This document shows, one piece after another, positions 1 through 64,000 of a DNA stretch of 64,000 bases. This stretch comes from Candidatus Lloydbacteria bacterium. GTDB taxonomy: Bacteria > Patescibacteriota > Minisyncoccia > Phycocordibacterales > UBA6899. Both the position numbers and the translations under genes were made by a program. The stretch spans positions 80,230 through 144,229 of the forward strand of contig JAYSTI010000001.1 in NCBI GenBank assembly GCA_043719805.1. Reading direction: 5' to 3'. The stretch's first letter is position 1, and every line of letters starts with the position of its first letter. The notes below the pieces were generated by a model. That model saw nothing but the letters and a program-made list of their open reading frames with translations. It did no database searches and was not told where the DNA came from.

Positions 1-73
1 CAAACCTCCTAATGAACAAACTGCACTCAATCCTACCAATATTCTTGTTCACGTAAAGTAGCGACAACGTATT

Positions 74-100
74 AAAAAACACCGACTATCGCGGTGTTGC
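74..100 (-). terminator. Rho-independent terminator downstream of CDS 120..401
   Basis: 7-bp stem aacaccg/cggtgtt preceded by an A-run on the + strand, which is a T-run in minus orientation. Confidence 0.4.
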
Positions 101-119
101 ATGGTGCCGACAAAACGTC

Positions 120-401
120 CTAGTGATGTGTCCTCATATGCTCAAAGTAAAACTTCTCAAGCTCGGGAGCATGGCGCTTCCTACAAACACCCAGAACAAA
201 ATTCTCGAATGCCTTGCGTCCATGTATCATCGCTCCCGTGAGGATACTGTTTCCCTGCACACCCTTTATTTCTCGGTCGATTCGTGCAAGTATCTCGCGC
301 GCGGCATCACGCAACTCTACATCGCCTGCGCCACTCTGATATGCAGCCTTGAATGCGTCGATGAGCCCCCTTGTCTTCGTAGTCTCCCTCATGATGTCCA
401 T
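120..401 (-). CDS. small helical hypothetical protein (93 aa), paralog of CDS 523..807
   Basis: ORF in same orientation as neighbours; protein aligns over full length with the adjacent 94-aa ORF (GAGDVELRDAAREILARIDREIKG vs GASDEQLCSRGTEIYERLEKDRALAG). Confidence 0.45.
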   Translation of the reverse strand: MDIMRETTKTRGLIDAFKAAYQSGAGDVELRDAAREILARIDREIKGVQGNSILTGAMIHGRKAFENFVLGVCRKRHAPELEKFYFEHMRTHH

Positions 402-522
402 GAACTTCTCCTAATCGTGCGACACTATGTAAATCCTACCAATTACCGCGCAGGTGTAAAGGCGCATCGTCGCAAAAAACACCTCACAATCGTGCGGTGT
501 CTTCCATGAATCACGAATGCAA

Positions 523-807
523 TCACTTTTTCTTATTGTTGCGCGCTACTCTGCCGGCGACAAATGCGTCATATGCATCGAGCGCTTTTGAATGGCGACC
601 ATCGCGAATCTGCTTGATGATCTTTTCGAAGACCCGTTGCTCTACATCGATGACGCCTTTCCTCCTTGCGTCATTCCCTGCAAGTGCACGGTCCTTTTCG
701 AGGCGCTCGTATATCTCTGTGCCACGACTGCACAACTGTTCATCGCTCGCGCCGCCGATGTACATTCTTCGCATATCGATGATGAGCTCGACCGTGGATG
801 GTTCCAT
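523..807 (-). CDS. small helical hypothetical protein (94 aa), tandem paralog of CDS 120..401
   Basis: Full-length similarity to the neighbouring ORF; charged helical composition; same strand as the upstream membrane protein gene. Confidence 0.45.
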   Translation of the reverse strand: MEPSTVELIIDMRRMYIGGASDEQLCSRGTEIYERLEKDRALAGNDARRKGVIDVEQRVFEKIIKQIRDGRHSKALDAYDAFVAGRVARNNKKK

Positions 808-947
808 TACTTCTCCCCTCCTGCAATGTGCGGATACTCATTTCATGTTACCAATCCCACCATCAATGTAAAGGCGGCCGGTATGTGCTTTGTCGGCATA
901 CAAAAAACCACATTCACTTGAATGCGGTTGCGCTTTCGATGCTTGCC

Positions 948-1688
948 TTATCCGACAAGGGCTTTGTTGAGGCGATGCTGCCGCCACATGACAAAAAGAA
1001 AAACAAAACTCGGGATGATGTACCCTTCGAGCCTTGGACCACTCCCCCCAAAGACCGAATTGCCCCTGACGTCGCTTTGGAATTGCACGTACCCCGCGAT
1101 TCCAAAGGAGAGCGCGAAGAGTGAATTCCAGAGCCATGTGCGGAGCAGATATCGTTTCATCGCGGCAACAGGACGGCCGTAAAAGAATCTGCATAGGATG
1201 TTGTGCACGAGAACGTAAAGCAAGCCCCACGTCATCGCAACGAGACAGGCGCCAAGCATGGCTCCAAGTAAACCGAGTTTGCCCTGCGTGCCACCCGAGA
1301 CGTGTACGTCGGCGAGTGCGCCGTACAGAGCGGAGATAGGCCAGCGATATTCGTCTCCGGAGCCAAGTTGGGCGAAGATCGCACTTACGGTATTTCCACC
1401 GATGAACCATCCGAGGAAAACACTGCTTGCCATGAACGAAGCAAGTAGTGCGGCATAAAGCCCGAACGCCGGAAGCAGCTTGAGGAACGGTCCCGAAATT
1501 CGCAGTCGCCCGCCACTCGGCTTTCTCTGTGCGTCTTGTTCGCGCTGATAGGCAGCTGCGCCTTCTTGTGCGAGCCTGCCGACATCAACGCCATCGTATC
1601 GAGAGACCGCTTCGCGAACGTTGTCCGTTGCCGCAATCCACGCCTCGTCGGTCATTCGCGGAATCTTTTCAACATCGTTTCCAGACAT
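948..1688 (-). CDS. polytopic membrane protein (246 aa), function unknown
   Basis: Long ORF with several hydrophobic segments (LLPAFGLYAALLASFMASSVFLGWFIGG, LLGAMLGACLVAMTWGLLYVLV). Confidence 0.55.
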   Translation of the reverse strand: MSGNDVEKIPRMTDEAWIAATDNVREAVSRYDGVDVGRLAQEGAAAYQREQDAQRKPSGGRLRISGPFLKLLPAFGLYAALLASFMASSVFLGWFIGGNTVSAIFAQLGSGDEYRWPISALYGALADVHVSGGTQGKLGLLGAMLGACLVAMTWGLLYVLVHNILCRFFYGRPVAAMKRYLLRTWLWNSLFALSFGIAGYVQFQSDVRGNSVFGGSGPRLEGYIIPSFVFLFVMWRQHRLNKALVG

Positions 1689-1744
1689 ATCAACTCCCAG
1701 TGAACACCTGAGTGCATACTACCCGTGAAAGTCTTTTCGTCAAC

Positions 1745-1779
1745 AAAAAACCACGCGCATCGTGCGCATGGTTTTTTAG
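1745..1779 (-). terminator. intrinsic terminator (hairpin aaccacgcgca-tcg-tgcgcatggtt plus T-run) for CDS 1813..4293
   Basis: GC-rich inverted repeat flanked by A-run and T-run; near-identical copy at 4356..4388. Confidence 0.6.
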
Positions 1780-1812
1780 ATATTCATATTTATAACGTTT
1801 CATTAATCTTGT

Positions 1813-4293
1813 CTAGAATCCCAAAAATCCGCCATATTGATTTGACGTAGACTTCATTTTCCCCGGACCGAGCGGGTTGTTGCCTTCGCTCACCTCTTCG
1901 CCGTCACTATAACTATCTCCGTCGGAATCCTTCTTGCTTGGATTCGTTCCAATATAGACCTCTATGGCATCAGCGAGTGTATCACCGTCCTTATCTACGG
2001 CAGACTGCTTCTTTGCCTCGAGAGACTTCTCGTCCTTGTTTGCCGTATTCACTCCATTCACGAGATGCAACACGAATTTCTTCTTGGACATTCCGTTCGT
2101 CTCCGAAGCCGAATAATCGTAGTCAGCACTGAAGATAGCATACGTGTTTATTCCGTCACGGTACGGAGGAAGATTCACGGAATACTGAAGTGTGTAATCT
2201 GTTCCTGCTCTCTGATAGCCAAATGTTTTCTGTGTGACTACGTCGAGCGGAAGACTCTTCAAAAGTGGCGTCAATCCAATCCGGGTCTCAAAGTCGCTAG
2301 CCCCGACACCTCGGTAGGCGGGCACTACAGATCCTTCTTGTCCTGCGGGCTTTTTGGGGATATCTTTGCGATTTTTCGTAAGATCGTCGAGAGATTCCGG
2401 ATACACACCCGCACTTTGCTCATAATCTCCAAGTGCATTGCGAACACTTTCCACGTTGGACACTTGTCGCTCAAGTTGCAGTTCTTCCCTTGTTTTTCCT
2501 GAAAGCTCCATCATAAGCCCATCAAATGATATTGCGCCCTCGGGGGCTACCACCTTTACGGGAACGTTGATGTTTTTGAGTGACGCAGTGAGCGTGAGTT
2601 CAAATTGCTTTCCTTTCATGTTGATCACTTCATCACTCGGAATAACGCGCATGCGATACGCAATTTTCACGGGAAATCCCGCTTCGTCAGTCCAAACGGA
2701 AAATGTATTATTCTCTGCAAGGTAGTCAAACGATGTAGCAAATTCCTCACTCTCCAAATAGTCCACTAGGGACTGCTCAAATTTGAATATCCCACTTGAT
2801 GCAGTCGAAGTAGACGCCTCAAGGAATTTGATGACTTTTTTGTAGAAAGGCGCAATCATTTTTCGGTCGATCATCAAGTGGTGAAGCTCCTGCGGTTTGG
2901 TATCGACCACAACCTTCTCTGTCGGGGCGCTTTCGATAAGCACTTTCTCTTCGTCCGCTATTTGCAAAATGACATTCATCCCCTCAAAGAGTTTCCTTTT
3001 TGCTTCTTCCTGTTTGCTTTTTTCGCTCGGTAGATAGTCCGCCATATTCTCGAGATATCCGCTCTCACGCAAGTCCGCTTCGGTGATTCTTATCCACTTC
3101 CCCTTGATCTTCCCTACTGCTCCGAAAAGTTCAGGGCTTTTGTTGAGGCGGCCAAAATATGCTTCGGCCTTCTTGAGCATTTCCGCATCAAAGCTCATGC
3201 TCGCATCACCCATAGAGCCGCTTGCTTCAATTTTGAATTGCCCGTCGGGAAGCGCATCCTCCTCCTGACGAGTAAACGTGCCAAAAAGTGCAAGGTGACC
3301 CGAAAGTTCGGTGGGCATATACTGCATCATACTTTCATAGTCCGCCATCCCAAAAAGTGACGGTGCTTTGGGTTTGCCCTTAAAACTATATGCTGAAAAA
3401 TAGGTAAGTTCACTCTCTGTAAAACTCACGGTGAACTTCTTGTCTCCATTTTTCTCGGAGCGTGATGCAACTTCATATGCCTCACGTGTTTCAAAGGTGA
3501 CCGAGAGAGTGAAGTCTTTTTTGTCCGGACTCCGTACGTACACATAAGGATCGCCTTGAGGGTCCTTCGCTGGGACATTGGGGAGTGACGCGAGATTATC
3601 GGGATACTCAAAGGGCGCAACCGGCTTTGGTACAAATTTTTTCAGCTTCTGGTCGTAAACATTGCCTCCGTACAAGTCATTCTTGGGCATGGCGTTTTTT
3701 ATCTTCTCGATATCGCGAAAGCGGTCTTGGTCGCGTTGGTATGGAAGAAGTGCGCTCGGGTCGAGGTTTTGATTTCCAAACGGCATGGCGCCAGCCTCAC
3801 GCGGCCTTACTGCGACGTCTCCCGCAAGCTCATAGGACGCTGAACGCACGTCACCGAGACGAAGGAATATTCCCGAAAGCAAACTCTTTTGGGAGATATC
3901 CGTAAGTGGCTTGCCTCCAAAAGAGAGCCAGCCCTGCATATATGCAAAAACGCTGCCTCCCCCCACAAGAAGAACAAGGACCATGACCCCTGCAACGACA
4001 AACCATTTTCGTGAGGAGGCGGCTGTGGTGCTCGGAAAAACATTGGGGGTCGGGGACGGCGTGGAAGAAGAAGCGAGAGCGGCGGCCGGGGCCACGGTTT
4101 GCACAATCGTCTCAACAATCGGTGGGGGCACGACAACCGGCGTTGCGGAAGCACCATACTCCAGCATAGCAGACGCTATCTGTTCGTCAGACCACCCCGA
4201 CGAGCGTAACGTTCCGGACAGTTGATCGACGGGGAGACCCGGATAATTCTGTCGCAAATTTTCAATATACCGCGCCTGTTCTTCGTTGAGCAT
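1813..4293 (-). CDS. large membrane-anchored surface protein (826 aa) with C-terminal Asp-rich calcium-binding-like repeats
   Basis: N-terminal cytoplasmic segment, one TM helix (WFVVAGVMVLVLLVGGGSVFAY), large extracytoplasmic domain, C-terminal DKDGDTLADAIE...DSDGDSYSDGEE motifs resembling thrombospondin type-3 repeats. Confidence 0.7.
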   Translation of the reverse strand: MLNEEQARYIENLRQNYPGLPVDQLSGTLRSSGWSDEQIASAMLEYGASATPVVVPPPIVETIVQTVAPAAALASSSTPSPTPNVFPSTTAASSRKWFVVAGVMVLVLLVGGGSVFAYMQGWLSFGGKPLTDISQKSLLSGIFLRLGDVRSASYELAGDVAVRPREAGAMPFGNQNLDPSALLPYQRDQDRFRDIEKIKNAMPKNDLYGGNVYDQKLKKFVPKPVAPFEYPDNLASLPNVPAKDPQGDPYVYVRSPDKKDFTLSVTFETREAYEVASRSEKNGDKKFTVSFTESELTYFSAYSFKGKPKAPSLFGMADYESMMQYMPTELSGHLALFGTFTRQEEDALPDGQFKIEASGSMGDASMSFDAEMLKKAEAYFGRLNKSPELFGAVGKIKGKWIRITEADLRESGYLENMADYLPSEKSKQEEAKRKLFEGMNVILQIADEEKVLIESAPTEKVVVDTKPQELHHLMIDRKMIAPFYKKVIKFLEASTSTASSGIFKFEQSLVDYLESEEFATSFDYLAENNTFSVWTDEAGFPVKIAYRMRVIPSDEVINMKGKQFELTLTASLKNINVPVKVVAPEGAISFDGLMMELSGKTREELQLERQVSNVESVRNALGDYEQSAGVYPESLDDLTKNRKDIPKKPAGQEGSVVPAYRGVGASDFETRIGLTPLLKSLPLDVVTQKTFGYQRAGTDYTLQYSVNLPPYRDGINTYAIFSADYDYSASETNGMSKKKFVLHLVNGVNTANKDEKSLEAKKQSAVDKDGDTLADAIEVYIGTNPSKKDSDGDSYSDGEEVSEGNNPLGPGKMKSTSNQYGGFLGF

Positions 4294-4355
4294 ATAAAGT
4301 AGGGAGTAATAATATCTTTAGTATATCAAATAGGCCCATTCTGTCCCAGAGAAAC

Positions 4356-4388
4356 AAAAACCACGCGCTTCATGCGCGTGGTTTTTTG
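4356..4388 (-). terminator. intrinsic terminator for the KH-domain gene, near-identical in sequence to the terminator at 1745..1779
   Basis: aaaaaccacgcgcttcatgcgcgtggttttttg, perfect 10-bp stem with flanking A/T runs. Confidence 0.6.
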
Positions 4389-4447
4389 TTGAAATTCAAA
4401 ACTTTCATAATTTGGATGCACATCGCAGTGCGCCAAATTGAAGAGTT

Positions 4448-4807
4448 TTATAGCTTGAGATCGGCGATGACATCGTCAACATCCTGATGAAGCACTCCTC
4501 CTGCCATACTGACGCCCAATCCCTCACCTGCGGCACTTGGTGCGCGCTTGCCACCTTCAGGCTCGTTGATCTTCAGGTTGACGCGTGCGTTATTCTTCAT
4601 TCCGACAACGCGGAGCAATGTGCGAATAGCCTTTGCGGTATTGCCCATGCGGCCGATTACTTTTCCCATGTCCTCAGGGTCGATATCAAGTGTAAGAAGT
4701 ACTCCCATGTCGTCGGTGCGACGATCGACGACGACCTTCTCAGGTTTGTCGACGAGGGACTTTACGAGAAACTCAAGAAATTCTTTGTCGCTGTATGTTT
4801 CAGCCAT
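4448..4807 (-). CDS. KH-domain RNA-binding protein (YlqC/KhpA-like, 119 aa)
   Basis: Motif VIGRMGNTAKAIRTLL typical of the rpsP-associated KH protein; belongs to the rpsP gene cluster. Confidence 0.8.
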   Translation of the reverse strand: MAETYSDKEFLEFLVKSLVDKPEKVVVDRRTDDMGVLLTLDIDPEDMGKVIGRMGNTAKAIRTLLRVVGMKNNARVNLKINEPEGGKRAPSAAGEGLGVSMAGGVLHQDVDDVIADLKL

Positions 4808-5074
4808 AACGTTAATCTTACATCAATAAAGTTGGATTTCAGAAATGGAAGAAATTCAAGGCGTGGGGAGGGCGACGAGGAAGGCATATTCAAATATGTC
4901 GACCGAGTTGCCGGGGTCCCACAACGAGGAAGTTCACCATTTATGGAAGTCCAACGAAAGAATCGCGAGAGAGGTGGACTAAACCCATCTGCTTACACTC
5001 TACTATAAAGCAACCATATTATTCGTCAATTCACAGGACAATAAAAAACCACCCAAGGGGGCGGCTCGCAATAA

Positions 5075-5485
5075 TCAGGAATTGTCCGACACGCTTGCGC
5101 GAAGAATGTACGACCCCACAACACGTCCGTCTGCAGACACGTCGGCAAGGAGACACAGCATGAAACCCGCGGAAAGAGTTTCGTTGATGAGATTCGCCTC
5201 CCGTACGTTTGTGCCAAGTTCGTGCACAATCAGGCCGTGGAGCTCGCTCATGCCCAATCCGCCGTCTTCGAGTGCAAGCTGCATCATCTCCTCACGACTC
5301 CACTCGGCCGAACAGTAGACGCGGGCAAGGAAGCCGACTGATGCATCAGCATAGACCGGTTCGATCACAACGCTACTTCCAGAGAGGAGCTTCCTCTTCA
5401 CGAAAAGCAGCTGCGGACTCGACTCGGTAAACAAGAATGGCTCCCACAATTCGGGGACCGGCGATTCTCTCAGATTCATGTCCAT
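5075..5485 (-). CDS. hypothetical protein (136 aa)
   Basis: ORF with GGAGGATG ribosome-binding site immediately upstream of the ATG; same strand operon context. Confidence 0.5.
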   Translation of the reverse strand: MDMNLRESPVPELWEPFLFTESSPQLLFVKRKLLSGSSVVIEPVYADASVGFLARVYCSAEWSREEMMQLALEDGGLGMSELHGLIVHELGTNVREANLINETLSAGFMLCLLADVSADGRVVGSYILRASVSDNS

Positions 5486-5575
5486 AACATCCTCCGCTGT
5501 TTCAATTACTCTGTCTTTACGTTACAGGATGAGCGCAAAACGTCAAACATATTGCTGGATGCCAAAGCAGGAAAC

Positions 5576-7924
5576 TCAATATGGGGACGAGTCAAGGTCT
5601 TTGACGTCAAACGGCTTGGGTATCACGGTCCCGGCCCCCACAATTTCTTTTCCACGAAAATACGTCTTTGCGTAAACAGGTTTTTCAAAGTCACGATATT
5701 TTATTTGAAATGAAAGCTTTCCATCGGCTTTTCTCTGAAGGGAAAGTATTTCTATATTGGTGTCGTTGTCCGGCGCAGTCACTTCGCCGGTGACATTTCC
5801 GGATAGCTTTTCTGCGATACCGCCTTCGATGCCTGTTGAGCAAGACTCGAAATAGATTGGTGCACCGTCTTCAAGAATGAGTGACGACCTATCCGGCCCG
5901 ACGCCCAAAAATTCCGCGTCGATCTTTCCTTCTGCACCCTCTCCCATTCTAGTAGAATCTTTTTCCCCATGACCACGCACACCAATGAAACTCATTTTTC
6001 TTCCGTTTGTCTCAACGATGTAAAGTAGTCGTTGCGCTGCCTCAATCTGACTTCCCGCCTCAGCAACGCGGAGTTTGATTCCTTGCGCCTTTGCCTCTCG
6101 ATGAAGCTCGTCAATTTTTTCGGTCCCGTTGAATACACCGTTTGTGTCATCGAGTGCCGATATTGCCGTACCGTACTCATCTGCGGCCTCCTTGTTTGTC
6201 GCAAGTTGGTCGAGCAATATTTCTTTGCTGTAACGCCCCGGATGATAAATGCCGTACTTGCCGGTGAGCCTCTCCATGCTACCGGGGTGCCCAGTTTCAA
6301 GGTCAACAATCCTTCGTGTATTCTGTGACATCACCCCGTTGCGCGTACCCTGCCAATCCGGCCTCTTCCATAGCTCAAGATAGCGCTCCGGCGGCAGACC
6401 ATACGACTGGAGCAATGCAGTCGAGACAGTTTCTCCACCCTTCCCCATGGCAAGATAAGTCGGGTCTTCGTATATTTTTTTGTCTAACCCATTCTTACCC
6501 TTCTCCTTATCGTTAAACACCGTTGAGAGTAGCCGCAGATCAAAATTCCCTTCGCGAATTTTCTTTACAAGCAGATCTGTCCCCTCCTTGTGCCCCGATT
6601 GCGCCAAGAATGCGAGAAGCTGGACCTGCTCGAACGAATGCATGTCGTTCCGTGCAAAATTTTGTTGGAGCAGTGGACTGAGACCGGCAAAGACTTCGTT
6701 GGCGATGGAAGGAACCGATGCAAGAAATTTTGCGTCGCCATGTTCATCTGCGAGCAACATGGAGTTGTCGACATGCTCATTATAGAGAGACGCCATGTCC
6801 ATGACTGCCCTCGAATTTCTTGACGCAGATGTGCCGATCACCCCCGCTTGCATATCCGTGTGCATTTCTTCAATTGTGTGATGTGCAATAGTGATGGCTT
6901 TTTTCGCATTTTCAACAAATGCATTTAGCGCATCGGAATTCGTACGCACCAACTCTCCCATCTCCTCACTAAAATCAAAGTTCCGAATTGCATTCAATGC
7001 ATTCATTGATTCGAGAAACTGAGGATCATCCATAATCTGCTTACGCAGTTCTTTGGGATATGTGCCGAGCATCGCTTGTATATCAGCAAATGCTTTGTCG
7101 AGAACCGCACTTTCCACTGCAACCGGAACCTTCTTCGAATTATCGTCACGAGGAGCATAAAATGCGCGATAATCTTTGAGTGTAGCAATAGACTGGCTCG
7201 AGCGATGCTCTTCATGCCAACTCTTCCGAATAACCTCACGTGCCTCGTGTTCTTCGTCCGACTTGCGCGCCTCAGGAGTTTCAATGACATCTTCAACAAT
7301 CATGAACCCCGAAATATCATCGGGTCTTACCTCTTCGCGCGGCGCCGATGTTGCAACAGGTTCATTTTCACGCATGGTTTCCGCAACCGCTTCAGGGGTG
7401 ACGCGCTCTTCCGTCACAAAGGTTGGAGTAGTCTTCACCTCGAGTATTGGTGCCGGAGAGACCATTTCTGCTACCACCTCATCTTGTGTCTTCACTTCGG
7501 GGGCCTCTGCATTCGGAATGTTCCCCGCAACGCCGATAATCGCCGCCGCGGCAACAACATTCACGTCACGCCTCATGCTTCCGCTCGCGCGCGAAAGCAC
7601 TTCGGTAATCCTGTTTTTTGCCTCAGTCGCAATTTCGGATATTTGTCTTCCCACATCACGAACCCTCTCCACAAATCCCATGTCCCCCTCCACGCGAGCG
7701 ACCTCCGCCTCCGTTACGCCAAGAGCTTCCGGAATCGAATCGTGTAGCTTCTCTGCCTCGGCCTCGATAGTCACCACCTGCCCCTCGATTGCAGCGACGG
7801 CAGAGAGAGCGGCCGTTTCCGGGTCTTCCGCTCCGACCTCTCTTCTCTCATCCTCTGCCGTCTCGGGCGACAATACTTCCGATGAGGGGATTATTTCTTC
7901 AGTTTCGTTATGTTTTGGTGGCAT
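5576..7924 (-). CDS. large hypothetical protein (about 782 aa; ORF-track start at 7948 is a TTG)
   Basis: Long uninterrupted ORF, acidic N-terminal region, no TM segments, no recognisable catalytic motif; first ATG at 7924. Confidence 0.7.
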   Translation of the reverse strand: MPPKHNETEEIIPSSEVLSPETAEDERREVGAEDPETAALSAVAAIEGQVVTIEAEAEKLHDSIPEALGVTEAEVARVEGDMGFVERVRDVGRQISEIATEAKNRITEVLSRASGSMRRDVNVVAAAAIIGVAGNIPNAEAPEVKTQDEVVAEMVSPAPILEVKTTPTFVTEERVTPEAVAETMRENEPVATSAPREEVRPDDISGFMIVEDVIETPEARKSDEEHEAREVIRKSWHEEHRSSQSIATLKDYRAFYAPRDDNSKKVPVAVESAVLDKAFADIQAMLGTYPKELRKQIMDDPQFLESMNALNAIRNFDFSEEMGELVRTNSDALNAFVENAKKAITIAHHTIEEMHTDMQAGVIGTSASRNSRAVMDMASLYNEHVDNSMLLADEHGDAKFLASVPSIANEVFAGLSPLLQQNFARNDMHSFEQVQLLAFLAQSGHKEGTDLLVKKIREGNFDLRLLSTVFNDKEKGKNGLDKKIYEDPTYLAMGKGGETVSTALLQSYGLPPERYLELWKRPDWQGTRNGVMSQNTRRIVDLETGHPGSMERLTGKYGIYHPGRYSKEILLDQLATNKEAADEYGTAISALDDTNGVFNGTEKIDELHREAKAQGIKLRVAEAGSQIEAAQRLLYIVETNGRKMSFIGVRGHGEKDSTRMGEGAEGKIDAEFLGVGPDRSSLILEDGAPIYFESCSTGIEGGIAEKLSGNVTGEVTAPDNDTNIEILSLQRKADGKLSFQIKYRDFEKPVYAKTYFRGKEIVGAGTVIPKPFDVKDLDSSPY

Positions 7925-8099
7925 GTATTTGTTGTGCAATATTTGCAATGCGTAATTCCGTCAAATGCGCGCGATATTCGTCAAATATTTTATTTTGTTC
8001 TTCATGGAGTGCCTCGATGCGCGAACGTGCATCGCGAAGTATGCGCTCAATCTCACCGAGTGTCTCTTCCGATGAAAGTGATGCGGACATTACTCCCAT
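7908..8099 (-). CDS. small coiled-coil protein (63 aa)
   Basis: ATG at 8099 inside the longer ORF-track entry; heptad-like sequence EIERILRDARSRIEALHEEQNKIFDEYRAHLTELRIANIAQQI; stop overlaps the start of the next gene. Confidence 0.4.
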   Translation of the reverse strand: MGVMSASLSSEETLGEIERILRDARSRIEALHEEQNKIFDEYRAHLTELRIANIAQQIHATKT

Positions 8100-8127
8100 G
8101 GTACAAAAATGCACTCTCTGTTGCAAA

Positions 8128-8158
8128 CAAAAAACGAGCGGTGTTGCTCGTTTTTTTT
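8128..8158. terminator. bidirectional intrinsic terminator downstream of rpsP
   Basis: acgagcg-gtgt-tgctcgt hairpin flanked by A6 and T8. Confidence 0.5.
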
Positions 8159-8175
8159 GTTTATTGTTTTTAGGT

Positions 8176-8577
8176 CTACGCGGCAGGAGTCTCTGTTGCA
8201 ACAGCGGGCTCTTCGGCCTTTGCCTCTGCAGCCGGGGCTTCAACTTTTGCGACTACGGGAGCCGCCTTCTTTGGCTCCTCCTTTGGAACCTCTTTCACGA
8301 CGGGTGTCTTCGAGTTAAGGGCGTTGACCTTCTTTCCCGGAATAATCTTCGCATCAACCAAGAGGTTGTGTACGGTGTCGGATGGCTGTGCGCCCTGACC
8401 GATCCAGTACTTCACACGCTCTCCGTCAATCTGAGGAGTTCCCTTTCGTGCATCATAAAATCCGACAAATTCTGCCACACCCCTGGTCTTCTTTGGAGAA
8501 CGACGATGATCCTGCACGATGATGCGGAATGATGGGTCGTTTTTGCGTCCAACGCGCTTAAGTCGTATAGCTAACAT
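8176..8577 (-). CDS. rpsP: 30S ribosomal protein S16 with Lys/Ala/Pro/Glu-rich C-terminal extension
   Basis: MLAIRLKRVGRKNDPSFRIIVQDHRRSPKKTRGVAEFVGFYDARKG matches the S16 N-terminus; ORF-track entry 8176..8835 begins upstream in what is likely untranslated sequence; real ATG at 8577. Confidence 0.85.
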   Translation of the reverse strand: MLAIRLKRVGRKNDPSFRIIVQDHRRSPKKTRGVAEFVGFYDARKGTPQIDGERVKYWIGQGAQPSDTVHNLLVDAKIIPGKKVNALNSKTPVVKEVPKEEPKKAAPVVAKVEAPAAEAKAEEPAVATETPAA

Positions 8578-8943
8578 GGAGAGGATACTAGCAGAGAGCG
8601 TTCCGTGAGTCAAATAACGGGACTTCCAGAAATAGCGAACTTCTTTGTTGTAGAGCTCTGCGACTCGGTCACCACATAAGAATGTGCCTTCCACCACCGG
8701 GAGTACTTCCATTTTCCTAAATGGGATGCCGCAAAGGAAAATTGGTCGCTCGTCGCCTTCTCCACGTCTCGAATTTGACCTAAAATCTCTTTGAGTCTCC
8801 GAAAACTGAGATTTGGAAATGCCCTTGTGGTGCATCCATTTCAGAAAGTCTTTAGTGAAATAAACATATTTTGACTTCGGTTGACGACTGCCAAATTATG
8901 ATTTAGGATGTTTCCTAGCTAGTTACCACGAAAGGGTACTTTC

Positions 8944-9195
8944 ATGCGCATCGCTTTTCAGGTCAATGTTCCTTGCTTTACGCCAACGGGAAATGGGGAC
9001 GAAAAAGAGACAAAGAGCTACTTTTTAATCATCCCTGCAAAACTCACGTGCATGGACGACGAGGATGATTCCAAGGAATTCGCCGAATGCGCAGCGGGAG
9101 CGGTAGCGATGGCCCGCAGAAATGCGCAAGCAGAAACCGGCAATCGTACGCGCATCGGAGCCCCATCCGTGGCTCATTTCCAGATCATCAGCTGA
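8944..9195 (+). CDS. hypothetical small protein (83 aa)
   Basis: Candidate promoter TTGACG-N17-TAGGAT upstream, AAGGG ribosome-binding site, strong terminator directly downstream. Confidence 0.45.
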   Translation: MRIAFQVNVPCFTPTGNGDEKETKSYFLIIPAKLTCMDDEDDSKEFAECAAGAVAMARRNAQAETGNRTRIGAPSVAHFQIIS

Positions 9196-9211
9196 CATCG
9201 GTCAATTGAAA

Positions 9212-9242
9212 CGCAGCAGCCGAAAAGGCTGCTGTTTTTTTG
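9212..9242 (+). terminator. intrinsic terminator
   Basis: cagcagcc-gaaaa-ggctgctg followed by T7. Confidence 0.55.
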
Positions 9243-9314
9243 TGCGACCTTGACTTCTTGTGAATTTGTGATACACTGCGGACAGGCAGATTCGCCCTTA
9301 CTGGAGTTCTTCAA

Positions 9315-9479
9315 ATGAACATTTTTGCATACTTCCTCTTCGTCGTCGGTTGCCTGTCGCTCCTGATCATGCTCGTCACGTGGCTCCACAACCCGACAAG
9401 CAAGGACATGTACCGGAGCACGGCGATGATGCCGCAAGCGTTCTTCATCGCCGCGGCCGTCGCAAAGTACCTCGCCTAG
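9315..9479 (+). CDS. putative small membrane peptide (54 aa; below the ORF-track cutoff)
   Basis: ATG..TAG ORF encoding MNIFAYFLFVVGCLSLLIMLVTWLHNPTSKDMYRSTAMMPQAFFIAAAVAKYLA with one clear TM helix. Confidence 0.35.
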   Translation: MNIFAYFLFVVGCLSLLIMLVTWLHNPTSKDMYRSTAMMPQAFFIAAAVAKYLA

Positions 9480-9493
9480 CTGAAGGAGTGCAC

Positions 9494-9643
9494 GTGGACA
9501 CAAAAGCAATCCCCGGAACCGGGAAAACGAAGGTCGTTCGTCGGTTCATGCCGAAGATGACCCGCCGCGAATTCTTGTCGTGGTGCCGACAAAACCCGCG
9601 GCGTCTTATCCGCGAACTGGTGCGCGTTACCACGGGATACTGA
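9494..9643 (+). CDS. putative small basic protein (49 aa, GTG start)
   Basis: GAAGGAG Shine-Dalgarno 7 nt upstream of a GTG; Arg/Lys-rich product; hairpin plus T-run about 20 nt downstream. Confidence 0.3.
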   Translation: MDTKAIPGTGKTKVVRRFMPKMTRREFLSWCRQNPRRLIRELVRVTTGY

Positions 9644-9728
9644 AGGGCCCAAAGGGTCCCTCAACCCACGGCAGCCTTCATTGGTTGCCGTTCTTTTTTA
9701 CCTTAATTACGATATACTACAGAGACAA

Positions 9729-9983
9729 ATGCCACCATCACCCTTCATGTTAGGAGAAATAGGACTTCAAATAACCATCTCGCCGATGTTCATCTTTATC
9801 GTTGCTGGACTTATTCTCGCCGGATGGCTTATCTTCACCACCATTGTTCGCTACCACTGGAAGAGCTACGGTACGGGTGGGGTACAAATATTCACCATGA
9901 ATTTCTTCTATATTTCAGGATCAGCCATCCTTGGCGGGCTCATGATATTATCCGCGGTTTCGTATTTCATCTCCGCACAATGA
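9729..9983 (+). CDS. small membrane protein (84 aa)
   Basis: -10-like TATACT upstream; two hydrophobic helices; stop overlaps the next start (ATGA). Confidence 0.5.
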   Translation: MPPSPFMLGEIGLQITISPMFIFIVAGLILAGWLIFTTIVRYHWKSYGTGGVQIFTMNFFYISGSAILGGLMILSAVSYFISAQ

Positions 9984-10564
9984 TTGAGATAGACGACAGT
10001 GAAAAAATAATTCGCGTCGTACGCAGGCACTGGTTCGTCCTCCTTGGAGATATTTTCATTCTAGCGTTTTTCTTCATGTTACCGGTCGTCGGACTTATCG
10101 TTTTTCATATCATTCCCACTGAGGCGCTCCTCCATTTTGCCGGCAATCAAGCATATGCCGCCTTTTTCTTTCTGTTCGCGTGGCTCTTTGTTGTCTGGAT
10201 GATGGGTTGGAACATGTGGACGGATTACTATCTTGACGTACTCATCATCACCGACAAGCGTATCTTCGATATCAACCAAATTGGGCTTTTCCGACGCGAA
10301 TCTTCTTCTTTCCGCATCGACAAAATTCAAAACGTGAGCGTCAATCAGGTCGGCATCATTCAAACGTTACTCGATTTTGGGACGATAAAATTGGAAACCG
10401 CAGGAGAGAGCGAGGACTTCACCGCTAGTTACATCGCCAACCCATACGAAATCAAAAAATTTATCAACGAGAGCCAGGACCGCGAGGTTGAGCGCTCACA
10501 ACTCGTACATCTCGCTCGAGAAGGAACAGAAAAACTCACCGACTCGGATAGTAAAGGACTCTAA
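9980..10564 (+). CDS. membrane protein with bacterial PH domain (bPH_2 / YdbT-like, 194 aa)
   Basis: Two N-terminal TM helices followed by a conserved region typical of the bPH_2/DUF304 family; start ATG overlaps the previous stop. Confidence 0.65.
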   Translation: MIEIDDSEKIIRVVRRHWFVLLGDIFILAFFFMLPVVGLIVFHIIPTEALLHFAGNQAYAAFFFLFAWLFVVWMMGWNMWTDYYLDVLIITDKRIFDINQIGLFRRESSSFRIDKIQNVSVNQVGIIQTLLDFGTIKLETAGESEDFTASYIANPYEIKKFINESQDREVERSQLVHLAREGTEKLTDSDSKGL

Positions 10565-10573
10565 TTTAATACC

Positions 10574-12619
10574 ATGAACAAAAAACAACAGCCGCCGGCG
10601 CAAAAAAGGCCCGCGCACAAAAAGGGTGGGTTTGATCACCGACAAAAAACCGTGCACATGGGCAGTAGCCCGACGCCGCACACAAAATTTCCGACGAAGC
10701 ATGCCGTAGAGGGCACTATTCGTGTCAACGCAAAAGGCGTGGGCTACGTTGAAGTTGAAGGAATGAAAGAAGATATTGAGATTGACGGAACAAGTTTGAA
10801 TACAGCACTCGACAGAGACCGCGTGAAAATAGTGCTCTACGGAAAATCGGCCAATGCACGCCAGGGCGGCGAGGTCACGGAAATTCTCTTTCGCAACAAA
10901 ACCAAATTCGTTGGCGTGCTGGAGATGAACGGAGGCAGCTATTTTTTGCAACCGGACGATTTCAAAATGTACCGCACGATACTTATCCCCGCGGAGATGC
11001 TGAGCGGTGCACAGGTGGGGCAAAAAATATTCGTGAACATGAAAGAATGGAATGACCCCAAGTTCGATCCGACCGGAGAGGTCATCAAAATTCTCGGGAA
11101 GCCGGACGAGCACAACGTTGAGATGGAAGCCATTGTCCTCGAGCGTGGTTTCGACATGTCGTTTGACCTCGATGTCACGGAGGCGGCAGAGCAAATTCCC
11201 CTCGCAATTCCGAGTGAGGAAATTGCCCGTCGCATCGCCTCCCCTATCGGGCGGGACTTCCGTGACACACTGACCTTCACCATCGACCCGCATGACGCAA
11301 AAGATTTCGACGACGCACTGTCGTGGAAGAAGCTCCCGGACGGAAACATCGAGGTGGGCGTCCATATTGCAGACGTTTCACATTACGTGACACCACACAC
11401 ACGACTCGACAAAGAAGCCGTCGAGCGTGGTACTTCTATCTACCTCGTCGACCGCACTATTCCCATGCTCCCCGAGCGACTCAGTAACGGCATTTGCTCA
11501 CTTGTCCCCAATGAGGACCGCCTCACATTTTCTACAGTCTTTACGATGAGTAAATCCGGTGAAGTACTCGGCGAATGGTTCGGAAAAACCATCATTCATT
11601 CACAACGACGATTCTCTTATGAAGAGGCGCAAGAAGTCATCGACAAAAAAAGCGGTGACTGCGTCGAGGCCCTCCTCTCGCTGAATGACATGGCCAAACA
11701 TATCCGCACGAAGCGCATTGCCGACGGCGCAATCGCATTTGAAACACAGGAAGTAAAGTTCGAGCTCGACCCAAACGGTAAGCCGCTTCGTGTCATGAAG
11801 AAGGTCACCCAAGACACCAACAAGCTCATCGAGGAATACATGTTGCTCGCAAACAAGCATGTCGCCTCGCTCATCGCACAAAAAGACACGCGCGCCGAGA
11901 TGGTGTTCGTCTATCGCGTCCACGATGCACCGAACGAGGAGCGAATGCAAGACCTGCGCGATTTTCTCATGGGTATCGGCTACGACCTGAAACTCGATAA
12001 ATTTGGACAAGTGACCTCGAAGAACATCAATAAGATGCTCGAGGAAGTGCGCGGACGCGCAGAAGAAGCGATGATACAAATAGCTACCATTCGCTCAATG
12101 GCGAAGGCGGTATATGCAACAAAAAATATCGGGCACTTCGGTCTGGGTTTTGAATTCTATACACACTTCACCTCCCCCATCCGCCGCTACCCCGACCTCA
12201 TGGTGCACAGGCTTCTCGAAAGCTATCTCTTGGGCCACACCGTACCGAAAAAGGCACTCGAAGAGCAAGAGCATCTCTCACGCTATTGCTCGCAGATGGA
12301 AGTCGGCGCAGCAGAGGCCGAGCGCGCATCTATCCGCTACAAACAATGCGAATATTTTGCCGACCGCATCGGACTCGAGCTTGCGGGAACTATTTCCGGA
12401 GTCACCGAATGGGGCATCTACGTTGAGGACCCCGAGACCAAGACCGAGGGCATGGTGCACGTGCGCGACATCCCCAACGACTTTTATTTCTTTGAACAGA
12501 AAAATTATCGCCTTGTCGGAAAAACACACAAAAAATCCTATCGCCTTGGCGATAAGGTCCGGGTGAAAATTGCCACTGTTGATCTCAAAAAGAAATTGAT
12601 CGGAATGAAGCTCATTTGA
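10574..12619 (+). CDS. rnr: ribonuclease R (RNB family 3'-5' exoribonuclease with C-terminal S1 domain)
   Basis: RNB catalytic region motifs (HFGLGFEFYTHFTSPIRRYPDLMVHR), N-terminal cold-shock-like region and C-terminal S1-like domain. Confidence 0.9.
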   Translation: MNKKQQPPAQKRPAHKKGGFDHRQKTVHMGSSPTPHTKFPTKHAVEGTIRVNAKGVGYVEVEGMKEDIEIDGTSLNTALDRDRVKIVLYGKSANARQGGEVTEILFRNKTKFVGVLEMNGGSYFLQPDDFKMYRTILIPAEMLSGAQVGQKIFVNMKEWNDPKFDPTGEVIKILGKPDEHNVEMEAIVLERGFDMSFDLDVTEAAEQIPLAIPSEEIARRIASPIGRDFRDTLTFTIDPHDAKDFDDALSWKKLPDGNIEVGVHIADVSHYVTPHTRLDKEAVERGTSIYLVDRTIPMLPERLSNGICSLVPNEDRLTFSTVFTMSKSGEVLGEWFGKTIIHSQRRFSYEEAQEVIDKKSGDCVEALLSLNDMAKHIRTKRIADGAIAFETQEVKFELDPNGKPLRVMKKVTQDTNKLIEEYMLLANKHVASLIAQKDTRAEMVFVYRVHDAPNEERMQDLRDFLMGIGYDLKLDKFGQVTSKNINKMLEEVRGRAEEAMIQIATIRSMAKAVYATKNIGHFGLGFEFYTHFTSPIRRYPDLMVHRLLESYLLGHTVPKKALEEQEHLSRYCSQMEVGAAEAERASIRYKQCEYFADRIGLELAGTISGVTEWGIYVEDPETKTEGMVHVRDIPNDFYFFEQKNYRLVGKTHKKSYRLGDKVRVKIATVDLKKKLIGMKLI

Positions 12620-12654
12620 GTGAAGTTTGGAGCGCAGCCTCATGCGGCATTCAC

Positions 12655-12683
12655 AAAAAGAAAAACAGGCAAATTTGCCTGTG
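12655..12683 (-). terminator. intrinsic terminator for the HD-GYP gene
   Basis: acaggcaaatttgcctgt hairpin with T-run in minus orientation. Confidence 0.45.
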
Positions 12684-12696
12684 GTGCCCTCTATGC

Positions 12697-13335
12697 CTAT
12701 ATGGTAAGAATGTTCGCCTCATACAATGCTGACACCAACGGTGCTCTGTCGGGATTGAGCTCGTGCATCAATCTACGAATCTCTGCGCCATCGAGCATTC
12801 TTGTCTCGCCGAATTTGTCATTCACGCGATGCAATGCATCGTACACATCAGCGAGCGCGACGATCCGTGCATATTCCCCAATAAGCAATTGCGTACTTGG
12901 CGAATAGTCATGAAGAAATTTCGGCAAGTTTTTCGGATATCCATTCTCTTGGAATGAGTGATGTCTCACCATCGTGTCTGCGGTGAAATCAAACCTCCCA
13001 CGGAGCAAGCGGTATCCGTCCATCACGTGGCCCCTGATTGCACGCTGGTCCGCCTTTGACCACCGCTCCGTTTTCCCGAGTACGTGAGTGCATACCTGGC
13101 ACTTCCCCAAGTCGTGCAGTACTCCGGCCATGAGCAGTGGGCGTTCCTCGTGATGAGTAAACCTCCCGATTTTTTGAGCGAGGAGCCCTACGCGGAGCGA
13201 GTGTAAATAGTGCACGTGCGTGACGACGCTTTTGTCACGCAACGGAGCAAGGAACGCAAAAAGTGCGCGTTGGTTCTCTTCACTGATTCTGACATCGGCA
13301 CACGCGGCTTCAAATTCTACTTCGGTGTCACCCAT
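12697..13335 (-). CDS. stand-alone HD-GYP domain phosphohydrolase (212 aa)
   Basis: HD motif (VLHDLGK), HH and GYP motifs (VRHHSFQENGYPKNL); GGGAG ribosome-binding site. Confidence 0.75.
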   Translation of the reverse strand: MGDTEVEFEAACADVRISEENQRALFAFLAPLRDKSVVTHVHYLHSLRVGLLAQKIGRFTHHEERPLLMAGVLHDLGKCQVCTHVLGKTERWSKADQRAIRGHVMDGYRLLRGRFDFTADTMVRHHSFQENGYPKNLPKFLHDYSPSTQLLIGEYARIVALADVYDALHRVNDKFGETRMLDGAEIRRLMHELNPDRAPLVSALYEANILTI

Positions 13336-13450
13336 GAACTACTCCCAATGCTACTGTCTGTTTTTAAGCTAACACGAGTTATCGTGTTTGGCAAATAATT
13401 GCAAGAAAAAACCCGCTCCATCGGCAGGTTTTTGTTTTTGAGACAATCAG

Positions 13451-14066
13451 CTATTTCTTCGGGGTTTTTCGGTTGAGGAGAATGATTCGTCCGTGTAGCT
13501 GCATCATCTGCCTGCTCGCTTTTCCTTCATGGGTGTCCATAAGCTTCACCGATACGTAGTGATGCTCCGCGCGCAACAATCTATCGATTGAATCATGTCC
13601 GACCAGCTGTGCGGCACGCACGTCGTTGGCATGCTCACAGGCATTGTATGCTGCCGCATCGCGCACTTTCAGATGCACATCGCAGGAAGTTCCAGCGCCC
13701 TGGATGATGCGAGCAATCTCGATCGCGACCGCCGGACGTACGTCAGTTATCATCGCCCGACGAAAGGACTCGTCGAAAGCGACAAAAAAAGAATTTTTCA
13801 CCTCCCACCTGCTTCATCTGTGTTTGCAGAAATACAAATGGGTCCAAATTTCCCGTACAAATTACCGGGGTTGCGACAATCCCCGCTTTCAAAAGTAATT
13901 CTTTTGTGACCTCTGCCGCCTGCACATCTCGAGCCAAGCGCCAGTCACTTGCCCCGAAGATGAGACCGCACTCTCTATCCTGAGGGGCCGTGGAGGCATT
14001 CTCTGTTGCAAATGCAGGTACCGACAAGATGAGAGCAGCGATCATCACGAATGTCCGAATCATCAT
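13451..14066 (-). pseudogene. secreted hypothetical protein, apparently frameshifted at an A7/T7 homopolymer (13784..13790)
   Basis: ORFs 13743..14081 (signal peptide MMIRTFVMIAALILSVPAFA) and 13451..13801 overlap in different frames exactly across a 7-nt homopolymer; a 1-nt indel would fuse them into one ORF of about 205 aa. Confidence 0.5.
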
Positions 14067-14163
14067 TATTCCCTTTAACAAAGTCTGTCTAGAAGATTAT
14101 CATAGTGATCAGAATTCTCAAAAACATCCCGATACGCTGAGGTGGGGAGGTAAGATAGCGGAT

Positions 14164-14192
14164 AAAAAAACACCTTATTGAAAAGGTGTTCT
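14164..14192 (-). terminator. intrinsic terminator
   Basis: aacacctt-attgaaa-aaggtgtt with T7 in minus orientation. Confidence 0.5.
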
Positions 14193-14195
14193 ACA

Positions 14196-14555
14196 TCAGG
14201 AAAAGAAATATGCCGCGATCTTTCCCGCGATGAGGATGACGAGAAAGATTGCTCCCATCGGTCTGCGGAACATGTCCGCCCACAAGTCTGCATAACGCAT
14301 CCATGAAAGCGGGAATGTTCCGATGCAATCGTTGTTCGCCCAAGCGAGACGCTTCTTTTCGCGTCGGTCAAAGTAACGATTCGAAGCGCTTCCGCACGCG
14401 CCAATGATGCCCGCCTCGAGGACAACAAAGAGAAGTGACGAGTGGTATCCGAGAAGAAAGGAAAACACCCATAGGCAGATGAGGTCAAAGATGACCGTCA
14501 AGAGGAGCAACTCATTGTCACGTGCGGAAAAAAAATACCAAAGCGTTGAAATCAT
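14196..14555 (-). CDS. putative membrane protein (about 119 aa from the internal ATG)
   Basis: Hydrophobic segments; upstream part of the ORF-track entry is likely non-coding. Confidence 0.4.
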   Translation of the reverse strand: MISTLWYFFSARDNELLLLTVIFDLICLWVFSFLLGYHSSLLFVVLEAGIIGACGSASNRYFDRREKKRLAWANNDCIGTFPLSWMRYADLWADMFRRPMGAIFLVILIAGKIAAYFFS

Positions 14556-14692
14556 GGGGGCGCACTCCAGGGAACTTACTATATTTAGGCTATCAAATAT
14601 TAGTAATATCGTCGACCTGAGAGCTTGATTGAAGCGCAAGTTACCATTACAATTGCTCAAGACTTGTTTTTCCAACGTTTTCAACGAGAAGG

Positions 14693-14953
14693 ATGGATTT
14701 GATGAAGAAAGACCAAGGGCCAATCGTATTGGTTGTCCGTAGCGGCCATCGGACCACGAAGGCCATCCTGGCAATCCTCAATCGCGCCGAATGCGTTGTC
14801 GGCGAACCCGGAGAAAGCACACTCAGGCTCGTCGGCTACGAAGAAGGCAACGCCCATGCGGACATCGCCATGATCCAGTACACCGAGCCGGGTATGCGGG
14901 TGCGGTACCTGGAAGCACTGATGAAGGTTGGTGGCGTCGACGCCGCTGGATGA
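14693..14953 (+). CDS. hypothetical small protein (86 aa), locally GC-rich
   Basis: GAAGGA ribosome-binding site; high GC3; terminator hairpin plus T-run immediately downstream. Confidence 0.45.
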   Translation: MDLMKKDQGPIVLVVRSGHRTTKAILAILNRAECVVGEPGESTLRLVGYEEGNAHADIAMIQYTEPGMRVRYLEALMKVGGVDAAG

Positions 14954-14961
14954 AACACGAA

Positions 14962-14990
14962 GACCCCGCAACCGCGGGATCTATTTTTTA
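14962..14990 (+). terminator. intrinsic terminator
   Basis: cccgc-aacc-gcggg followed by atctatttttta. Confidence 0.5.
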
Positions 14991-15089
14991 GATAAAGTGA
15001 GATCAAAATATAATTCCGCCCACTTCTTTGATGTCCCCCTTCTTGCGGGAGCGATATGCCTTCCATTTTTTCCACGCTGCTCATTTGCT

Positions 15090-15725
15090 TTAACTAATTG
15101 CACCTGGAAACAATTCCTTGAAACGCTCCCGTGTTTCAATGTACCAGTCAGGAACTTCACCACCAGCAAATTCCTGCTCAGCTAATGCAAAGATGTCCTT
15201 GAACAGTTCAAGCCTTGAGAGATCGGACTTGAAGACAAATATGTCTGTAGACGACTGACTCCAATTACCATATTTACTATTATCGAATCGATTTTCATGT
15301 TGGTATCGCGTGTACAGTGCGTGGAATCTTGGATGCCCAATTTCAGAAAGAAACTCTCTTTGTGGAGGAGAGAAACTCATCTCTTGTGAATAATTTTCGC
15401 GATTTGCATCATCTACATTGTTTGCTTCTGGGCTAAATTTTTTCAACCACGCGAGATACTCGATTCGCTTATCGAGCTCCCCTTGATTTTTCGGTCCCGT
15501 TACCCACTCTCGTTCTTTTTGTGCTTCCTCAAGCTGCGAACAAATCGTCAGATACGGAGGAAAAACATCGGGAAACCCCGCTTCTCCTTCAGGAACAAGA
15601 ATATACGACTCATCATGATGCGGAACACCAAGTTCAATCGGCATAGAAATATTGATTATATTTTTAACAGCACCACGCAAACAATGGAACCATTTCGTAA
15701 CGCTTGTATTAGTATACAACCCCAT
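15090..15725 (-). CDS. hypothetical protein (211 aa) in an AT-richer segment
   Basis: Long ORF; composition differs from its neighbours. Confidence 0.55.
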   Translation of the reverse strand: MGLYTNTSVTKWFHCLRGAVKNIINISMPIELGVPHHDESYILVPEGEAGFPDVFPPYLTICSQLEEAQKEREWVTGPKNQGELDKRIEYLAWLKKFSPEANNVDDANRENYSQEMSFSPPQREFLSEIGHPRFHALYTRYQHENRFDNSKYGNWSQSSTDIFVFKSDLSRLELFKDIFALAEQEFAGGEVPDWYIETRERFKELFPGAIS

Positions 15726-15792
15726 TACGATTTAGCAAATGCAGATAGTGTCGCACTGCATTGTGACGATGTTGGCTCTGCAAGAGAGACAT

Positions 15793-15950
15793 ATACTTTG
15801 AATATGTCCGCCGGACCACTCGCCAAAGTCAACAATGCAGTGCGTACAAGTAGAGAATAACTTTCGTTTTTGGATGAAGTTCGAGACGACAAATGTGTGA
15901 TGTTCGGGAGGGCATACGTTGAGTATGTCCTCCGAACTCGCGCATGCAGT
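15793..15950. repeat. two about 40-nt direct repeats, each with an internal hairpin
   Basis: gacatatactttgaatatgtccgccggaccactcgcc (15793..15835) and ggcatacgttgagtatgtcctccgaactcgcgc (15908..15950) share pattern and palindrome; they lie between the smc 3' end and the start of the 211-aa gene. Confidence 0.35.
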
Positions 15951-15978
15951 CGACGAAGAAATTCGCCAAAAATGGAAG

Positions 15979-18246
15979 TTATTTTGCGATCTCGGCGGCT
16001 TCTTCGAATGCGAGGGAGAGGACTTTTGAAACAGCGTCCGTACCCATCGTGATGCCATAGAGGACTCCTGCACGACTCATCGTTTCGCGATTGTGCGTGA
16101 TGACCATCAGTTGTGAGAGTTTTGCGAGATTTTCTATCATATCCCCGTACTTGCGTGAGTTCGCCTCATCGAGTGCAGCGTCGGTCTCGTCCAAGACCAT
16201 AAATGGAGGAGGATTGACCTGAGAGATGGCAAAGAGGAGTGCGATGGACGTAAGCGCACGTTCTCCACCGGAAAGCATTTGAAGCCCTTTTATCTTCTTG
16301 TGCGGTAAGGACACGGCGATATCTATTCCCTCCTCGTCGTCTTCTTCATCGTCGGGAACGATATCCCCGGGCACGTCGGAAAGGTCGAGGTCGGTGTCAC
16401 GGCGTTTGCGTTTCTCTATTTTCACGATAAAGAGCTCGGCCACGCCGCCGCCGAACATAAGGCGGAAGAAATCCCCGAACTGATGATTGATCTTTTTTAC
16501 ACCGGACTTGAATTCTGTATCGAGCTTCACATTCAGCTCCGCGATGAGTTCGTAGAGTGACTGCTGAGTCTGCACGAGGTCGGCTATCTCTTTTTCGAGA
16601 TATGCGTCACGCTCGATGGTGTCGGTATATTCTTTCTCTGCATCATCGCCGCCCGCAGCGCCGATATCTTCGAGGCGTATCTTGCCGCGCTCAATCTCTC
16701 GTCTTCGTGTCTCCTGTGCATCGCGTGACTCTCCGCGTACTTCATCTACCGTGATCTGCACAGCAGAATAATCAAGGACTGCCTGTCCGAGAAGCACGCC
16801 TGCTTCGTTCAGCTCTTCTTCAAGGCGGCGGGACTCACGTGCGAGATTCTCTTCTTCGTTGCGCATGCGGTCGAGCGTGTTCTGGAGTTCACCGCGTCGC
16901 GACATCATCTCGAAAAGCGCACGCTCGGTGTCACGCGAGTATTCTTTTTCCTGGTCGATCTCGGACTTCACCGTCTGATACTCACCTTCCATAACTCGGG
17001 ATTCCTCCGCTACGCCACGAAGGGATTCATCCACCTTGGCCTTCTCCTCGCGGAGCACGTGCACCTCAAGATAGTCCGCATCGGTGAGCGTCTTCTGTCC
17101 GGCCTCGGTCTTATGATGTGCGATAAATCCGCGCACGGCGTCCCTGATGCGCCCGAGTGCCCCCTTGATGTAATTGACGTCGTCGGAACCTTCCGCATTC
17201 GACAGCTCTTGTTCGATGGTACTTTGGAGCCCCTCAACTTCGCCAAGCCGGATGGGTACGTCTTCCTGATGTGCAAATGACTCCTGCTTTTTGCGGAGCT
17301 GCTTCTCCTCGTATTCGATCATGCCCTCAACGCGTCCGAGTGTGCGCGAAAGCTCATCGTGACGCGCGCGTGCTCCACGAAGCCTCGATTCGACATCGAG
17401 CAATCGCTGACTCTTCTCATCGCCGGCACTTTCTTTTGCGAGCTCTCCGCGCGCATGCTCTATCTTCACATTCAGATCCGCGAGCTCTCCCGCGGGCACG
17501 TGCTTTCTCCCTGCGATATCATTTGTCTTGTATTCGCAATACATCTCCTCGCGTTTCAGATATTCGCGATAGAGGCCTATCAATCGCTCGCGCAGTTCCC
17601 GCCCTTCGTTTATCTTCTCGACTTGTTTTTTCAAAAATCGCAGATGCGGGGCAATCTCGCGGCGGAGCGCCTCTGCTTCTTTCATGTTCTCTTCCGTCTT
17701 CTCGAGCCTGCGCTCACTCTCTGCGCGTTTGTATTGGTATATTTTCAAACCCAGGGCATCCTCGAGCATTTCTCTTCGCTCTTTCGGATTGGCGTTCAGT
17801 ATGCGGTCTGCTTCGCCCTGCGAGATCATGTGGTGACCCGACGAACCGATATGCACTGAAGCAAGCAGCTCGAAGACGTCTTTCAATCGCACCTGCGAGC
17901 CGTTGATAAAATATTGATTGGTGCCGTCGCGGTACACCTCGCGTGCGATAGCGACCTCGTCGAAATCCAACGGAAATTCTCGTTTTGAATTGTCGAAGAC
18001 AATAGTGACGTTCGCCCGGTTTGCGCGACCCGCTGATTGGGAGCCGTTGAAGATGAGGTCTTCGCCGCGCTTCCCGCGCATCGACTTCATGGACTGCTCA
18101 CCAAGCACAAAGCGTATACCTTCGGCGATGTTGGACTTACCGGAACCATTCGGGCCGACGACTGAGGTGATCTGCGAGTTGAATTCCAAAACCACCTTTT
18201 TTCCAAAAGACTTGAAGCCGAACAGTTCCAACCGTTTCAGTCTCAT
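15979..18246 (-). CDS. smc: SMC-family chromosome segregation ATPase, short form (755 aa)
   Basis: N-terminal Walker A (GPNGSGKSN), long coiled-coil, C-terminal signature LSGGERALTSIALLFA and Walker B FMVLDETDAALD; close to rnc as in the classical rnc-smc cluster. Confidence 0.7.
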   Translation of the reverse strand: MRLKRLELFGFKSFGKKVVLEFNSQITSVVGPNGSGKSNIAEGIRFVLGEQSMKSMRGKRGEDLIFNGSQSAGRANRANVTIVFDNSKREFPLDFDEVAIAREVYRDGTNQYFINGSQVRLKDVFELLASVHIGSSGHHMISQGEADRILNANPKERREMLEDALGLKIYQYKRAESERRLEKTEENMKEAEALRREIAPHLRFLKKQVEKINEGRELRERLIGLYREYLKREEMYCEYKTNDIAGRKHVPAGELADLNVKIEHARGELAKESAGDEKSQRLLDVESRLRGARARHDELSRTLGRVEGMIEYEEKQLRKKQESFAHQEDVPIRLGEVEGLQSTIEQELSNAEGSDDVNYIKGALGRIRDAVRGFIAHHKTEAGQKTLTDADYLEVHVLREEKAKVDESLRGVAEESRVMEGEYQTVKSEIDQEKEYSRDTERALFEMMSRRGELQNTLDRMRNEEENLARESRRLEEELNEAGVLLGQAVLDYSAVQITVDEVRGESRDAQETRRREIERGKIRLEDIGAAGGDDAEKEYTDTIERDAYLEKEIADLVQTQQSLYELIAELNVKLDTEFKSGVKKINHQFGDFFRLMFGGGVAELFIVKIEKRKRRDTDLDLSDVPGDIVPDDEEDDEEGIDIAVSLPHKKIKGLQMLSGGERALTSIALLFAISQVNPPPFMVLDETDAALDEANSRKYGDMIENLAKLSQLMVITHNRETMSRAGVLYGITMGTDAVSKVLSLAFEEAAEIAK

Positions 18247-18649
18247 ACAATAGAACTTTCATATTTGGCGAATTTCTTCGTTGCCAGCGGTCGTGAGTCT
18301 CCTAAACGTAATAACACATACGTCTCGGAGACATCACTTCCTTGCCGCCTCAAACTTCATCCAACTCTGAAAGTTCTATTATTTTAGCACGTTATTTCGG
18401 ATTGCGGCCTAAAAACTGGGGAAAAGAGCAAATAGGAAAGCCGTCTTGGGAGACGGCTTCTCGTGACAGCCTTCTGGGCTTTTTGGACGGATTCACTCCA
18501 CGATACACGCGGCCCGGTGCTCGTGGTCCCCGTTTCATTTCAGTTCATGTTCTCATTGATTGGCCAACTCCTTTGTAGGAATGTTCCGAAGAACGGTGTT
18601 TGACAATGATAGCACGATATCTATCTTCTGTCAAGCATTTATCGGAATG

Positions 18650-18676
18650 AAAAAACCGGGGCAACGCGCTCCGGTC
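18650..18676 (-). terminator. intrinsic terminator
   Basis: accgg-(11 nt)-ccggt with T6 in minus orientation. Confidence 0.4.
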
Positions 18677-18693
18677 TGTGAATCTGTCTTTGC

Positions 18694-19566
18694 TCAGGCA
18701 GTGATGAGTGTCGTGTAGTAGGGCTTCCCGACGCCGACTTCGCCATGCACGTTTTTCTCGTCGACGAAAAGAACTTCGTGCCCCGCACTCCGTGCGACAA
18801 ACTTGATGAGGCCACGAGGACATTTTTCGCCGAGGACGACCGCTTCAGACTGCGCGAGCAGTGAATCAGTGTGCGCGGAAAAAAAGTGCGGCCGCATGAG
18901 GAACAGTTGAAGCATCTGATGCAACGACATGTGGGTGCATCCACTGCGCTTCACCGACTCGTCGGCACGTGCGATGGAAACATCCTTCAGCCCGCGTCCC
19001 CCGTTTATCCCGACGAGGATGTATGGGGTTTCGGGAGAAGCTTTTCCGTTTGCGCGTACTTCAGTGTGCAAGGTATCAAATTCGACGGAAATATCCCCGC
19101 CCAAGAATTCCGCCAACAGTCGGCGGACCGGGACCATGCGTTCCGGGAGAACCAAGAGCAGGGTGTATTCCCCGTCACGCATCGGATGCTTTGACGGATA
19201 CTCGAAAAATGTTTCCGCGCGAAGAACGAGTGGTGCGAGTGCAAATCGGAATGACTCCTCCGTGTACCCCGCGACATCGTGAAGGCCGAGCGCGATGTAT
19301 CGATCGATCTGCTCTTCGAGTCGCGTAGAAACGTACTCGAGGGTTTGCTCGTGGTAATTGACTTCGACCGCATCTGCGACCGCACGGACGAGAGACATCG
19401 CCATCTTGGGATTCGGGCGCCCGTCCCTGTCGTGCGCAAACTGGTACCGGTCGATCACCTGGGTGATCTCGGCCACAAGCCGCTGATGAATGTCGCTGAA
19501 ACTTTGATCACTCGACACTGCGGTGAGTGTGGGTTTTCTGCCATCGGACATTACTGTCTCCTTCAT
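18694..19566 (-). CDS. hypothetical protein (about 291 aa) inserted between rnc and smc
   Basis: ATG at 19566 preceded by GAAGG; upstream part of the ORF-track entry starts at a TTG; no recognisable motifs. Confidence 0.6.
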   Translation of the reverse strand: MKETVMSDGRKPTLTAVSSDQSFSDIHQRLVAEITQVIDRYQFAHDRDGRPNPKMAMSLVRAVADAVEVNYHEQTLEYVSTRLEEQIDRYIALGLHDVAGYTEESFRFALAPLVLRAETFFEYPSKHPMRDGEYTLLLVLPERMVPVRRLLAEFLGGDISVEFDTLHTEVRANGKASPETPYILVGINGGRGLKDVSIARADESVKRSGCTHMSLHQMLQLFLMRPHFFSAHTDSLLAQSEAVVLGEKCPRGLIKFVARSAGHEVLFVDEKNVHGEVGVGKPYYTTLITA

Positions 19567-19650
19567 GAAATGTGCCTTCGCTCTGATTCGCACATTACTA
19601 TACAGGACGCAGTACGTCAAAGACCGAAGGAGGTAACGACCGAAATTCGA

Positions 19651-20370
19651 CTATTGCTTTTTGTCGTCTTCCTGCCAGCCCTTTTTGTCGAGAGCGGACT
19701 GTGCCGCCACCTGCTCCGCGTCCTGTTTAGACGCCCCAAGTCCCGATGCAATAAGCTCGCTCCCAAGATACACGCCAACATCAAAACGCTTGTCGTGATC
19801 CGGTCCGGTTTCTTTGAGTACGATGTAGTTTGGGGTGATGCCCGTGCGTTCCTGCGCCTCCTCCTGAAAGCGACTCTTCGCATCTTGCCACAGGCGCTTC
19901 CCCACCACCTCGTCGAGGCGATTGAACAAGCTTCGTGCAATGAATTCTTTCGCTGCGTTGTAACCCTGGTCGAGAAATACCGCACCGATGACCGCCTCGA
20001 AGGTATTGGCGAGAATATACGAACGCGCGCGTCCTACGTCCTTTGTCTCTCCGCGTGAAAGCAAGAGATATTCATTCATATTCCAATCCGATGCGGCGTC
20101 TGATATCGAGTTGGTATTCACCAATGCCGATCGGTACGCCGTGAGTCTCCCCTCAGGCTCATCGGGATATTTCGCAAAAAGATATTCTGTTATGACAAGC
20201 TCAAGTACCGCATCGCCGAGAAACTCGAGGCGCTCGTTGTGCTTCATGTTTGTTCCGCGGTGCTCGTTCAAATATGAGCGATGCGTAAAAGCTTCACGCA
20301 GAAGCGTAAGGTCGTTGAACGTGACCCCCATTTCGGTCGCAAATTTTTCGTATTCAGCTAAATTATCCAT
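19651..20370 (-). CDS. rnc: ribonuclease III
   Basis: Signature ERLEFLGDAVLELVITEYLF and C-terminal dsRNA-binding domain. Confidence 0.9.
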   Translation of the reverse strand: MDNLAEYEKFATEMGVTFNDLTLLREAFTHRSYLNEHRGTNMKHNERLEFLGDAVLELVITEYLFAKYPDEPEGRLTAYRSALVNTNSISDAASDWNMNEYLLLSRGETKDVGRARSYILANTFEAVIGAVFLDQGYNAAKEFIARSLFNRLDEVVGKRLWQDAKSRFQEEAQERTGITPNYIVLKETGPDHDKRFDVGVYLGSELIASGLGASKQDAEQVAAQSALDKKGWQEDDKKQ

Positions 20371-20545
20371 ACCAGAACCTATCTCAAAAGCACTCGTTTT
20401 TTCCCACGTAAGCGTGGAGGAGTGTTTTTGAGAGCGGTCCTATTGTGAAATTACCACAGAACGTACTTTCTGGCAAACTATTGACTATTTCATATATTTG
20501 TGTACTATTACTTTGGATTACCCCGCAACCGCACAGGAGAATGCA

Positions 20546-20926
20546 ATGATTCCTCGCCTCGAATTTCCTGACAAAGCCGCGTCCGCCGATTTCATGACCA
20601 ATGCCCTCAAGGCCGAGTTCGATCACCAAGGACTCAATGAACTCGAACGCATGTGTGTGGCCGACATGATCATGCGCGACGAAATCGGGACCGGGACGCT
20701 GCTCCGCACTGTGATCTTTGCACATCTTTGCGCCAACGGTTTCACCCGCGGGCAGGTCGAAACGAAGATCGTGAACTTGCCCGATGACTTCCTCGAGCGC
20801 ATCGCGACTGAGGTCACACAGAGCGCCATCGCCGCAGGAATGGTGAGCCCGGCCGATGTGCTCCAGTCCCTTGCGAACAAAGTCATCGAGTACTGGAACG
20901 CGGAGCCGCTGCCGACCGCCACCTGA
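20546..20926 (+). CDS. hypothetical protein (126 aa)
   Basis: AGGAGA ribosome-binding site before the ATG at 20546; terminator directly downstream. Confidence 0.5.
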   Translation: MIPRLEFPDKAASADFMTNALKAEFDHQGLNELERMCVADMIMRDEIGTGTLLRTVIFAHLCANGFTRGQVETKIVNLPDDFLERIATEVTQSAIAAGMVSPADVLQSLANKVIEYWNAEPLPTAT

Positions 20927-20943
20927 GCCACGACCCACGGCTT

Positions 20944-20972
20944 ACTCCCCCTACACGAGGGGGAGTTTTATT
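20944..20972. terminator. bidirectional intrinsic terminator
   Basis: ctccccc-tacacga-gggggag with flanking T-run. Confidence 0.5.
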
Positions 20973-20997
20973 ATCAAAAAGATGCAGAGCGCACGCA

Positions 20998-21912
20998 CTA
21001 TGCACTCTTGGCCATCAGCGACGTAATCGCCTTGGTGATGATGGGCAGTATGTCGTCGTAGATGTTGAGGTCCAAAAGCTCTGACGCCTTGAACCAGCGC
21101 GCGTCGTCGAGGCCACCCTTCCCTTCTTCGAGCTCGAGCGGTTGAAATGGTGCTTCACCCAAAAAGTAATAGACGTGTTTACGAATCTTGCCCTTCTCGG
21201 GATGCGATGCGATGTACTCATTCTCGCCAAGCTTCTCGACGATGACGATGTCCGCGTTCATCTCTTCTTTGATTTCGCGAATGGTTCCCTGCTCGGCGTC
21301 TTCGCCCTCCTCGATGTGCCCCTTCGAGAGCGTCCAGTGTCCGAAAATGTCATGCACAAGTGCGAGGTGGAGTTCGCCTTTCTCATCGCGGCCGTAGACG
21401 ACTGCGCCACCCAACTGCTCGAGCGGAAGTGTCGCCGGGTCTATCAATGCATTTTTCTTGTCGCGCGATTGGGTCGTTTCATCTTTGCCCGGCTCACCGA
21501 TTTCTTTGTATACCGCACCCAAAACTCCGTTCACGAATTTGCCGCTGTTCTCTCCGCCGAATGTTTTTGCAAGCTCGATTGCTTCGTTGATGGCGACCTT
21601 CGGCGGGACTTCGTTGCGGTCACCAAAAAGCAGCTCATAGAGCCCAATACGCAGAACGTTGCGGTCTACTACCGAGATACGATCAATAGGCCATGCGGGA
21701 GCGGCCTTTTCGATAATGAGGTCAAGTTCTACTTGTTTCGCCAATACGTTCTGCAGGAGGTCTGACATGAACGTGGCGTCATTTAGCCCGGGAGCAAACT
21801 CTTCGATATTCCGAGCAAGTACTTCATCAACGTCTCCAATTTTGTGGGCGTTGAAGTCCCACTCAAAGAGGGATTGCAATACTATGCTTCTGGAAAGGTG
21901 CCTGTTCGCCAT
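20998..21912 (-). CDS. nusB: NusB antitermination factor fused to a C-terminal Nudix hydrolase domain (304 aa)
   Basis: N-terminal 150 aa match NusB (AAPAWPIDRISVVDRNVLRIGLYELLF, NGVLGAV); C-terminal domain carries a Nudix box GHIEEGEDAEQGTIREIKEEMNA; candidate promoter TTGACT-N17-TATACT upstream. Confidence 0.8.
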   Translation of the reverse strand: MANRHLSRSIVLQSLFEWDFNAHKIGDVDEVLARNIEEFAPGLNDATFMSDLLQNVLAKQVELDLIIEKAAPAWPIDRISVVDRNVLRIGLYELLFGDRNEVPPKVAINEAIELAKTFGGENSGKFVNGVLGAVYKEIGEPGKDETTQSRDKKNALIDPATLPLEQLGGAVVYGRDEKGELHLALVHDIFGHWTLSKGHIEEGEDAEQGTIREIKEEMNADIVIVEKLGENEYIASHPEKGKIRKHVYYFLGEAPFQPLELEEGKGGLDDARWFKASELLDLNIYDDILPIITKAITSLMAKSA

Positions 21913-21959
21913 ATAAGGTTCTTCATGAACAGTATAATCAAACTAGCGCTATATAGTCA

Positions 21960-21988
21960 AGAAAACCCCACTTTAATGGGGTTTTCAT
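21960..21988 (-). terminator. intrinsic terminator for rpmF
   Basis: aaaccccactttaatggggttt with T-run. Confidence 0.55.
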
Positions 21989-21999
21989 GTTTGTAATTG

Positions 22000-22317
22000 C
22001 TATTTTTTCTCCTTCTTTTCCTTTACCTCATTCTTCTCTTTTTTCTCTTTTGTTACTTTTGCTTCTTTCTTAGCCGGCTTCTTTGTCTCATTCTTCTTTT
22101 CCGGCTTTGCGCCTTCCAACTTCTTAGCAGCTTTTACGGCCTTCTTGAGGACGTCTACGACTAATCGGCCGCGGTATTTGCCGCAGTTCGAACAAACGCG
22201 ATGCATCAGATGCTTTGCTTTACAGTCTTTGCAGGTCTCAAAACGCGCCACTTTAAGGGCGTGATGGGAGCGGCGATTGCGGGTATGCCCGCTTGTGTGT
22301 CTCATGTGTACTACCAT
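22000..22317 (-). CDS. rpmF: 50S ribosomal protein L32 with Lys-rich C-terminal extension
   Basis: MVVHMRHTSGHTRNRRSHHALK aligns with the L32 N-terminus; CxxC...CxxC zinc ribbon; KKEKKEK tail. Confidence 0.8.
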   Translation of the reverse strand: MVVHMRHTSGHTRNRRSHHALKVARFETCKDCKAKHLMHRVCSNCGKYRGRLVVDVLKKAVKAAKKLEGAKPEKKNETKKPAKKEAKVTKEKKEKNEVKEKKEKK

Positions 22318-22368
22318 AGTGCTCTAGAGTATACGCAAATCAATTTTTTTCGCAAGTTTTCTGGGGAC

Positions 22369-22716
22369 ATGCTAGGATTTGTGAGGAAAAACAGTGTGGA
22401 GCATGGTATGACCAAGCAATCTATCGACGAGATGATCCTTGACCCCGGTTTGTCTGACGACGCGGTGCACGACGAGCTCGTGAACGCACCAATGGATGGT
22501 GTTCCTGATGTGCATCGTGACGGCCTCACGCACGACGAATGGATCGAGCAAATGGAAGCATTCCAGGAACAGCTCAATCGGCAAGGGGAGCTGCTCCGAA
22601 AGCATCGCCCGCAAGTTTGGGAGCGCATCGTCAGGGAGACGCTCGAACAACACAATGGTTGTTGCGGCGGATGCGGCGGAGATGAAGGCTGCACCGGAGG
22701 AGGCTGCAAGCATTGA
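22369..22716 (+). CDS. hypothetical small protein with Cys/Gly-rich C-terminal tail (about 115 aa; start uncertain, ATG also at 22408 with a GGAG ribosome-binding site)
   Basis: Acidic helical region followed by HNGCCGGCGGDEGCTGGGCKH; terminator directly downstream; divergent from rpmF. Confidence 0.4.
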   Translation: MLGFVRKNSVEHGMTKQSIDEMILDPGLSDDAVHDELVNAPMDGVPDVHRDGLTHDEWIEQMEAFQEQLNRQGELLRKHRPQVWERIVRETLEQHNGCCGGCGGDEGCTGGGCKH

Positions 22717-22746
22717 AAAAAACCCCGCGTGTGCGGGGTTTTGTTT
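22716..22746. terminator. bidirectional intrinsic terminator
   Basis: aaaaaaaccccgcgtgtgcggggttttgttt. Confidence 0.6.
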
Positions 22747-22753
22747 ATAGGGT

Positions 22754-23029
22754 CTATCCAGGTAATGCTGGGTGGGAGAAAACGGTGAATCCCCACTCTT
22801 CTTCTTGCAAGACGAGTGCGATGAAATGCTGCAGATCTTTCGCGGTCACGCCTTCGACCCAGATGTTGAAGTGTTTCTCGGTCACAACCACTTCACACTG
22901 CGGAAAGCCGCGCTCCACTCGGTCGAACAATGCGTTCTCCCAATCCCCGGTCAGCCCCGACACCGTCACGACGCTCTCGTTTGTCGCGGAAAATGAAAGG
23001 ATGACTGCCTTGTCACCATTATCGGTCAT
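22754..23029 (-). CDS. hypothetical small protein (91 aa)
   Basis: AGAGGAG ribosome-binding site 9 nt upstream; terminator downstream. Confidence 0.5.
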   Translation of the reverse strand: MTDNGDKAVILSFSATNESVVTVSGLTGDWENALFDRVERGFPQCEVVVTEKHFNIWVEGVTAKDLQHFIALVLQEEEWGFTVFSHPALPG

Positions 23030-23127
23030 GCGCGCTACTCCTCTGTTGAAATCGATGAACTAACGATGAAGCCAATCTACCGCGCAGAATTAATTTGTAA
23101 AGGTCATATTCGGGTGCACGCGCCCAT

Positions 23128-23154
23128 GAAAAAACCCCGCATGCGGGGTTTTCG
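23128..23154 (-). terminator. intrinsic terminator, similar in sequence to 22716..22746
   Basis: aaaaaaccccgcatgcggggttttcg. Confidence 0.55.
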
Positions 23155-23173
23155 ATTGCCTGAGACAAGAACA

Positions 23174-23419
23174 TCAGTCGGGTGCGACCTCGTAACCCGC
23201 TTCCTCGCAGTGATTGACGATGCGGAGGTAAAGGCGCAGTGAGAGCTCGGGGGCAATAGAGAATGCGTACGGAGGCCCGACTGATGCGGAAATTGTCGAT
23301 TCGCCGAACTCACTCTCCATATCACCATAGAGCTCGTCCAGTTCTTCCGGGGAAAGTCCGGCGACAGAAATGCGACCGGCATGTTTGCTCGGCGAAATTA
23401 CGACCATCTTCGTTGCCAT
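23174..23419 (-). CDS. hypothetical small acidic protein (81 aa)
   Basis: AGGAA upstream of the ATG; followed by a terminator. Confidence 0.45.
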   Translation of the reverse strand: MATKMVVISPSKHAGRISVAGLSPEELDELYGDMESEFGESTISASVGPPYAFSIAPELSLRLYLRIVNHCEEAGYEVAPD

Positions 23420-23487
23420 TCGGTGTTCCTATGTACGCGTTGTCCTAAAATGTATAGTACTGTTTTTCTTATCTGCGTCAATGGCCA

Positions 23488-25239
23488 CTAGTTTGCATTC
23501 AACGCGGCGCGTGTGGAGGGACCGACACTGCCCACTTGTTCGAGACCCTTTGATGCTTGGAATTTTTTGACGGCCTCTGCGGTAGTAGCGTCAAACGTAC
23601 TCCCTGCGACTCTGAGGAGGAAGCCGAGTTTCGCGAGTTTCATCTCCATCTGCAAGACCTCGTTGCCGCTTGCACCAAGCGCGAGTGGTAATGTGAAACG
23701 ATAGTTTGCACCCGTGGTCGTGGTAGCGCCGACGCCTCCGACTACTGCATTCAGTTTTGCCCGTGTGCCCGGACCCACATTCCCCACCGACTCGAGACCC
23801 TTGGACGCTTGGAATTTTTTGACGGCCACGGCGGTAAGCGGGCCGAAATTACCATTTGGAATTGCGGTTAAAAATCCTAGTCGAACGAGTAACTGTTGAA
23901 GTGCAAGCACCTCGGTACCGGAAGAACCGATGGCGAGACTTTTTGCAAAGTAGTATCCGGGCGCTTGCGGTGCCATGAGTCCCGCGACCGGAGGAGCTAT
24001 TGGAGCGGCGACCGCACTGACAACAGGAATCGGTACGACGATGACGGCGGCGGGCACAACCTTGATATCCTTGCGAACGGATGCGTAGTTGCCGTAAGTA
24101 TCAGTCGCGTTTATCGCGATGTTGTGAAGGCCGATATCACCGGACTTGGGCGTCCAAACAAAAAGTCCTGATGCACTGATGTTGTCGGTCGTTATCGATG
24201 AGCCACCGGGATAGTTATCCGATGCGGTATATGTCGGAGTTGCAAGCCCCACCAAATTCACATTAAATTTCACAAGTGTCCCGACAGTCACCGTATCACC
24301 GGGAGTAAGCCCGTCGATGGCAAGTGCCGGGTCCTGTACGGTGATTATCTGATTGAGAACGGAAATTGCTCCGGTGCTATCACTGATAACAACATTAATA
24401 TTGTGCACTCCGGTTTGACTCCGAAGCGGTACCCATGAAAATGAGCCTCCGGCAGTCATGCTGTCACTCGTGATGGTGGTTGGGGAATACGTGTCACGCA
24501 CCGTAATTGTCGGCGAAGTAAATCCGGGTGCGGTCACACTAAAAGACACCGTCGCCCCCACCGGAGTGGTCGTCCCGGGAATAAGAGAAACAATCTCAGG
24601 TTTTGGTGCAGGACTCACGGTAATATCCTGAGTTAATTCCGCATAGTGACTTGATCGATCAGAAACATTAATCATCATTTTGTGCGGCCCGATATCTGAG
24701 TATTGCGGCCACCAAGAAAACGCGCCGGAAGAGTTGAGTCTGGAATTTGAAAGCGTACTTCCACCGACACTGTCCCCCAGCCAGAACGTCGGGCTTGTAA
24801 AACCGACGGGGGTTACCTGAAACGTCATTTGCTTTCCCACATACGCGGCAGGACCGTTGACCATTCCCGTAATCGAAATACTCGGCAAAATGACGGTAAT
24901 GGACTGGGCGACCGTCGCAGAATTTCCGGCATTATCCGTAGCGGAAATAGTGATATTATGCACGCCCACATCGCGATTCGTTGGCGTCCAAGAAAAATTT
25001 CCGGAAGCATTGATGTTGGGGGTCAGACTGGTCCCCGCATCGTCTACTGTATACGTCGGCGAAGTCAGGCCTGTTTGAACGACCGAGAATGTTACCGGGG
25101 AATTTATCGATACCGTCGTACCCGGAGAAAGCGACTGGATAGTTAGCGATCCGGCGGCCTCTACAAATGACAGCGGCGTGAGTAGAGCGAATAAAAAAGA
25201 AATAAAATAAAAGGAGCTACTGCGTAGTGCGTGTATCAT
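23488..25239 (-). CDS. secreted protein with five tandem Ig-like repeats and two C-terminal peptidoglycan-binding (PG_binding_1) domains
   Basis: Signal peptide; about 95-aa repeats (LSPGTTVSINSPVTFSVVQTG...FSWTP...GVHNI); two copies of LALGASGNEVLQMEMKLAKLGFL...KKFQASKGLE; DNA-level internal tandem repeats. Confidence 0.8.
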   Translation of the reverse strand: MIHALRSSSFYFISFLFALLTPLSFVEAAGSLTIQSLSPGTTVSINSPVTFSVVQTGLTSPTYTVDDAGTSLTPNINASGNFSWTPTNRDVGVHNITISATDNAGNSATVAQSITVILPSISITGMVNGPAAYVGKQMTFQVTPVGFTSPTFWLGDSVGGSTLSNSRLNSSGAFSWWPQYSDIGPHKMMINVSDRSSHYAELTQDITVSPAPKPEIVSLIPGTTTPVGATVSFSVTAPGFTSPTITVRDTYSPTTITSDSMTAGGSFSWVPLRSQTGVHNINVVISDSTGAISVLNQIITVQDPALAIDGLTPGDTVTVGTLVKFNVNLVGLATPTYTASDNYPGGSSITTDNISASGLFVWTPKSGDIGLHNIAINATDTYGNYASVRKDIKVVPAAVIVVPIPVVSAVAAPIAPPVAGLMAPQAPGYYFAKSLAIGSSGTEVLALQQLLVRLGFLTAIPNGNFGPLTAVAVKKFQASKGLESVGNVGPGTRAKLNAVVGGVGATTTTGANYRFTLPLALGASGNEVLQMEMKLAKLGFLLRVAGSTFDATTAEAVKKFQASKGLEQVGSVGPSTRAALNAN

Positions 25240-25417
25240 ACTCCTATTCTACTACTGTATAAATGATACGACAACAAAATATGCACCTATGGCGCCTACC
25301 GCAATATGTGCAGTCAGGACATAAGATGGCAAATGGAGTACGAGAAGAAAACTTGCTCCAGATTGACAGCTATCGTCACTCGACTATCATGCATATTGGA
25401 CTTGTTCAGGAGAAGAA

Positions 25418-25825
25418 ATGTTCAAAACAGTGCTCGCCCTATTCCTCTCAGTTTTTTTGCCGCTTGCTGTGGCGCAACAGCCTCGAGGCATAACTCCCGC
25501 AAATTATTCCGGAGTAGTAGTCGACGTTTCGTGCGTGATTCGCGGAGTACCGATCAGGGTCTATGGCGAAGTTATCGTCGTCAGCGTAAAGCAACGCATA
25601 CAAGCCATTACATACTCAAAAGGGGGTAAGGTGGTGGCGCGTTCCTCTATGACGATTGAAAATACGACACTACTGGGAATGTCGACTGATTTATTGGACG
25701 CCACCGGTGGAGTTGTTCGCACAATACCATCCGGCAAGCCAATGGAAGCGTCGGAGGCCATACGAGTGGCACTCGGCGTTTCGGCAAGTGAGCTCAAAGA
25801 GTGTGTATCTCGCAAAACAAAATGA
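25418..25825 (+). CDS. secreted hypothetical protein (135 aa)
   Basis: Promoter TTGACA-N16-TATCAT upstream; signal peptide MFKTVLALFLSVFLPLAVAQ. Confidence 0.55.
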   Translation: MFKTVLALFLSVFLPLAVAQQPRGITPANYSGVVVDVSCVIRGVPIRVYGEVIVVSVKQRIQAITYSKGGKVVARSSMTIENTTLLGMSTDLLDATGGVVRTIPSGKPMEASEAIRVALGVSASELKECVSRKTK

Positions 25826-25835
25826 AAAATGGTGC

Positions 25836-25862
25836 AAAAAGCGGACGCATGTCCGTTTTTTT
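25836..25862. terminator. bidirectional intrinsic terminator
   Basis: cggac-gcat-gtccg flanked by A5/T8. Confidence 0.55.
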
Positions 25863-26463
25863 ACAAAAAATTATTTGTAATCCGCGTGCAAAAACTTCGA
25901 CGATGAATCGGGGACATTCCGTATTTTTTTATCGCCGCCATGTGTAATGCGGTGCCGTAGCCGACATGTCGGTCGAAGCCGTACGCGGAATATTTTTTAT
26001 GCATGCGCAACATGAGTCGGTCGCGCTCAACCTTCGCAACTACTGAAGCGATGGCGATAATGGTTTCCTTTGCATCTCCGCGGATGATGGTTGCTTGATT
26101 CATGAATTCCGCAGGAGCACGCAATCCACCATCGAGGAGAACGCGGACGTTCTTCGGGTTTGGCGAAAGTTTTTTGAGACCACATAAGGCTGCCTTATGT
26201 ATAGCGGGGTTGACTCCCCTCCTGTCTATCATCTGCGCGGAAACGAAGGACACGGCAAATTGAATTCCGCTTTTCGGCGCACAAATTTTTTTGTACCATT
26301 CTTCACGTTGAATGCGAGACAGTTGTTTTGATTCTTTTATTTTTTTAAATTTACGAATTGTGGCACGAGTCGCCATCGCAACGCCAACGGCCACAGGACC
26401 CGCAAGCGGCCCACGCCCCACTTCGTCCACACCTATGATAAATTTTACTTTGGCATTCTTCAC
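25861..26463 (-). CDS. rnhB: ribonuclease HII
   Basis: GVDEVGRGPLAGPVAVGV and the downstream catalytic region typical of RNase HII. Confidence 0.9.
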   Translation of the reverse strand: MKNAKVKFIIGVDEVGRGPLAGPVAVGVAMATRATIRKFKKIKESKQLSRIQREEWYKKICAPKSGIQFAVSFVSAQMIDRRGVNPAIHKAALCGLKKLSPNPKNVRVLLDGGLRAPAEFMNQATIIRGDAKETIIAIASVVAKVERDRLMLRMHKKYSAYGFDRHVGYGTALHMAAIKKYGMSPIHRRSFCTRITNNFL

Positions 26464-26512
26464 GTATTTCAGTATACAACCTAAAACATGAGGATATGTT
26501 CGGCAAAGAAAG

Positions 26513-26558
26513 AAAAAGAGCGACCTTGCGGTCGCTCATTGCACAAAATGTGCGAAAC
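26513..26558 (-). terminator. conserved terminator module, copy 1 (gagcgacc-gcaa-ggtcgctc plus T-run)
   Basis: Starts at the flotillin stop codon; about 95% identical to the module at 28083..28126, including the flanking AAGTAAGTTCGCACA..TTTGTGCAATG. Confidence 0.6.
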
Positions 26559-27953
26559 TTACTTCAGACTTGCCGATTCCTCACCGGCAGCACCATCCAC
26601 GGGCTGCACTGCTTCTTTGACGGCCGGAGCCACGAGCGTCATGCCCATCTTGCCCTTCAGTGCACCCAGGATCGCTTCACCTTGAGGGGTGTTGCTGAGC
26701 GCCTCGAGCATGCCGCCCAGAGCCAGTCCGCCCTTCGGGGAGAACAGGTCCATGGCGCTCTTCACGCCGGTGCTGATGTCGCCCGCATTGGCGATGACCT
26801 TGATCTCTGCGGCCTTCAGCGCTTCCGCTTGTGCGGTGCCCACAACCTGATTCGCTTCGACAGTGCGGAGCGTCACGAGGTACTGCTGGTAACCGGCATT
26901 CTCGCCGATTTCCTTCGCGAGGGTGATCTGCGCCGTGACCGGAGCCATGAGCAGCGCCGTTTCCGCCGCAGCCTTTGCTTCGCCGGCAACACGAACGCCT
27001 TCCGAATGACGCTGCGTCGCTGCAAGTGCACCTTCGGCCTCAAGTGTGACGGTCTGCTTGGTCTGCTCGGCAGCAACCACGGCGGCTTCACGCGTGATCT
27101 CGGCCTGACGCACCTGCTCGACTTTCTTCACGTCCATGGCACGCTCCATGGTCACTTTTTCCTCGGCCTTCACTTCCTGATGGGCCTTCTGGAGCGCGAT
27201 ACCGACGGCCTTGTCTTTGTCCGCTGTGCGCTGACCAACGGCCTGCTGGGCTTCTTGCTCGCGAATGTCGACGGTCTGCTTGGCGTTGATTTCAGCAGTC
27301 TCGGCAGCCTGATTATTCTGCGCAACGGCTACGCGACTTTCCATCGCAATGTGCGACGTCTTCTTCGCCATGATGTTGGTAATGACCTTGCTGTCATGGC
27401 CGTCGCGAATGTCCATGAGTTCCATCGTCTTCACAGACTCGACGCCCCATTGCTTGAGTTGCTCTGCGACTTCCGCAGTGAACGCCTGTCCAAACTTGGC
27501 GCGCTCGAGCATGATGACGTCGATGACGTCGGACGCGAGCACCTTTCGTACGGCACCCTTCGTGATTAGGTCAAGCTGCTCTTTCAGCCCCTCGACCGTT
27601 GCAACACGCTGCGCCGCAAGCGAAGTCTCGGCAATGCGATAGAACGCAGTGACGTCGACCTTGAATGGGACGCGGTCCTTGTCGTATGCCTCATAGCCTT
27701 CCAGCTTGAGGTTGAAGTTGCTCACGGGCAGCACGATGCGCGTGACGCCGATGATCGGCACCCAGCTCGGCCAGTTGTAATAGACGTTGCCGCCTTCCTG
27801 TCCGGTACCGTACGATGTCGTCTTCTTCTTGGACTGCACGATGTGCACCATGTTGGTCTCGACGACCTTACGGAAGATGAGAGGGATGAATATGCCGACA
27901 ACAAGAAGGACGATGAGTCCGACGACCCCACCAAGCAAGGAGATGATTTCCAT
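26559..27953 (-). CDS. flotillin / SPFH (band 7) domain protein
   Basis: N-terminal TM helix, SPFH domain, long Ala/Glu/Gln-rich coiled-coil typical of FloT/YqiK; ATG at 27953 with AAGGAAA ribosome-binding site. Confidence 0.85.
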   Translation of the reverse strand: MEIISLLGGVVGLIVLLVVGIFIPLIFRKVVETNMVHIVQSKKKTTSYGTGQEGGNVYYNWPSWVPIIGVTRIVLPVSNFNLKLEGYEAYDKDRVPFKVDVTAFYRIAETSLAAQRVATVEGLKEQLDLITKGAVRKVLASDVIDVIMLERAKFGQAFTAEVAEQLKQWGVESVKTMELMDIRDGHDSKVITNIMAKKTSHIAMESRVAVAQNNQAAETAEINAKQTVDIREQEAQQAVGQRTADKDKAVGIALQKAHQEVKAEEKVTMERAMDVKKVEQVRQAEITREAAVVAAEQTKQTVTLEAEGALAATQRHSEGVRVAGEAKAAAETALLMAPVTAQITLAKEIGENAGYQQYLVTLRTVEANQVVGTAQAEALKAAEIKVIANAGDISTGVKSAMDLFSPKGGLALGGMLEALSNTPQGEAILGALKGKMGMTLVAPAVKEAVQPVDGAAGEESASLK

Positions 27954-28065
27954 TCCAGATTTCCTTTTCAATTCAGAGAACACACGCAATTACCCTTGCG
28001 TTATGGGTCGCCACTTTCGTAGCATTTTCCGAGTGCACACTACCATCATCGACAATGAGTGTCAA
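27954..28065 (-). promoter_or_regulatory. promoter TTGACA-N17-TAGTGT plus conserved about 77-nt structured 5' leader (copy 1)
   Basis: -35 at 28060..28065, -10 at 28037..28042; leader CGGAAAAUGCUACGAAAGUGGCGACCCAUAACGCAAGGGUAAUUGCGU... contains a GNRA-capped hairpin and an ACGCAA/UUGCGU hairpin and is about 85% identical to 29161..29236. Confidence 0.5.
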
Positions 28066-28082
28066 TAAAAAATGGCAAAGAA

Positions 28083-28126
28083 AAAAGAGCGACCTTGCGG
28101 TCGCTCATTGCACAAACTGTGCGAAC
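28083..28126 (-). terminator. conserved terminator module, copy 2
   Basis: Identical hairpin gagcgaccgcaaggtcgctc plus T6, directly after the lipoprotein stop codon. Confidence 0.6.
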
Positions 28127-28732
28127 TTACTTCTTGGCCAGCGGATCTGCCGGCGCCGTCTTGGCAGGAGCAGAACGATCCGGCTCGTTCACGGCACCTT
28201 TCTGGGGCCACGGGAAAGCGCTGACCTTCTCCTCGGCATACACCGCTTCCGCCTTGTTGTTGATCGGACTGATGCAAATGATGCCCGTACCTTCGGCAGT
28301 CGACGGCGGGAAGACCCCGTTGGGTTCGGCTTGGGGCAAACGTGTCACTCCCCAAGTCCAGCCATGTTCCGAGTCAGCGCCATAGCGAGGGTCCCGCACG
28401 CGGTAACGCTGCATGGATTCGCCGGCGGAGTACTGCGTGCCCCCCGGAATCGGATAGCCGATGGAATCGCAGAAATAAATCCATTGACCCTGCATGTTCT
28501 TCGTGTAGGTGTAGGTCAGGAGATTCGCCTTGTCGCGCTGCTCGTACCAGTACCGGACACCACGCATGTCGCGGTAGTTGACGATGTCCGGCATGCCGAC
28601 CTGTTGCGCGCCCTCCAGGTTGATCGCCGCCTGCTGGTCACGCTGTGCATCGTTGGCAGTGGCCGGCGGAGGCTTTTGGCAGCCCGCGAGTGCGAGGCCG
28701 ACGAACAAGAGGGCAATCAGTTGGGTTTTCAT
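28127..28732 (-). CDS. lipoprotein (201 aa), function unknown
   Basis: Signal peptide with lipobox LALAGC; Pro/Gly-rich mature region. Confidence 0.65.
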   Translation of the reverse strand: MKTQLIALLFVGLALAGCQKPPPATANDAQRDQQAAINLEGAQQVGMPDIVNYRDMRGVRYWYEQRDKANLLTYTYTKNMQGQWIYFCDSIGYPIPGGTQYSAGESMQRYRVRDPRYGADSEHGWTWGVTRLPQAEPNGVFPPSTAEGTGIICISPINNKAEAVYAEEKVSAFPWPQKGAVNEPDRSAPAKTAPADPLAKK

Positions 28733-28770
28733 CTTTGTTTCCTTCAGGTGATGGTGGGATGGAAGCGGGC

Positions 28771-29160
28771 TTACTGGCCAGCGCCGGGCGAGCAGTCGAA
28801 GGCTTGGCCTTGATGCTGACGGAGACAGACCATGAAAGCACGGAGGTCGCGCGGCAGACTCTCGTCCGGGTACTCGCCGTATTGCTGGATGATCACGGAA
28901 CCGAGGCCGGCACGACGGTCGGGCGGGGCGGTGATGTAGTTCATCTGCGCATCGCGGATGTTCTTGATCGTGCCCGCGTTGTACGACCTCGATTGCTCGA
29001 AGGTCTCGCGACGGACCTGCTCTTCTTGAGGTGCGAACACCTTTTCCTTGGCCAGGCTGTTGGCACGGGAGAACCAGCCGAGGCTCGTCGAGACGACGAC
29101 GAGGGCGAGGAGGGCAGCGAGAGCGGCGGCGATGGCGGCGAGAACGTGGGAAGTTTTCAT
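28771..29160 (-). CDS. membrane-anchored hypothetical protein (129 aa)
   Basis: N-terminal Ala/Leu-rich TM helix; first gene downstream of leader copy 2. Confidence 0.6.
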   Translation of the reverse strand: MKTSHVLAAIAAALAALLALVVVSTSLGWFSRANSLAKEKVFAPQEEQVRRETFEQSRSYNAGTIKNIRDAQMNYITAPPDRRAGLGSVIIQQYGEYPDESLPRDLRAFMVCLRQHQGQAFDCSPGAGQ

Positions 29161-29272
29161 TGCACTATTTCCTTCAAATCAGAGAACGAACGCAATATCC
29201 CTTGCGTTATGGGGGTCTACTTTCGTAGCTTTTTCCGTTTACATAGTAGCATGATTATAGAATAAAGTCAAG
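29161..29272 (-). promoter_or_regulatory. promoter TTGACT-N17-TACTAT plus conserved about 76-nt structured 5' leader (copy 2)
   Basis: -35 at 29267..29272, -10 at 29243..29248; leader shares the two hairpins and GGAAAU Shine-Dalgarno with copy 1. Confidence 0.5.
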
Positions 29273-29478
29273 CAAAGATAGGCCCAGGTATTCCCCGCCG
29301 GTAAATGCGACGACAACTGCGAACGAAATTTTTTGTGGACTATTCCGTCATTTGAAGAAAGGCGTGGGCGTACTTCAAGGACGTAAATCCGAGCTACGCG
29401 CCTTCACAAAATTAATGACGTGATGCGAAGACCATTGTCCACAGAAAGGGGGCGTGGGAACGATGCTATACTCACCGC

Positions 29479-32400
29479 ATGAGTGCCTCCAAAGAAGAAA
29501 AAAAGGTTGAGTTCATCCACCTGCACACCCACACGCACTTCTCTCTTTTGGACGGGCTTTCAAAAGTGGACAAGGTCGTCGCACGCGCGAAAGAGCTCGG
29601 CATGAGTGCCATTGCCATGACCGACCACGGTGCGATGTACGGCGCGATAGAATTTTACAAAGCATGCAAAGCGGAGGGCATCAAGCCCATCATCGGTGTC
29701 GAAGCATACATCGCAAACCGAACGCGTCTCGACAAGGAATCCGGCATCGACAACAAGCGATTCCACCTCACCCTGCTCGCGAAAAACGCCGGCGGATATC
29801 GCAACCTTGTGCGCCTTACGACTGCCGCCCATATCGAGGGATACTACTATAAACCCCGTATGGACAAAGATATTCTGCGGATGTACTCGGAGGGCATTAT
29901 TGCGCTTTCGGGCTGCCCTGCGGGTGAGCTCGGCCGCGCGATACTACGCAGCAACGACCTCGAACGCGCAGAAGCAATCATCCACGAACATCAGGATATT
30001 TTCGGCAAAGAAAATTACTTTATTGAAATAATGCATCATCCGGACGTCGAAGATTTCGAGAGGTGGAGAAGCACGCTCGTCATGCTTTCGCGCAAGCTCG
30101 ACGTGCCACTCGTCGCAACGCAAGATTCACATTACATCAATCCCGACGACTCACGCGCACACAAAACACTCGTCGCCATCTCGACAAATACCGACGTGAA
30201 CGACACGGGAATTTTTTCCGGCGAGGGTGCATACCATTTCATCTCGACCGAAGAAGCACTAGAAAATTTCAAAGACATTCCGGAGGCCGTTGAAAATACC
30301 ATGAAAGTCGCGGCGATGTGCGACATCGCGCTCGAACTCGGAAAGTGGGTCTTCCCCCATGTTGACTTTGGAAAGGGCAATGACGCAAACAAAGAACTGC
30401 GACGTCTCGCAGAGGGCGGGATTGCATTTCGCGAAATGACCGAGACCCCCATCTTGCGCGAGCGCCTCGAATACGAGCTTGAAGTCATCAAAAACAAGGG
30501 TTACTCACCGTACTTTTTGGTGGTTGCAGACCTATTGCGATTTGCGCGTGAAGTCGGCATTTATACAACGGTGCGTGGTTCGGCCGCCGGCTCTCTTATC
30601 ACCTATCTCACGGGTATCACCAACGTCGACCCGATTGAATTCCAGCTTCCGTTCGAACGATTCTTGAATCCGTTTCGCCCCTCTCCTCCCGATATCGATA
30701 TGGACTTCGCCGATAATCGCCGCGAAGAGGTGCTCGAATACGCGAAGCGCAAATACGGCGCAGACAAAGTTGCTCAGATAGGTACGTTCGGGACGATGAT
30801 GGCACGCGGTGCAGTGCGTGATGTGGCTCGTGCACTCGGAAAACCCTACGACGTCGGCGACCGCATTTCAAAGATGATACCCCTCGGCCTTCAGGGATTC
30901 CCGATGACCCTCGATCATGCGATGGAGATAGAACCCGACCTCAAAAAACTCTACAGCACTGACGCAGACACGCGTGAGATCATCGACCTCGCGAAAAAAC
31001 TCGAAGGTTGTGTGCGCCACGTCTCGGTACACGCGGCGGGTGTCGTCATCTCCCCGACCCCGCTCATCGACTTTGTGCCGACACAATACGACCCCAAGGG
31101 CGGTAAGGTCATCACGCAGTACGACATGTATTCCGTCGAAGAGGCCGGCCTCCTCAAATTTGACTTTCTCGGCATTCGCAATCTCGCAATCCTTGGCGAG
31201 GCGGTACGCCTCGTGAAACTCCACCACGGCATTGATGTCAATATCGAAAAGATTCCGTTCGACGACAAAAAAACATTCCAAATGCTCGCGCGCGGAGAGA
31301 CGATCGGCCTCTTTCAATTGAATGGTGGCGGAATGACCAAGGCACTCATGGAACTCAAGCCAAATCGCATCCACGACATCAACGCCATGGTCGCGCTCTA
31401 TCGCCCCGGCCCGATGCAGACTATCGAAGAATACGTCGCACGCAAGCACGGGAGAAGCGAGGTCGTGTACTACCACCCAAAAATGAAGAAGTTTCTAGAC
31501 AAGACGTATGGTCTGCTTGTGTATCAAGACGACCTTTTGTATACCGCCATCGAGCTTGCCGGCTACGATTGGAATGAAGTCGACAAATTTCGCAAAGCGG
31601 TCGGAAAGAAAATTCCCGCCGAGATGGCAAAGCAGCACAAAATATTCGTTGACGGCTGCCTCACCCATAGCGGCATCAAAGCTGCGGACGCTGAAAAGAT
31701 ATGGACATTGTTTGAGCCGTTCCAGGGATACGGATTCAACAAGGCGCACGCCGCCTGCTACGGCCGCGTCGCATACCAGACTGCGTACATGAAGTCGTGT
31801 TATCCGAGCGAGTACATGACCGCCGTCCTTACTGCGGAAGAAGGCGACACGGAAAAAATATCCGAAATCATCACCGAGTGTAAGCGCATGGCGATTCCCG
31901 TCCTCCCGCCGGACATCAACATGAGTCACAATCACTTCACCGTCATCAAGGCCCATAATACCGGGGCCAAAGGTTCAGATTCGGATGAGATGCGAGATGC
32001 GCTGAGTCACGACTCCACTAAGGCGTATGAGCGATACGACGCAGGGGTTCATGATCCCAGCGCAGCGAAGCAGGTCGCCGAATCTGGGCCTTTGGAAAAG
32101 GATCAGATTCGGTTTGGGCTCTTTACGATAAAAAATCTCGGCGAGAATATTGCTGGAGCAATTATCACCGAGCGCGAGTTAAACGGGCCATACAAATCCT
32201 TCAGTGAATTTTTAGAGCGCGTCACGCACAAGGACCTCAACAAAAAATCTCTGGAATCCCTCATCCGCGCGGGCGCATTCGATACGCTCGGTGAAGAGCG
32301 TGGCGCACTTCTCCACAATGTCGACGACGCACTCGAATATCACAAAGAGCATGCGAAGACATTACTCAGCAATCAAGTCTCACTCTTTTCGGTTGTTACG

Positions 32401-32829
32401 AGTGGTAAGGCACTCCCCCAACTGCGACTACGCCCAGCACCTGAAATATTAATGGACCAAAAACTTGCGTGGGAAAAGGAATTATTGGGACTCTATGTAT
32501 CGGGACATCCACTGGACAAACACCGTGAGAAGATTGAGCGTGGCGGAACAAATATCAAAGACGCCAGCGAACACACACATGACGGCATGACGCTTGTCGT
32601 CGCAGGAATCATCGAGGAACACAAGATTGTCATCACCAAAAAGAATGAGCACATGGCATTCCTCAAGATTGCCGACTTCACCGGCTCCATCGAAGTCGTT
32701 GTCTTCCCGCGCACAATGGCCGAATGCAAAGACCTCATCGGACCCGACAAATGCGTCGCCATCAAAGGTCGCTTCTCAAGGCGTAATGATGCCCCGTCAC
32801 TCATTGCGGAAAAAGTGAAGGCACTCTGA
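29479..32829 (+). CDS. dnaE: DNA polymerase III alpha subunit
   Basis: PHP domain (HLHTHTHFSLLDG), polymerase core and OB-fold; 1116 aa; contains an about 50-aa polar insertion between HFTVI and IRFGL. Confidence 0.95.
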   Translation: MSASKEEKKVEFIHLHTHTHFSLLDGLSKVDKVVARAKELGMSAIAMTDHGAMYGAIEFYKACKAEGIKPIIGVEAYIANRTRLDKESGIDNKRFHLTLLAKNAGGYRNLVRLTTAAHIEGYYYKPRMDKDILRMYSEGIIALSGCPAGELGRAILRSNDLERAEAIIHEHQDIFGKENYFIEIMHHPDVEDFERWRSTLVMLSRKLDVPLVATQDSHYINPDDSRAHKTLVAISTNTDVNDTGIFSGEGAYHFISTEEALENFKDIPEAVENTMKVAAMCDIALELGKWVFPHVDFGKGNDANKELRRLAEGGIAFREMTETPILRERLEYELEVIKNKGYSPYFLVVADLLRFAREVGIYTTVRGSAAGSLITYLTGITNVDPIEFQLPFERFLNPFRPSPPDIDMDFADNRREEVLEYAKRKYGADKVAQIGTFGTMMARGAVRDVARALGKPYDVGDRISKMIPLGLQGFPMTLDHAMEIEPDLKKLYSTDADTREIIDLAKKLEGCVRHVSVHAAGVVISPTPLIDFVPTQYDPKGGKVITQYDMYSVEEAGLLKFDFLGIRNLAILGEAVRLVKLHHGIDVNIEKIPFDDKKTFQMLARGETIGLFQLNGGGMTKALMELKPNRIHDINAMVALYRPGPMQTIEEYVARKHGRSEVVYYHPKMKKFLDKTYGLLVYQDDLLYTAIELAGYDWNEVDKFRKAVGKKIPAEMAKQHKIFVDGCLTHSGIKAADAEKIWTLFEPFQGYGFNKAHAACYGRVAYQTAYMKSCYPSEYMTAVLTAEEGDTEKISEIITECKRMAIPVLPPDINMSHNHFTVIKAHNTGAKGSDSDEMRDALSHDSTKAYERYDAGVHDPSAAKQVAESGPLEKDQIRFGLFTIKNLGENIAGAIITERELNGPYKSFSEFLERVTHKDLNKKSLESLIRAGAFDTLGEERGALLHNVDDALEYHKEHAKTLLSNQVSLFSVVTSGKALPQLRLRPAPEILMDQKLAWEKELLGLYVSGHPLDKHREKIERGGTNIKDASEHTHDGMTLVVAGIIEEHKIVITKKNEHMAFLKIADFTGSIEVVVFPRTMAECKDLIGPDKCVAIKGRFSRRNDAPSLIAEKVKAL

Positions 32830-32834
32830 TAAAA

Positions 32835-32861
32835 GAAAAACCGACATGTGTCGGTTTTTGT
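32835..32861. terminator. bidirectional intrinsic terminator
   Basis: aaaccgaca-tgtg-tcggttt. Confidence 0.6.
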
Positions 32862-32862
32862 T

Positions 32863-33177
32863 TCAAGTTGGCAGATAATCAGGATCGATTGCGCCGTCAG
32901 CCTCGACCGCCTTCTTGAGACCGGAGCAGTTGTCATACATCGATTGTACGATCTTCTTTACGACATCCTGCATCTTCGCACGATTGATGGACGGATATTG
33001 GAAGATCATAAACTCGACGCCGAGAACACTCTCTTCGAGATGATCCATGAGATCGGAATAGTCATGACTCACATTGGCGGCGTTGATCATGTCCACGATG
33101 ATCTGGTGGTCGATATCAATGACCTCATCGCTCATCGCCTGCTCAAATTCGCGCATTCTCCACTTGATCTCAATCAT
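32863..33177 (-). CDS. small hypothetical protein (105 aa), paralog of 33296..33610
   Basis: GGAGGG ribosome-binding site; begins MIEIKWRMRE and ends DPDYLPT, matching its neighbour's ends. Confidence 0.6.
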   Translation of the reverse strand: MIEIKWRMREFEQAMSDEVIDIDHQIIVDMINAANVSHDYSDLMDHLEESVLGVEFMIFQYPSINRAKMQDVVKKIVQSMYDNCSGLKKAVEADGAIDPDYLPT

Positions 33178-33213
33178 GATGCTCACCCTCCTATTAGAAC
33201 TTAACCCGTTTGA

Positions 33214-33242
33214 ATGCTACACAATTGCCCCAAATTTGGCAA
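33214..33242 (-). promoter_or_regulatory. candidate promoter TTGCCA-N17-TAGCAT containing the palindrome-like motif TTGCCAAATTTGGGGC
   Basis: Same 16-nt motif, also forming the -35 and spacer, is found upstream of rpmE at 50241..50260. Confidence 0.4.
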
Positions 33243-33273
33243 AAAAAGACCGGCATTACGCAGGTCTCCGGTT
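33241..33273 (-). terminator. intrinsic terminator for 33296..33610
   Basis: accgg/ccggt stem with T7 in minus orientation. Confidence 0.45.
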
Positions 33274-33295
33274 CGCTATGTCGGTTCGCCTTTCG

Positions 33296-33610
33296 TCACG
33301 CCGGGAGGTAGTCCGCGTCGAGTGAGCCATCTTTCTTTACTGCAACCACGGCACCGGGGCACGTGTTGTAGATCGACTTGATCAATGCCTTCACACCATC
33401 CTGAAGCTTCGATTCGTCGGCGGCGGGATTGACCATAATGAGCTTTTTGCACACCTCGATCTGCGCTCTCATGTACCCGATGATGGGGATATGGTCATGC
33501 GTCTTGTTTGCCCTCTGAATTGCGGTGACCAATTGGTCGTGCGCGACAGGAAGCAACGCCTCATCAACGGCTTCGAAATGTTCCCGAAGCCGCCACTTGA
33601 TCTCGATCAT
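33296..33610 (-). CDS. small hypothetical protein (105 aa), paralog of 32863..33177
   Basis: GAGGAGGA ribosome-binding site; MIEIKWRLRE...DADYLPA. Confidence 0.6.
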   Translation of the reverse strand: MIEIKWRLREHFEAVDEALLPVAHDQLVTAIQRANKTHDHIPIIGYMRAQIEVCKKLIMVNPAADESKLQDGVKALIKSIYNTCPGAVVAVKKDGSLDADYLPA

Positions 33611-33709
33611 ATCGTCCTCCTCGGATAAACAACTGTTCACAGAGTCTCACAAATGAGCGTAGAGAGCAAACTCGTGCGCTGGCAGCGGCCAACCGGGCTT
33701 CTCGCATGT

Positions 33710-34135
33710 CTATTTCTTCAGCCAATCGGGACGCGTGTGCTCGTCTATCGAAATATCAAATTCATGATAATTGTTGGTTAGCTCCTCGCCTTCTGCCGTG
33801 TCTCTATTCGCAACAAAAAAAGGTTCGAGAGAAATGTTGCTATCGTGTACAACGGTCAAATTGTGCGCGGACTCGCTGTGGTTCGCATAAAGCGCCGGGT
33901 CATTCTCTGGCGGATAAATATATTGATGCGACGCAACCGAAAGATACGCGACCTTCTCAATATACTCCTTCCCGCTGTCGTCGAGTTTCGCATGCTCTTC
34001 TACAGAAAGCGTCAGATCATGCCCCGGAACATACTTCCACACTACTTCTCCCTTCGGTATTTTTTGCGATGAAAAAACTCCCTTACCTTCGATGACTGAA
34101 TCTTGAACGTGTACGGGAAATAGATACATATGCAA
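33710..34135 (-). CDS. SET-domain protein (putative protein lysine methyltransferase, 141 aa)
   Basis: GKGVFS, NHSESAHN, FFVANRDTAEGEELTNNY match conserved SET-domain motifs. Confidence 0.75.
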   Translation of the reverse strand: MHMYLFPVHVQDSVIEGKGVFSSQKIPKGEVVWKYVPGHDLTLSVEEHAKLDDSGKEYIEKVAYLSVASHQYIYPPENDPALYANHSESAHNLTVVHDSNISLEPFFVANRDTAEGEELTNNYHEFDISIDEHTRPDWLKK

Positions 34136-34792
34136 TTATTTTTTATACAACCAATGCTCTCCCTCGCCGACGACCTCGGTGTTCTCGCCGTCTATCCGGA
34201 GGGCGGTTTCGTCGTCTGCCGCATAAGTTGTCCTGTCTAATTTGTCTTTCAGCGTTTCAAGAAATTCTTTTCTCACTTTTTTGAACCACCCTGAATTTAA
34301 ATGTGGGATGAAAACGATGTCGCACAAATTCATCGTCGTGACCTCCTCGCCCCCGAAACTTTCTTCCGGAAATACTTCCGCACTTAACCCGAGGGGCAAA
34401 AAATGCCCGACAACCATGCTCCCTGCGCTGATTCCCATATACACCTTACTCGTGAGGAGCGGAACTATAAATTCCTTGAACTGCGTCTCCTTCATCACCC
34501 GCGCAAGGTACTTTTCGTCTCCTCCACCTAGACAAACGACGTCTGCGATCAAAAAATGTGGTTTCCAAACTTCCGCAGGAGTTGCAATGTCGACGATGTC
34601 TATTGATTTGAAATTGTATCTTTGAAATTGAACGAGGTTTTCAATAAGCCAGCCCTTGTCCTCCGTACCGGTATTCGCGGCCGTCGGAACAAAGAGGAGC
34701 GCTGTCTCCGAGAGTGGCTTTCCGACAAGCGCCGAAAGCGCGTCCGCGATGACGGAATTTTGTAGTCCCGACGAAGTCAGCAAAAATTTCAT
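34136..34792 (-). CDS. peptidase S51 family (dipeptidase E-like)
   Basis: MKFLLTSSG N-terminus; GISAGS nucleophile motif; overall similarity to PepE/cyanophycinase. Confidence 0.8.
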   Translation of the reverse strand: MKFLLTSSGLQNSVIADALSALVGKPLSETALLFVPTAANTGTEDKGWLIENLVQFQRYNFKSIDIVDIATPAEVWKPHFLIADVVCLGGGDEKYLARVMKETQFKEFIVPLLTSKVYMGISAGSMVVGHFLPLGLSAEVFPEESFGGEEVTTMNLCDIVFIPHLNSGWFKKVRKEFLETLKDKLDRTTYAADDETALRIDGENTEVVGEGEHWLYKK

Positions 34793-34837
34793 AAAAAAAT
34801 TATATCACAACACTTCTGATCTTCTTCGCGCGTTATA

Positions 34838-35260
34838 TTATTTTGCCTCGGGGCTCACAATGCCGTCGAAGTGTTCTTCAATTTCATCTGCCTTTGTGTG
34901 TTCCACTATCTTGTCTTTATGTTCGGGCGTCGCATAGATAGTATAGAGCTTGAGATCACATACCCCCGTGTTCACAACGTTGTGATTTGTTCCCGCAGGG
35001 ATGATGACGGCATGGTCGACGGGAAGCGTAAATGACTCATCGTTCAATGTGACCCTCGCTTCGCCCGCTTCGACGCGGATGAACTGATCAAGATGATGCA
35101 CCTCTTCTCCTATTTCCTCACCGACAGGGAGGCTCATGAGCACGAGCTGCATATTTTTCGCAGTAAAAAGCACGCGCCGATAATCGCCGTTCACGAGTGT
35201 CTCCTCTTCAATATTTACAATGTATCCGCGTTTTGGTGTATTCATCACGATGTTCATCAT
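34838..35260 (-). CDS. cupin-domain protein (140 aa)
   Basis: Conserved cupin barrel motifs (GEEIGEEVHHLDQFIRVEAGE, IIPAGTNHNVVN). Confidence 0.65.
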   Translation of the reverse strand: MMNIVMNTPKRGYIVNIEEETLVNGDYRRVLFTAKNMQLVLMSLPVGEEIGEEVHHLDQFIRVEAGEARVTLNDESFTLPVDHAVIIPAGTNHNVVNTGVCDLKLYTIYATPEHKDKIVEHTKADEIEEHFDGIVSPEAK

Positions 35261-35465
35261 TAACGTCTAATTTCACTGATTATACACCCCGATGTTCACT
35301 CTTCAATTCTTGGCCCTCCATCACAAATGCTCACACTTCGTCAAATGAGCCGTACGGACTGTTTCTACAAAACGTGAAAATATTTGACTTTCGACGGCAA
35401 TAGTGTTACTATTTGAACAGCCTCGTTCCCGGCATAAAGGGAAAGCACATTCACAGGAGAGACAG

Positions 35466-35867
35466 ATGAACCGAAGCAAAGTTCTCGACCCGCGCTTTTG
35501 GAGAACGTGGGCACGCTCGGGGGCACTCTGTACCCCCGGCCAAAAGGTTTCTACTCGCGTGAGCGAAGAGAATCTCGCACGCAAGTGCCGCAAGGAAGGC
35601 GTCGATTTCACGCGAGTCAACGTGTGCGTCCCGCGCTGGGCGCAAAGCGCGCCGCGCACGAAGGGTGCAAAGTCGGCTCTCGTCCACACCGACCTCATCG
35701 TCCGGAGCGATGGCTCAGTGGTCTACCTCGACGGCATGATGGGAATGGACTCGATGTCTCTCGGCTATGCACACGTCAAGGGTAAGTCCAATCCGGACAA
35801 TCTCCCGTGGGACGAGTACGTCGCATCCGTGACCGACCTCCCCGAGAAGGAAGTCTTCGTCTGGTGA
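35466..35867 (+). CDS. hypothetical protein (133 aa)
   Basis: Promoter TTGACT-N17-TACTAT and AGGAGAGA ribosome-binding site upstream; strong terminator downstream. Confidence 0.55.
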   Translation: MNRSKVLDPRFWRTWARSGALCTPGQKVSTRVSEENLARKCRKEGVDFTRVNVCVPRWAQSAPRTKGAKSALVHTDLIVRSDGSVVYLDGMMGMDSMSLGYAHVKGKSNPDNLPWDEYVASVTDLPEKEVFVW

Positions 35868-35890
35868 AGTATCGGTTCGGGCTTTTTACA

Positions 35891-35935
35891 AGTCCACCGG
35901 CAGAAATTCTGCCTCGGTGGACTTTCTGTTTTATT
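35891..35935 (+). terminator. intrinsic terminator (nested palindrome)
   Basis: agtccaccgGCAGAAaTTCTGCCtcggtggact plus T-rich tail. Confidence 0.55.
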
Positions 35936-35941
35936 GAACGA

Positions 35942-35970
35942 AAATTGACCTCATTTGTTTCGACGAGTAT
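35942..35970 (+). promoter_or_regulatory. thrS promoter TTGACC-N17-TATACT
   Basis: Near-consensus hexamers with 17-nt spacing, about 200 nt upstream of thrS. Confidence 0.45.
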
Positions 35971-35976
35971 ACTCAA

Positions 35977-36145
35977 AACACTTGAGATTGCTTTGGCCAC
36001 CAACCAAAGACTACGTGGTGAAAACCCTAATCAAGTATGAATAAGTGTTCTCGGGAATACCCGGGAGAATCGAGGTGGAACCGCGGCCAGATCGCCCTCG
36101 TAAGCATATGACGGAGTCATATTCTTACGAGGGTGATTTTTTTTA
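35977..36145 (+). promoter_or_regulatory. T-box-like riboswitch leader of thrS (stem I with ACC in its apical loop, GA/kink-turn-like elements, T-box sequence GAGGTGGAACCGCGG, and a terminator)
   Basis: T-box consensus AGGGUGGNACCGCG matched at 36070..36085; terminator ccctcgtaag...cttacgaggg plus T8 at 36094..36143, in which the CCCUC can alternatively pair to form an antiterminator. Confidence 0.55.
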
Positions 36146-36168
36146 TTTATTACTCATTATTGAATCAT

Positions 36169-37911
36169 ATGGACAACGCGGAAAAACTGCATAATACGAG
36201 ACATACATTTGCCCACCTCCTTGCGATGGCGGCTATCGAATTCGACCCCGAGGTGAAGCTCGGTATCGGACCCGTCACGGAAAGCGGCTTCTACTACGAC
36301 TTCGCATTTTCGAAGACCCCAACCCCGGAAGACCTGAAAGGCTTCGAAAAATCAATGCGCAAATTCATCAATCAAAAACTTGCGATGAACGGCCGTGAGA
36401 TTACAAAAGCTGAGGGGGAAAAACTTTTCGCGGGACAACCATTGAAGCTTGAGCTCTTGGAACAATATGCAAAAGAAGACAAAACACTCACCGCATATAC
36501 TTTGGGCAATTTCACCGACCTCTGTAAGGGCGGCCACGTTGAGAGTACAGGTGAAGTAGACGCCGGTGCATTCTCACTCATTCGCATCGCCGGCGCGTAC
36601 TGGCGCGGAGATGAAAAGAATCAAATGCTCACGCGCATCTACGGATACGCCTTCGATACAAAGGACGACCTTCTCGAATACGAGACCATGCTCGTGGAAG
36701 CAAAGAAGCGCGACCACAAGAAGCTCGGCAAAGAGTTGGACCTTTTCACATTCTCCGACCTAGTCGGCCCCGGACTTCCCCTCTTTACTCCGAAAGGAAC
36801 CCACTTGCGCAACACGCTCGATGAATACGTGTGGCAGCTACGTCGCGCACGCGGATATGAGAAAGTCGAGATTCCACACATCACCAAAAAGGAGCTCTAC
36901 ATCACTAGTGGACATTGGGACAAATTCAAGGACGAGCTCTTCCGCATCACGACGCGCGAGGGTCACGAATTCGCGATGAAGCCGATGAATTGTCCGCACC
37001 ACACGCAAATTTATGACCGTAAGGCTTGGAGCTACCGCGAACTACCGCAACGATACGCAAACTCAACTGCTTGCTACCGCGATGAGCAATCCGGAGAACT
37101 CTCAGGGCTTTCACGCGTCCGCGCATTCACGCAAGACGATGCGCACGTGTTTTGCCGCATGTCGCAGGCGAAGGAGGAGTTTCTGAAGATATGGGATATA
37201 GTGCAAATATTCTACAAAACATTCGGATTCGACCTACGCGTCCGCATCTCAAAACACGACCCGGCCAAACCGGAAAACTATCTCGGGGGCAAGGAAAATT
37301 GGGCAATCGCCGAGCAGATGCTCGAGGATATTGCGAAAGAAAAAAATGCTAATTCATTCGAGGGGGTCGGCGAGGCCGCTTTTTACGGACCAAAGCTCGA
37401 CTTCATGGCAAAGGACGCCATCGGTCGCGAGTGGCAAGTCGCAACGATTCAACTCGACATGAACATGCCTGAGCGATTTAACCTCGTGTGCACCAACGAG
37501 AAGGGCGAAAAAGAACGCATTGTCATGATTCATGCCGCCATCATGGGCTCGATTGACCGATTCCTCTCGATACTTATCGAACACACCGGCGGTAACTTCC
37601 CCCTCTGGCTCTCACCGATGCAAGTAGTCATCGTCCCCATCAGCGACGCACACCAGGCATTTGCACAAGAGGTGGCGGCAAAGCTCCGCGAGCATGATAT
37701 TCGCGTGTCGCTCATCCTCGATAGTGAATCACTCGGCAAGAAAATTCGGGATGCAAAAGTAGGCAAGATTCCCTACACCCTCGTCATCGGCGATGCCGAA
37801 GTCGCAGGTCGCACCGTGACACTTGAGTCCCGTGAGGAAGGCAAGGTCGGAGAGCTCAGCCTCGACAATCTCCTCGCGCGTTTTTCGGAAGAAATTGCTT
37901 CAAAAAAATAA
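36169..37911 (+). CDS. thrS: threonyl-tRNA synthetase (short form, about 580 aa)
   Basis: Class II aaRS motifs, TGS/second additional domain region, anticodon-binding domain; ORF-track GTG start at 36133 lies in the leader terminator T-run. Confidence 0.95.
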   Translation: MDNAEKLHNTRHTFAHLLAMAAIEFDPEVKLGIGPVTESGFYYDFAFSKTPTPEDLKGFEKSMRKFINQKLAMNGREITKAEGEKLFAGQPLKLELLEQYAKEDKTLTAYTLGNFTDLCKGGHVESTGEVDAGAFSLIRIAGAYWRGDEKNQMLTRIYGYAFDTKDDLLEYETMLVEAKKRDHKKLGKELDLFTFSDLVGPGLPLFTPKGTHLRNTLDEYVWQLRRARGYEKVEIPHITKKELYITSGHWDKFKDELFRITTREGHEFAMKPMNCPHHTQIYDRKAWSYRELPQRYANSTACYRDEQSGELSGLSRVRAFTQDDAHVFCRMSQAKEEFLKIWDIVQIFYKTFGFDLRVRISKHDPAKPENYLGGKENWAIAEQMLEDIAKEKNANSFEGVGEAAFYGPKLDFMAKDAIGREWQVATIQLDMNMPERFNLVCTNEKGEKERIVMIHAAIMGSIDRFLSILIEHTGGNFPLWLSPMQVVIVPISDAHQAFAQEVAAKLREHDIRVSLILDSESLGKKIRDAKVGKIPYTLVIGDAEVAGRTVTLESREEGKVGELSLDNLLARFSEEIASKK

Positions 37912-37996
37912 CCCTACCAATAAAACGCTTGCGGGGTTTATCCAACACCGTATACTGAAAATAGACCTGTTCACCACACCTGCCGCGAGGTTCACG

Positions 37997-38437
37997 ATGA
38001 AACATCAGCCGATCCTACTTGATGGGGTCGCAGCTCCCGACCCCAAATATGCACCTCTTGGCGTTTACATTGCCTACGCGCCGGACGAAATGACTGAACT
38101 TGAACATCTCGTCGATTTTCTGTGTGCATATCTCGGAATTACCCCGCGCATGAAGCGCAAGGCATCCACCCATCCGTACTGCCAAGTGGGTGAGGACGAA
38201 GTGAGTCTGCCCATGCTCACAAAACTCATGCCCATGCTTTGCAATGAAGGCGTTGGAGTGGCGATAGGATTCTTCTATCCCAAAGCAAAGAAGCATGCGA
38301 TGCCCGACAACATGACCGCATTTCGCGCCTACAAGGCACACCTTGATGCTGGCAAGGAACCCGGACTTGAGGAAGTGCTCCTCGTCTACAAAGAAGTCGA
38401 AAGTCTATACTTCCCCACTGGAAGCAGGCTCAATTGA
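37997..38437 (+). CDS. hypothetical protein (146 aa)
   Basis: ATG at 37997 inside a longer ORF overlapping the thrS 3' end; terminator downstream. Confidence 0.5.
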   Translation: MKHQPILLDGVAAPDPKYAPLGVYIAYAPDEMTELEHLVDFLCAYLGITPRMKRKASTHPYCQVGEDEVSLPMLTKLMPMLCNEGVGVAIGFFYPKAKKHAMPDNMTAFRAYKAHLDAGKEPGLEEVLLVYKEVESLYFPTGSRLN

Positions 38438-38443
38438 AAAGCA

Positions 38444-38472
38444 AAACGCGCAACGATGTTGCGTGTTTTTTT
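38444..38472. terminator. bidirectional intrinsic terminator
   Basis: acgcgcaac-gat-gttgcgtgt with A/T runs. Confidence 0.5.
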
Positions 38473-38487
38473 ATTACACCGCATCCG

Positions 38488-39129
38488 TTAGTGCGTCTCC
38501 GCCAAATGCGCGTCATCGTTCCACGTGATGACCTTCCATTTATTTCCCTCTCCTCTTTCCGAATCAAAGACACAGTGAGTGATGCCCGTGTTGCTCAGCT
38601 TCATCGTCATGCAAATTCTTTTAAATTCCCTAAAGGAAGCCTCCTGTCCGAAAATAATCGCACAGAGTAATGCGTGGAGAAAAAATGAATGCGTAACAAC
38701 CAATACTGACGACTCTTCGCGCGACTCAAGAAGCAGCAACGCGGATTTTGCTCGTGAATTAAGCTGTTCAAACAATTCACCTCCCGGATATCTTTTTTCA
38801 ATACCACCAATCATATCGAGGTGATCCGGACCGCCATCGGCCTGCTTTGGTAGCCCGATAATTGCATTCGGGTAACGATATTCGAGAAAGCGATCGTCTT
38901 TTACAATCGGTTTATTATTCTTTTTTTGAATTGCTTCAGCCGTTTTAAAGGCTCGTTGGTAGGTGCTTGTAAAAATCATCTCGAAATCAAGAGTCGCACA
39001 TCTTGCGGCGCATTCTTCTGCCTGAGAGACTCCCTGTGGAGTAAGCGCAGTATCGTGAGCCAGCGCCGTGTCCGACAAATTGTATTCACTTTGACCATGT
39101 CGCACAAAATAGACGTGCTTCTTGGCCAT
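38488..39129 (-). CDS. histidine phosphatase family protein (phosphoglycerate mutase-like)
   Basis: VYFVRHGQSEYN catalytic motif; start overlaps the gyrB stop. Confidence 0.75.
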   Translation of the reverse strand: MAKKHVYFVRHGQSEYNLSDTALAHDTALTPQGVSQAEECAARCATLDFEMIFTSTYQRAFKTAEAIQKKNNKPIVKDDRFLEYRYPNAIIGLPKQADGGPDHLDMIGGIEKRYPGGELFEQLNSRAKSALLLLESREESSVLVVTHSFFLHALLCAIIFGQEASFREFKRICMTMKLSNTGITHCVFDSERGEGNKWKVITWNDDAHLAETH

Positions 39130-39130
39130 A

Positions 39131-41230
<2,100 letters not shown>

Positions 41231-41365
41231 CTATTTTAGATAGATAATTGCCCACTAAAAAGTGAGCAATCTGATGTGGGAAGTATAACAAATTAAAGCA
41301 AGAAACAAAAGCGCAAATTAAGCCAAAAAGTGCCCAATTTGCAACGTATTTTCATCTATATTTTC

Positions 41366-43288
41366 CTATCGCACCTGCCAGTCAGTTTCTCTGTTGCACG
41401 CGAGGGTAACGCGCTCCATGATGGCGCCCACTTCATCGTCGGTGAGCGTGCGCTCGAACGATTGGAATACCATGCGGTAACCATAGGAAACGCGATTCTC
41501 GTCGGGCTTCCGGAATTTATCAAATTGCGCAAATCGCACGACCAACTCCCCTGCTTCTTTTTTTAATAGCGTTTCAATATATTCCTCTGTCACCTCCTGT
41601 GGAACAAAGATGGCAATGTCACGAACGATGAATGGATATGCGGAGAGTGTTTTGTAACGCATTTCTATTTCCTCGCCGAGCAGCGCATCATAGTGCTCCG
41701 GCTCGGGAAGACCTTTAATACTTGCGTCAAAATCAATTTCTATAACAAGTCCGTCCGCTTCATCAAGCTCACTTACGGAAACCATCGTTGCGCCGATTGC
41801 ACTCTCGAGTGCGGGCAACAGTGCTCGCAATTCTTCTTTTGCCGCTACTATTTTTTTCTTCCCGGATGTGCGTACGCCGAGGGCGAGCGACATTTTTTCA
41901 CCTTCGGCGGGAAAAATATTTCCAAATTCAAATATATGCACGTCGTGTATTCCGATAAGCGGGGCATTCAAAAAATTCACCGCAAGGGAACGCCAGAGAC
42001 CGGTCGCGAGTATTCTCCGCATAAATGGTCTGTCATTTCCTACGGGGTGCAGCACTCCGATTTCCCCCTCTCCCGGTCGGGCAAATGAATACGTGAATAC
42101 TTCAGAAAATCCTTGTTCTACCAAAAATTTTCGCACCTTATTCGCGTAATACATACGCTTATGCGGAACACCTTTTCGCAGCAACGTCGGAAGTAGCGGC
42201 ACAATACTTTCGTAGCCGACATGTCGTCCAACCTCTTCAATCATGTCCTCTTTGATGCGCAAATCAAGACGTTCCTCCGGCGCGGTCACAATAAACACTT
42301 CGCCACTTTTCTCGTACTTGTGGCCTGCGCGAGTGAGAACTTTGGAGAGGTCATCCGCTGAGAGAGTAAGTCCGAGCAAGTGGTTCACGTCGTTGACAGA
42401 TACGGAAACAAACAAAAGCTCTTCAGGGGAAGGGTAGGTGTCTGTCGTCTGCCCGACCGCGACACCCTCACCGCCATAGAGTGCGAGAAGCGAGAGTGCG
42501 AGATCACAACCCTCCTTTGCGAACGCGGACGTCATGCCATTTTCATAGCGCTTTGATGCGTCGGTCTTGATGTTATGTTTTTGGGAAGTTTTCCGCGTCA
42601 GGGTCGGATCAAAATTTGCACATTCAAGAATGATACTTTTTGTTTCAGCAGTGACTTCGGCCTTCTTGCCGCCCTTAATTCCCGCAAGCGCGAGCACGCC
42701 CTCATCGTCCGCAATGACCAACTCCGTTCCGAGGAACGTAAGGGCCTTGCTGTCAAGCGTCGTCATCATCTCCCCCGCACGCGCCAAGCGCACAGTGATT
42801 CCTCCTGCAACTTTTTCCGCATCAAATGCATGCAATGGTTGCCCGATATCAAAAAGGACGAAGTTCGTGATATCAACGATGTTGTTGATACTCCTACCAC
42901 CAGCAGCTTCAACCTTTGCCGCCATCTCTTTTGGTGTCGCTCCGATGGTGACATTGTCGACTCGAGTCGCGATATAGCGCTGGCAGAGCTTCGCATCATC
43001 GATGGTTACTCGAACAAGCGGAACCCCCGCATCTCGCTGCACCTCGTCGTATTTCCGTTCTTTGCGCGACACTCCAAGCAGTGCGCCAATCTCCCGCGCC
43101 ATACCACGATGACTGAGTGCATCGTGCGCACGGTCCGGCAATACCTTGATTTCTAGTATCGTGTCGCCACCCTTCTCCTCTATCTCCTCAATTTCGAATG
43201 CCCGAAGAGTCACCTCACGCGCGATGGTCGTAATGTCGGGTAGCGGAGTCGCTAAATGCTCCTGAAGCCAGTTGAGAGAGTATTTCAT
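41366..43288 (-). CDS. pheT: phenylalanyl-tRNA synthetase beta subunit (short, 640 aa)
   Basis: B3/B4, B5 and catalytic-like domains; begins MKYSLNWLQEHL. Confidence 0.9.
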   Translation of the reverse strand: MKYSLNWLQEHLATPLPDITTIAREVTLRAFEIEEIEEKGGDTILEIKVLPDRAHDALSHRGMAREIGALLGVSRKERKYDEVQRDAGVPLVRVTIDDAKLCQRYIATRVDNVTIGATPKEMAAKVEAAGGRSINNIVDITNFVLFDIGQPLHAFDAEKVAGGITVRLARAGEMMTTLDSKALTFLGTELVIADDEGVLALAGIKGGKKAEVTAETKSIILECANFDPTLTRKTSQKHNIKTDASKRYENGMTSAFAKEGCDLALSLLALYGGEGVAVGQTTDTYPSPEELLFVSVSVNDVNHLLGLTLSADDLSKVLTRAGHKYEKSGEVFIVTAPEERLDLRIKEDMIEEVGRHVGYESIVPLLPTLLRKGVPHKRMYYANKVRKFLVEQGFSEVFTYSFARPGEGEIGVLHPVGNDRPFMRRILATGLWRSLAVNFLNAPLIGIHDVHIFEFGNIFPAEGEKMSLALGVRTSGKKKIVAAKEELRALLPALESAIGATMVSVSELDEADGLVIEIDFDASIKGLPEPEHYDALLGEEIEMRYKTLSAYPFIVRDIAIFVPQEVTEEYIETLLKKEAGELVVRFAQFDKFRKPDENRVSYGYRMVFQSFERTLTDDEVGAIMERVTLACNRETDWQVR

Positions 43289-43716
43289 ATAAGTTTCAGG
43301 GTCGCCGCGAGCTTTTCGGATAAATGAGCATTGATGTTATCGGGCAATGTCCTTTTTACTCCAAATGCTTCAGAAAGATAATGATGTCCGAAGTTAGGGT
43401 CGCTGAATTTCTCACCTAATACCACAATCGGCTCTTTGTACCGAGGACGCAAGTGCCAATGCACCCTCGGTCTCTCTCCGTCCCTGTATGCATCATTCAT
43501 GAGGCAAGAATAATTAAACATGGTCGCGTTGAATTCGCGACGATAGAAATCCTCGAGATGCTTTACTATATTAAAAAAATCTAATTGCTCTTCCTGCGAA
43601 ATATCACCGAGCGCTGTTTTGTCACTCAATAAAACAATAACTAGTCGCCCAAAATATGCCTGGTTGTCAGACAAAATTATTTTCCAATATTTTGTTTCGA
43701 AGAGACTGCTGTTCAT
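43285..43716 (-). CDS. HIT-like domain protein (143 aa) between pheS and pheT
   Basis: Partial histidine triad-like segment RVHWHLRPRY and a preceding GRLVIVL nucleotide-binding-like region; weak. Confidence 0.4.
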   Translation of the reverse strand: MNSSLFETKYWKIILSDNQAYFGRLVIVLLSDKTALGDISQEEQLDFFNIVKHLEDFYRREFNATMFNYSCLMNDAYRDGERPRVHWHLRPRYKEPIVVLGEKFSDPNFGHHYLSEAFGVKRTLPDNINAHLSEKLAATLKLI

Positions 43717-43717
43717 A

Positions 43718-44581
43718 TTAGAATTGATTCACGACACGCAGGTCGCCGCTATACAAAAGTCGAATGTCATCAATGCCCCACTTCAACATGGCGAGTCGGT
43801 CGATGCCGCCGCCGAAAGCAAAGCCCTGATATATGGAGCTATCGACTCCGCAGTTTTCAAGTACGTTAGGATGCACCATGCCGGATCCCATTATTTCTAT
43901 CCAACCTGACTGCTTACAAACTCCGCATCCTTTTCCTTCACACTTAAAACATTGCATGTCTATTTCCGCCGAGGGTTCAGTGAACGGGAAAAAAGAAGCA
44001 CGCAAACGCACTTCAATCTCTTTTCCGAATAACTCCGTAAACAGATGGCGAAGCACCCCCTTCAAATGTGCGAGCGAAATATCTTTTCCGATGAGGAGAC
44101 CTTCGACTTGATGAAACTGTGCTTCATGCGTCGCATCCGTCGCCTCGTTGCGAAACGCCTTGCCCGGGACGACCATCGCGAGCAGGTCGTTCTTGTACCC
44201 TCCCTTCGCCCACATCTGCATTGTGCGAATTTGTACTGGGGAAGTGTGCGTACGGAGAAGGCGGCGTTCGATATCCCCCGCCCCAGGTTTGAGCCCTAAA
44301 CCAGAAGACTGGTCGGTTAAAGCAGTTTGCTGCTCGCCCGATTCGCCTGGCGAATTTAGGGGCGAACCGCTTCCGGGCGGTTTTAGCCAAAACGTATCCT
44401 GCATATCGCGTGACGGATGGTCCTTTGGAACATTGAGCGCATCGAAATTATAGAACTCGGTCTCAATCTCCGGTCCGTCTGCAACATCAAAACCCATCTC
44501 GGTCATGATGACGCAAATACGGTCGATCATTATTGTGAGAGGGTGCAAGTGCCCAGTGATGCTTTTTTCCTCGGCGGTCAT
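43718..44581 (-). CDS. pheS: phenylalanyl-tRNA synthetase alpha subunit (short, 287 aa)
   Basis: Class II motifs (FHQVEGLLIG, FFPFTEPSAEIDMQC) and the CxxC...CxxC insertion. Confidence 0.9.
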   Translation of the reverse strand: MTAEEKSITGHLHPLTIMIDRICVIMTEMGFDVADGPEIETEFYNFDALNVPKDHPSRDMQDTFWLKPPGSGSPLNSPGESGEQQTALTDQSSGLGLKPGAGDIERRLLRTHTSPVQIRTMQMWAKGGYKNDLLAMVVPGKAFRNEATDATHEAQFHQVEGLLIGKDISLAHLKGVLRHLFTELFGKEIEVRLRASFFPFTEPSAEIDMQCFKCEGKGCGVCKQSGWIEIMGSGMVHPNVLENCGVDSSIYQGFAFGGGIDRLAMLKWGIDDIRLLYSGDLRVVNQF

Positions 44582-44887
44582 TGCCCTATTGTATAGAAAA
44601 AGCCCCTCGTTGCAAACGAGAGTCGAAATTACAATGAAGAACAGGATTACTGCTGGTCTGCCTGTGCTGTAGCCTCATTTACTTGTTGTACTTTTTCCGC
44701 AACAAGCCCTCTCTCGTACTTCACGTAAAAATAGAACGCAATTGTGAGCACAAAAAGGGTGAGGGCAAAATAGCGTACAACGAGGCAAATCGTGCATCGT
44801 TTTTTTTCTTCAGGGTCGGGTGTTACTTGATTGGTGTCTATATTCATATTGACAAAAACATTCTTCTTCGGACGAAGTGTTTTAGGG

Positions 44888-44960
44888 AGCCGCCTCCCAG
44901 ATTCGAACTGGGGACCTTCACTTTACAAAAGTGTTGCTCTACCAACTGAGCTAAGGCGGC
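44888..44960 (-). tRNA. tRNA-Thr (anticodon UGU), no encoded CCA
   Basis: GCCGCCU acceptor stem, D-arm GCUCAGUUGGUAGAGC, anticodon loop UUUGUAA, T-arm CCCAGUUCGAAUCUGGG; hairpin plus T-run directly downstream. Confidence 0.8.
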
Positions 44961-45015
44961 ATGGTTAGCAAACTCTGCTAACGCAACTATTTTTATCAGA
45001 AATTCATTCTTTTGG

Positions 45016-45390
45016 CTACATCGAACGGCTACTATTCTCGCGCTCCACGTCCCGCTCCTTATGTTCCGCAATTTGTTTCAAGAAAAATGATGACGCACGA
45101 CCCTTTTCTGATTGAATGCGGCCATAAACACGACTGATGAAAAGGTCTTGCCCACGCTTGACCATTACGAGTCCGGCACTGAGTGAGCGTTGTCCATGTG
45201 GCTTTGCTGCATCAAGTAATTTGTAAAAATCACGATGAAGTGTCGTGATCTCTCTTGAGACCACGTCACCTAATCGGATCTGACTTTGTTCGTTGACGTT
45301 TTCTTGTCTCCCCGCATTCTTGCGTGCATAGACAACAATGCAGAGGAGCGTGAGCGCTGAAACTATCCAAATAATGAGGAGCGTCGACAT
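45016..45390 (-). CDS. membrane-anchored hypothetical protein (124 aa)
   Basis: N-terminal TM helix LLIIWIVSALTLLCIVVY; starts 9 nt after the tsf stop. Confidence 0.5.
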   Translation of the reverse strand: MSTLLIIWIVSALTLLCIVVYARKNAGRQENVNEQSQIRLGDVVSREITTLHRDFYKLLDAAKPHGQRSLSAGLVMVKRGQDLFISRVYGRIQSEKGRASSFFLKQIAEHKERDVERENSSRSM

Positions 45391-45399
45391 GGATTTTTA

Positions 45400-45987
45400 C
45401 TACTTTCCAACAGCAAATCGCTCAAAGCGCACAATCTCCGTATTCTCTCCAAATTTCTGTACTGCTGTTTTGATGAGGTCTCCTATAGTGACTTCGCCGT
45501 TTTTGACGAAAGGCTGGTCAACAAGAACCATTTCCTTGAAGTACACCTCGAGCTTTCCTGCAAGTGCTTTCTCTTTGATTGCCTCCGGCTTTCCCGCCAT
45601 CGTCTTTGCAACCTCTTCGGCGAAGAAGGCTTTTGCCTTTTCCTTGTCCGCCTCGGTGATGCCTGCCTGAGTCAAAAATTTTGGACGCATTGCCGCAACA
45701 TGCATTGCGATGTCATAGGCAAGCTTCTTGAAATCTTCATTCTTTGCAACGAAGTCTGTTTCGCAACCAAGCTCCACCATTGCGCCCACTGAGCCGTTTC
45801 CGTGTATATAAGCCGCAACAACCCCTGAGGCCAGCGCACGCTCACTCTTTTTGGCGGCAAGCTCCCCGCTCTTCTTGCGGAGCGCCATGCGTGCCTTCTC
45901 CATATCTCCACCGGTCTCTTCAAGCGCCTTCTTGCATTGCATGACCGCAACACCGGTCTCATCTCGTAATGCCTTGATCTGTTCCAT
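45400..45987 (-). CDS. tsf: elongation factor Ts (alternative start at 46011)
   Basis: MEQIKALRDETGVAVMQCKKAL aligns with the EF-Ts N-terminus; downstream of rpsB. Confidence 0.85.
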   Translation of the reverse strand: MEQIKALRDETGVAVMQCKKALEETGGDMEKARMALRKKSGELAAKKSERALASGVVAAYIHGNGSVGAMVELGCETDFVAKNEDFKKLAYDIAMHVAAMRPKFLTQAGITEADKEKAKAFFAEEVAKTMAGKPEAIKEKALAGKLEVYFKEMVLVDQPFVKNGEVTIGDLIKTAVQKFGENTEIVRFERFAVGK

Positions 45988-46165
45988 TCCAATTTCCATA
46001 TGTTTTTTCAATTAATGAACAAAAAATAAGTTGACGGAAGGCTTTCAAATTCAGACGAAGTTCGAGGCGTCGAGACCTCTGTGTCCGAGAGGACATAGTC
46101 TGCCTATGTTCTCCGGACCGGAGGTCGATGACAACGACGAAATTCGCTGAATTTGGGAGCCGTAA

Positions 46166-46861
46166 CTAGACGATGCGAGCCTTCTTGCCCGCTTCGTATG
46201 CTGCGGAAAGTTCCGCCATGAAATACTTCACAGAAAGAAGTGCTGAATCATTGGCAAGAATCGGGTACGTAATCTTTGATGCATCGCAGTCAGAATTGAG
46301 GAGAGCAATCGTCTCTACCTTCATCTTGTTGGCCTCCTTCACGGCAATATGCTCTTCGCGAGGGTCAACGATGATGATGGCACCCGGTGCACCCTCAAGT
46401 GAGGCGATTCCACCGAACTCCGTCTGAAGCCTGCCCATCTCGCGCTCAAACAAAAGTTTTTCCATCTTGGTATATTTGTCGAGCTCTCCCTTTGAAAACA
46501 TATCGGACAATTCCTTCAAGCGTCCAGTACGCTTCTTGATTTCGTTCCAGTTTGTAAGCATTCCGCCGACCCAACGCTCGGTGACGTAAGGCATGTTGAG
46601 AGACTTTGCAGCATCTTCAACGATTCCTTTTATCTCCTGCTTTGTCCCGACGAAAAGGACGTTCTTCCCAAGTTTTCCAAGTTCCATGACGCGTGCCTTC
46701 GCGACATCGAGCAACTTTGCAGTCTCGGTTAGGTCAATAATATCAACTCCGTTCTTTGACCCAAACAAGTAGGGTTTGACGGAGGCATGACGACGCGCTC
46801 GGGAATATCCGAAGTGTGCGCCGACATTAAACATTGCTTCTATTGCGGTATTTTCTGTCAT
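46166..46861 (-). CDS. rpsB: 30S ribosomal protein S2
   Basis: FNVGAHFGYSRARRHASVKPYLFG and VLFVGTKQ motifs. Confidence 0.9.
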   Translation of the reverse strand: MTENTAIEAMFNVGAHFGYSRARRHASVKPYLFGSKNGVDIIDLTETAKLLDVAKARVMELGKLGKNVLFVGTKQEIKGIVEDAAKSLNMPYVTERWVGGMLTNWNEIKKRTGRLKELSDMFSKGELDKYTKMEKLLFEREMGRLQTEFGGIASLEGAPGAIIIVDPREEHIAVKEANKMKVETIALLNSDCDASKITYPILANDSALLSVKYFMAELSAAYEAGKKARIV

Positions 46862-46989
46862 ATTGCTATGTCGCAAAACTATTAATAAGTGGGGTCATGC
46901 TATCAAAATTAGTCCATTTTCGCAAGCAAAACTCGACAAGCGCGGAAAGTTATTGTAGCGTAACAAAAGACTTCGGAAGGTGAGGGCGT

Positions 46990-47496
46990 ATGCCTAAAAT
47001 AACATATGAATTTGTCTCCTTCATCCATCACGTCTGGATGTTCCTCTTCATGTACGGATGGCTACTCATCCACGCAAAAGCTCGCTATGGCATCATGTAT
47101 GCAGGTGTTCTTCTCTCAACCATTGCAGCATGGAAAATCTGGAATAACACATGCCCAATAACCATTCTTGAGGACGCGCTCAAATACACAGGTGACGGTG
47201 AGCAGATTCCGAGCATTCTTCTTGAGCGCTGGGACCTCACCGGTGCATTTTGCTTCGCACTTCTACTCGCGGTGTCATTCATAGCTTCGGCATATAAATG
47301 GTGGGGAAAATTACCAAGCGGATCATCTGCTCATTACTTTCGAACAAATTCGCTCGGGCTGGTCGGGGTGATTGCCGTACTCTCTCTCACTCTCCGAGAA
47401 TTCGGCAATGCATTACTTCTCGCAAACATTGCTGTCGGTTGCATTGTCGCGATAGTCGGACTGGGGCTTAATTTCGGACGAAAACAAGTGTGCTAA
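46990..47496 (+). CDS. polytopic membrane protein (168 aa)
   Basis: Four or five hydrophobic helices. Confidence 0.55.
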   Translation: MPKITYEFVSFIHHVWMFLFMYGWLLIHAKARYGIMYAGVLLSTIAAWKIWNNTCPITILEDALKYTGDGEQIPSILLERWDLTGAFCFALLLAVSFIASAYKWWGKLPSGSSAHYFRTNSLGLVGVIAVLSLTLREFGNALLLANIAVGCIVAIVGLGLNFGRKQVC

Positions 47497-47540
47497 ACCA
47501 CGGTGTGGACTCTCATGTCCGCACTGTTTTATTTTTTACT

Positions 47541-47650
47541 ACTCATCACCCCCCTCCTCCCCGCTTCCCATCTCCCCGCTTGTCGCGCGCTCTGCTATTG
47601 TTTCGAGCATTTCATTGACGTCTCCAGCGAAGATGGCGTCGATGTTGGTG
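47541..47650 (-). pseudogene. displaced, degenerate copy of the prfA 3' end (last about 35 codons)
   Basis: About 85% nucleotide identity to 48895..49005; translates to [35 protein letters not shown], versus real RF1 [35 protein letters not shown]. Confidence 0.6.
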
Positions 47651-47881
47651 GCTGAAAAAAACGAACGCCAATCTTTTTGAGCGAGAGCGGTACATCATTT
47701 CGGAGTGCCACAAGGGTACTTCTTGCTTTTCTAATTCGCTCTGCTCATAAGAAAACAATGTCGCTCCACAGACGAATTGCTTGGTTCGACAGTCTTGCTG
47801 GCAAAATTCGTCGAGGACCGCCTGCTCGCCCCGCAGGAGGGCGAGCGGGTTGCTCCGAAATGATATACAGCACGAGCGAAA

Positions 47882-48142
47882 CTATTCGTACAACTCTGAG
47901 TGTGTCCCCAATGCAAACAAAAGCACGGCTTCGTCGTCCACCATCCTATATACGACACGCAGGTCGCCACTGACATTCAGGCTACGATAATTTGCATACT
48001 CGCCGTGAAGTTTGTGGTTTTGAAGCTGCGGATGATACGACTCCTCCACAAAAAGAAGTAGGCGCGCATCCACTTGTGTCTGTGTTTTTTGTGAAAGCTT
48101 TTTGTATTGCTTCCGAAACTGCGGAGAATAAACAAAGTGCAT
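47882..48142 (-). CDS. type II toxin, YafQ/RelE-family mRNA interferase
   Basis: 86 aa; C-terminal LRVVYRMVDDEAVLLFALGTHSELY typical of YafQ/RelE; starts 3 nt after the antitoxin stop. Confidence 0.75.
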   Translation of the reverse strand: MHFVYSPQFRKQYKKLSQKTQTQVDARLLLFVEESYHPQLQNHKLHGEYANYRSLNVSGDLRVVYRMVDDEAVLLFALGTHSELYE

Positions 48143-48145
48143 TGT

Positions 48146-48418
48146 TTATTTCTTAAGGTCGGTGAGCATTGCATCCATGGACTTGAATTCCTTGGAGAAC
48201 TTCCCTGCTTCGTGATCCTGCTCGGCGAGTAAAAGCACATCGCGTAAATAGGCAGAGGGTTTATATGATGCGGAAATGGTGATAGATCGCTCACGCACAA
48301 ATTGACGCAAAAATGCATTCACAACCGTGCCAAGTGAAAGCCCCAGCTCTTCTGCTGTTTCTTTTGCAGACTGCTTCAACGAGACATCTGTTTTGACCGA
48401 CAGGAGTGTTTTAGACAT
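48146..48418 (-). CDS. type II antitoxin, DinJ/RelB family (ribbon-helix-helix, 90 aa)
   Basis: MSKTLLSVKTDVSLKQSAKETAEELGLSLGTVVNAFLRQFV resembles DinJ; the longer ORF-track entry 48146..48829 is an artefact. Confidence 0.75.
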   Translation of the reverse strand: MSKTLLSVKTDVSLKQSAKETAEELGLSLGTVVNAFLRQFVRERSITISASYKPSAYLRDVLLLAEQDHEAGKFSKEFKSMDAMLTDLKK

Positions 48419-48453
48419 ATACCAAAGTATATACTTTGGTAATTCTCTGTCAA
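48419..48453 (-). promoter_or_regulatory. toxin-antitoxin promoter TTGACA-N16-TATACT with a perfect 20-bp palindromic operator
   Basis: ACCAAAGTATATACTTTGGT (48421..48440) overlaps the -10 and abuts the start codon. Confidence 0.6.
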
Positions 48454-48556
48454 TCTCCGCACCACAGCCCTCACTGTTGACAGAACATAATAAATTTGAT
48501 ATAATGTATCGGTATTTCGTAGAGTCCTTTTCGCAAACAAGTCTGGAGCCTACCCT

Positions 48557-48820
48557 ATGAAACTGTGGAATTTTTTGGCCCAAAATGGCCTGCAAGTCCT
48601 GCTTGGTGGCGACCCTGATCTGGGATACGTTGCCACCATCGCCCCGTTCGACGGCAAGTTGCACAGTGCCGCAACAACCGCCGAAGTCCACCCTCATGCC
48701 TCTGGGCTCACTCCGCGCAAGGTGCTCATGGACCTCGCCAAGCAACTCGAGCGTTGCAAGGTGGTCCGCACAACCGCGCCCAAAAAGACGGTAACGGCCA
48801 ACACGCTCTCTGTCGACTGA
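48557..48820 (+). CDS. hypothetical small protein (87 aa) on the islet
   Basis: Followed by a + strand specific terminator. Confidence 0.45.
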   Translation: MKLWNFLAQNGLQVLLGGDPDLGYVATIAPFDGKLHSAATTAEVHPHASGLTPRKVLMDLAKQLERCKVVRTTAPKKTVTANTLSVD

Positions 48821-48838
48821 GCAGTCCAACAGAGGGCA

Positions 48839-48873
48839 CCGAACCGCTAGCTTGCTAGCGGTTTCATTTTTTG
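48839..48873 (+). terminator. intrinsic terminator
   Basis: gaaccgctagc-ttg-ctagcggtttc plus T6. Confidence 0.55.
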
Positions 48874-48892
48874 TGTTTCCCGCAAAAGGCCT

Positions 48893-49882
48893 TTAGTCAT
48901 CATCCCCCGCTTCTGCGCTTCCCATCTCCCCGCTTGTTGCGCGCTCACTAATTGTTTCGAGCATTGCACTGATGTCACCACCAAAGATGCCGTCGATGTT
49001 GTGCCAGGATTCTTTGATGCGGTGGTCGGTCACGCGGTTTTGCGGGACGTTGTAGGTGCGAATTTTTTCTGAACGATCGCCCGACCCGATTACGGAGCGT
49101 GCGTCGGCATTCTTCTTCAACTCCTCTTCGTCGTTCAATTGCTCAAGTTTTGCCGCGAGGATAGACATCGCCTTCTCGCGATTCTTGAGCTGTGAGCGCT
49201 CCACCGAGCAGTGCACGTGGATGTTTGTCGGTTTGTGGACCAAGTGTACAGCAGTCTCCACTTTGTTCACGTTCTGTCCGCCTGCGCCGCCTGAGCGGGT
49301 GTAGGACATTTCAAGATCGGATTGATTGATGACCACCTTCGCCTTCTTTCGGATGGGGAGCACGATGACAGATGCGGTCGATGTGTGAATACGGCCTGAC
49401 TTTTCTGTCGCAGGAATACGCTGAATGCGATGCACGCCGGTCTCCCACTTCATCATGTCAAATACTCCGTTACCGGTTACCTCAAATGTTGCTTCTTTGT
49501 ATCCCCCCATTTCGCTCTCCGACTCATCAACGACCTTCCATCCCCAACCTTTTGATTCCACAAAGCGCTGATACATGAGCGCCAAGTCTTGTGCAAATAT
49601 TGCCGCCTCCTCCCCGCCCACGCCGGCGCGCACCTCAAGAATAACTTCGCGCGGTTTTTCTTCAGCAACAACATCCTCTTTCAGAATGTATTCCATCTTC
49701 GTGACCAAGTCTTTCATGCTTGCTTCGTGTGTCGCAATATCTTCTTTTGCCATTGCATCCATTTCGGGATCTACGCCAAGTAAAGCTTTGGCGCTTTCCA
49801 ATTCAGCAGAAAACCGCTCGTATTCATCCACGAGATATTTCGTTTTGTAATTTTCTTTGAATTTTGTCAAATCGGGTTCCAT
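48893..49882 (-). CDS. prfA: peptide chain release factor 1
   Basis: PAT tripeptide ([14 protein letters not shown]) and GGQ motif ([10 protein letters not shown]). Confidence 0.9.
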
Positions 49883-49959
49883 GAATTATCAGTATAACGT
49901 AAATAAATTTTACAGCGAAAAACCCGCACGACGAATTGTGTGCGGGCTCTCCAAGATAG

Positions 49960-50223
49960 CTATTTCTTTTCTTTTTTTGGCTTTGCGGATGCGGCTCGTG
50001 TCTTGAAGCGCTCGACGCGTCCTGCCATGTCCATTGCCTTTTCCTTTCCGGTGAAGAGCGGATGGCACTGCGAGCAGATTTCCATGTCGATTTTCTCCAT
50101 CGTGGAACCGACTGTCATTTCTGCGCCACATGCGCATGTCGCTTTTGCAGTCGGAAAATACTTGAGGTTAAACTCAACTTTCTTCTCCGGCTTCTTGTCT
50201 CTTTTTACTTGTGCTGTTGCCAT
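49960..50223 (-). CDS. rpmE: 50S ribosomal protein L31 with 14-aa N-terminal extension
   Basis: C-terminal 75 aa match L31 (CxC...CxxC, HPLFTGK); ORF-track entry 49960..50493 starts far upstream in likely non-coding sequence. Confidence 0.85.
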   Translation of the reverse strand: MATAQVKRDKKPEKKVEFNLKYFPTAKATCACGAEMTVGSTMEKIDMEICSQCHPLFTGKEKAMDMAGRVERFKTRAASAKPKKEKK

Positions 50224-50231
50224 AGGGCTAC

Positions 50232-50260
50232 ACTCTATCAAACAGCCCCAAATTTGGCAA
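50232..50260 (-). promoter_or_regulatory. candidate rpmE promoter TTGCCA-N17-TAGAGT containing TTGCCAAATTTGGGGC, possibly leaderless
   Basis: 16-nt motif identical to that at 33224..33242; -10 ends 8 nt before the rpmE ATG. Confidence 0.4.
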
Positions 50261-50289
50261 GAATGAAAGAATGAATGCGAAATCCACAT

Positions 50290-50314
50290 AGAAAAACCCC
50301 TCACGAGGAGGGGT
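50290..50314 (-). terminator. intrinsic terminator
   Basis: cccctc-acgag-gagggg with T5 in minus orientation. Confidence 0.55.
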
Positions 50315-50323
50315 TCGGAATCG

Positions 50324-50857
50324 TCACTGCAGTGACCGGGAGACAGGCTCGGCAAAATAGAGCGTGCACGCATCGTGAATCTTTGCACGATCTGCCTGAC
50401 TGAAAACGTGAGCGATGAAATCGAGAGCATTTGGCCACCCTCTCTCAATAACGAGCAGTGAGCTTTTGTGACCGATGAGCGGTGCGAGCACACTCATGCG
50501 CTCCGCATCGTTATCCCAATAGGTCATCACATTCGCGGCATCAAAACACCCCTTGAACACAGCCGGCGACGGCGGCTGACAGACAGCCATCAATCCCATC
50601 GCACCACAGACGAGGTCAGATGCTCGTGGCACCGCCCCGGCTTCAAGTGTCCGCTCAAGCTTTATAAGAAAAGGTTCTTCGCCGTAAGTAACCACGATGC
50701 CGAGCTTTCCATCATCGTTGATCCAAACAAGTCCCACCTCCCGACCGCCGACCGCAAAAACAAGAATCGGTGTGCAGTTTACCGTGATGTCTTGACTCAC
50801 ATTCGTACTCCCAAGTAACATCTCACTCCACCCTATCAAAGTACGACGAGAATGCAA
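50324..50857 (-). CDS. hypothetical protein (177 aa; alternative start at 50821)
   Basis: Long ORF, same strand as neighbours, terminator downstream. Confidence 0.55.
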   Translation of the reverse strand: MHSRRTLIGWSEMLLGSTNVSQDITVNCTPILVFAVGGREVGLVWINDDGKLGIVVTYGEEPFLIKLERTLEAGAVPRASDLVCGAMGLMAVCQPPSPAVFKGCFDAANVMTYWDNDAERMSVLAPLIGHKSSLLVIERGWPNALDFIAHVFSQADRAKIHDACTLYFAEPVSRSLQ

Positions 50858-50957
50858 TTCGCCGATGATGAGCGCGTCCGAGAGGACTTACTCATGTAAG
50901 TTTTCCGGACCGCCTGGCGAAGTCAGCGCAAAAGTGCGTCAATTTTACGAATTCAGC

Positions 50958-51062
50958 CTAAATTCCTGATTTTGGATGAAATACGAAGTGCTGGAGATTG
51001 GCGGTGTGACGCAGGCGTACTCATAGTACGACCGCTAACCCGCGCAATTGAAGCACGAGTAG
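50958..51062. repeat. perfect 18-bp inverted repeat (CTAAATTCCTGATTTTGG / CCAAAATCAGGAATTTAG) enclosing 69 nt with internal hairpins
   Basis: Direct reading of both arms; not followed by a T-run; lies between two minus-strand genes. Confidence 0.4.
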
Positions 51063-51072
51063 CTCGCCAAAA

Positions 51073-52485
51073 TCAGGAATTTAGAGGGTCGATCATGGTG
51101 GTCTGGATAGACTTTGCCTTGGTCATAACTTGCGTCCCATAAGTAGCCGCCCAACTCGATGCACTACACTTACTCCCCGAAAAATATCGGCACGCTGCGT
51201 CGCGCTCCGCACTATATGAACTAGGCTTTGCCCCAAGGTCGGTAAGATACATTCCTGCAGCCATAAATGCGTCACGCGCACTCCACGGGTCCGCAGCGTC
51301 AGTACCCAACGCCTTCATTATCCGTTTTTCAAACATCACCCACGTTGAAGGAATGAATTGCGCCGCCCCCATTGCGCCGCCCCAACCCACCTCCTGCGGA
51401 CACGATACGCGCGTATCGTACGGATCCTTGCCAAGCGCTGCGGTTATCAACAAAAACGGTGGAACATCACGAGTAGGGTTCATCACTTTTTGTTTTGCAT
51501 TACCACTTTTTGCAGAAACACCTGCTCCCGTCGCGCGATTCTTCAAGATGCACGAACCCTGATTTGCGCCGAAGCTAGACTCCTGCATAAAGACCGCAAG
51601 CAGAAATGCGGGACGAATGCCGGTCTTCCCGGAAACGGCAACCGCATAGTCGTATGCTTTTCCAAATGAGATCTCACCGGAATCGCGAAGCGCAAAAAGT
51701 GCGGTGCGAATTTCTGCTGCTCGTTTTTTGCGGTCCGCAAGAACTTTTGAATATTCTGCCTCCTTGTTCTTGGTAATTTTTAGTAAACGGTTTTTTTCCG
51801 CCTCATTTGACTGCACAATGCTCTTACTGCGCTCAAGACCCGCCTTGGCGTCCATTTCCTGCTGTTGTTTTGTTTCCAGTGCTTCTTGCGCTGATTCGTT
51901 TTCAGCTTTCGCGCTTCTTAATGCATCAGCTGAATTCTTGAGACCTGCACGAATAGAATCAAATGAATCAAGGTCAATAAAAAAACTCGAAAGATCTTCT
52001 TTCGACAAAAGCATTTCGGGTAACGATGCTTGGTCGAGCTCGTTTGTCTTTCGTATCAATTGCGCCAGTGACTGCTTCTCGCGGTCGATGCGCAACACAA
52101 GATTTCTTACGGTTCTCGATTTCTCCATTATTCCGACACCAAGTTGCGCGACGAGCACACCCTGTCTCTTGATGAGCACATTCAGGCGGTCGGTATTTGC
52201 CTTTAGAAGCTTAATGTCACCGGTCAAACTCGTCCCCTCAGTCTTCAGTCCGCCGATGGTGTTGGTTAGGCCGGCAATTTCCTGATTGACGCCATCAAGC
52301 TCATTTTGCAGTTGGGACTCCTTGTCGGCGCTCGCAACCGACATCCCCGTCTGCGCGATCGCCACATGATACGCGGGAAAAAATATTGAGAAAATCGCAC
52401 AGAGGAGTAGTGCAAAACAAGCCAATTGTTTTTTCTGCAAACCACGTACTCTCGATAAGGTGCGCATCATGTAGTTGGAGCACAT
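51073..52485 (-). CDS. secreted coiled-coil protein with C-terminal lytic transglycosylase-like domain
   Basis: Signal peptide; about 250-aa coiled coil; catalytic-type motifs QESSFG and GAMGAAQFIPSTW. Confidence 0.75.
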   Translation of the reverse strand: MCSNYMMRTLSRVRGLQKKQLACFALLLCAIFSIFFPAYHVAIAQTGMSVASADKESQLQNELDGVNQEIAGLTNTIGGLKTEGTSLTGDIKLLKANTDRLNVLIKRQGVLVAQLGVGIMEKSRTVRNLVLRIDREKQSLAQLIRKTNELDQASLPEMLLSKEDLSSFFIDLDSFDSIRAGLKNSADALRSAKAENESAQEALETKQQQEMDAKAGLERSKSIVQSNEAEKNRLLKITKNKEAEYSKVLADRKKRAAEIRTALFALRDSGEISFGKAYDYAVAVSGKTGIRPAFLLAVFMQESSFGANQGSCILKNRATGAGVSAKSGNAKQKVMNPTRDVPPFLLITAALGKDPYDTRVSCPQEVGWGGAMGAAQFIPSTWVMFEKRIMKALGTDAADPWSARDAFMAAGMYLTDLGAKPSSYSAERDAACRYFSGSKCSASSWAATYGTQVMTKAKSIQTTMIDPLNS

Positions 52486-52574
52486 TATACCACCTCATAC
52501 GACGTGAAAACAAAAGACACCACGAGTGGGGCGAAATCGCCATAGCTCGTGGTGTTTTTGAGTTGCACGCAGTA

Positions 52575-53216
52575 TTATGCAGCAGCTTCGCTCTCGCCCT
52601 CTTCTTCTTTCTTTCCCTTCTTCTCAACTTCGATAGCAGACATGTCAATCGATGTGGCTGCTTCCTCCTTTTCTTCATGCGGAGAAGTAACGCCGGCGAT
52701 GACCTCCGTGAGAGGCACCATTGACTCTACTCCATCACCAAGCACGAGGTCGGCAACTGTAATCTGGCTATCCATAGCAACAAGCTTCGAGAGGTCTACG
52801 ACGAAATGCTGCGGAAGTTTTCCGGGAAGTGCTTCGATGCGAATCTCGTGCATCATTCTCATGGTGATACCACCAAGCTTTTCCGCCGGTGCGACACCAA
52901 TGAATTCAACGGGGATATCCACCTCAATCTTATGATCCTTCGCAACGACGTAAAAGTCCGCGTGGATTGCGTCTCCAATGACCGGATCGAGTGCAACGTC
53001 GTGAATCATCGCATCGATGGTTCCTGTCGGGGTCTTGAGCGAAATAAGTGCCGATGTTCCTGCCGCCTGATACGCCTTCACAAAGGCAATCTTATTGACG
53101 GTAATAGGCGTCGATGGGTGCGAAGATCCGTAATAGACCGCAGGAATGTTTCCACCCTTTCGAATCATTTTCGGATTTACTTTCACGTCCCGTGCTTCTA
53201 CGGTTATTGTTATCAT
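52575..53216 (-). CDS. rplY: 50S ribosomal protein L25 / general stress protein Ctc with acidic C-terminal extension
   Basis: MITITVEARDVKVNPKMIRKGGNIPAVYYG matches the L25 N-terminus; two-domain Ctc form. Confidence 0.85.
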   Translation of the reverse strand: MITITVEARDVKVNPKMIRKGGNIPAVYYGSSHPSTPITVNKIAFVKAYQAAGTSALISLKTPTGTIDAMIHDVALDPVIGDAIHADFYVVAKDHKIEVDIPVEFIGVAPAEKLGGITMRMMHEIRIEALPGKLPQHFVVDLSKLVAMDSQITVADLVLGDGVESMVPLTEVIAGVTSPHEEKEEAATSIDMSAIEVEKKGKKEEEGESEAAA

Positions 53217-53482
53217 AATCGAAAAATTATTGTAAAACCTACGTAAATAGCGAACTTCTTTGTTGTGAGACCCCAGACACTCGGTCAACATATGGGAATA
53301 TGCCTTCATCGTGTCCCTCCCAACGCCGCGAATTTCATCTATTTACCCATGTTTTACACTGGTTAATATGCCGCATAGCATAGCAAATACTGGACTTTAT
53401 GCAGTATTGACAATACTAGCACGTCATGCTACAATTCAAAGCAGACAACAACACTGCGCGCCCGACGGCGGAAGGAGCTCCC

Positions 53483-53833
53483 ATGTTTCCAGGAACACAA
53501 GCGTATCCCGAGGGTCGGTACAGGCCAGTGCGAATTGACAATGCTGGTTGGGATGTCTGGTGTGCGACAGGCGCATCGCAGATTCTCGCTACGCGCGAAT
53601 ATGAGCCCTTGCTTGATGCGAATCCCAAGGACTCTTTCCTTGTCAATTTTGCGAACGGCTCGTGCGCCAACGTTTGGCCTGCGCATCCACTCTGGATCGC
53701 ACTAAAGGGTCTTGTGACCAAGGGGTACACGGTCGAAGTGTTTTCCCTCTCTGTGCGCGGCACCTACGGGTTGTGGACTGGTGAGGAAGGCTCCCTCGGT
53801 TGCTTCGACGCCATCAAGATCACAAAGAAGTAA
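53483..53833 (+). CDS. hypothetical protein (116 aa)
   Basis: GGAAGGAG ribosome-binding site before the ATG at 53483; hairpins downstream. Confidence 0.5.
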   Translation: MFPGTQAYPEGRYRPVRIDNAGWDVWCATGASQILATREYEPLLDANPKDSFLVNFANGSCANVWPAHPLWIALKGLVTKGYTVEVFSLSVRGTYGLWTGEEGSLGCFDAIKITKK

Positions 53834-53987
53834 GCGAGCCATCCTCGCTCAATGCCCGATTCGTCGGGCTTTTCTATTTATAAATTTGTGCTTGCGTATC
53901 TCTTTTTCACATCAATGTTCAATATTTTAAGTCATTTTTTCATCACTTTTTGCCGGGGCCTCGCCTTGACATTTTTTTAGTTAATAC

Positions 53988-54026
53988 AAAAAACCGATGC
54001 GCACTTTTTTGGCATCGGCTTTTTTA
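53988..54026. terminator. bidirectional intrinsic terminator
   Basis: ccgatgc-(10 nt)-gcatcgg flanked by A6/T6. Confidence 0.55.
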
Positions 54027-54039
54027 TTAATATCTGAAA

Positions 54040-55008
54040 TTACTGCACTGCATTCACGGGAATCTTCCCATCAAAGAATGCGATGAGATTTTCCGCCGCA
54101 ATCTTTGCCATGCCCTCACGCGTCGGCACCGAGGCCGATGCAATGTGCGGAGTGATGACAACATTTTCACAATCAGCGAGCCCCGGTGCAAGTGCGGGCT
54201 CGTTCTCATAGACATCGAGTCCTGCGCCTGCGATAGTCCCCGTTTTGAGTGCAGCAACCAGTGCGACCTCGTCTATGACCGGTCCGCGCGACGTATTCAC
54301 GAGATATGCAGTCTTCTTCATCATCGCAAGTCGCTCTGCATTCATAAGATGCTTAGTAGAGTCAAGAAGCGGAACGTGAATCGAAACAACATCTGCTTCA
54401 CGAAGAACTTCCTCAACTGTTGGGAAATATCGCGCACCGGTCGCCTGCTCAAAATCAAGATTCTGTTTTACGTCGTAGTAGATGACGCTCATATCGAACC
54501 CGTCCTTCGCATGGTGCGCAAGGCGTGTACCAATGCGCCCGGCACCCAAGATGCCGATAGTCTTTCCGGTGAGGTCCATTCCAAGCAACATCATTGGCCC
54601 CCAACCCTGATACTTTCCTGCGCGGGTAAGCCTGTCTCCTTCCACTGTACGCGTCGTACACGCAAGGACGAGCGCCATTGCATGCTCGGCAACAGTATTC
54701 GTAAGTGCCCCCGGAGTGTTCGTGATGGTGATTCCGCGCTTCTTTGCCTCCGGAACATCAATATTGTTGAACCCAACAGCGTAATTGGCAAATATCTTTG
54801 CCGTTGGCACTGCATCGTACACCTCGGCGTTAATGGTATCAGTGAGGAGCGAAAGGACTCCATCATATGGCTTTGCGCGAAGTGCACCGAGCAATTCTTC
54901 TTTGGTGAGTACACCATCTTTTGTGCTCACATCGAGCGTAAAACCTTTATCGCGAAGCATGGCGAGTCCGAGCTCGGGTATAAGTCGTGTAACGTAAATA
55001 GTTGGCAT
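54040..55008 (-). CDS. D-isomer-specific 2-hydroxyacid dehydrogenase (glyoxylate/hydroxypyruvate reductase-like)
   Basis: NAD-binding GILGAGRIGTRLA, catalytic His/Glu/Arg region; ATG at 55008. Confidence 0.85.
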   Translation of the reverse strand: MPTIYVTRLIPELGLAMLRDKGFTLDVSTKDGVLTKEELLGALRAKPYDGVLSLLTDTINAEVYDAVPTAKIFANYAVGFNNIDVPEAKKRGITITNTPGALTNTVAEHAMALVLACTTRTVEGDRLTRAGKYQGWGPMMLLGMDLTGKTIGILGAGRIGTRLAHHAKDGFDMSVIYYDVKQNLDFEQATGARYFPTVEEVLREADVVSIHVPLLDSTKHLMNAERLAMMKKTAYLVNTSRGPVIDEVALVAALKTGTIAGAGLDVYENEPALAPGLADCENVVITPHIASASVPTREGMAKIAAENLIAFFDGKIPVNAVQ

Positions 55009-55034
55009 GGAAAAATAATTAATTAACAAACATA

Positions 55035-56342
55035 TTAGCGATTGCCCGATGCAAGTACTGCGCGTGTCATTGGTCCGAAAAATCCCGTCGCAGGAAGAGC
55101 GCGCTCTTTTTGAAGCTTAATAAGCGCGGCCTTCGTGAGCTGTCCGAAATATCCGGTTGCGTTACTCGCGAGATACCCTCTTCCGATGAGTAACTCCTGA
55201 AGTCGCGTCACATCTTCTCCTCGCGAACCCACAGTCAGATTGCGAGAAAATGAAGACACGAGTATCGGCATCATCCCTCTGGGCTTGTCGTCCAAAGGGA
55301 CACTCGTCACGGTAAGTGTACCGACTCCGGCAGTGACACTTGGTGTCGCAGTGCCAACCCGCACGCGCACAGTACTATCGATGGGTCCGCCCTTCCCAGT
55401 ACACGCTATTGCATATACTTGATCAGCACCGAGATTACTCATGACGCGTGAACCCGAGAGGTCGAGCGCGCCGGACCAGTCTCCGCTTGCAGTACATGAA
55501 TCAACCTTTGCTGCTGTCCAATTGAGCGTAACGGAACCTTTCGCCTCAATACTGTCGCTTGATATTGAGAATGCGAGCGTCGGACGAATCGCAAGGGGAA
55601 CCGTAGGCTTGCCGGCATTGCCCTCATTGTAGAGTGAGGTCACCTCCTCCATGGTGAGTGCGCGGCTGTAAAGACGCAATTCATCAATCATTCCGTTAAA
55701 TGAACCAAGAAGTGGGTTCGCCTCCGACATTCCGATACGATAGGAAAGCACTTGATTGGTGAAGTCGGGAAACCATCGTCCAAGATTTTCTCCGGCAACG
55801 CCTATCTCCTCACCGTTCACATACAATTTGTACGAAACAGTATTGGCCGTAAGAACGAGATTGTACCACTCGTTTCTATTCAGTATGGTCATCCCCTGCA
55901 CCTTGCGGTCCGACCCTCCGGGGTCAGTACGAAATTGCAGCTGGGGACGGCCCTCGTAGTCAACAGACAGAAGCACATAAACGTTATTGTCGCTCGTAGA
56001 CTTTCCAGAAAAAATTACGTTGCGACTGTTCAACTGCTCCATCCGAAACCATACAGATAGCGTGCCTTGGCTTCCGGTCAAAAAACTATTTGGGAGTGCG
56101 ACACCCTCACCGTCCAATCCGTCCATGCCGAGTGCAGTACCAATCTTCCCCCCGGCCCAGCCGAGACCCGTGGAGCTTCCCACCAAGACGCCATTTTGCC
56201 CACCAATGTCGCGGACACTTTTCCCGGTCGCATCATCAAACGACCAAAAATTGGTGTAATCACTCGTTGCAGCGAACGCCGGTGTTGCGACAAAAAAGAA
56301 CGCTACTGCCACACACGCGCCAAGCTGTCTTATTGTTTTCAT
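55035..56342 (-). CDS. secreted protein with LamG/concanavalin-like domain and C-terminal peptidoglycan-binding domain
   Basis: Signal peptide; DELRLYSRALTMEEVTSLY (LamG-like); C-terminal LTVGSRGEDVTRLQELLIGRGYL...FGPMT (PG_binding_1). Confidence 0.75.
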   Translation of the reverse strand: MKTIRQLGACVAVAFFFVATPAFAATSDYTNFWSFDDATGKSVRDIGGQNGVLVGSSTGLGWAGGKIGTALGMDGLDGEGVALPNSFLTGSQGTLSVWFRMEQLNSRNVIFSGKSTSDNNVYVLLSVDYEGRPQLQFRTDPGGSDRKVQGMTILNRNEWYNLVLTANTVSYKLYVNGEEIGVAGENLGRWFPDFTNQVLSYRIGMSEANPLLGSFNGMIDELRLYSRALTMEEVTSLYNEGNAGKPTVPLAIRPTLAFSISSDSIEAKGSVTLNWTAAKVDSCTASGDWSGALDLSGSRVMSNLGADQVYAIACTGKGGPIDSTVRVRVGTATPSVTAGVGTLTVTSVPLDDKPRGMMPILVSSFSRNLTVGSRGEDVTRLQELLIGRGYLASNATGYFGQLTKAALIKLQKERALPATGFFGPMTRAVLASGNR

Positions 56343-56380
56343 AATTGAATTGTTACTATTAATAATTTGGCTCCAGTAAA

Positions 56381-57424
56381 TTACAAATCCTGACTCCCGG
56401 AAACGAAATCGCCTCCGAGCGACGCAGTTTCGAGCTTTCCATCACGCGCATCAACGGCAATTTTTAACTGGTGCGCAAAAATGTCCATTGCTCCCTTTGT
56501 GTCTTCACGGTGCGCCGCCCAATGCTTGAGCACCGGGTCTTGTAGGGCGCGTGAAAACGAAAATGTCATACCCCATGGGTGCGGACCCTTCTTCGCAATA
56601 GCATCAAGATTAATAAACGCCTGCGTCGGAGTCTGCCCTCCGGAAAGAAAGACGACTCCCCCAAGTTCATGCGGCACATGACCATGAAGCGCACGCACGG
56701 TGCGTATTGCAACATCTTCCGCCGACAAAAGCTGTCCGGATTCTTTTCCGGGAATGACCATGCTTGTCTTCAATATCGCCCCCTGCATATACACCTTGTA
56801 CTCTTTCATAAATGAAAAGAGCATGTCATAGACTTTGGTGATGACGTCATCGCACTCTTCTATTGTGTGTGTCCCGTCAAAAAGCACCTCAGGCTCAACG
56901 ATGGGAACGATGTCATATTCCTGACACAGTCTCGCATAGCGAGCAAGAATAAATGCATTCGCCCCAATCAGGTTATCACTCGGAATCCCAGGACCGATAG
57001 CGATGACTGCGCGCCACTTCGCGAATTTCGCCCCAGCATCGCGATATTTTGCGAGGCGTTCAGGAAGTCCGTCGAGTCCTTTTGTCAGCTTCTCTCCGGA
57101 AAACCCCGGGAGGTCTACCAATCCTTCGTCTACTTTTATGCCGGGAAGTATCCCAGCCTCGGTGCAATATTCTCTGAATGGTTTCCCATCTGTTGTCGAT
57201 TGCCAAAATGTTTCATCATAAAAAATGACTCCCGAAAGTATTCCCTTCGCCTCCGGTGTGGTGAGCAATATTTCGCGATACTTCCGACGATTTTCCTCGG
57301 TCTCCTCTACGCCAACTGCGACAAAACGCTTATTTGCACTTCCCGTCGACTCATCTGCGGCTAAAATTCCCTTTCCGGGCGACACCAAATATTTCGCCGT
57401 CGCTTCAAGTAATTGTTCGTTCAT
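56381..57424 (-). CDS. fba: fructose-bisphosphate aldolase, class I
   Basis: GKGILAADES, Schiff-base lysine region and overall class I FBA similarity; ATG at 57424. Confidence 0.85.
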   Translation of the reverse strand: MNEQLLEATAKYLVSPGKGILAADESTGSANKRFVAVGVEETEENRRKYREILLTTPEAKGILSGVIFYDETFWQSTTDGKPFREYCTEAGILPGIKVDEGLVDLPGFSGEKLTKGLDGLPERLAKYRDAGAKFAKWRAVIAIGPGIPSDNLIGANAFILARYARLCQEYDIVPIVEPEVLFDGTHTIEECDDVITKVYDMLFSFMKEYKVYMQGAILKTSMVIPGKESGQLLSAEDVAIRTVRALHGHVPHELGGVVFLSGGQTPTQAFINLDAIAKKGPHPWGMTFSFSRALQDPVLKHWAAHREDTKGAMDIFAHQLKIAVDARDGKLETASLGGDFVSGSQDL

Positions 57425-57556
57425 ATGGCAAAAGTATAACATTCCCGATTGACGATTGCGAGAATGCTTGTAAGGTGATAAATGCTTCACAATTCCGTGA
57501 GGTGCTGTACCTTTTCAACCCTTCATCTAAGGCTATATAAAGCCAGGAGGTTCTCA

Positions 57557-58498
57557 ATGTCTCAATCGTCACACGTCACGCCACTCCCCGAACATGAGGC
57601 GCGCGAGCTCATCCAAAAATGCTACTTGCATGGCCGCAAGGTCGGATATTACCTCGGCCCAAATCGTTTCGCGGATAGACTTTTTGGAACAGTCGTCGGG
57701 ACTGGAGAAAAACTCGTCTCTCGCGGTGGCCGCAACCACAAGCTGGCCGGCCGCTACCTCGACTTCACCAAGTTGCGTATTGCCCCCACAAAGGGTGGGC
57801 CCGAAGTACTTTGCAGCATCAACAACGGAACTGTTGGACCAATGTTCCCGTTCGACGGCGCAGATGCGGCATGGATGACCGAAGAGGAAATGTTGGGCAT
57901 GGCGCGAATCCTCATTTATTCCGGACCTCTTCCTGAAACTCCGTTTTGGGAAGGCGATTGCGTCAAACTTAAGAGCATGAGTCGTAGGGCCGACCCCAAA
58001 GGTTGGACCGTGAAGGAAATCGATTATGATTCCCCGCCCAACACTGATGACTATGTATACCGGATTACCAGTACGCGCCCTGAACTGCGCCAGGAGTATT
58101 GGGGCGCTGGACTCGAACTCCTCGCTCGCGGCAATCTCTGGAAGATGGAGCATGGCGAGCCGACGAGCTTCGAGAGCATCGAAGACGAGGCAGCGTTCTA
58201 TAAAACTCTCGAAATGTCACGAAACGTCACAGACGTCTACGCCACTGAACAAATGAGGCTTGCATCTTCAACCGAGTTTAACAATGCGAAGGAAGAGAGA
58301 AGTTTTTACGCGTCCATGACAGCAACATTCTCTGAGGCAATTGCGGCGCTTAGGAGCGGCAAAGCAGACGAGATGAAGCTCAAGGACAAAACAAAAATGA
58401 CCTATGCGGTCATCAAGTACGACAACGAGGAATTCGGGTCACGCATGCGTGCACACACGCTCGCAAAATTCGGCCTCGGAGAAGGCGTTTCGGCGTAA
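57557..58498 (+). CDS. hypothetical protein (313 aa)
   Basis: AGGAGG ribosome-binding site before the ATG at 57557; terminator downstream. Confidence 0.6.
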   Translation: MSQSSHVTPLPEHEARELIQKCYLHGRKVGYYLGPNRFADRLFGTVVGTGEKLVSRGGRNHKLAGRYLDFTKLRIAPTKGGPEVLCSINNGTVGPMFPFDGADAAWMTEEEMLGMARILIYSGPLPETPFWEGDCVKLKSMSRRADPKGWTVKEIDYDSPPNTDDYVYRITSTRPELRQEYWGAGLELLARGNLWKMEHGEPTSFESIEDEAAFYKTLEMSRNVTDVYATEQMRLASSTEFNNAKEERSFYASMTATFSEAIAALRSGKADEMKLKDKTKMTYAVIKYDNEEFGSRMRAHTLAKFGLGEGVSA

Positions 58499-58510
58499 CC
58501 ACCATCAACA

Positions 58511-58536
58511 CAAGCACCTTCGGGTGCTTTTTATTT
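58511..58536 (+). terminator. intrinsic terminator
   Basis: aagcacc-ttcg-ggtgctt plus T-run. Confidence 0.5.
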
Positions 58537-58649
58537 GGCAATTTTCGTTGCAGACAACTTCTCCAAGGTCTTACCTTTCAAAGCAGGGAGAGGTCTTAGT
58601 CCTCCCTTAAAGCTATGATATAATTTCCTTAACAAGCTAATATTCATTT

Positions 58650-59666
58650 ATGGAACAAGAATACGATTTTATCGCTTTGGGAGATACGGTGACTGATGCG
58701 TTCATCAATATCGCAAAGGCAGCCGTATACAAAGAGCATGACCAAGACGGTGACGGAAGTGTCGACGAGGAATTATGCTTCCTAAACGGCGCAAAGATTC
58801 CCTACGAGGAGGCAACGATTATTCCCGCAGTCGGCAACTCCGCAAATGCGGCAGTTTCCGCAGTGCGACTTGGACTCAAAACCGCGTTTGTCTCCGACGT
58901 CGGCTCGGATGAGCATGGAGTAGAGATACTTGAGACACTCAAGAAGCAGGGCGTTGATACCCGCCTCGTGCGCGTCCACGAAGGAATGGCCTCAAACTAC
59001 CACTACGTCCTCATGCACGGACCGGAGCGCACCATTCTCATCAAGCACGAAAAGTATCCGTACAAACTTCCTGCTGACATGGGCACACCGAAGTGGTTAT
59101 ATTTTTCGTCGGTCGGAGATGACTCGCTGTATTACCACCAAGAAATTGCCGCGTATCTTGGCGCGCACCCAAATGTGAAACTCGCGTTTCAGCCGGGCAC
59201 CTACCAAATAAAATTCGGAAAGGAGGCGCTCAAGGATCTTTATGTGCGCACAGAGGTCTTCTTCTGCAACGTTGAGGAAGCCCGCATCATTCTCGGTGTA
59301 AACGAACCGGAACCTGGAAAACTTCCAAAAATGATGAGTGCGATAGGCCCAAAGATAACGGTTGTCACCGACGGACCAAAGGGTGCATACGCGTACAGCA
59401 GCTACACCGGCAAATCATACTTCATGCCCACATACCCGGACCCAAAGCCGCCGGTATCCCGTACGGGCGCAGGTGATGCGTGTTCCTCGACTATCACCGT
59501 TGCACTCTCGCTCGGACTTCCACTTGAGACTGCACTCCAATGGGGCCCAATCAACTCAATGAACGTCGTCCAGCACGTTGGAGCACAGACCGGACTCCTC
59601 ACGCGTGCGGAGCTCGAAACGCTCCTCGCGGCGAGACCCGACTACTACGTCGCCAAGGAGATCTAG
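58650..59666 (+). CDS. PfkB-family carbohydrate/nucleoside kinase (ribokinase-like)
   Basis: C-terminal TGAGDA anion-hole motif; extended -10 TATGATATAAT upstream. Confidence 0.8.
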   Translation: MEQEYDFIALGDTVTDAFINIAKAAVYKEHDQDGDGSVDEELCFLNGAKIPYEEATIIPAVGNSANAAVSAVRLGLKTAFVSDVGSDEHGVEILETLKKQGVDTRLVRVHEGMASNYHYVLMHGPERTILIKHEKYPYKLPADMGTPKWLYFSSVGDDSLYYHQEIAAYLGAHPNVKLAFQPGTYQIKFGKEALKDLYVRTEVFFCNVEEARIILGVNEPEPGKLPKMMSAIGPKITVVTDGPKGAYAYSSYTGKSYFMPTYPDPKPPVSRTGAGDACSSTITVALSLGLPLETALQWGPINSMNVVQHVGAQTGLLTRAELETLLAARPDYYVAKEI

Positions 59667-59796
59667 AGAGTTCGCTAAATTGCCATGACTGCTTCGTTGT
59701 GGAGCCTCTGTGCCTCACTCAACGTATATGAATACGTTCTTCCTCGGCACTTTCTCCACGTCTCGCATTCAAGACAATTTATCGACTCTCATGAAA

Positions 59797-59828
59797 GAAA
59801 AAACAGAGCCTCAGGGCTCTGTTTTTGT
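59797..59828. terminator. bidirectional intrinsic terminator
   Basis: acagagcc-tcag-ggctctgt flanked by A6/T5; the stop codon of the minus-strand gene sits in the loop. Confidence 0.6.
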
Positions 59829-60035
59829 AAGTACACCACCTTCGCCCTGCATACGAATACGATTTTCCTCGACGCAGCGCGACAAATGCATTTCGAAGGA
59901 GTGCCAATTGATTTCCCTCGCACAATGAGGGCACTTCACGCAACACTCATGCGCATGCTGTATCGTTCCCGCGGGGAATTTGTGGCATGGGCAATTGCAG
60001 ACCTCGAAGTCACTCGCACACAGTCCGTTAAACAT
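59811..60035 (-). CDS. small Cys/His-rich putative zinc-binding protein (74 aa)
   Basis: GAGGAG ribosome-binding site 6 nt upstream; CxCxCH...HxHxCC..CxHC...H...C pattern. Confidence 0.45.
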   Translation of the reverse strand: MFNGLCASDFEVCNCPCHKFPAGTIQHAHECCVKCPHCAREINWHSFEMHLSRCVEENRIRMQGEGGVLTKTEP

Positions 60036-60084
60036 TATTGATTCTCCTCAAAATTTCTCTCCACAGCCTAGCACGATTACCAAA

Positions 60085-60489
60085 CTAGACAAACGGATGC
60101 TCGATGAGGATGCTCGATGCAGGACTTGAGACGAGACGCGTCGCCACAAGCACAAATACGACGATAAAACCAAAAATGAATGCGACAAAAACCGAGGCGG
60201 ATGCAATGTCTTTGCTTGCCGCGGTGAGCGGATGCCTCTCAGGATGAATGCGATCAAGCATTTTTTCAAACGCAGTATTCATGAGCTCGACCAACAGAAT
60301 TAGCAGGAAGGAAAAAGTAAGAGCAATAAGTTCCCAAGGTAGGAGCGGGTACAAATACCACGACACAAGAAGATAAATCGGCAGACCATAGTTCACCTCC
60401 ATCCGAAAACTTTTGTCGTGCGCATACGCATGGCGAAGGCCCAAAAGCGAGTAGGTCACACTGCGAATTATTTTTTTCAGATCGTTCAT
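60085..60489 (-). CDS. dgkA: diacylglycerol kinase / undecaprenol kinase family membrane protein
   Basis: Three TM helices and motifs ELMNTAFEKMLD, AASKDIASASVF. Confidence 0.85.
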   Translation of the reverse strand: MNDLKKIIRSVTYSLLGLRHAYAHDKSFRMEVNYGLPIYLLVSWYLYPLLPWELIALTFSFLLILLVELMNTAFEKMLDRIHPERHPLTAASKDIASASVFVAFIFGFIVVFVLVATRLVSSPASSILIEHPFV

Positions 60490-60614
60490 GCATCTATAAT
60501 ACCACGGCGGGAATCAGTCTGTCATACCACAACGGGAAATCCCCAATTCCTTTACAAATACATGTCATGCGGTAGATTAGATGAGGATTTCTCACACACC
60601 CCGAAAGGCTCCCG

Positions 60615-61196
60615 ATGAACTACAAACACGTTCTCATCTCCCTCGCCCTCGCAATTCCGTCTCTGGGATTTGCAGGAGACAAGTGCAACTACACACCATC
60701 CGCACAGAAATACTGGAATACTCAATTGTCCGCACTCATAGTGCACGGCAAGAAGGCATTCTTGGCAGGCGACTACATTGATGTGAAGTTCGTGCTTGCC
60801 GTGTCAAAGGCGGCCATCACGGTGAGCTGTCTTTCGAAGCCACGGAAGGATTTCTTGGCTCTTGCGGAAGCAATGGCAACGGTCGACATGGAAACCACGA
60901 TGCTCGATGCGGCCAAGCTCATTGCCAAAAGTGACTACCGCTTAGCGCATGAGAAACTTGAAGACGTCGCGTATCTCGCAACCGAGCACGGCCTCAAGAC
61001 CCCTGAGGGGCAGCCGGTTCTTCTTCGCACTGCGAACGAGGGACTCATCACTCTCTATTTCATGCGGCTCGACAGGGACGTTGCGGATGAAGTGATTACC
61101 GAGGAAAAAGCTCTGCTGCATGAGAAAGATGCATGCATACGCGCTATTCCCGCCCTAAAAGTCCCAACACCAGAGCGGTGCCGGAAGTATCAATAA
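60615..61196 (+). CDS. secreted hypothetical protein (193 aa)
   Basis: Signal peptide MNYKHVLISLALAIPSLGFA. Confidence 0.6.
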   Translation: MNYKHVLISLALAIPSLGFAGDKCNYTPSAQKYWNTQLSALIVHGKKAFLAGDYIDVKFVLAVSKAAITVSCLSKPRKDFLALAEAMATVDMETTMLDAAKLIAKSDYRLAHEKLEDVAYLATEHGLKTPEGQPVLLRTANEGLITLYFMRLDRDVADEVITEEKALLHEKDACIRAIPALKVPTPERCRKYQ

Positions 61197-61231
61197 GTCC
61201 GCCGACCGCAGACAGTATGTTTGCGGTTTTA

Positions 61232-62593
61232 TTATTTCACAACGGGAAATGAAACGATGAAGTCTGTCCCCTTGCCTTGGATCGACTCTACCGAAATAGT
61301 GCCATGCATTGAACGCACTATCTCCTGTGTAATCCACAATCCGAGTCCTGTGCCGGTTATGGTTTTCGTATCATCGTTTTTTACCCTAAAGAACTTCTGA
61401 AATAATCTCTTTTGGTCTTCCGCGGATATTCCCATTCCCGTATCAGAGATGCGAACATTGACGCGACCATCGGCCACATTCGTGAGTACGCGCACTTCGC
61501 CCGACGGCGTATACTTGATGGCGTTCGCGACAAAATTGACCATGACCTGACGAAACCGATCAAGGTCGACCTCGACCTTCGGCAACTCCACGGGCACATA
61601 CGTGAGCGTTAATCCTTTATCTGTCGCCGGTCGCGCAAATGACTCCACTATTGAAGTAATCTCGGGGACAACATCCACCCATGCCAGCACAAAGGACATT
61701 CTTCCTTCTTGGAGCTTCGCTACATCCAAAATATCACCAATAAGAGAGTTCAGCTGTGTCGCGGCATGATCGATATTCCCGAGTTGAGTCTTTCCTTTTT
61801 CGGTCAACTCCTCGGATTCACCAATCATTTCCGTATAGCCACGAATGATAGTGAGGGGCGAACGAAGTTCGTGTGCCGCCATCGAAACAAAATCGTCTTT
61901 CATTTTGTCTACCTCTTTCAGTCGCTGATATAGACTTGCGTAGTCGATGATGCGCGCCTGGCGTGCGAGCAGTACGACAATGAGTGCGATGATCAGAATG
62001 AGCACAAGATATGCATTCTGTATATTCTTTCGTGCAACCGTGTCTGCTTCCGCCATCGACAAATCCGTCAGTAAATATGCAGCCACTTGGTCCGTATCGG
62101 TACCGACTATCGCACGCGCACTTCTCCAGTAGCGCGCGCCTCCCAAAAAGAACTCTGCGGCATATGATTTATGTTCAGGGTCACCGTTCGTAGAGTTAAG
62201 GAGCGCCATCGAAAGAGCATCAAAGCGGATCGTCGTTCCAGTCGCAATATCGGAAAGTGAGGCGAGAACTGGATATGCTCCGCCGGTCGGTTGACCCAGC
62301 AAATCAAAAGTGACCATTGTTTCGTTTTTGCTTGCAATCGCACGCATCTGCTGCTCTAAATACTTCTCATCATTCGTACGCTCTGAGGCAAAAAGAGCAA
62401 AGGAGTCCTGCAGGAGCCCGATACGACTTCGTTCAAGGCGGTCCTGATTGTCTCTGGCAACTCGGAGAAACTTTTCGCTCGTGAAGAAGAACGCAAGCGG
62501 AATGACCACAACAAGAAAAAGTGTATATATAATCTGCGGATTATTTTGCACAAAACGCAACCCGCGCCCTACGGTAGTAAATTGTTTTTCCAT
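61232..62593 (-). CDS. sensor histidine kinase
   Basis: Two TM helices, HisKA H-box (MAAHELRSPLT) and HATPase_c N/G boxes. Confidence 0.85.
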   Translation of the reverse strand: MEKQFTTVGRGLRFVQNNPQIIYTLFLVVVIPLAFFFTSEKFLRVARDNQDRLERSRIGLLQDSFALFASERTNDEKYLEQQMRAIASKNETMVTFDLLGQPTGGAYPVLASLSDIATGTTIRFDALSMALLNSTNGDPEHKSYAAEFFLGGARYWRSARAIVGTDTDQVAAYLLTDLSMAEADTVARKNIQNAYLVLILIIALIVVLLARQARIIDYASLYQRLKEVDKMKDDFVSMAAHELRSPLTIIRGYTEMIGESEELTEKGKTQLGNIDHAATQLNSLIGDILDVAKLQEGRMSFVLAWVDVVPEITSIVESFARPATDKGLTLTYVPVELPKVEVDLDRFRQVMVNFVANAIKYTPSGEVRVLTNVADGRVNVRISDTGMGISAEDQKRLFQKFFRVKNDDTKTITGTGLGLWITQEIVRSMHGTISVESIQGKGTDFIVSFPVVK

Positions 62594-62596
62594 AAA

Positions 62597-63985
62597 TCAG
62601 ATGTCAGCAAGATTCATGTCAGAACCTTTTTTTCGTTTCATAATAAAACCAATGATGGAGAATGAGAATCCCAAGACACCAATGACGACAGCAATCATTG
62701 CGTAGAGCGACGCACCTCGCCAGCTTCGGATATCCGTCACCCCCGACTCCGCTGGGACTCCACTGACTGATACGGCGGCAGACTCTTTCAGGAATGCAAG
62801 CGGTTCCGATTTTGCGATGATGCGTCCACCCACGTCAGTGATTGCACCATAAACATGATGCGTGCCGTCAAGAAGATTCTTGTCGAGAATGTATGCCCAC
62901 GCGCCCCGAGCGTCTGCCTTTACCGTCACCACAATGGGGTCTGAAAAAATATACACGGTGACAAAGCTATTCGCCGGTGCCAGACCTTCGATTTTCAATT
63001 TCTTTATTGTTGTTGAGCCAGACTCACTCGTGCCGAGTTCCGCAACGATGACATCGCGAACAGTAAGAAGTGTCGATTCCAATATTCCCGCGATTATCGG
63101 ATTCTCATGTCGGACGGATTCATCGCTAAATATTTCCAATGCATCGACGCTACTTCCGACCGAAGACGTCGCAACGAGGAGCCTCTCCCCTCCTCGCGGA
63201 TTTGTACGGGCAAGCAATTCTGCACCATCAGGGAAGCCGTCGCCGTCGGTGTCTACTCTATCCGGGTCGGTTCCGTAGATATTCACTTCATCATAGTCCG
63301 TCACACCGTCACCGTCCGAGTCGATGAACACTCTTGCGCCAACTCGTTCGGTAAAAATCTTCATCTCCTCTTCACGGGAACGGGTGATACTTGCCTTCAT
63401 GGCAAGGAGCGCATCCGATCTACCCATATCATTTCGGACCAATGCCTTCGTGCACACTTCGGCATGTGCCATATCCGCGCAATACTGCCTAAACTCTTCG
63501 GGGCTACGTATCAACTCCGGTATGTCTTTGGAGCGGCGATCTGTGTCGCCGAGTAACAGAGCGATGCGCGCGGAGTCAACGCCGTCGAGAAGCGACTGCC
63601 CTCCCGAAAAAAGTGTGGCGCGTGAGTGCCGCACGTAGGTTATGCATTGATTATTTACGTTAGGAAGATTATTGCAATAGATGTGGCATTCTTCTTCATT
63701 TGTGCATGAGGCCGGATCGGAAACTCGGTCGATGATTGCCCTTTTTTCCTCCGGAGAAACACGTACGCTGGTCGAAAGTGCGCCTCCACTATAAGTCGGG
63801 GTTGCAAGTCCGATGTTGTCCTTCATTGCGGCAACAACGTGCCGCACCTCCACACTCATTCGCTCCGACAATATTTCTTTTTTATTCATCCCCACCGCAG
63901 TAGCAAATATTTTATATACTCCGCCCGGAGATCTTCCCATGTCATATTCGTATGTCCAAACATCCACTCCATCCTTTGATAACAA
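62597..63985 (-). CDS. large extracytoplasmic protein with Asp-rich Ca-binding-like repeats and a C-terminal TM anchor; 5' end possibly beyond the window
   Basis: DSDGDGVTDYDEVNIYGTDPDRVDTDGDGFPDG motifs; C-terminal AMIAVVIGVLGFSFSIIGFIMKRKK; ends 4 nt before the kinase start. Confidence 0.6.
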   Translation of the reverse strand: MLSKDGVDVWTYEYDMGRSPGGVYKIFATAVGMNKKEILSERMSVEVRHVVAAMKDNIGLATPTYSGGALSTSVRVSPEEKRAIIDRVSDPASCTNEEECHIYCNNLPNVNNQCITYVRHSRATLFSGGQSLLDGVDSARIALLLGDTDRRSKDIPELIRSPEEFRQYCADMAHAEVCTKALVRNDMGRSDALLAMKASITRSREEEMKIFTERVGARVFIDSDGDGVTDYDEVNIYGTDPDRVDTDGDGFPDGAELLARTNPRGGERLLVATSSVGSSVDALEIFSDESVRHENPIIAGILESTLLTVRDVIVAELGTSESGSTTIKKLKIEGLAPANSFVTVYIFSDPIVVTVKADARGAWAYILDKNLLDGTHHVYGAITDVGGRIIAKSEPLAFLKESAAVSVSGVPAESGVTDIRSWRGASLYAMIAVVIGVLGFSFSIIGFIMKRKKGSDMNLADI

Positions 63986-64000
63986 ATCATCTTTTTCAGC

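Follow-up and report, generated by a model that had tools for sequence, protein, structure and literature searches.

In E. coli the ompA 5' UTR, and in B. subtilis the aprE and ermC leaders, carry hairpins that stabilize abundant envelope-protein mRNAs. The B. subtilis sigma-W envelope-stress regulon includes yuaF-floT and yqeZ-floA, which are placed under an ECF sigma promoter. To our knowledge, bacteria of the candidate phyla radiation (CPR) possess very few recognisable regulators, and the control of envelope functions in these organisms is almost wholly uncharted. A literature search for an RNA motif described upstream of flotillin or NfeD found none.

In the 64-kb window of Lloydbacteria DNA (the whole stretch analysed here), two adjoining sigma70-type units occupy the minus strand, a transmembrane (TM) protein and lipoprotein pair followed by a flotillin, and both open with nearly the same leader. 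The gene set behind this leader, namely flotillin, NfeD and small membrane proteins, is comparable to that of the sigma-W regulon. Unlike that regulon with its ECF sigma promoter, the units utilize generic sigma70 promoters, and the shared element resides in the predicted transcribed leader, which is probably a new lineage-specific regulatory RNA without a match among the described RNA families.

Organization of the two units

Unit 1 consists of a 464-aa flotillin/SPFH protein (26559..27953; all features given here are on the minus strand), whose Band_7/SPFH domain scores above the Pfam cut-off (Band_7, E 1e-13, 51.9 bits against 23.6). The protein has 2200 homologues and is only remotely akin to FloT, reaching 31 NCBIfam bits against 700. 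Unit 2 encodes a 129-aa membrane protein with an N-terminal TM anchor and no Pfam match (28771..29160), and a 201-aa lipoprotein with an LAGC lipobox (28127..28732), which falls in family phrog_24725. The 129-aa protein is 33% identical (E 1e-21) to the product of the gene preceding a lipoprotein homologue in Synechococcus phage S-SRM01, and the predicted structure of the lipoprotein has a mean pLDDT of 61, too low for a fold search. In Vibrio phage Cody, gp162 and gp163, which adjoin a lipoprotein homologue, are homologues of neither the flotillin nor the TM protein. The locus is flanked by rnhB and dnaE, with no phage genes nearby.

The three genes have a GC content of 0.59-0.63 and a GC3 of 0.73-0.78, compared with a mean GC of 0.51 and a GC3 of 0.556 +/- 0.061 for the 43 window ORFs of at least 150 aa, a set in which two ORFs, antisense in the unit 2 region, are spurious. 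The two units are thus more GC-rich than their surroundings, as the initial annotation had remarked. Furthermore, leader-linked genes at every locus have a GC3 of 0.61-0.78 against about 0.5 in their neighbours, the vertically inherited flotillin included.

Both units match the sigma70 extended -10 pattern by sequence (-35 TTGACW, a spacer of about 17 nt, TGn, -10 TAnnnT). The unit 1 promoter (28037..28065) comprises TTGACA, a 17-nt spacer with TGg, and TAGTGT; the unit 2 promoter (29243..29271, ending 1 nt short of the 29272 first given for an otherwise correctly placed element) comprises TTGACT, a 17-nt spacer with TGc, and TACTAT. The architecture itself is nothing special, since it occurs eight times in the window, against two copies of the leader; the leader is accordingly not a generic promoter motif. 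The two promoter spacers are unrelated, while the leaders are 85% identical.

Each unit ends in nearly the same 3' module, as first described. In unit 1 (26513..26558, z -3.9), the hairpin GCACA-UUU-UGUGC (26553-26541) is followed by a terminator stem (26537-26518) and a T5 run; in unit 2 (28081..28126, z -4.3), the hairpin GCACA-GUU-UGUGC (inside 28125-28109) is followed by a stem (28106-28087) and a T6 run. A stretch of 35 nt is identical between the modules and takes in the 8-bp terminator stem GAGCGACC/GGUCGCUC, which has six GC pairs, a GCAA loop and a folding energy of -21.5 kcal/mol, as expected of an intrinsic terminator. The terminator pattern is found twice in the 64 kb, with none expected by chance. 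The stems are identical within the window genome and different between genomes, and the near-identity reflects intragenomic copying, the terminator having been copied by unit 2. The identical ends of one Logan contig (L001) had suggested a circular cassette; they arise because the de Bruijn graph breaks at the exact 35-nt repeat.

Structure of the leader RNA

Both leaders begin at CGGAAAA, 5 nt past the -10 hexamer (28031 and 29237), and run to the ATG over 78 nt in unit 1 (27954..28031, 103 bits with the covariance model) and 77 nt in unit 2 (29161..29237, 103.5 bits), close to the 76 nt first estimated. The core, from CGGA to GUUCUCUGA, is identical at 50 of 59 positions (85%), in line with the first estimate, and the pairwise alignment falls to 76% when the promoter is included. 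The leader pattern occurs twice in the window where chance predicts none, and a covariance-model search of the window found no third copy.

The two hairpins first proposed, CUAC-GAAA-GURG and ACGCAA-GGGWWA-UUGCGU, and the conserved GUUCUCUGA segment are present in both leaders. In unit 1, P1 pairs CUAC (28022-28019) with GUGG (28014-28011) through one U.G pair, P2 spans 27984-28001, and GUUCUCUGA (27981-27973) precedes the Shine-Dalgarno (SD) sequence at about 27964-27960. In unit 2, P1 pairs CUAC (29228-29225) with GUAG (29220-29217), P2 spans 29190-29207, and GUUCUCUGA (29187-29179) precedes an AAGGA at about 29174-29170. P1 and P2 are well supported. In addition, we tentatively propose a 3-bp pseudoknot that joins a CCC linker to the GGG in the P2 loop (28007-28005 with 27995-27993 in unit 1; 29213-29211 with 29201-29199 in unit 2), and a helix P0 between the CGGA of the 5' end and the UCUG inside GUUCUCUGA, which comprises four invariant base pairs and is not robustly predicted. 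The predicted 5' end and the start of P1 are 9-10 nt apart.

Several features favour an element that would act as RNA. Across the known copies, the P1 loop varies from 4 to 7 nt (GAAA, GAGA, GCAA, CAAAA, AGGAAU, UCGCAAG) over a constant stem, the P2 loop varies from 5 to 6 nt, and the U.G and G.U pairs form on the sense strand only. In one copy (L006), a C-to-G change in the linker is matched by a G-to-C change in the loop, a single compensatory change in the proposed pseudoknot. Over 13 pairs and nine sequences, 99% of cells are paired, with one compensatory and two one-sided pairs, a covariation signal that is statistically weak, being equalled in 62 of 500 shuffles. Of the 34 proposed paired columns, 30 are invariant. 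Conservation of the stems extends to their sequence and is not confined to pairing; the unpaired GUUC, A69 and CAUAA region is likewise invariant.

The predicted folds have no extra stability over shuffled sequence (z -1.25 and -0.68). The SD sequence is unpaired with a probability of 0.3-0.7, and its pairing as AAGGAA with the UUCUCU tract is weak and appears in some folds only. Consistent SD sequestration is not predicted, so the leader has no clear expression platform, and it contains no terminator. Within the window, no antisense or sRNA partner of the leader was found, and, by inspection, the leader and the 3' hairpin are not convincingly complementary.

The leader resembles no named RNA class, as had been suspected. 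At Rfam 15 gathering thresholds, only a tRNA was matched in the whole window, and at E<=10 the region 26400-29400 yielded weak matches to the MicX, STnc50 and one P10 sRNA model, none on either leader. Phage and plasmid matches to the leader were not found. Three described mechanisms were considered and rejected: an RNA thermometer (ROSE/fourU), as the conserved hairpins do not include the SD, for which no consistent pairing is predicted; a leader peptide, as only unit 1 has an in-frame GTG...TGA and -1 and +3 loop indels break the frame elsewhere; and a CsrA site, as the P2 loop does not retain the GGA across copies (GGGUAA, CGGUCU, GGGUU).

Conservation of the leader in related genomes

Seven distinct copies of the leader are located on other contigs, giving nine distinct copies in a narrow clade, all scoring 74-104 bits. 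Its recurrence on other contigs shows that the leader did not arise as an artefact of local duplication. In each copy with upstream sequence, an extended -10 promoter is present and the leader begins with CGGAAAA exactly 5 nt after the -10 hexamer; the unit 2 copy of L005 is cut by a contig end and lies outside this comparison. Four operon types stand behind the leader, namely flotillin, NfeD-flotillin and two kinds of TM and lipoprotein pairs, and the flotillin orthologues that carry it come from L005, L006, L007 and L133.

Across genomes, the leader core is 75-97% identical, compared with 41-48% at the flotillin 4-fold sites. When the window is set against L006 or L007, identity is 79-80% for the core, 41-48% for the flotillin 4-fold sites and 49-59% for the 45-60 nt upstream of the leader, which contain the promoter. 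The leader is present in L006, L007, L133, L010 and L011 despite saturated neutral divergence. With the synonymous sites of the flotillin genes saturated and the leader conserved far beyond neutral sites, the leader is under purifying selection. This conservation, together with the four operon types, supports the original proposal of a co-regulated membrane regulon with a shared RNA leader.

Remoter homologues of the same genes have no leader: neither flotillin orthologues of 61-65% identity (L134, L136, L137), nor lipoprotein homologues of 46-68% identity (L139, L140, L144), nor 27 viral flotillin loci carry it. The leader therefore marks a lineage-specific regulon and not a gene family. Meanwhile, the metagenome contig scan returned only five loci. 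A search of the genome contig collection with the P2 hairpin pattern gave three matches, about the number expected by chance; one lies inside a coding region, and the other two, an identical locus in a Dehalococcoidales 5' UTR, contain hairpin 2 only (24 bits); these were rejected as relatives. The viral contig scan gave 91 matches, all lacking the upstream half of the leader, and these are attributed to chance.

Origin of the two units

In a Lloydbacteria genome whose DnaE is 87% identical, the gene order is dnaE-flotillin-rnhB without unit 2, and the dnaE-proximal intergenic block is homologous in both genomes, ending at the first promoter in each. Consequently, the flotillin is resident and vertically inherited, and the phage-associated, mobile gene pair of unit 2 was inserted later, which lends no support to the alternative first offered of paired cassettes acquired together. 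Both gene families occur in phage genomes. The TM and lipoprotein genes form GC-rich islands in the AT-rich hosts L139 and L144 and are adjacent in a cyanophage, and the mobile pairs elsewhere have no leader. The pair entered between the promoter region of the resident flotillin and the flotillin itself, the 3' module being copied at that time.

Possible function of the leader

On balance, we favour the view that the leader is a lineage-specific regulatory RNA of Lloydbacteria-like Parcubacteria that marks a membrane-scaffold and envelope regulon and is read by a trans-acting factor. The two extended -10 sigma70 units would be transcribed independently, and their mRNAs would open with a common structured 5' domain of about 60 nt, in which P1, P2 and the tentative pseudoknot and P0 are followed by an A-rich spacer and the SD. 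A protein or small ligand would read this domain and thereby set translation and/or mRNA lifetime; we infer such a factor because the stems keep their sequence as well as their pairing and because a number of unpaired bases do not vary. A plausible switch would be the UUCUCU tract, which could pair either with the 5' end, leaving the SD free, or with the AAGGAA of the SD, masking it. That the leader is a fully fledged new ligand- or protein-sensing switch, with a three-helix fold, an H-type pseudoknot and this toggling in control of a flotillin/NfeD regulon, is a more specific model that we regard as unlikely.

Alternatively, the leader may belong to a constitutive high-expression cassette, in which it stabilizes the mRNA and enhances translation by means of its structured 5' domain and an A-rich standby region, and the tandem 3' hairpins protect the other end, yielding abundant membrane-scaffold proteins without any sensing. 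The SD is largely accessible in the predicted ensembles, the extended -10 promoters are near consensus, the terminators are strong, and the raised GC3 at every leader-linked locus, as in codon-biased highly expressed genes, fits constitutively high expression equally well. However, a stabilizer needs structure only, yet the stems and the unpaired GUUC, A69 and CAUAA region stay invariant at saturated synonymous divergence. Moreover, the distance of P1 from the predicted 5' end is beyond the classical range of a 5' stabilizer, and P0, the sole helix able to cap that end, is weak. Stabilization alone is therefore rather doubtful, if still a serious contender.

The two inverted repeats, CTAC..GTAG and ACGCAA..TTGCGT, which span +10 to +48, could also be read as a DNA operator for a transcription-blocking repressor of the regulon. 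Roadblock repressors typically bind just downstream of the transcription start, where these repeats lie, and the half-sites are nearly invariant around spacers that vary in sequence. But the spacing is not fixed (4-7 bp in repeat 1, 5-6 bp in repeat 2), the first repeat of unit 1 is CTAC/GTGG, which is no true palindrome and pairs only as RNA through U.G, the double change in L006 couples a position outside repeat 2 to the spacer of that repeat, and neither GUUCUCUGA nor CGGAAAA is palindromic, all of which makes an operator very improbable. Least credible of all is a functionless by-product of the duplication or co-acquisition of moron-like foreign GC-rich cassettes, whose copied flanks would simply share a recent ancestor. 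The promoter, terminator and deviating GC of each unit, the evident mobility of the TM and lipoprotein pair and the terminator stems that match within but not between genomes would suit it, and yet, for the leader, it is already largely refuted by the unrelated promoter spacers beside similar leaders, by retention of the leader in five contigs at neutral saturation, by the syntenic, vertically inherited flotillin without flanking phage genes, and by the mobile pairs that lack a leader elsewhere.

A conserved leader RNA common to the flotillin, NfeD-flotillin and lipoprotein operons would amount to a small regulon under post-transcriptional control in CPR bacteria and would functionally tie two uncharacterised phage-associated membrane proteins to flotillin. 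If it is a sensing switch, a genome-reduced CPR bacterium would control a membrane-scaffold regulon at the RNA level. The leader would then be the first described RNA regulator of bacterial flotillins and could help to identify the signal that flotillin expression answers to. If it only stabilizes, it would still provide a portable expression cassette of natural origin from an uncultured lineage. At about 60 nt, the leader is a compact RNA for biochemical ligand or protein screens.

Comparison with known regulatory leaders

Like orphan riboswitch candidates and small pseudoknotted 5'-UTR aptamers such as preQ1-I/II, fluoride/crcB and guanidine-III, the leader is a short conserved structured domain, here of about 60 nt, that separates the promoter from the SD. 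It also shares with them a hairpin, an H-type pseudoknot (tentative here), invariant junction nucleotides and its reuse before several functionally related operons. Conservation beyond neutral divergence and recurrence before functionally coherent genes are both riboswitch-like. In contrast to catalogued riboswitches, it has no Rfam match at E<=10 and neither a terminator nor a robust SD-sequestering helix; its stems are conserved in sequence and show little covariation, and its nine known copies are confined to a narrow CPR clade.

The ompA, aprE and ermC leaders likewise combine 5'-UTR hairpins with an accessible downstream RBS, and the possible P0 pairing of the extreme 5' end would, as in 5' mRNA stabilizers, block 5'-end-dependent decay. 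These stabilizers, however, form no sequence family across operons, whereas the present leader is conserved in sequence over four operon types, and its first solid hairpin lies 9-10 nt from the predicted 5' end. The two units recall phage morons: each is self-contained, has its own promoter and terminator, and differs from its neighbours in GC content. Unlike morons, they are not inserted between phage or prophage genes; they lie in a chromosomal context between dnaE and rnhB with conserved flotillin synteny, and a common leader is not a moron feature. Finally, as in CsrA targets, ribosomal-protein leaders and PyrR, several mRNAs carry a common leader in which stems and single-stranded bases near the SD are conserved in a sequence-specific manner, and it differs from CsrA targets in that the GGA that CsrA requires is not conserved in the P2 loop.

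Organization of the two units

Two back-to-back minus-strand units sit between dnaE (29479–32829, plus strand) and rnhB (25861–26463, minus strand), as read from the sequence of 26300–29500, with dnaE and rnhB assigned by Pfam. Unit 2 comprises a promoter (29271–29243), a leader (29237–29161), a 129-aa N-terminally anchored protein (29160–28771), a 201-aa lipoprotein with an LAGC lipobox (28732–28127), and a 3′ module (28126–28081). Unit 1 comprises a promoter (28065–28037), a leader (28031–27954), a 464-aa Band_7/SPFH flotillin (27953–26559), and a 3′ module (26558–26513). The leader cores, from CGGA to GUUCUCUGA, are identical at 50 of 59 positions (85%), or 76% when the promoters are included in the alignment, and the two 3′ modules share an exact 35-nt run containing the whole terminator hairpin. 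The leader pattern and the 3′ module pattern each occur exactly twice in the 64 kb, where chance predicts none, and a covariance model scan found no third leader copy in the window. The three unit genes exceed their surroundings in GC, with GC3 values of 0.73, 0.74, and 0.78 against 0.556 ± 0.061 for the window ORFs (43 ORFs of at least 150 aa, including two spurious antisense ORFs in the unit 2 region). Since the repeats, pattern counts, and GC were all confirmed, the initial annotation, which had described two GC-rich units sharing a 5′ leader and a terminator module, is correct to within 1–2 nt.

A 1594-nt Logan contig (L001) corresponds to window 26518–28111 and presents the flotillin unit with identical ends. 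A circular form was rejected, because the identical ends are an assembly artefact: the 35-nt repeat of the terminator modules is exactly where the public Logan assembly of the source organism is interrupted.

Within the window, the leader and the 3′ module are not generic, and only the promoter type is. The leader follows just two of the eight TTGAC-N14-16-TGnTAnnnT promoters; the extended −10 is suggested to be the standard strong promoter of the source organism. The other six are located at 9250, 35384, 48477, and 53407 (plus strand) and at 18634 and 8613 (minus strand). GUUCUCUGA, the small 3′ hairpin, and the ACCCCCAUAACG linker gave no further significant matches. As the initial annotation had anticipated for a novel element, the leader has no match in Rfam 15, at gathering thresholds or at E ≤ 10, and belongs to none of its families; blastn against phage and plasmid collections likewise returned no match to it. 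A 21-nt hairpin identical to P2 (AUAACGCAAGGGUUAUUGCGU) exists in two Dehalococcoidales MAGs (L002 7229–7249 and L004 6222–6242), just upstream of an SD and before a short basic ORF and a cold-shock-domain-like ORF; it is probably a coincidence, because the remainder of the leader is absent there.

Conservation of the leader across lineages

The leader is situated upstream of flotillin in four other loci (L005, L006, L007, and L133), upstream of an operon of NfeD and FloT-type flotillin in L010, and upstream of a different pair of small TM protein and lipoprotein in L011. Nine distinct copies score 74–104 bits with the covariance model, and in every copy with upstream sequence present, CGGAAAA starts 5 nt past the −10 hexamer. 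Between the window and L006/L007, four-fold degenerate sites are saturated (48%/41% identity) and the 45–60 nt upstream of the leader are 49–59% identical, while the leader core retains 79–80% (75–97% over all pairs). Similarity is about the same among paralogous as among orthologous copies, which differ only in loops and linkers, and units 1 and 2 have unrelated promoter spacers. Together, these features indicate that the transcribed leader is under purifying selection rather than recently duplicated.

The leader is absent at flotillin homologues of 61–65% identity (L134, L136, and L137), at lipoprotein homologues of 46–68% identity (L139, L140, and L144), and at all 27 scanned flotillin loci on viral (IMG/VR) contigs. 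Distant homologues of the same genes thus lack it, and therefore the leader belongs to the regulatory repertoire of the lineage, not to the gene family. In L140 (4946–5515), L142, and L143, from another CPR lineage, an ECF-type sigma factor gene follows the lipoprotein homologue (46% identical) on the opposite strand, a hint that control there is exerted at transcription and not through a leader.

Resident flotillin and acquired unit 2

The nearest flotillin homologues are from Parcubacteria, under the source names Lloydbacteria, Uhrbacteria, and Yanofskybacteria. L006, from the Lloydbacteria assembly GCA_001818945.1, has the gene order dnaE-flotillin-rnhB without unit 2, with identities to the window of 87% (DnaE), 79% (flotillin), and 68% (RnhB). 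The window therefore comes from a Lloydbacteria-like genome with a resident, vertically inherited flotillin. The dnaE-side intergenic DNA is homologous between the window and L006 as far as the first promoter, so unit 2 entered between flotillin and the ancestral promoter region, along with a second 3′ module, promoter, and leader. This intergenic DNA (window 29380–29460, L006 5540–5600) contains conserved blocks, TTTCTGTGGACAATG.TCTT.GCATCACGTC.T.AATTTTGTGAAGG and, further on, CAAAAAATTTCG, which have no Rfam match and may be a dnaE promoter or 5′-UTR element.

A closer relative, L005 (flotillin 91% identical), carries both units in the same order. The terminator stem GAGCGACC...GGUCGCUC is common to both units within the window genome, and likewise within L005, whereas the terminators of the flotillin orthologues in L006, L007, and L133 have different stems; intragenomic copying therefore accounts for the 3′ identity of the two units. 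All four flotillin lineages retain the small hairpin immediately after the stop codon (GCACA-loop-UGUGC), with loops of UUU, GUU, or GCAA (the L007 stem is GUGCA/UGCAC); in unit 2 of L005 the hairpin is degenerate. In L006, the flotillin stop and this hairpin are separated by a small ORF of about 57 aa (7313–7486) that apparently encodes a membrane protein and has no counterpart in the window.

The unit 2 lipoprotein matches phrog_24725 (E 3.5e-19), a family of unassigned function, as well as proteins of Synechococcus phage S-SRM01 and Clostridium phage phi3626 (Gp45); its match to Vibrio Thalassavirus phage proteins is partial in length. In S-SRM01, the lipoprotein homologue is directly preceded by a gene whose product is homologous to the 129-aa TM protein (33% identity, E 1e-21), and therefore the two constitute a conserved two-gene module. 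The S-SRM01 pair occupies L147 3681–4893, and the gene that follows it is annotated as a "membrane protease subunit" and has no Pfam match. The pair also forms GC-rich islands in AT-rich CPR contigs (L139 4502–5615 and L144 5640–7023), with GC3 of about 0.7 against 0.3 (in L139, 0.72 and 0.66 against 0.27–0.30 in host genes), and the 5′ UTRs of both islands are unrelated. Unit 2 is thus a mobile module, placed in the window lineage under the resident leader. The L144 pair lies directly after a tRNA gene and appears to be followed by a partial repeat of the tRNA 3′ end, which suggests site-specific integration.

The flotillin family also occurs in phages, with 51 phage records and 27 IMG/VR contigs (L015–L041) encoding it. 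Phage carriers of this flotillin/SPFH subfamily (42–61% identical) include Vibrio Thalassavirus and large or jumbo phages of Xanthomonas, Brevundimonas, Ralstonia, and Erwinia; homologues of about 60% identity occur in Aeromonas and Paracoccaceae.

Predicted structure of the leader

Folding predicts the hairpins P1 (CUAC/GURG) and P2 (ACGCAA/UUGCGU) for each of the two window copies, and the consensus fold contains them as well. Over its constant stem, P1 carries loops of 4–7 nt (GAAA, GAGA, GCAA, CAAAA, AGGAAU, and UCGCAAG), the P2 loop has 5 or 6 nt, and a U·G pair exists in P1 of the unit 1 copies. In L006, the linker changes from CCCCC to CCCCG together with the P2 loop from GGG to CGG, which would be compensatory for a 3-bp H-type pseudoknot (alignment columns 35–37 with 47–49). 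The loop variation, the U·G pair, and this double change are statistically weak evidence of pairing at the RNA level; covariation amounts to one double change in 13 pairs, equalled by 62 of 500 shuffles. A further helix, P0, is proposed by RNAalifold to close the structure (CGGA pairing with UCUG, one of the pairs being G·U); P0 is invariant in all copies and would account for part of the invariant GUUCUCUGA.

Folding energies are ordinary (z −1.25 and −0.68), and ensembles with coding context give heterogeneous folds in which the SD is 30–70% unpaired. Several of the predicted structures show weak pairing between the UUCUCU tract and the SD (AAGGAA); a toggle between the two partners is conceivable, because this tract would also supply the 3′ strand of P0.

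Possible function and comparison with known systems

The leader stems are conserved in sequence, beyond pairing, despite saturated neutral divergence, and several unpaired bases are invariant; recognition by a trans-acting factor is therefore the favoured mechanism. Such a factor, a protein or a small ligand, would recognise the leader and thereby adjust how a small membrane-scaffold regulon is translated or how stable its mRNAs are. The chief competing explanation is a constitutive cassette of stabiliser and enhancer for abundant proteins, with which the raised GC3 of all leader-linked genes, the vertically inherited flotillin included, is consistent. A DNA operator failed its test and is unlikely, because the half-site spacing is variable and G·U positions are present, and the conservation of the leader across lineages largely rules out that it is a functionless duplication. 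The leader also failed the test as an RNA thermometer.

The leader is most suitably classed as a new putative structured 5′-UTR cis-regulatory RNA motif with a narrow distribution. Its association with flotillin and NfeD genes in CPR bacteria is novel and open to testing, but the family is small and the covariation weak. Compared with known systems, the location of the units is not that of a phage moron, and the leader would work like the shared cis-regulatory leaders of the riboswitch or protein-binding type or, alternatively, like a 5′ stabiliser.

Follow-up and report, generated by a model that had tools for sequence, protein, structure and literature searches.

The window analysed here is a stretch of 64,000 nucleotides (64 kb) from a Parcubacteria bacterium of the Candidate Phyla Radiation (CPR). 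It contains thrS, the gene for threonyl-tRNA synthetase (ThrRS), whose product of 580 aa has Pfam matches to tRNA-synt_2b (2.6e-44), HGTP_anticodon (1.3e-21) and tRNA_SAD (2.3e-12); its nearest relatives, with identities of up to 86%, belong to Parcubacteria MAGs. The gene is preceded by a leader element at 35945-36144 of the + strand (Table 1). Of 80 related Parcubacteria/Paceibacteria loci, 17 have the same leader in front of thrS, so that the family comprises at least 18 genomes with the window. As the upstream gene ends with a terminator hairpin of its own (~35891-35935), the leader is a separate transcription unit. The sigma70-like promoter proposed in the initial annotation is present, and the transcript is predicted from the sequence to start at ~35979-35981, where P1 begins. 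Each of the 17 family members tested has a -10-like hexamer 3-9 nt 5' of P1, matching at least five of six positions in 13 of them versus 3% at random positions (P ~4e-17). So short a spacing cannot accommodate a long Stem I.

Table 1. Features of the thrS leader region and the tRNA gene of the window
Feature	Position	Strand	Basis or remark
Sigma70-like promoter: TTGACC (35945-35950), 17-nt spacer, TATACT (35968-35973)	35945-35973	+	10/12 matches
P1 5' strand ACUUGA, pairs with 36031-36036, closes the decoding domain	35980-35985	+	covariation
Conserved junction GAUUG	35986-35990	+	invariant or nearly invariant alignment columns
P2, ultrashort Stem I, 6-bp hairpin CUUUGG/CCAAAG (35991-35996/36004-36009)	35991-36009	+	covariation
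P2 apical loop, 7 nt, CCACCAA	35997-36003	+	sequence
Specifier codon ACC (35999-36001; Thr) and purine A36002	35999-36002	+	conserved in family
P4 mini-hairpin GGU-GAAA-ACC	36017-36026	+	Rfam T-box model aligns P4 to Stem IIA
Conserved junction CUAA	36027-36030	+	AAUC invariant in alignment; Rfam aligns CUAA to 3' part of F-box (CCGUUA)
P1 3' strand UCAAGU	36031-36036	+	covariation
"RAG" purine-rich element (AAG), directly 5' of stem III	36043-36045	+	read from sequence
Stem III (UUCUCGGG-AAUA-CCCGGGAG)	36048-36067	+	Rfam alignment, folding
Antiterminator/discriminator: A1 36071-36075/36096-36100, A2 36083-36086/36092-36095	36071-36100	+	folding, RNAalifold
T-box sequence GAGGUGGAACCGCGG	36072-36086	+	sequence
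7-nt bulge UGGAACC; UGGA predicted to pair with tRNA 3' end UCCA	36076-36082	+	sequence, folding
Intrinsic terminator: hairpin 36092-36136 (-29.7 kcal/mol) and U8 36137-36144	36092-36144	+	folding
thrS, threonyl-tRNA synthetase, 580 aa, regulated gene	36169-37911	+	Pfam
tRNA-Thr(UGU), discriminator U73, CCA not encoded	44886-44960	-	only tRNA gene in window

The decoding domain is a junction closed by P1 that measures 55-76 nt across the family; counted from P1 through the antiterminator, the leader is 121 nt long in the window and ~105 nt in L045 and L078, two members without stem III. P1, formed between the 5' end of the leader and the bases that follow CUAA, has compensatory changes in 4-5 of its pairs in the family alignment. 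The 5' junction has the family consensus GA[G/A]AUUG, the last two P1 bases included, and an alternative register in which AUUG pairs with C(U)AAU is possible. P2 is present in the window and in the 17 loci, with 99% of alignment cells paired and compensatory changes in five of its six pairs. Loop positions 3-5 (family consensus YYACCAR) are occupied by ACC, as expected from the initial annotation, which had noted this codon exposed in the apical loop of a short stem-loop. ACC is invariant in 18/18 sequences and is followed by A in 17 and by G in one; as a Thr codon it agrees with the regulated gene. Another candidate specifier, ACU at 36010-36012, is not conserved among the relatives and was rejected for this reason.

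Between P2 and P4 the window has 7 unpaired nt, and the family has no conserved element there. P3, at the position of Stem II, is lacking in the window; across the family it varies from 0 to 12 bp, without a conserved internal loop. A hairpin adjoins CUAA in 17/18 members, with differing sequences (GG/CC, CC/GG, GUC/GAC, GUU/AAC, GAUC/GAUC and others), and covariation supports P4 along with P1, P2, A1 and A2. As the P4 loops differ between members (GAAA, UUCG, CUCC and others) and no downstream sequence stands out as their conserved complement in the family leaders, a IIB pairing of this loop is unlikely. An elbow platform, a Stem II S-turn and a IIA/B pseudoknot are likewise not evident in the leader. 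The GA-rich, kink-turn-like elements reported at first did not hold up: motif inspection found no canonical K-turn signature (3-nt bulge, tandem G.A and an opposite-strand GA by the closing helix). Flanking P1, the 3' strand reads CUAA-UC, without a GA next to the closing helix, and the 5' strand reads GA-GAUUG. When the decoding domain of the window is folded by itself, the MFE structure (-12.2 kcal/mol) is an alternative fold in which the specifier is partly buried and P2 does not appear; the comparative fold has -10.8 kcal/mol and an occupancy of ~15%. Because of the covariation, the co-transcriptional order (P2 first) and the folds of the relatives, P2 being the dominant fold in 13 of 17, we count this alternative as a caveat rather than a refutation.

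The leader also has a canonical T-box discriminator. An A-rich R-A-G, an element whose role in canonical T-boxes has been described (PMC11297988), is found in the relatives too; stem III is present in about half of the family (absent in L013, L027, L045, L048, L055, L059 and L078). The conserved T-box sequence claimed upstream of thrS is there: GAGGUGGAACCGCG (36072-36085) has two differences from the conserved T-box sequence AGGGUGGNACCGCG, both located in A1 and both covarying with their partners. UGGAACC[G/A]CG occurs in 18/18 members, with UGGA invariant. The antiterminator is the MFE fold of 35978-36103, i.e., with the terminator 3' arm excluded, and across the family A1 has a compensatory change in five of six pairs while A1 and A2 are each 94% paired. 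Folding also confirms the proposed competition between terminator and antiterminator: the 5' arm of the terminator is built from the A2 and A1 3' strands (shared bases 36092-36100), which makes the two structures mutually exclusive. The U8 tract ends 25 nt 5' of the thrS ATG (36169). An equivalent terminator hairpin is present in 18/18 members; 16 were scored, at -28 to -33 kcal/mol, and those of L020 and L042, in which the U runs are interrupted, were identified by inspection. Family-wide, the terminators overlap the antiterminator 3' strands and the antiterminators alone have only -8 to -15 kcal/mol versus these -28 to -33 kcal/mol. A program-based terminator scan called none in the leader, probably from its limits on stem and loop size, whereas folding gives a strong terminator. 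The complete leader folds at -64 kcal/mol (z = -6.3), and 0/200 shuffles were equally good.

Recognition by the general T-box model, named in the initial annotation as a check, fails by Rfam's own standard. RF00230 gives 28.2 bits against a gathering score of 93 (E 1.7e-4 locally, 0.024 over the whole window); at the gathering threshold Rfam detects only the tRNA in the window and misses the T-box, and 0/19 family loci exceed the Rfam thresholds. The partial match is strong over stem III, the T-box sequence and the antiterminator, while ~75 Stem I positions are deleted in the alignment; the score reaches only 28 bits because Stem I is almost wholly absent. A permissive Rfam scan also gave rli60, snoRNA, miRNA, Leu_leader and RsmY matches, which were at chance level and were discounted. 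A covariance model of the family, from which the window and its two closest relatives had been left out, gives this leader 73.3 bits (E ~3e-14), its sole match in the 64 kb. The lack of a significant covariance-model hit had been put forward as grounds for abandoning the T-box reading; this applies only in the sense that the Rfam hit is sub-threshold. The identity of the leader as a T-box is thus decided by the family-specific model and by covariation, not by the RF00230 hit. RNAalifold recovers P1, P2, A1 and A2 de novo, with compensatory changes in 17 of 22 pairs. Pair counts show 94.4% paired versus 31-43% in slid controls, and the covariation score is 0.674 versus at most 0.135 in controls, with the observed value reached by 0/500 shuffles. 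The core of the earlier reading, a T-box leader of thrS, is therefore supported, and is strengthened by the comparative data.

The P1/P2/P4 scaffold looks specific to thrS. A pattern scan of metagenomes for this scaffold carrying a codon for another amino acid (position 2 not C) gave three stretches and no family members: in L081 an ordinary T-box with a long Stem I precedes a probable leuS, and both L082 and L083 lie in coding sequence. In a sister sub-family (L022, L032, L036 and L058), CGGA takes the place of UGGN in the bulge. A second T-box core on the - strand of L048 lies within gyrB, where it encodes the peptide AGGTA, and is a chance match. No T-box was found upstream of pheS in the window, where pheST is without such control.

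Judged from its sequence, the thrS leader is a real, very reduced T-box riboswitch, and we think it very probable that it acts as a tRNA-Thr-responsive transcription attenuator with a reduced decoding domain, through which uncharged tRNA-Thr probably turns thrS transcription on. Transcription would begin at ~35980, and the first 57 nt would fold into a small junction in which P1 closes, P2 shows ACC and P4 adjoins the conserved CUAA. ACC would then pair with the anticodon of tRNA-Thr, predicted to be GGU, and the 3' end of an uncharged tRNA, U73-C-C-A, with the bulge UGGA (36076-36079); the weak antiterminator (~-8 kcal/mol) would be stabilised, and RNA polymerase would read into thrS. With tRNA aminoacylated or absent, the much stronger terminator (36092-36136 plus U8) would form instead and transcription would halt 25 nt short of the thrS ATG. 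We infer the binding of tRNA, the discrimination of its charging and the regulatory outcome. We also infer that the anticodon-loop-like display of the codon, allowing loop-loop pairing, substitutes for the absent elbow platform and S-turn.

The nearby tRNA-Thr does carry the anticodon UGU, as first annotated; this was seen as being at odds with ACC, but there is no contradiction, since this tRNA is another isoacceptor and is predicted not to be the primary ligand. Its U73 is the base predicted by the bulge UGGA, a discriminator match seen for the UGU isoacceptor. Among the Thr codons in the window's long ORFs, ACC ranks first (216/696), and ACC and ACU together account for 49%; hence, a tRNA-Thr(GGU) is expected elsewhere in the genome. 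It is not among the genes of the window, and ARAGORN found no tRNA-Thr in 60 related loci. The leader may instead sense tRNA-Thr(UGU), whose gene lies at a distance of 9 kb, or every tRNA-Thr isoacceptor, with a tolerated wobble C.U mismatch. The matching U73 would suit this, and a glyS T-box with a GGC specifier is described as responding to both GCC and UCC tRNA-Gly (PMC4574755). We nevertheless consider such sensing unlikely: ACC is invariant, a third-position C is typical of T-boxes, the codon use leads one to expect a GGU tRNA, and a duplex of 2 bp plus a mismatch without elbow or S-turn contacts would be very weak.

In Escherichia coli, thrS is controlled by a translational operator, where ThrRS recognises mimics of the anticodon arm within its mRNA. 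The leader described here has the gene in common with that operator, and also an anticodon-arm-like hairpin, P2 having both the dimensions and the loop consensus (Y-U-NNN-R-A) of such an arm. ThrRS might therefore bind P2 as a tRNA mimic, or a protein might replace the missing RNA elements; the thrS T-box of Bacillus subtilis required a protein fraction for activity in vitro (PMC7583486). However, the loop presents the codon ACC, which is the complement of what a tRNA-Thr mimic would show, and not an anticodon GGU, UGU or CGU. The leader also differs from the E. coli operator in having a T-box discriminator with UGGA and a terminator, which explain regulation without ThrRS binding, and the mechanism that we propose is RNA-RNA sensing. 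A leader operated by protein is thus very unlikely, while a helper protein at the thrS leader is possible.

Could the leader be a decaying, non-functional remnant of a T-box, with the terminator acting alone or with constitutive read-through? The Rfam score far below threshold, the presence of such leaders in only about a quarter of related thrS loci and the competing fold in the window's own decoding domain are what one might see in this case. Against this, P1, P2, P4, A1 and A2 are kept by compensatory substitutions in genomes whose ThrRS is only 61-86% identical to that of the window, ACC, UGGA and the junction motifs are invariant, and the overlap of terminator and antiterminator is kept in 18/18 members. 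These three observations indicate purifying selection on the whole switch, and decay is, in our estimation, highly improbable.

A further possibility is control of translation, by sequestration of the ribosome-binding site, or attenuation by a Thr leader peptide. An ultrashort Stem I has so far been tied only to translational control: it has been described only for translational, mostly actinobacterial T-boxes that are exclusive to ileS and tRNA-Ile, and a short Stem I with a terminal-loop specifier is the hallmark of this "ultrashort" class (10.1101/2023.02.28.530422; PMC7583486). These class II leaders of Mycobacterium and Nocardia combine an SD sequestrator with a Stem I K-turn, a long Stem II whose S-turn is essential, and a IIA/B pseudoknot. 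Our comparison, which is based on descriptions of the class in reviews and later papers, shows a short Stem I, a specifier in the terminal loop, the absence of an elbow platform and the same discriminator core in both. In contrast to the ileS class, the thrS leader has a terminator, an ACC rather than an AUC specifier and a CPR host; P3 varies or is missing, P4 has no evident partner for a pseudoknot, P1 encloses the decoding domain and there is no conserved S-turn. The fold that competes with its antiterminator, a hairpin with a U tract, leaves the start region uncovered. In every family member this hairpin is followed by a U run and stops 25-155 nt short of the start codon, and no Thr codons occur in any leader ORF, in all frames, so that neither form of control has more than an extremely small chance of being correct. 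Smaller still is the chance that an ordinary class I T-box with a long Stem I (K-turn, internal specifier loop and distal elbow platform) was overlooked: the Rfam model did place a poor alignment of the Stem I base on 35951-35975, but this is the promoter, the -10 box positions start the RNA at P1, the ~75 dropped positions are those of Stem I, and a Stem I of ~90 nt cannot fit into spans of 121 nt here and ~105 nt in L045 and L078.

With class I leaders (RF00230; thrS, tyrS and glyQS of B. subtilis) the proposed attenuator shares the discriminator core: RAG, stem III, the T-box sequence, an antiterminator of two helices around a 7-nt UGGNACC bulge, and an intrinsic terminator that cannot coexist with it. 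Also in common are a purine after the specifier codon, the use of ACC to specify Thr and a target gene for an aaRS. Unlike class I leaders, it is without a long Stem I, a K-turn, an internal specifier loop with S-turn or the elbow platform (a double T-loop) formed by AG bulge and distal loop, and shows no evident Stem II S-turn or IIA/B pseudoknot complementarity; P2, with its 6 bp and 7-nt loop, is what stands in this place. The initial annotation had called the architecture ultrashort and glyQS-like. Its Stem I is very short, but the likeness to glyQS does not extend to it: both are small and transcriptional and have no Stem II domain, as is characteristic of this simplest studied class, whereas glyQS T-boxes keep a full long Stem I with elbow platform and a GC-rich GGC/GCC duplex (PMC7583486), neither of which the thrS leader has. 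The leader is, in summary, a variant of known T-boxes in which an ultrashort Stem I is joined to a terminator, to thrS and to a CPR host.

On balance, we lean towards regarding the Parcubacteria thrS leaders as a previously undescribed, naturally minimal T-box class that senses tRNA co-transcriptionally by two contacts only, the loop-displayed codon and the NCCA end, without elbow platform, K-turn, Stem II S-turn or IIA/B pseudoknot. Transcriptional T-boxes are held to need the elbow-binding platform for rapid capture of tRNA, and binding of tRNA to a truncated Stem I without the Stem II S-turn is reported to be barely detectable (PMC7583486). Neither element is detectable in the thrS leader, which counts against our proposal; if the proposal is true, it contradicts both the view that transcriptional T-boxes require the elbow contact and the view that, without the S-turn, a truncated Stem I does not bind tRNA at all. 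The thrS leader combines transcription termination with an ultrashort, terminal-loop Stem I, two features which the field treats as separate, and this natural exception makes the kinetic argument for the elbow-binding platform directly testable. At ~105-125 nt, these leaders would rank among the smallest natural T-boxes and be attractive for structural work and for the engineering of tRNA-responsive switches.

The family extends T-box regulation to the Candidate Phyla Radiation (Patescibacteria), for which we found no earlier report of it in the searchable literature, and annotation at Rfam thresholds misses it. T-boxes are concentrated in the Terrabacteria (Firmicutes, Actinobacteria, Chloroflexi and Deinococcus-Thermus). 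Their occurrence in the CPR may fit proposals that place the CPR near the Chloroflexota. For the organism itself, our reading suggests that a probably symbiotic bacterium with a reduced genome would still monitor the charging of tRNA-Thr in order to set its levels of ThrRS.

Our comparison of 80 related thrS loci, taken from species-representative genomes, shows that the leader of the threonyl-tRNA synthetase (ThrRS) gene belongs to a conserved but patchily distributed family. The motif UGGAACC[G/A]CG lies 90-190 nt 5' of thrS in 17 of these loci, and all 17 share a 5' domain of the order P1 - GA(G/A)AUUG - P2 - P3 - P4 - CUAA - P1', in which P1 is the closing helix, P2 (6 bp, 7-nt loop YYACCAR) an ultrashort Stem I hairpin, P3 (0-12 bp) a variable hairpin in the Stem II position, and P4 a mini-hairpin that adjoins CUAA in 17 of the 18 sequences and differs in sequence each time. 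RNAalifold recovered P1, P2 and the antiterminator helices A1 and A2 from an unguided MAFFT alignment, and 17 of the 22 pairs carry compensatory changes. Standard pairs filled 94.4% of cells versus 31-43% in slid controls, and the covariation score was 0.674 versus 0.06-0.135; neither value was reached in any of 500 shuffles, and P1 and P2 alone gave the same answer as all helices. A covariance model seeded with 14 relatives, from which the window itself and its two nearest relatives were withheld, gave the window 73.3 bits (E about 3e-14), its sole match in 64 kb, and scored a non-seed locus (L050) at 60 bits. Together, this score, the 17 relatives and the covariation uphold the T-box-like leader proposed in the initial annotation. 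Stem III, which lies just 5' of the T-box sequence, is wholly missing from seven leaders (L013, L027, L045, L048, L055, L059, L078), where a linker of ~20 nt ends in ACAAAG and P1 through the antiterminator end measures only about 105 nt in all.

Roughly one in four of the related thrS loci carries the leader. These loci belong to the lineage closest to the window, to Lloydbacteria and to several Paceibacteria MAGs; the loci examined from Moranbacteria, Nomurabacteria and Yanofskybacteria lack it. No other T-box cores were present in 619 kb of related loci. Since a metagenome pattern scan found no member with the same scaffold and a non-Thr codon, the scaffold appears dedicated to thrS. The host is a Parcubacteria/Paceibacteria (CPR) genome; its ThrRS, identified by Pfam class II core, anticodon-binding and SAD domains, is closest to proteins of Parcubacteria-group MAGs (GW2011_GWA2_47_7, 86% identity; a Lloydbacteria MAG, 73%). 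The 580-aa protein opens straight into its editing region, with an HxxxH-like RHTFAHLL at residues 11-18, and has no Pfam match to an N-terminal TGS domain.

Stem I is reduced to P2 alone. The short stem-loop exposing ACC was correctly recognized initially: ACC fills positions 3-5 of the loop with a purine next to it on the 3' side, and we read the loop consensus C/U-U-ACC-A-A as shaped like a tRNA anticodon loop (Y32-U33-NNN-R37-A38). The kink-turn-like elements also proposed did not hold up, as no K-turn signature was found in the leader; there is no distal platform either. P3 shows no conserved internal loop across the family and is replaced in the window by 7 unpaired nt. Rfam aligns P4 and CUAA to Stem IIA/F-box, a doubtful equivalence: the P4 loops differ (GAAA, UUCG, CUCC, others), and what follows CUAA forms P1 with the 5' end, not a pairing with a IIA loop. 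In an alternative register, chosen by some single-sequence folds, the invariant GAUUG would pair with the invariant CUAA, leaving one U bulged. The only member with altered junction motifs (L003, 2792-2869) has GAGAUCG for GAGAUUG and CCAA for CUAA; because these U-to-C changes affect both strands, this single event hints that the two positions may interact. In the window, GCCAC (specifier bases one and two included) has a possible partner in GUGGU, a segment overlapping P4; the resulting fold is favoured over P2 plus P4 by 1.4 kcal/mol, and the pairing is weaker in the related locus L002. P2 forms earliest during transcription despite this alternative, and dominates the folding ensemble in 13 of 17 relatives; the lineage-specific pairing might trap the RNA during folding or add a layer of regulation. 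It is possible that the switch needs a helper protein.

The ACC specifier predicts tRNA-Thr(GGU) as the ligand. The sole tRNA in the window is tRNA-Thr(UGU), which does not contradict the model because it is another isoacceptor, a GGU species is expected elsewhere in the genome given that ACC is the commonest Thr codon (216 of 696 in 23 long ORFs of the window; ACC plus ACU, 49%), and its discriminator, U73, is the base required for pairing with the invariant A of UGGA. CCA is not encoded, the acceptor stem being followed by U-CCC. The tRNA-Thr(GGU) gene was not located in the window, and 60 related loci held no tRNA-Thr. Possibly the leader recognizes the UGU isoacceptor too.

Coordinates of features in the window
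Feature	Position	Strand	Remark
Preceding ORF	end 35867		154 aa
Hairpin AAGUCCACCG...CGGUGGACUU, then U-rich run	about 35891-35935	+	strong hairpin
Sigma70-like promoter	35945-35973	+	TTGACC-17-TATACT
RF00230 match, permissive scan	35951-36102		28.2 bits
GCCAC/GUGGU pairing	35996-36019	+
A1	36071-75/36096-100
A2	36083-86/36092-95
Strong hairpin capturing 3' strands of A2 and A1	36092-36136		-29.7 kcal/mol
U8 tract after this hairpin	U8 ends 36144	+
thrS	36169-37911	+
pheT	41366-43288	-
pheS	43718-44581	-
tRNA-Thr(UGU), small ORF and terminator-like hairpin	44582-44960	-	ORF of ~66 codons
NusB-NUDIX fusion ORF	20998-21912	-	304 aa
ORFs with surface-type domains	1813-4293, 23488-25239, 55035-56342, 62597-63985	-
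Large ORFs, no Pfam match	5576-7948, 28055-28813, 57482-58498
Leu_leader, sub-threshold	4301-4387	+	27.7 bits, E 0.14
RsmY, sub-threshold	22655-22742	+	22.1 bits, E 0.32

The extent of the leader (35942-36145) and its promoter stand as initially annotated. A -10-like hexamer lies 3-9 nt 5' of the first P1 pair in all 17 members; in 13 of them five or more of its six positions match, a level reached at 3% of random positions (P about 4e-17). A TTGAC -35 spaced 16-18 nt away accompanies it in about half. The RNA therefore starts at P1, which leaves no space for a long Stem I, and a hidden one is unlikely. The hairpin between the preceding ORF and the promoter, missed by an automated terminator scan, is likely that ORF's terminator.

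At the 3' end, A1 and A2 with the 7-nt bulge UGGAACC form the minimum free energy structure when the terminator 3' arm is left out; once it is included, the terminator hairpin captures their 3' strands. Folding confirms the predicted switch between these mutually exclusive structures, as anticipated in the initial annotation; the folding energy of the entire leader is -64 kcal/mol (z = -6.3). Control at the level of translation is unlikely, as is the reading of the leader as a decayed relic. Leader peptide attenuation is unlikely, no leader frame containing a Thr codon, and so is an E. coli-type ThrRS operator, as the P2 loop bears the codon rather than the anticodon. At gathering thresholds Rfam matched only the tRNA in the whole window and detected none of 19 family loci. 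The permissive scan with the T-box model did give a match (E 1.7e-4 in a 451-nt search; 0.024 over the whole window), well below the gathering score of 93; posterior probabilities are high across stem III, the T-box sequence and the antiterminator, and the score is low because ~75 Stem I positions are deleted.

A second, more divergent sub-family of thrS leaders (L022 ~2520-2720, L032 ~2800-2990, L036 ~2820-2990, L058 ~2740-2930) shares the apical loop CUACCAA with a simpler stem beneath it, which in L032 has a K-turn-like CAAAC/GAU/GA ... GGA/GUUUG, followed by RAG and stem III. An antiterminator-like A1 (CUGGG/CCCAG) with the bulge ACGGAAWC in place of UGGNACC precedes a terminator and U run; by this sequence tRNA A76 would face C, not U. 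L036 reaches only 16-21 bits with the main-family model. A Harrisonbacteria MAG (L028, ~2880-2970) carries CCCGGGUGGUUUGUGCC...CGCCCGAG, then a terminator and U run, 5' of thrS; it is recognized by neither family model and is a possible degenerate T-box. In the window no T-box precedes pheS-pheT, whose start has only a short promoter region; the small ORF (hydrophobic by eye) and terminator-like hairpin there follow tRNA-Thr(UGU). Elsewhere, one ORF fuses an N-terminal NusB (residues 7-136) to a C-terminal NUDIX hydrolase (171-284). Four large ORFs have surface-type domains only (TSP3 repeats, Ig-like, laminin-G/ConA-like lectin, peptidoglycan-binding), which, with the large ORFs lacking Pfam matches, fits the CPR assignment. 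The weak Leu_leader and RsmY matches are probably due to chance.

The discriminator half of the leader is that of a standard T-box. In its decoding half, a short helix with the specifier in the terminal loop recalls the ultrashort class. That class is described as translational and exclusive to ileS/tRNA-Ile (10.1101/2023.02.28.530422) and as mostly actinobacterial; a Stem I K-turn and dependence on both a long Stem II S-turn and the IIA/B pseudoknot are also reported for it (PMC10651847; PMC7583486). A 2020 review holds that fast tRNA capture by transcriptional T-boxes generally needs a long Stem I elbow platform, and that truncated Stem I elements without Stem II barely show detectable tRNA binding (PMC7583486). 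The thrS family differs in combining a terminator with an ultrashort Stem I, in its target and CPR hosts, and in having no visible S-turn. It falls outside class I in its Stem I and Stem II, and outside class II as regards translational control of ileS. The searchable literature yielded no paper linking T-boxes with CPR, Patescibacteria or Parcubacteria; its coverage largely excludes subscription journals, so an earlier description is possible. The discriminator, specifier and switch features that define T-boxes place the thrS leader in that family. On the evidence of its sequence, structure and conservation, we infer that classical T-box transcription attenuation of thrS is the best-supported reading of its function. 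Termination would be the default, as family terminators of -28 to -33 kcal/mol oppose antiterminators of -8 to -15. Uncharged tRNA-Thr would place its anticodon on ACC and its UCCA on UGGA, and, once bound, would stabilize the antiterminator.

Follow-up and report, generated by a model that had tools for sequence, protein, structure and literature searches.

In an uncultured Candidatus Lloydbacteria bacterium (CPR), the prfA-rpsB interval raises the question of how the 3' end of prfA, the gene for release factor RF1, came to be present twice, with a toxin-antitoxin (TA) pair and further DNA between the two copies. An earlier note on the same window, i.e. the whole stretch of 64,000 nt analysed, had read this arrangement as the remnant of a site-specific integrative element. 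The features of the locus are listed in Table 1; related loci are referred to by L numbers.

Table 1. Genes, signals and repeats of the prfA-rpsB region (positions in the window)
Feature	Position	Strand	Evidence and remarks
rpsB, ribosomal protein S2	46166..46876	-	tblastn matches in all relatives; Pfam Ribosomal_S2 recorded for identical locus L001
rpsB promoter and leader region	46877..46989	-	Conserved beside rpsB in relatives
Memb168, orphan 168-aa membrane protein	46990..47496	+	Lineage-specific cargo, convergent with prfA
Memb168 intrinsic terminator	47500..47537	+	11-bp stem, then TTTATTTTTT (terminator scan); adjoins relic stop codon
Copy A, prfA relic (last 35 codons and stop, N295 to stop)	47539..47647	-	Repeat search, frame reading
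Novel junction TTTTTTTCAGCCAC (prfA orientation)	47648..47661	-	Between ancestral flank and relic
Ancestral chromosomal flank of SE site (CAAAAAGATTGGCGTTCG)	47662..47679	-	Aligns with CTCGCT-CAAGAGGGGYGRYGTTTG
SE, structured MITE-like repeat	47680..47880	-	Long covarying outer stem, two inner hairpins, GACCAAGC motif
YafQ/RelE-type toxin gene, 86 aa	47882..48142	-	Pfam YafQ_toxin
RelB/DinJ-type antitoxin gene, 90 aa	48146..48418	-	Pfam RelB, borderline
TA promoter TTGACA-N16-TATACT	48420..48453	-	Overlapped by perfect 22-nt palindrome 48420-48441
ORF87 promoter, consensus TTGACA-N17-TATAAT	48477..48505	+	Scan score 12/12; divergent from TA promoter
ORF87, GC-rich orphan ORF	48557..48820	+	Convergent with prfA
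ORF87 intrinsic terminator	48841..48874	+	10-bp stem (48841-48864), then T-run CATTTTTTGT
prfA (RF1, 329 aa)	48893..49882	-	Pfam PCRF and RF-1; working tail 48893-49001

A repeat search revealed that 47540-47647 and 48894-49001 form an ungapped direct repeat of 108 nt (83% identity, spacing 1354 nt), which is the sole long repeat within 45000-52000 and whose copies match each other at E=3e-27 in self-BLAST. The degenerate copy of the last 35 codons of prfA, claimed in the earlier note at ~85% identity, was thereby confirmed. The aligned copies are identical at 89 of 108 positions, and low complexity was excluded as the source of the similarity. The homology has abrupt edges at the H294/N295 codon boundary and at the stop codon. 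Uninterrupted identity between the copies extends over at most 21 nt, and over 11 nt beside the junction. Past each stop codon, 11 of 12 positions match (AAAAAATGAAAC versus AAAAAATAAAAC).

Copy A retains the prfA frame and an in-register stop on the minus strand, and its 35 residues are comparable with the 35 of the gene; an in-frame start codon is absent upstream. It belongs to no gene any longer and is a non-functional relic. The prfA gene shows the RF1-type P-A-T motif in its translation, and its product is 93–94% identical to PrfA of L003, L046, L047 and L048. As with attL and attR, a direct repeat of the end of the target gene flanks inserted DNA, and prfA is intact.

The ~1.3-kb interval between the copies contains the TA pair, the 87-aa ORF and the terminator of its own that the earlier note had described. 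The toxin matched YafQ_toxin (PF15738) with 50 bits (cut-off 30, E=3.7e-13) and shares 85% amino-acid identity with the L037 toxin. The antitoxin match to RelB (PF04221) is borderline, at 22.3 bits, just under the cut-off of 22.4; antitoxin homologues are 63–88% identical, and one sharing 88% identity was named RelB/DinJ antitoxin by JGI. The antitoxin gene precedes that of the toxin, with 3 nt between its stop codon and the toxin ATG. As judged by sequence, the pair is assigned to the type II RelB/DinJ-YafQ family of TA systems, with which it shares the antitoxin-first order, the YafQ fold family (Pfam) and a palindrome overlapping the promoter. It differs from such modules in being very compact, the -35 box and the toxin stop lying ~570 nt apart, and in the predicted transcript: the -10 box ends 7 nt ahead of the antitoxin ATG, hence the antitoxin mRNA is probably leaderless, or nearly so. 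The TTGACA-N16-TATACT promoter of the earlier note was found on the minus strand at 48453-48426, and the operator palindrome is perfect as claimed there, but is a 22-mer and not 20 bp long. The palindrome is preserved in L037, L034, L025, L038 and L039.

Similarity to other TA loci begins exactly at the -35 box. The cassette is also present in L034, in L035/L036, and in L040 between rpsG and fusA, the family recurring in spacers of CPR translation-gene operons (prfA-rpsB, rpsG-fusA). In L037, for which the locus sequence spans 1 kb only, the TA genes directly follow prfA in the order prfA-TA-SE, without ORF87, and no prfA copy occurs within the 170 nt past this segment. With regard to a horizontal or vertical origin of the pair shared with L037, third-position divergence between the window and L037 is 46% for the TA genes and 64% for the prfA tail, the latter from a small sample of 33 codons. 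A 17-nt motif common to the TA flanks of L038 and L039 was considered as a cassette boundary and rejected, being missing from the window.

ORF87 has a GC content of 62% versus ~48% nearby, and its composition is foreign. Among 5.8 billion clustered proteins and 1.84 billion representatives it matched only itself. Memb168 likewise has no homologues besides itself among the 5.8 billion clustered proteins, is missing from every related locus, and gave a weak DUF2784 match below threshold.

Between the toxin gene and the ancestral flank lies the structured repeat SE, the window copy of which carries an additional insertion of ~54 nt. With a covariance model derived from the SE of the window and that of L037, two more were detected in L003 (E=4e-9 and 4e-8), both within 13 kb of sequence; the window and L037 have a single copy each, and weak matches were obtained in L018 and L030. 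Of the 37 pairs in an alignment of the four copies, 19 differ on both sides, and pairing is seen in 93% of cells, as compared with 47–60% when the partners were slid. The outer stem of 16–20 bp covaries in sequence between copies. G-U pairs favour one strand, which suggests selection on an RNA or single-strand fold. The empty SE site of L046 reads GATACC-CTCG-CTCAAGAG and the filled site of L003 reads ...CTCG-(SE)-CTCG-CTCAAGAG. SE thus appears to be a dispersed mobile MITE-like repeat with a CTCG target repeat, the presence of which varies among relatives. It resembles bacterial MITEs and structured repeats (Correia/NEMIS, ERIC, RUP, REP-like) in its length of ~150 nt, long terminal inverted complementarity, several copies per genome, presence or absence in relatives and CTCG direct repeat. 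In contrast to these, the outer stem covaries instead of having a fixed inverted-repeat sequence, G-U pairs show the strand bias, and neither a known transposase nor an Rfam family is associated with it: no partner transposase was identified, and a search of Rfam with the toxin-relic interval, SE included, gave two chance-level matches at E up to 10. SE is a new structured mobile repeat family. Assignment as an integron attC site was rejected on inspection by eye, as no RYYYAAC / GTTRRRY box is present at the stem base.

The synteny rpmE-prfA-rpsB-tsf is conserved among relatives, in which prfA is followed by rpsB and the intervening gap is highly variable. The gap is empty (92–150 nt) in L047 (92 nt), L007, L010 and L013, and is occupied by unrelated, mostly orphan cargo in L003, L005, L006, L008, L009, L022, L024, L046 and L048. 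The window together with L003, L046, L047 and L048, all at 93–94% PrfA identity, represents five slot states, and about ten are found across the wider clade; the cargo differs in almost every lineage, even at PrfA identity of at least 93%. On its right, the variable slot is bordered by the conserved rpsB: window positions 46877-46930 match the rpsB-upstream sequence of L003, L005, L006, L007, L008 and L024, and the rpsB leader motif cttgcgaaaatgg...ttattaatag is found in empty slots too. Candidatus Lloydbacteria has a hypervariable slot for cargo between prfA and rpsB. Close relatives do have sites free of the window cargo, but the empty site predicted earlier, with prfA directly next to the membrane-protein gene, was not seen; empty slots consist of prfA, 92–150 nt and rpsB, and Memb168 is itself lineage-specific cargo.

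In L005, L024 and L048 the live prfA tail adjoins cargo directly, as the relic tail adjoins the Memb168 terminator. Comparison of each slot with its own prfA by self-BLAST and a degenerate core scan revealed no other tail repeat among the loci of >25 relatives, and matches to prfA fragments were confined to the window and L024. The earlier remark that no integrase remains agrees with our results, since no recombinase was found in the islet, among 30 ORFs of the 64-kb window or among 10 cargo ORFs of the relatives' slots.

Comparison with L003 and L046 located the novel junction. The sequence CTCGCT-CAAGAGGGGYGRYGTTTG comes after prfA in L046, which has no SE, and after SE in L003, the SE of which has the same target and flank as that of the window and lacks the TA genes and the duplication. 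SE and its flank in the window (47662-47880) are orthologous to the sequence directly after prfA in both relatives. The flank homology ends at 47648..47661 and the prfA homology starts at 47647; the flank/relic junction reads CAGCCAC/CAACATCGA. Since the abutment of tail and cargo to the right of 47647 is as in relatives and the sequence to the left of 47662 is known SE flank, only a single junction is novel. Microhomology at 47647/47648 is limited to CAC, or to GCCAC versus GGCAC, i.e. 3–5 nt, which is not diagnostic. The interval is composite, with a GC-rich ORF87, a TA cassette found elsewhere and an ancestral SE flank, contrary to the view of a single decayed islet stabilised by its TA pair.

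The history of the two copies was examined in their differences. The relic is identical to any relative at 77–80 of the 108 positions, as compared with 89 for its own working tail. For the 19 differences between the copies, L003, L046, L047 and L048 served to polarise the changes. Eleven are specific to the relic, with 7 at codon positions 1 and 2 and 4 at position 3, close to the neutral ratio of 2:1; six are specific to the working tail, with 1 at positions 1 and 2 and 5 at position 3. At positions 1 and 2, 10 differences were observed versus ~2 expected under selection on both tails (P=8e-5). A model with identical copies at the time of the event and a neutral relic predicted d=0.163–0.167 at these positions, and the observed value was 0.154. 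Both copies thus appear, from their sequences, to trace to one sequence of the window lineage, and the data are consistent with neutral decay of the relic while the working tail stayed under selection. The displacement would date to roughly half the time since the L003 lineage split. The proposal that an element had supplied a replacement gene end is not borne out, as the working tail is no diverged replacement and the copies go back to one sequence of the lineage. A foreign, diverged replacement tail had been considered, the amino acids of the relic partly matching L006 and L024, and was ruled out by the nucleotide distances and the polarised differences. An imported tract visible as a step in window-L003 divergence was also rejected: per-gene identities of 73–84% showed no clear discontinuity. 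One codon differs at all three positions, being Ser AGT in the working tail and Ala GCA in the relic, and the Ala state is the L046/L047 allele. This pattern is a hint of two strain alleles, rather than of a copy made within one genome.

The breakpoint is situated at the edge of GAYCAYCGYATYAARGARTCNTGGCAYAAYATYGA, the best-conserved part of the 3' region of prfA and near-invariant across >20 loci; the last highly conserved block of prfA ends ~10 nt away, a position that a random illegitimate break would hit only ~2% of the time. L024 has an independent 33-nt prfA fragment (codons 287–297) directly after its prfA stop. The edge of this fragment is ~6–10 nt from the window breakpoint, and the arrangement is different.

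On balance, two alternative slot versions may well have been joined in tandem by homology-anchored illegitimate recombination, as in the 3'-end displacement of Rhs and T6SS loci. The anatomy of the locus, the variability of the slot, the separate histories of its parts and the pattern of decay are observations; the mechanism and direction of recombination we infer as follows. Version 1 would have comprised prfA, ORF87, RelB/YafQ, SE and the ancestral flank, and version 2 (prfA), Memb168 and rpsB, with only the last 108 nt of its prfA remaining. The donor of the incoming DNA would have been a cell of the same species, or of a very close relative, with the other slot version. Homology in a conserved flanking gene, on the prfA/rpmE or the rpsB/tsf side, may have anchored one end of this DNA, and the other end would have been joined illegitimately, between ~30 nt beyond SE and prfA codon 295; the same product would be expected from a circularised fragment that entered by a Campbell-type single crossover. 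The outcome would be that the old prfA tail and the gene downstream of it are pushed aside and not deleted, after which the displaced tail, now functionless, would drift neutrally. The TA genes would be a separately acquired compact cassette that extends from the -35 box to the toxin stop. Its point of insertion would be the 6-nt spacer separating SE from the prfA stop, and it need not be the cause of the duplication. Homology-facilitated illegitimate recombination displacing 3' ends was proposed for T6SS and Rhs loci (PMC5361080), and competence genes were reported to be prevalent in Patescibacteria (PMC12455944). Two features that go with such displacement were found, namely an orphan prfA 3' fragment kept beside the former downstream gene and alternative versions between the anchor genes in relatives. 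Neither parental version was found among the related loci, i.e. neither prfA-Memb168-rpsB nor prfA-ORF87-TA-SE leading into other cargo, the nearest approach being L037, with 1 kb of sequence and no ORF87. The position of the breakpoint so near a conserved block and the absence of a step in window-L003 divergence also speak against this reading, and the junction microhomology is too short to help it. A nearly coincident breakpoint, as in L024, is the outcome that a targeted mechanism predicts, and its recurrence leaves a site-specific mechanism some probability.

Islands, ICEs and IMEs are known at the ends of housekeeping genes, such as SXT/R391 in prfC and streptococcal ICEs in the 3' ends of fda, rpsI and rplL, and the locus shares with them a gene-end direct repeat around foreign DNA, an intact gene and a TA pair inside. 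An element whose attP mimicked the prfA tail would have integrated at a core near codon 294/295, provided prfA with a new tail and pushed the native one downstream, and its integrase and most of its cargo would later have been deleted to leave a TA-stabilised remnant. A direct repeat of a 3' end around cargo with the gene intact is the classic signature of such integration; integrases favour conserved gene blocks as targets, in keeping with a breakpoint at the edge of the near-invariant block, and the L024 fragment provides a second, independent case with a nearly coincident edge. Copies identical at integration would suit the decay data equally well. However, neither a recombinase, in the islet, the 30 window ORFs or the ~10 sets of slot cargo, nor mobility genes at the locus were found; SE and its flank are orthologous to chromosomal DNA that stands right after prfA in L003 and L046, where the repeat is absent; prfA-TA-SE of L037 is likewise followed by no repeat within 170 nt; the cargo is heterogeneous in composition and history; and the L024 fragment has an attL-like polarity downstream of an intact prfA, which neither simple nor tandem integration predicts. 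In addition, other slot cargo lacks repeats, the block of 108 nt is unusually long, most att cores being shorter, and the DNA between the repeats is not wholly foreign, since SE and its flank are ancestral chromosome sequence. The duplicated prfA 3' end around cargo, the relic and the intact gene, on which the earlier reading was built, all stand, but the specific mechanism is not supported and is considered somewhat unlikely. A further reading, in which the prfA-rpsB gap is a dedicated cassette-capture site, seems distinctly unlikely. A recombination system, possibly encoded elsewhere or working on SE-type structured repeats, would act at the conserved block ...TGGCAC/AAYATYGA and repeatedly insert cassettes with promoters there; one and the same targeted reaction would then have left both the relic of the window and the fragment of L024 as scars.

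An event within a single genome, in which a short tandem duplication of the prfA tail by slippage, template switching or unequal sister-chromatid exchange was followed by insertion of ORF87, the TA genes and SE between the copies, would account for the common origin of the copies in one lineage sequence and for their equal third-position branch lengths (4 and 5 changes). The 11/12 match past the stop codons may then be part of the duplicated unit, and the L024 fragment after a stop codon resembles a short local duplication. However, every later insertion must have hit exactly between the copies, an A-run match is expected anyway ahead of convergent terminators, and at the Ser/Ala codon all three positions are different, the relic having the state of another allele. 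Moreover, SE with its flank is orthologous to prfA-adjacent sequence in L003 and L046, hence the material between the copies is older chromosomal sequence and no later insertion. Such a duplication is judged unlikely. That a metagenome assembler wrongly joined two strain versions of the slot is suggested by the source, a metagenome-assembled genome, and by the differences of the slot between co-occurring strains, but is extremely improbable: independent Logan contigs (SRR22198343 and SRR23617209) are 100% identical over 10–18 kb across the region, so a chimera is not to be expected, exact matches of 21 nt, and 11 nt at the junction, are too short for a false join, and the relic is decayed, unlike a second live allele.

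Joining of two slot versions by recombination would make the locus akin to the Rhs/CDI/T6SS effector-immunity arrays, where an incoming module that has its anchor in a conserved gene upstream displaces the resident tail and the downstream gene, an orphan 3' fragment remains, and a hotspot with many versions exists without an integrase (PMC5361080). The locus differs from these arrays in that the anchor is an essential translation factor and not a polymorphic toxin, the displaced prfA tail is functionless and has no partner immunity gene, and there is one layer of displacement, with the mechanism deduced from one junction.

Genomes of CPR/Patescibacteria are tiny and streamlined, and the routes by which they gain genes are poorly understood. 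The prfA-rpsB locus provides a concrete, datable example of gene gain in this group: one intergenic slot, flanked by two essential genes of translation, turns over even between strains with 93–94% identical PrfA, is filled mostly with orphans, and contained a recombinase gene in none of the versions examined, and a 108-nt relic has persisted for about half of the period since divergence from the nearest sampled species. The SE repeat family, the compact RelB/YafQ cassette in translation-gene clusters, and the slot as a marker of strain recombination may be followed across CPR. Current ideas stand, and the locus is consistent with the recombination-driven hotspot models developed for other bacteria.

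A repeat search of positions 45000–52000 found one long direct repeat, an ungapped alignment of 108 nt with 83% identity that was also recovered by self-BLAST (E=3e-27). One copy, the working tail, comprises the last 35 codons and the stop codon of prfA, a 329-aa RF1 gene whose product includes PCRF and RF-1 domains (domain search) and the RF1-type P-A-T motif, read directly in the translation. In the downstream copy (copy A), the prfA frame is preserved with the stop in register, but no in-frame start codon is present, and the residues preceding it bear no relation to PrfA. The edges of the repeat are sharp, lying at the H294|N295 codon boundary on one side and at the stop codon on the other. 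Hence, the duplication of the prfA 3' end claimed in an earlier note is real.

Positions of the features described; those of the window are on its own numbering
Feature	Locus	Position	Strand
Copy A of the prfA tail	window	47540-47647	minus
Working prfA tail	window	48894-49001	minus
Junction	window	47647/47648	
Old chromosomal context of prfA	window	47662-47880	
Structured element (SE)	window	47680-47880	minus
SE	L037	760-905	
SE	L003	6994-7148	plus
SE	L003	5344-5497	minus
Toxin-antitoxin promoter and palindrome	window	48420-48453	minus
ORF87	window	48557-48820	plus
Second repeat family	window	53242-53344	minus
Second repeat family	L003	8113-8215	plus
Second repeat family	L003	5877-5969	minus
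prfA fragment	L024	361-392	
rpsG/fusA cassette	L040	6001-6544	
rpsG/fusA cassette	L041	4794-5337	
rpsG/fusA cassette	L042	372-915	
17-nt motif	L038	399-415	
17-nt motif	L039	638-654	
Cargo start at prfA stop	L048	1373-1377	
Cargo start at prfA stop	L005	6430-6437	

The window comes from a Candidatus Lloydbacteria (Patescibacteria/CPR); within the collection, the nearest reference genome has 93% PrfA identity. The gene order rpmE-prfA-rpsB-tsf is conserved across 22 related genomes, and in many of them (L007, L010, L013 and more distant ones) prfA is separated from rpsB by only 100–150 nt. The gap is hypervariable, and across the wider clade it holds a SAM methyltransferase gene (L005), a DUF218 gene with an orphan (L024) or various orphans (L006, L008, L009 and L022). 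Relatives with 93–94% PrfA identity (L003 and L043–L048) were retrieved via a 90% protein cluster. Among these, the gap is empty in L047 (92 nt), carries in L048 an orphan of 235 aa, with its start overlapping the stop codon of prfA, and in L046 consists of a flank followed by cargo; L003, L043, L044 and L045 have the L046-type flank with an inserted repeat element, then a 208–230-aa orphan. The first cargo gene begins on the prfA stop in L048 (TAATG) and 2 nt past it in L005 (TAATCATG), which indicates insertion of new genes flush against the prfA end; in these relatives such genes are probably co-transcribed with prfA. The 168-aa membrane-protein gene beside copy A in the window is cargo too. 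It matched only itself among 5.8 billion clustered proteins and is absent from every related locus, and the empty site anticipated earlier, with prfA adjoining this gene, was not found at those loci.

Directly after the toxin stop lies a strongly structured element (SE) shared by the window and L037, an independent metagenome contig (folding z=-3.0 and z=-7.8, respectively); 11 compensatory pairs differ between the two copies. A covariance model built from them finds two further copies in L003, one 3 nt past the prfA stop and the other upstream of rpmE. In the four-copy alignment, 19 of 37 pairs are changed on both sides and 93% of cells are paired, as compared with 47–60% when partners are slid, though this alignment was fitted to the covariance model and its pair counts therefore lean towards structure. 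The SE is ~150 nt long, with a GCTCG...CTCGCT border, a covarying outer stem of 16–20 bp, a hairpin with the loop yCyGCG, and a GACCAAGCC motif; its G-U pairs favour the prfA-sense strand. No match was found in Rfam; by this and by a literature search, the family is undescribed. L046 lacks the SE at the exact site (GATACC-CTCG-CTCAAGAGGGG...) that is filled in L003 (...CTCG-[SE]-CTCG-CTCAAGAGGGG...), so that the SE is mobile and MITE-like, with CTCG as its target repeat. In the window and L037, the SE occupies this same target and is followed by the same right flank (CTCGCTCAAAAAGATTGGCGTTCG in the window). Thus, window positions 47662-47880 are old chromosomal context of prfA and not the cargo of a repeat-bounded element.

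A second intergenic repeat family of ~110 nt (...GAAAATGGATGAAATTCGCGGCG...GTTGACCGAG...CGCAACAAAGAAGTTCGCCGTTT) is located upstream of rplY in the window; in L003, one copy precedes rpsB and an inverted one lies in the spacer between rpmE and prfA.

The toxin belongs to the YafQ family (Pfam, E=3.7e-13). The antitoxin is of RelB/DinJ type; its Pfam score is borderline, and an 88% identical homologue is named RelB/DinJ antitoxin by JGI. The pair and its TTGACA-N16-TATACT promoter are present as the earlier note had proposed, and the palindrome overlapping the promoter is perfect, but it is a 22-mer and not 20 bp long. As the end of the -10 box is 7 nt from the antitoxin ATG and a Shine-Dalgarno sequence is lacking, the antitoxin mRNA probably has no leader. 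L037, L034, L025, L038 and L039 all keep the palindrome, which immediately precedes the ATG. Close relatives of the cassette (antitoxin 63–88% identical) occur in another part of the L004 organism's genome (L034), beside a LexA-like/PemK pair (L035 and L036), between rpsG and fusA (L040–L042) and directly downstream of prfA (L037; 80% nucleotide identity over 583 nt, ORF87 absent). Homology among all cassettes starts at the -35 box and stops at the toxin stop. The toxin ends in ...TACGAATAG and prfA of L003 and L046 in ...GACGAATAA, a 7-nt microhomology at the junction; the insertion site of the cassette was the 6-nt stretch from the prfA stop to the SE.

The rpsG/fusA cassettes are from another CPR lineage, with a 63% identical antitoxin and a variant of the operator palindrome; the family recurs in spacers of translation-gene operons. 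A 17-nt motif, ACGCGGTTCGAATATCG, absent from the window, lies upstream of the cassette in L038 and downstream in L039, and might be a cassette boundary or another small repeat. By sequence, the window pair is an ordinary RelB/DinJ-YafQ module, set apart only by its compactness, probably leaderless mRNA and recurrence inside translation-gene clusters.

The 87-aa ORF (ORF87) has the terminator noted earlier, a strong one, and also a perfect consensus promoter. Its GC content is 62%, as compared with about 48% in the surroundings, and an exhaustive HMMER search of 1.84 billion representative proteins gave no homologue. It may be a gene of very recent or foreign origin; a non-coding transcript is another possibility.

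Copy A is nearest to the tail of its own genome (89/108 nt identical; 77–80/108 for relatives). Between true orthologues, most changes fall at third codon positions, with 3, 2 and 17 differences at positions 1, 2 and 3 between the tails of the window and L003, and 19, 11 and 141 over the whole prfA. The corresponding numbers for copy A and the working tail are 2, 8 and 9. Were both tails under orthologue-level constraint, ~2 differences would be expected at positions 1 and 2, and ten were observed (Poisson P=8e-5). When the 19 differences were polarised against L003, L046, L047 and L048, 11 were specific to copy A (seven at positions 1 and 2, four at position 3, near the neutral 2:1) and six to the working tail (one and five, respectively); two were ties. 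A model with copies identical at the event and copy A neutral since gives d=0.163–0.167 at positions 1 and 2 (observed 0.154), and dates the event to ~0.48 of the window-L003 divergence by third-position distance. Thus, the working tail is not a diverged foreign replacement, contrary to the suggestion that an element had supplied a new gene end, and both tails come from the lineage of the window. A codon that reads AGT (Ser) in the working tail and GCA (Ala) in copy A is changed at each of its three positions, and L046 and L047 share the copy A state; this gives a hint that the tails may be alleles of two strains.

The sole junction that needs explanation is the edge of copy A. Right of it lies a normal version of the gap (prfA tail, cargo, rpsB) cut at codon 295, and left of it another (prfA, cargo, SE, flank) cut ~30 nt past the SE. 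A single junction between two otherwise normal versions favours their fusion by homology-facilitated illegitimate recombination, in which one end of the incoming version would have undergone homologous exchange within a flanking core gene, with an illegitimate join at the other end. The same product would arise if a circularised fragment had entered by a Campbell-type single crossover, and either version may have been the resident. The per-gene identity profile shows no divergence step relative to L003.

The repeat resembles the att scar of a genomic island, and the earlier note read it as left by a site-specific integrative element at the prfA 3' end. Within the 3' region of prfA, the most conserved block ends ~10 nt from the breakpoint. 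In L024, a prfA fragment has its 3' edge at almost the same position as the 5' edge of copy A, a coincidence that a targeted recombinase would explain; it might also result from recombination between diverged genomes that stopped at the last conserved block. The fragment, a 33–35-nt copy of codons 287–297 (CATCGCATCAAAGAGTAATGGCACTATTTTAC) independent of the window copy, lies directly after the intact prfA of L024 and before the DUF218 gene, an attL-like position that simple integration does not predict; no model tried accounts for this arrangement. No recombinase was found among 30 ORFs of the window or 10 cargo ORFs of relatives, in agreement with the statement that no integrase remains, and the DNA between the repeats is not all foreign. 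Given the GC content and orphan status of ORF87, the several contexts of the cassette and the ancestral SE and flank, the islet is composite, and an integrase-driven origin is doubtful. Local tandem duplication of the prfA tail followed by insertions is judged quite improbable, and an assembly artefact is scarcely credible, since two sequencing runs, each assembled on its own, gave contigs with 100% identity to the window across the region, making a chimera unlikely.

The fusion of two versions remains the favoured reading and corresponds to a displacement in which 3' ends move along with their downstream genes, as has been put forward for effector-immunity arrays of T6SS and for Rhs arrays (PMC5361080); the repeat fits such displacement better than it fits an island. 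Competence genes are reported to be prevalent in Patescibacteria (PMC12455944). Overall, the locus adds another case of processes of known kinds, from a phylum that has been little studied.
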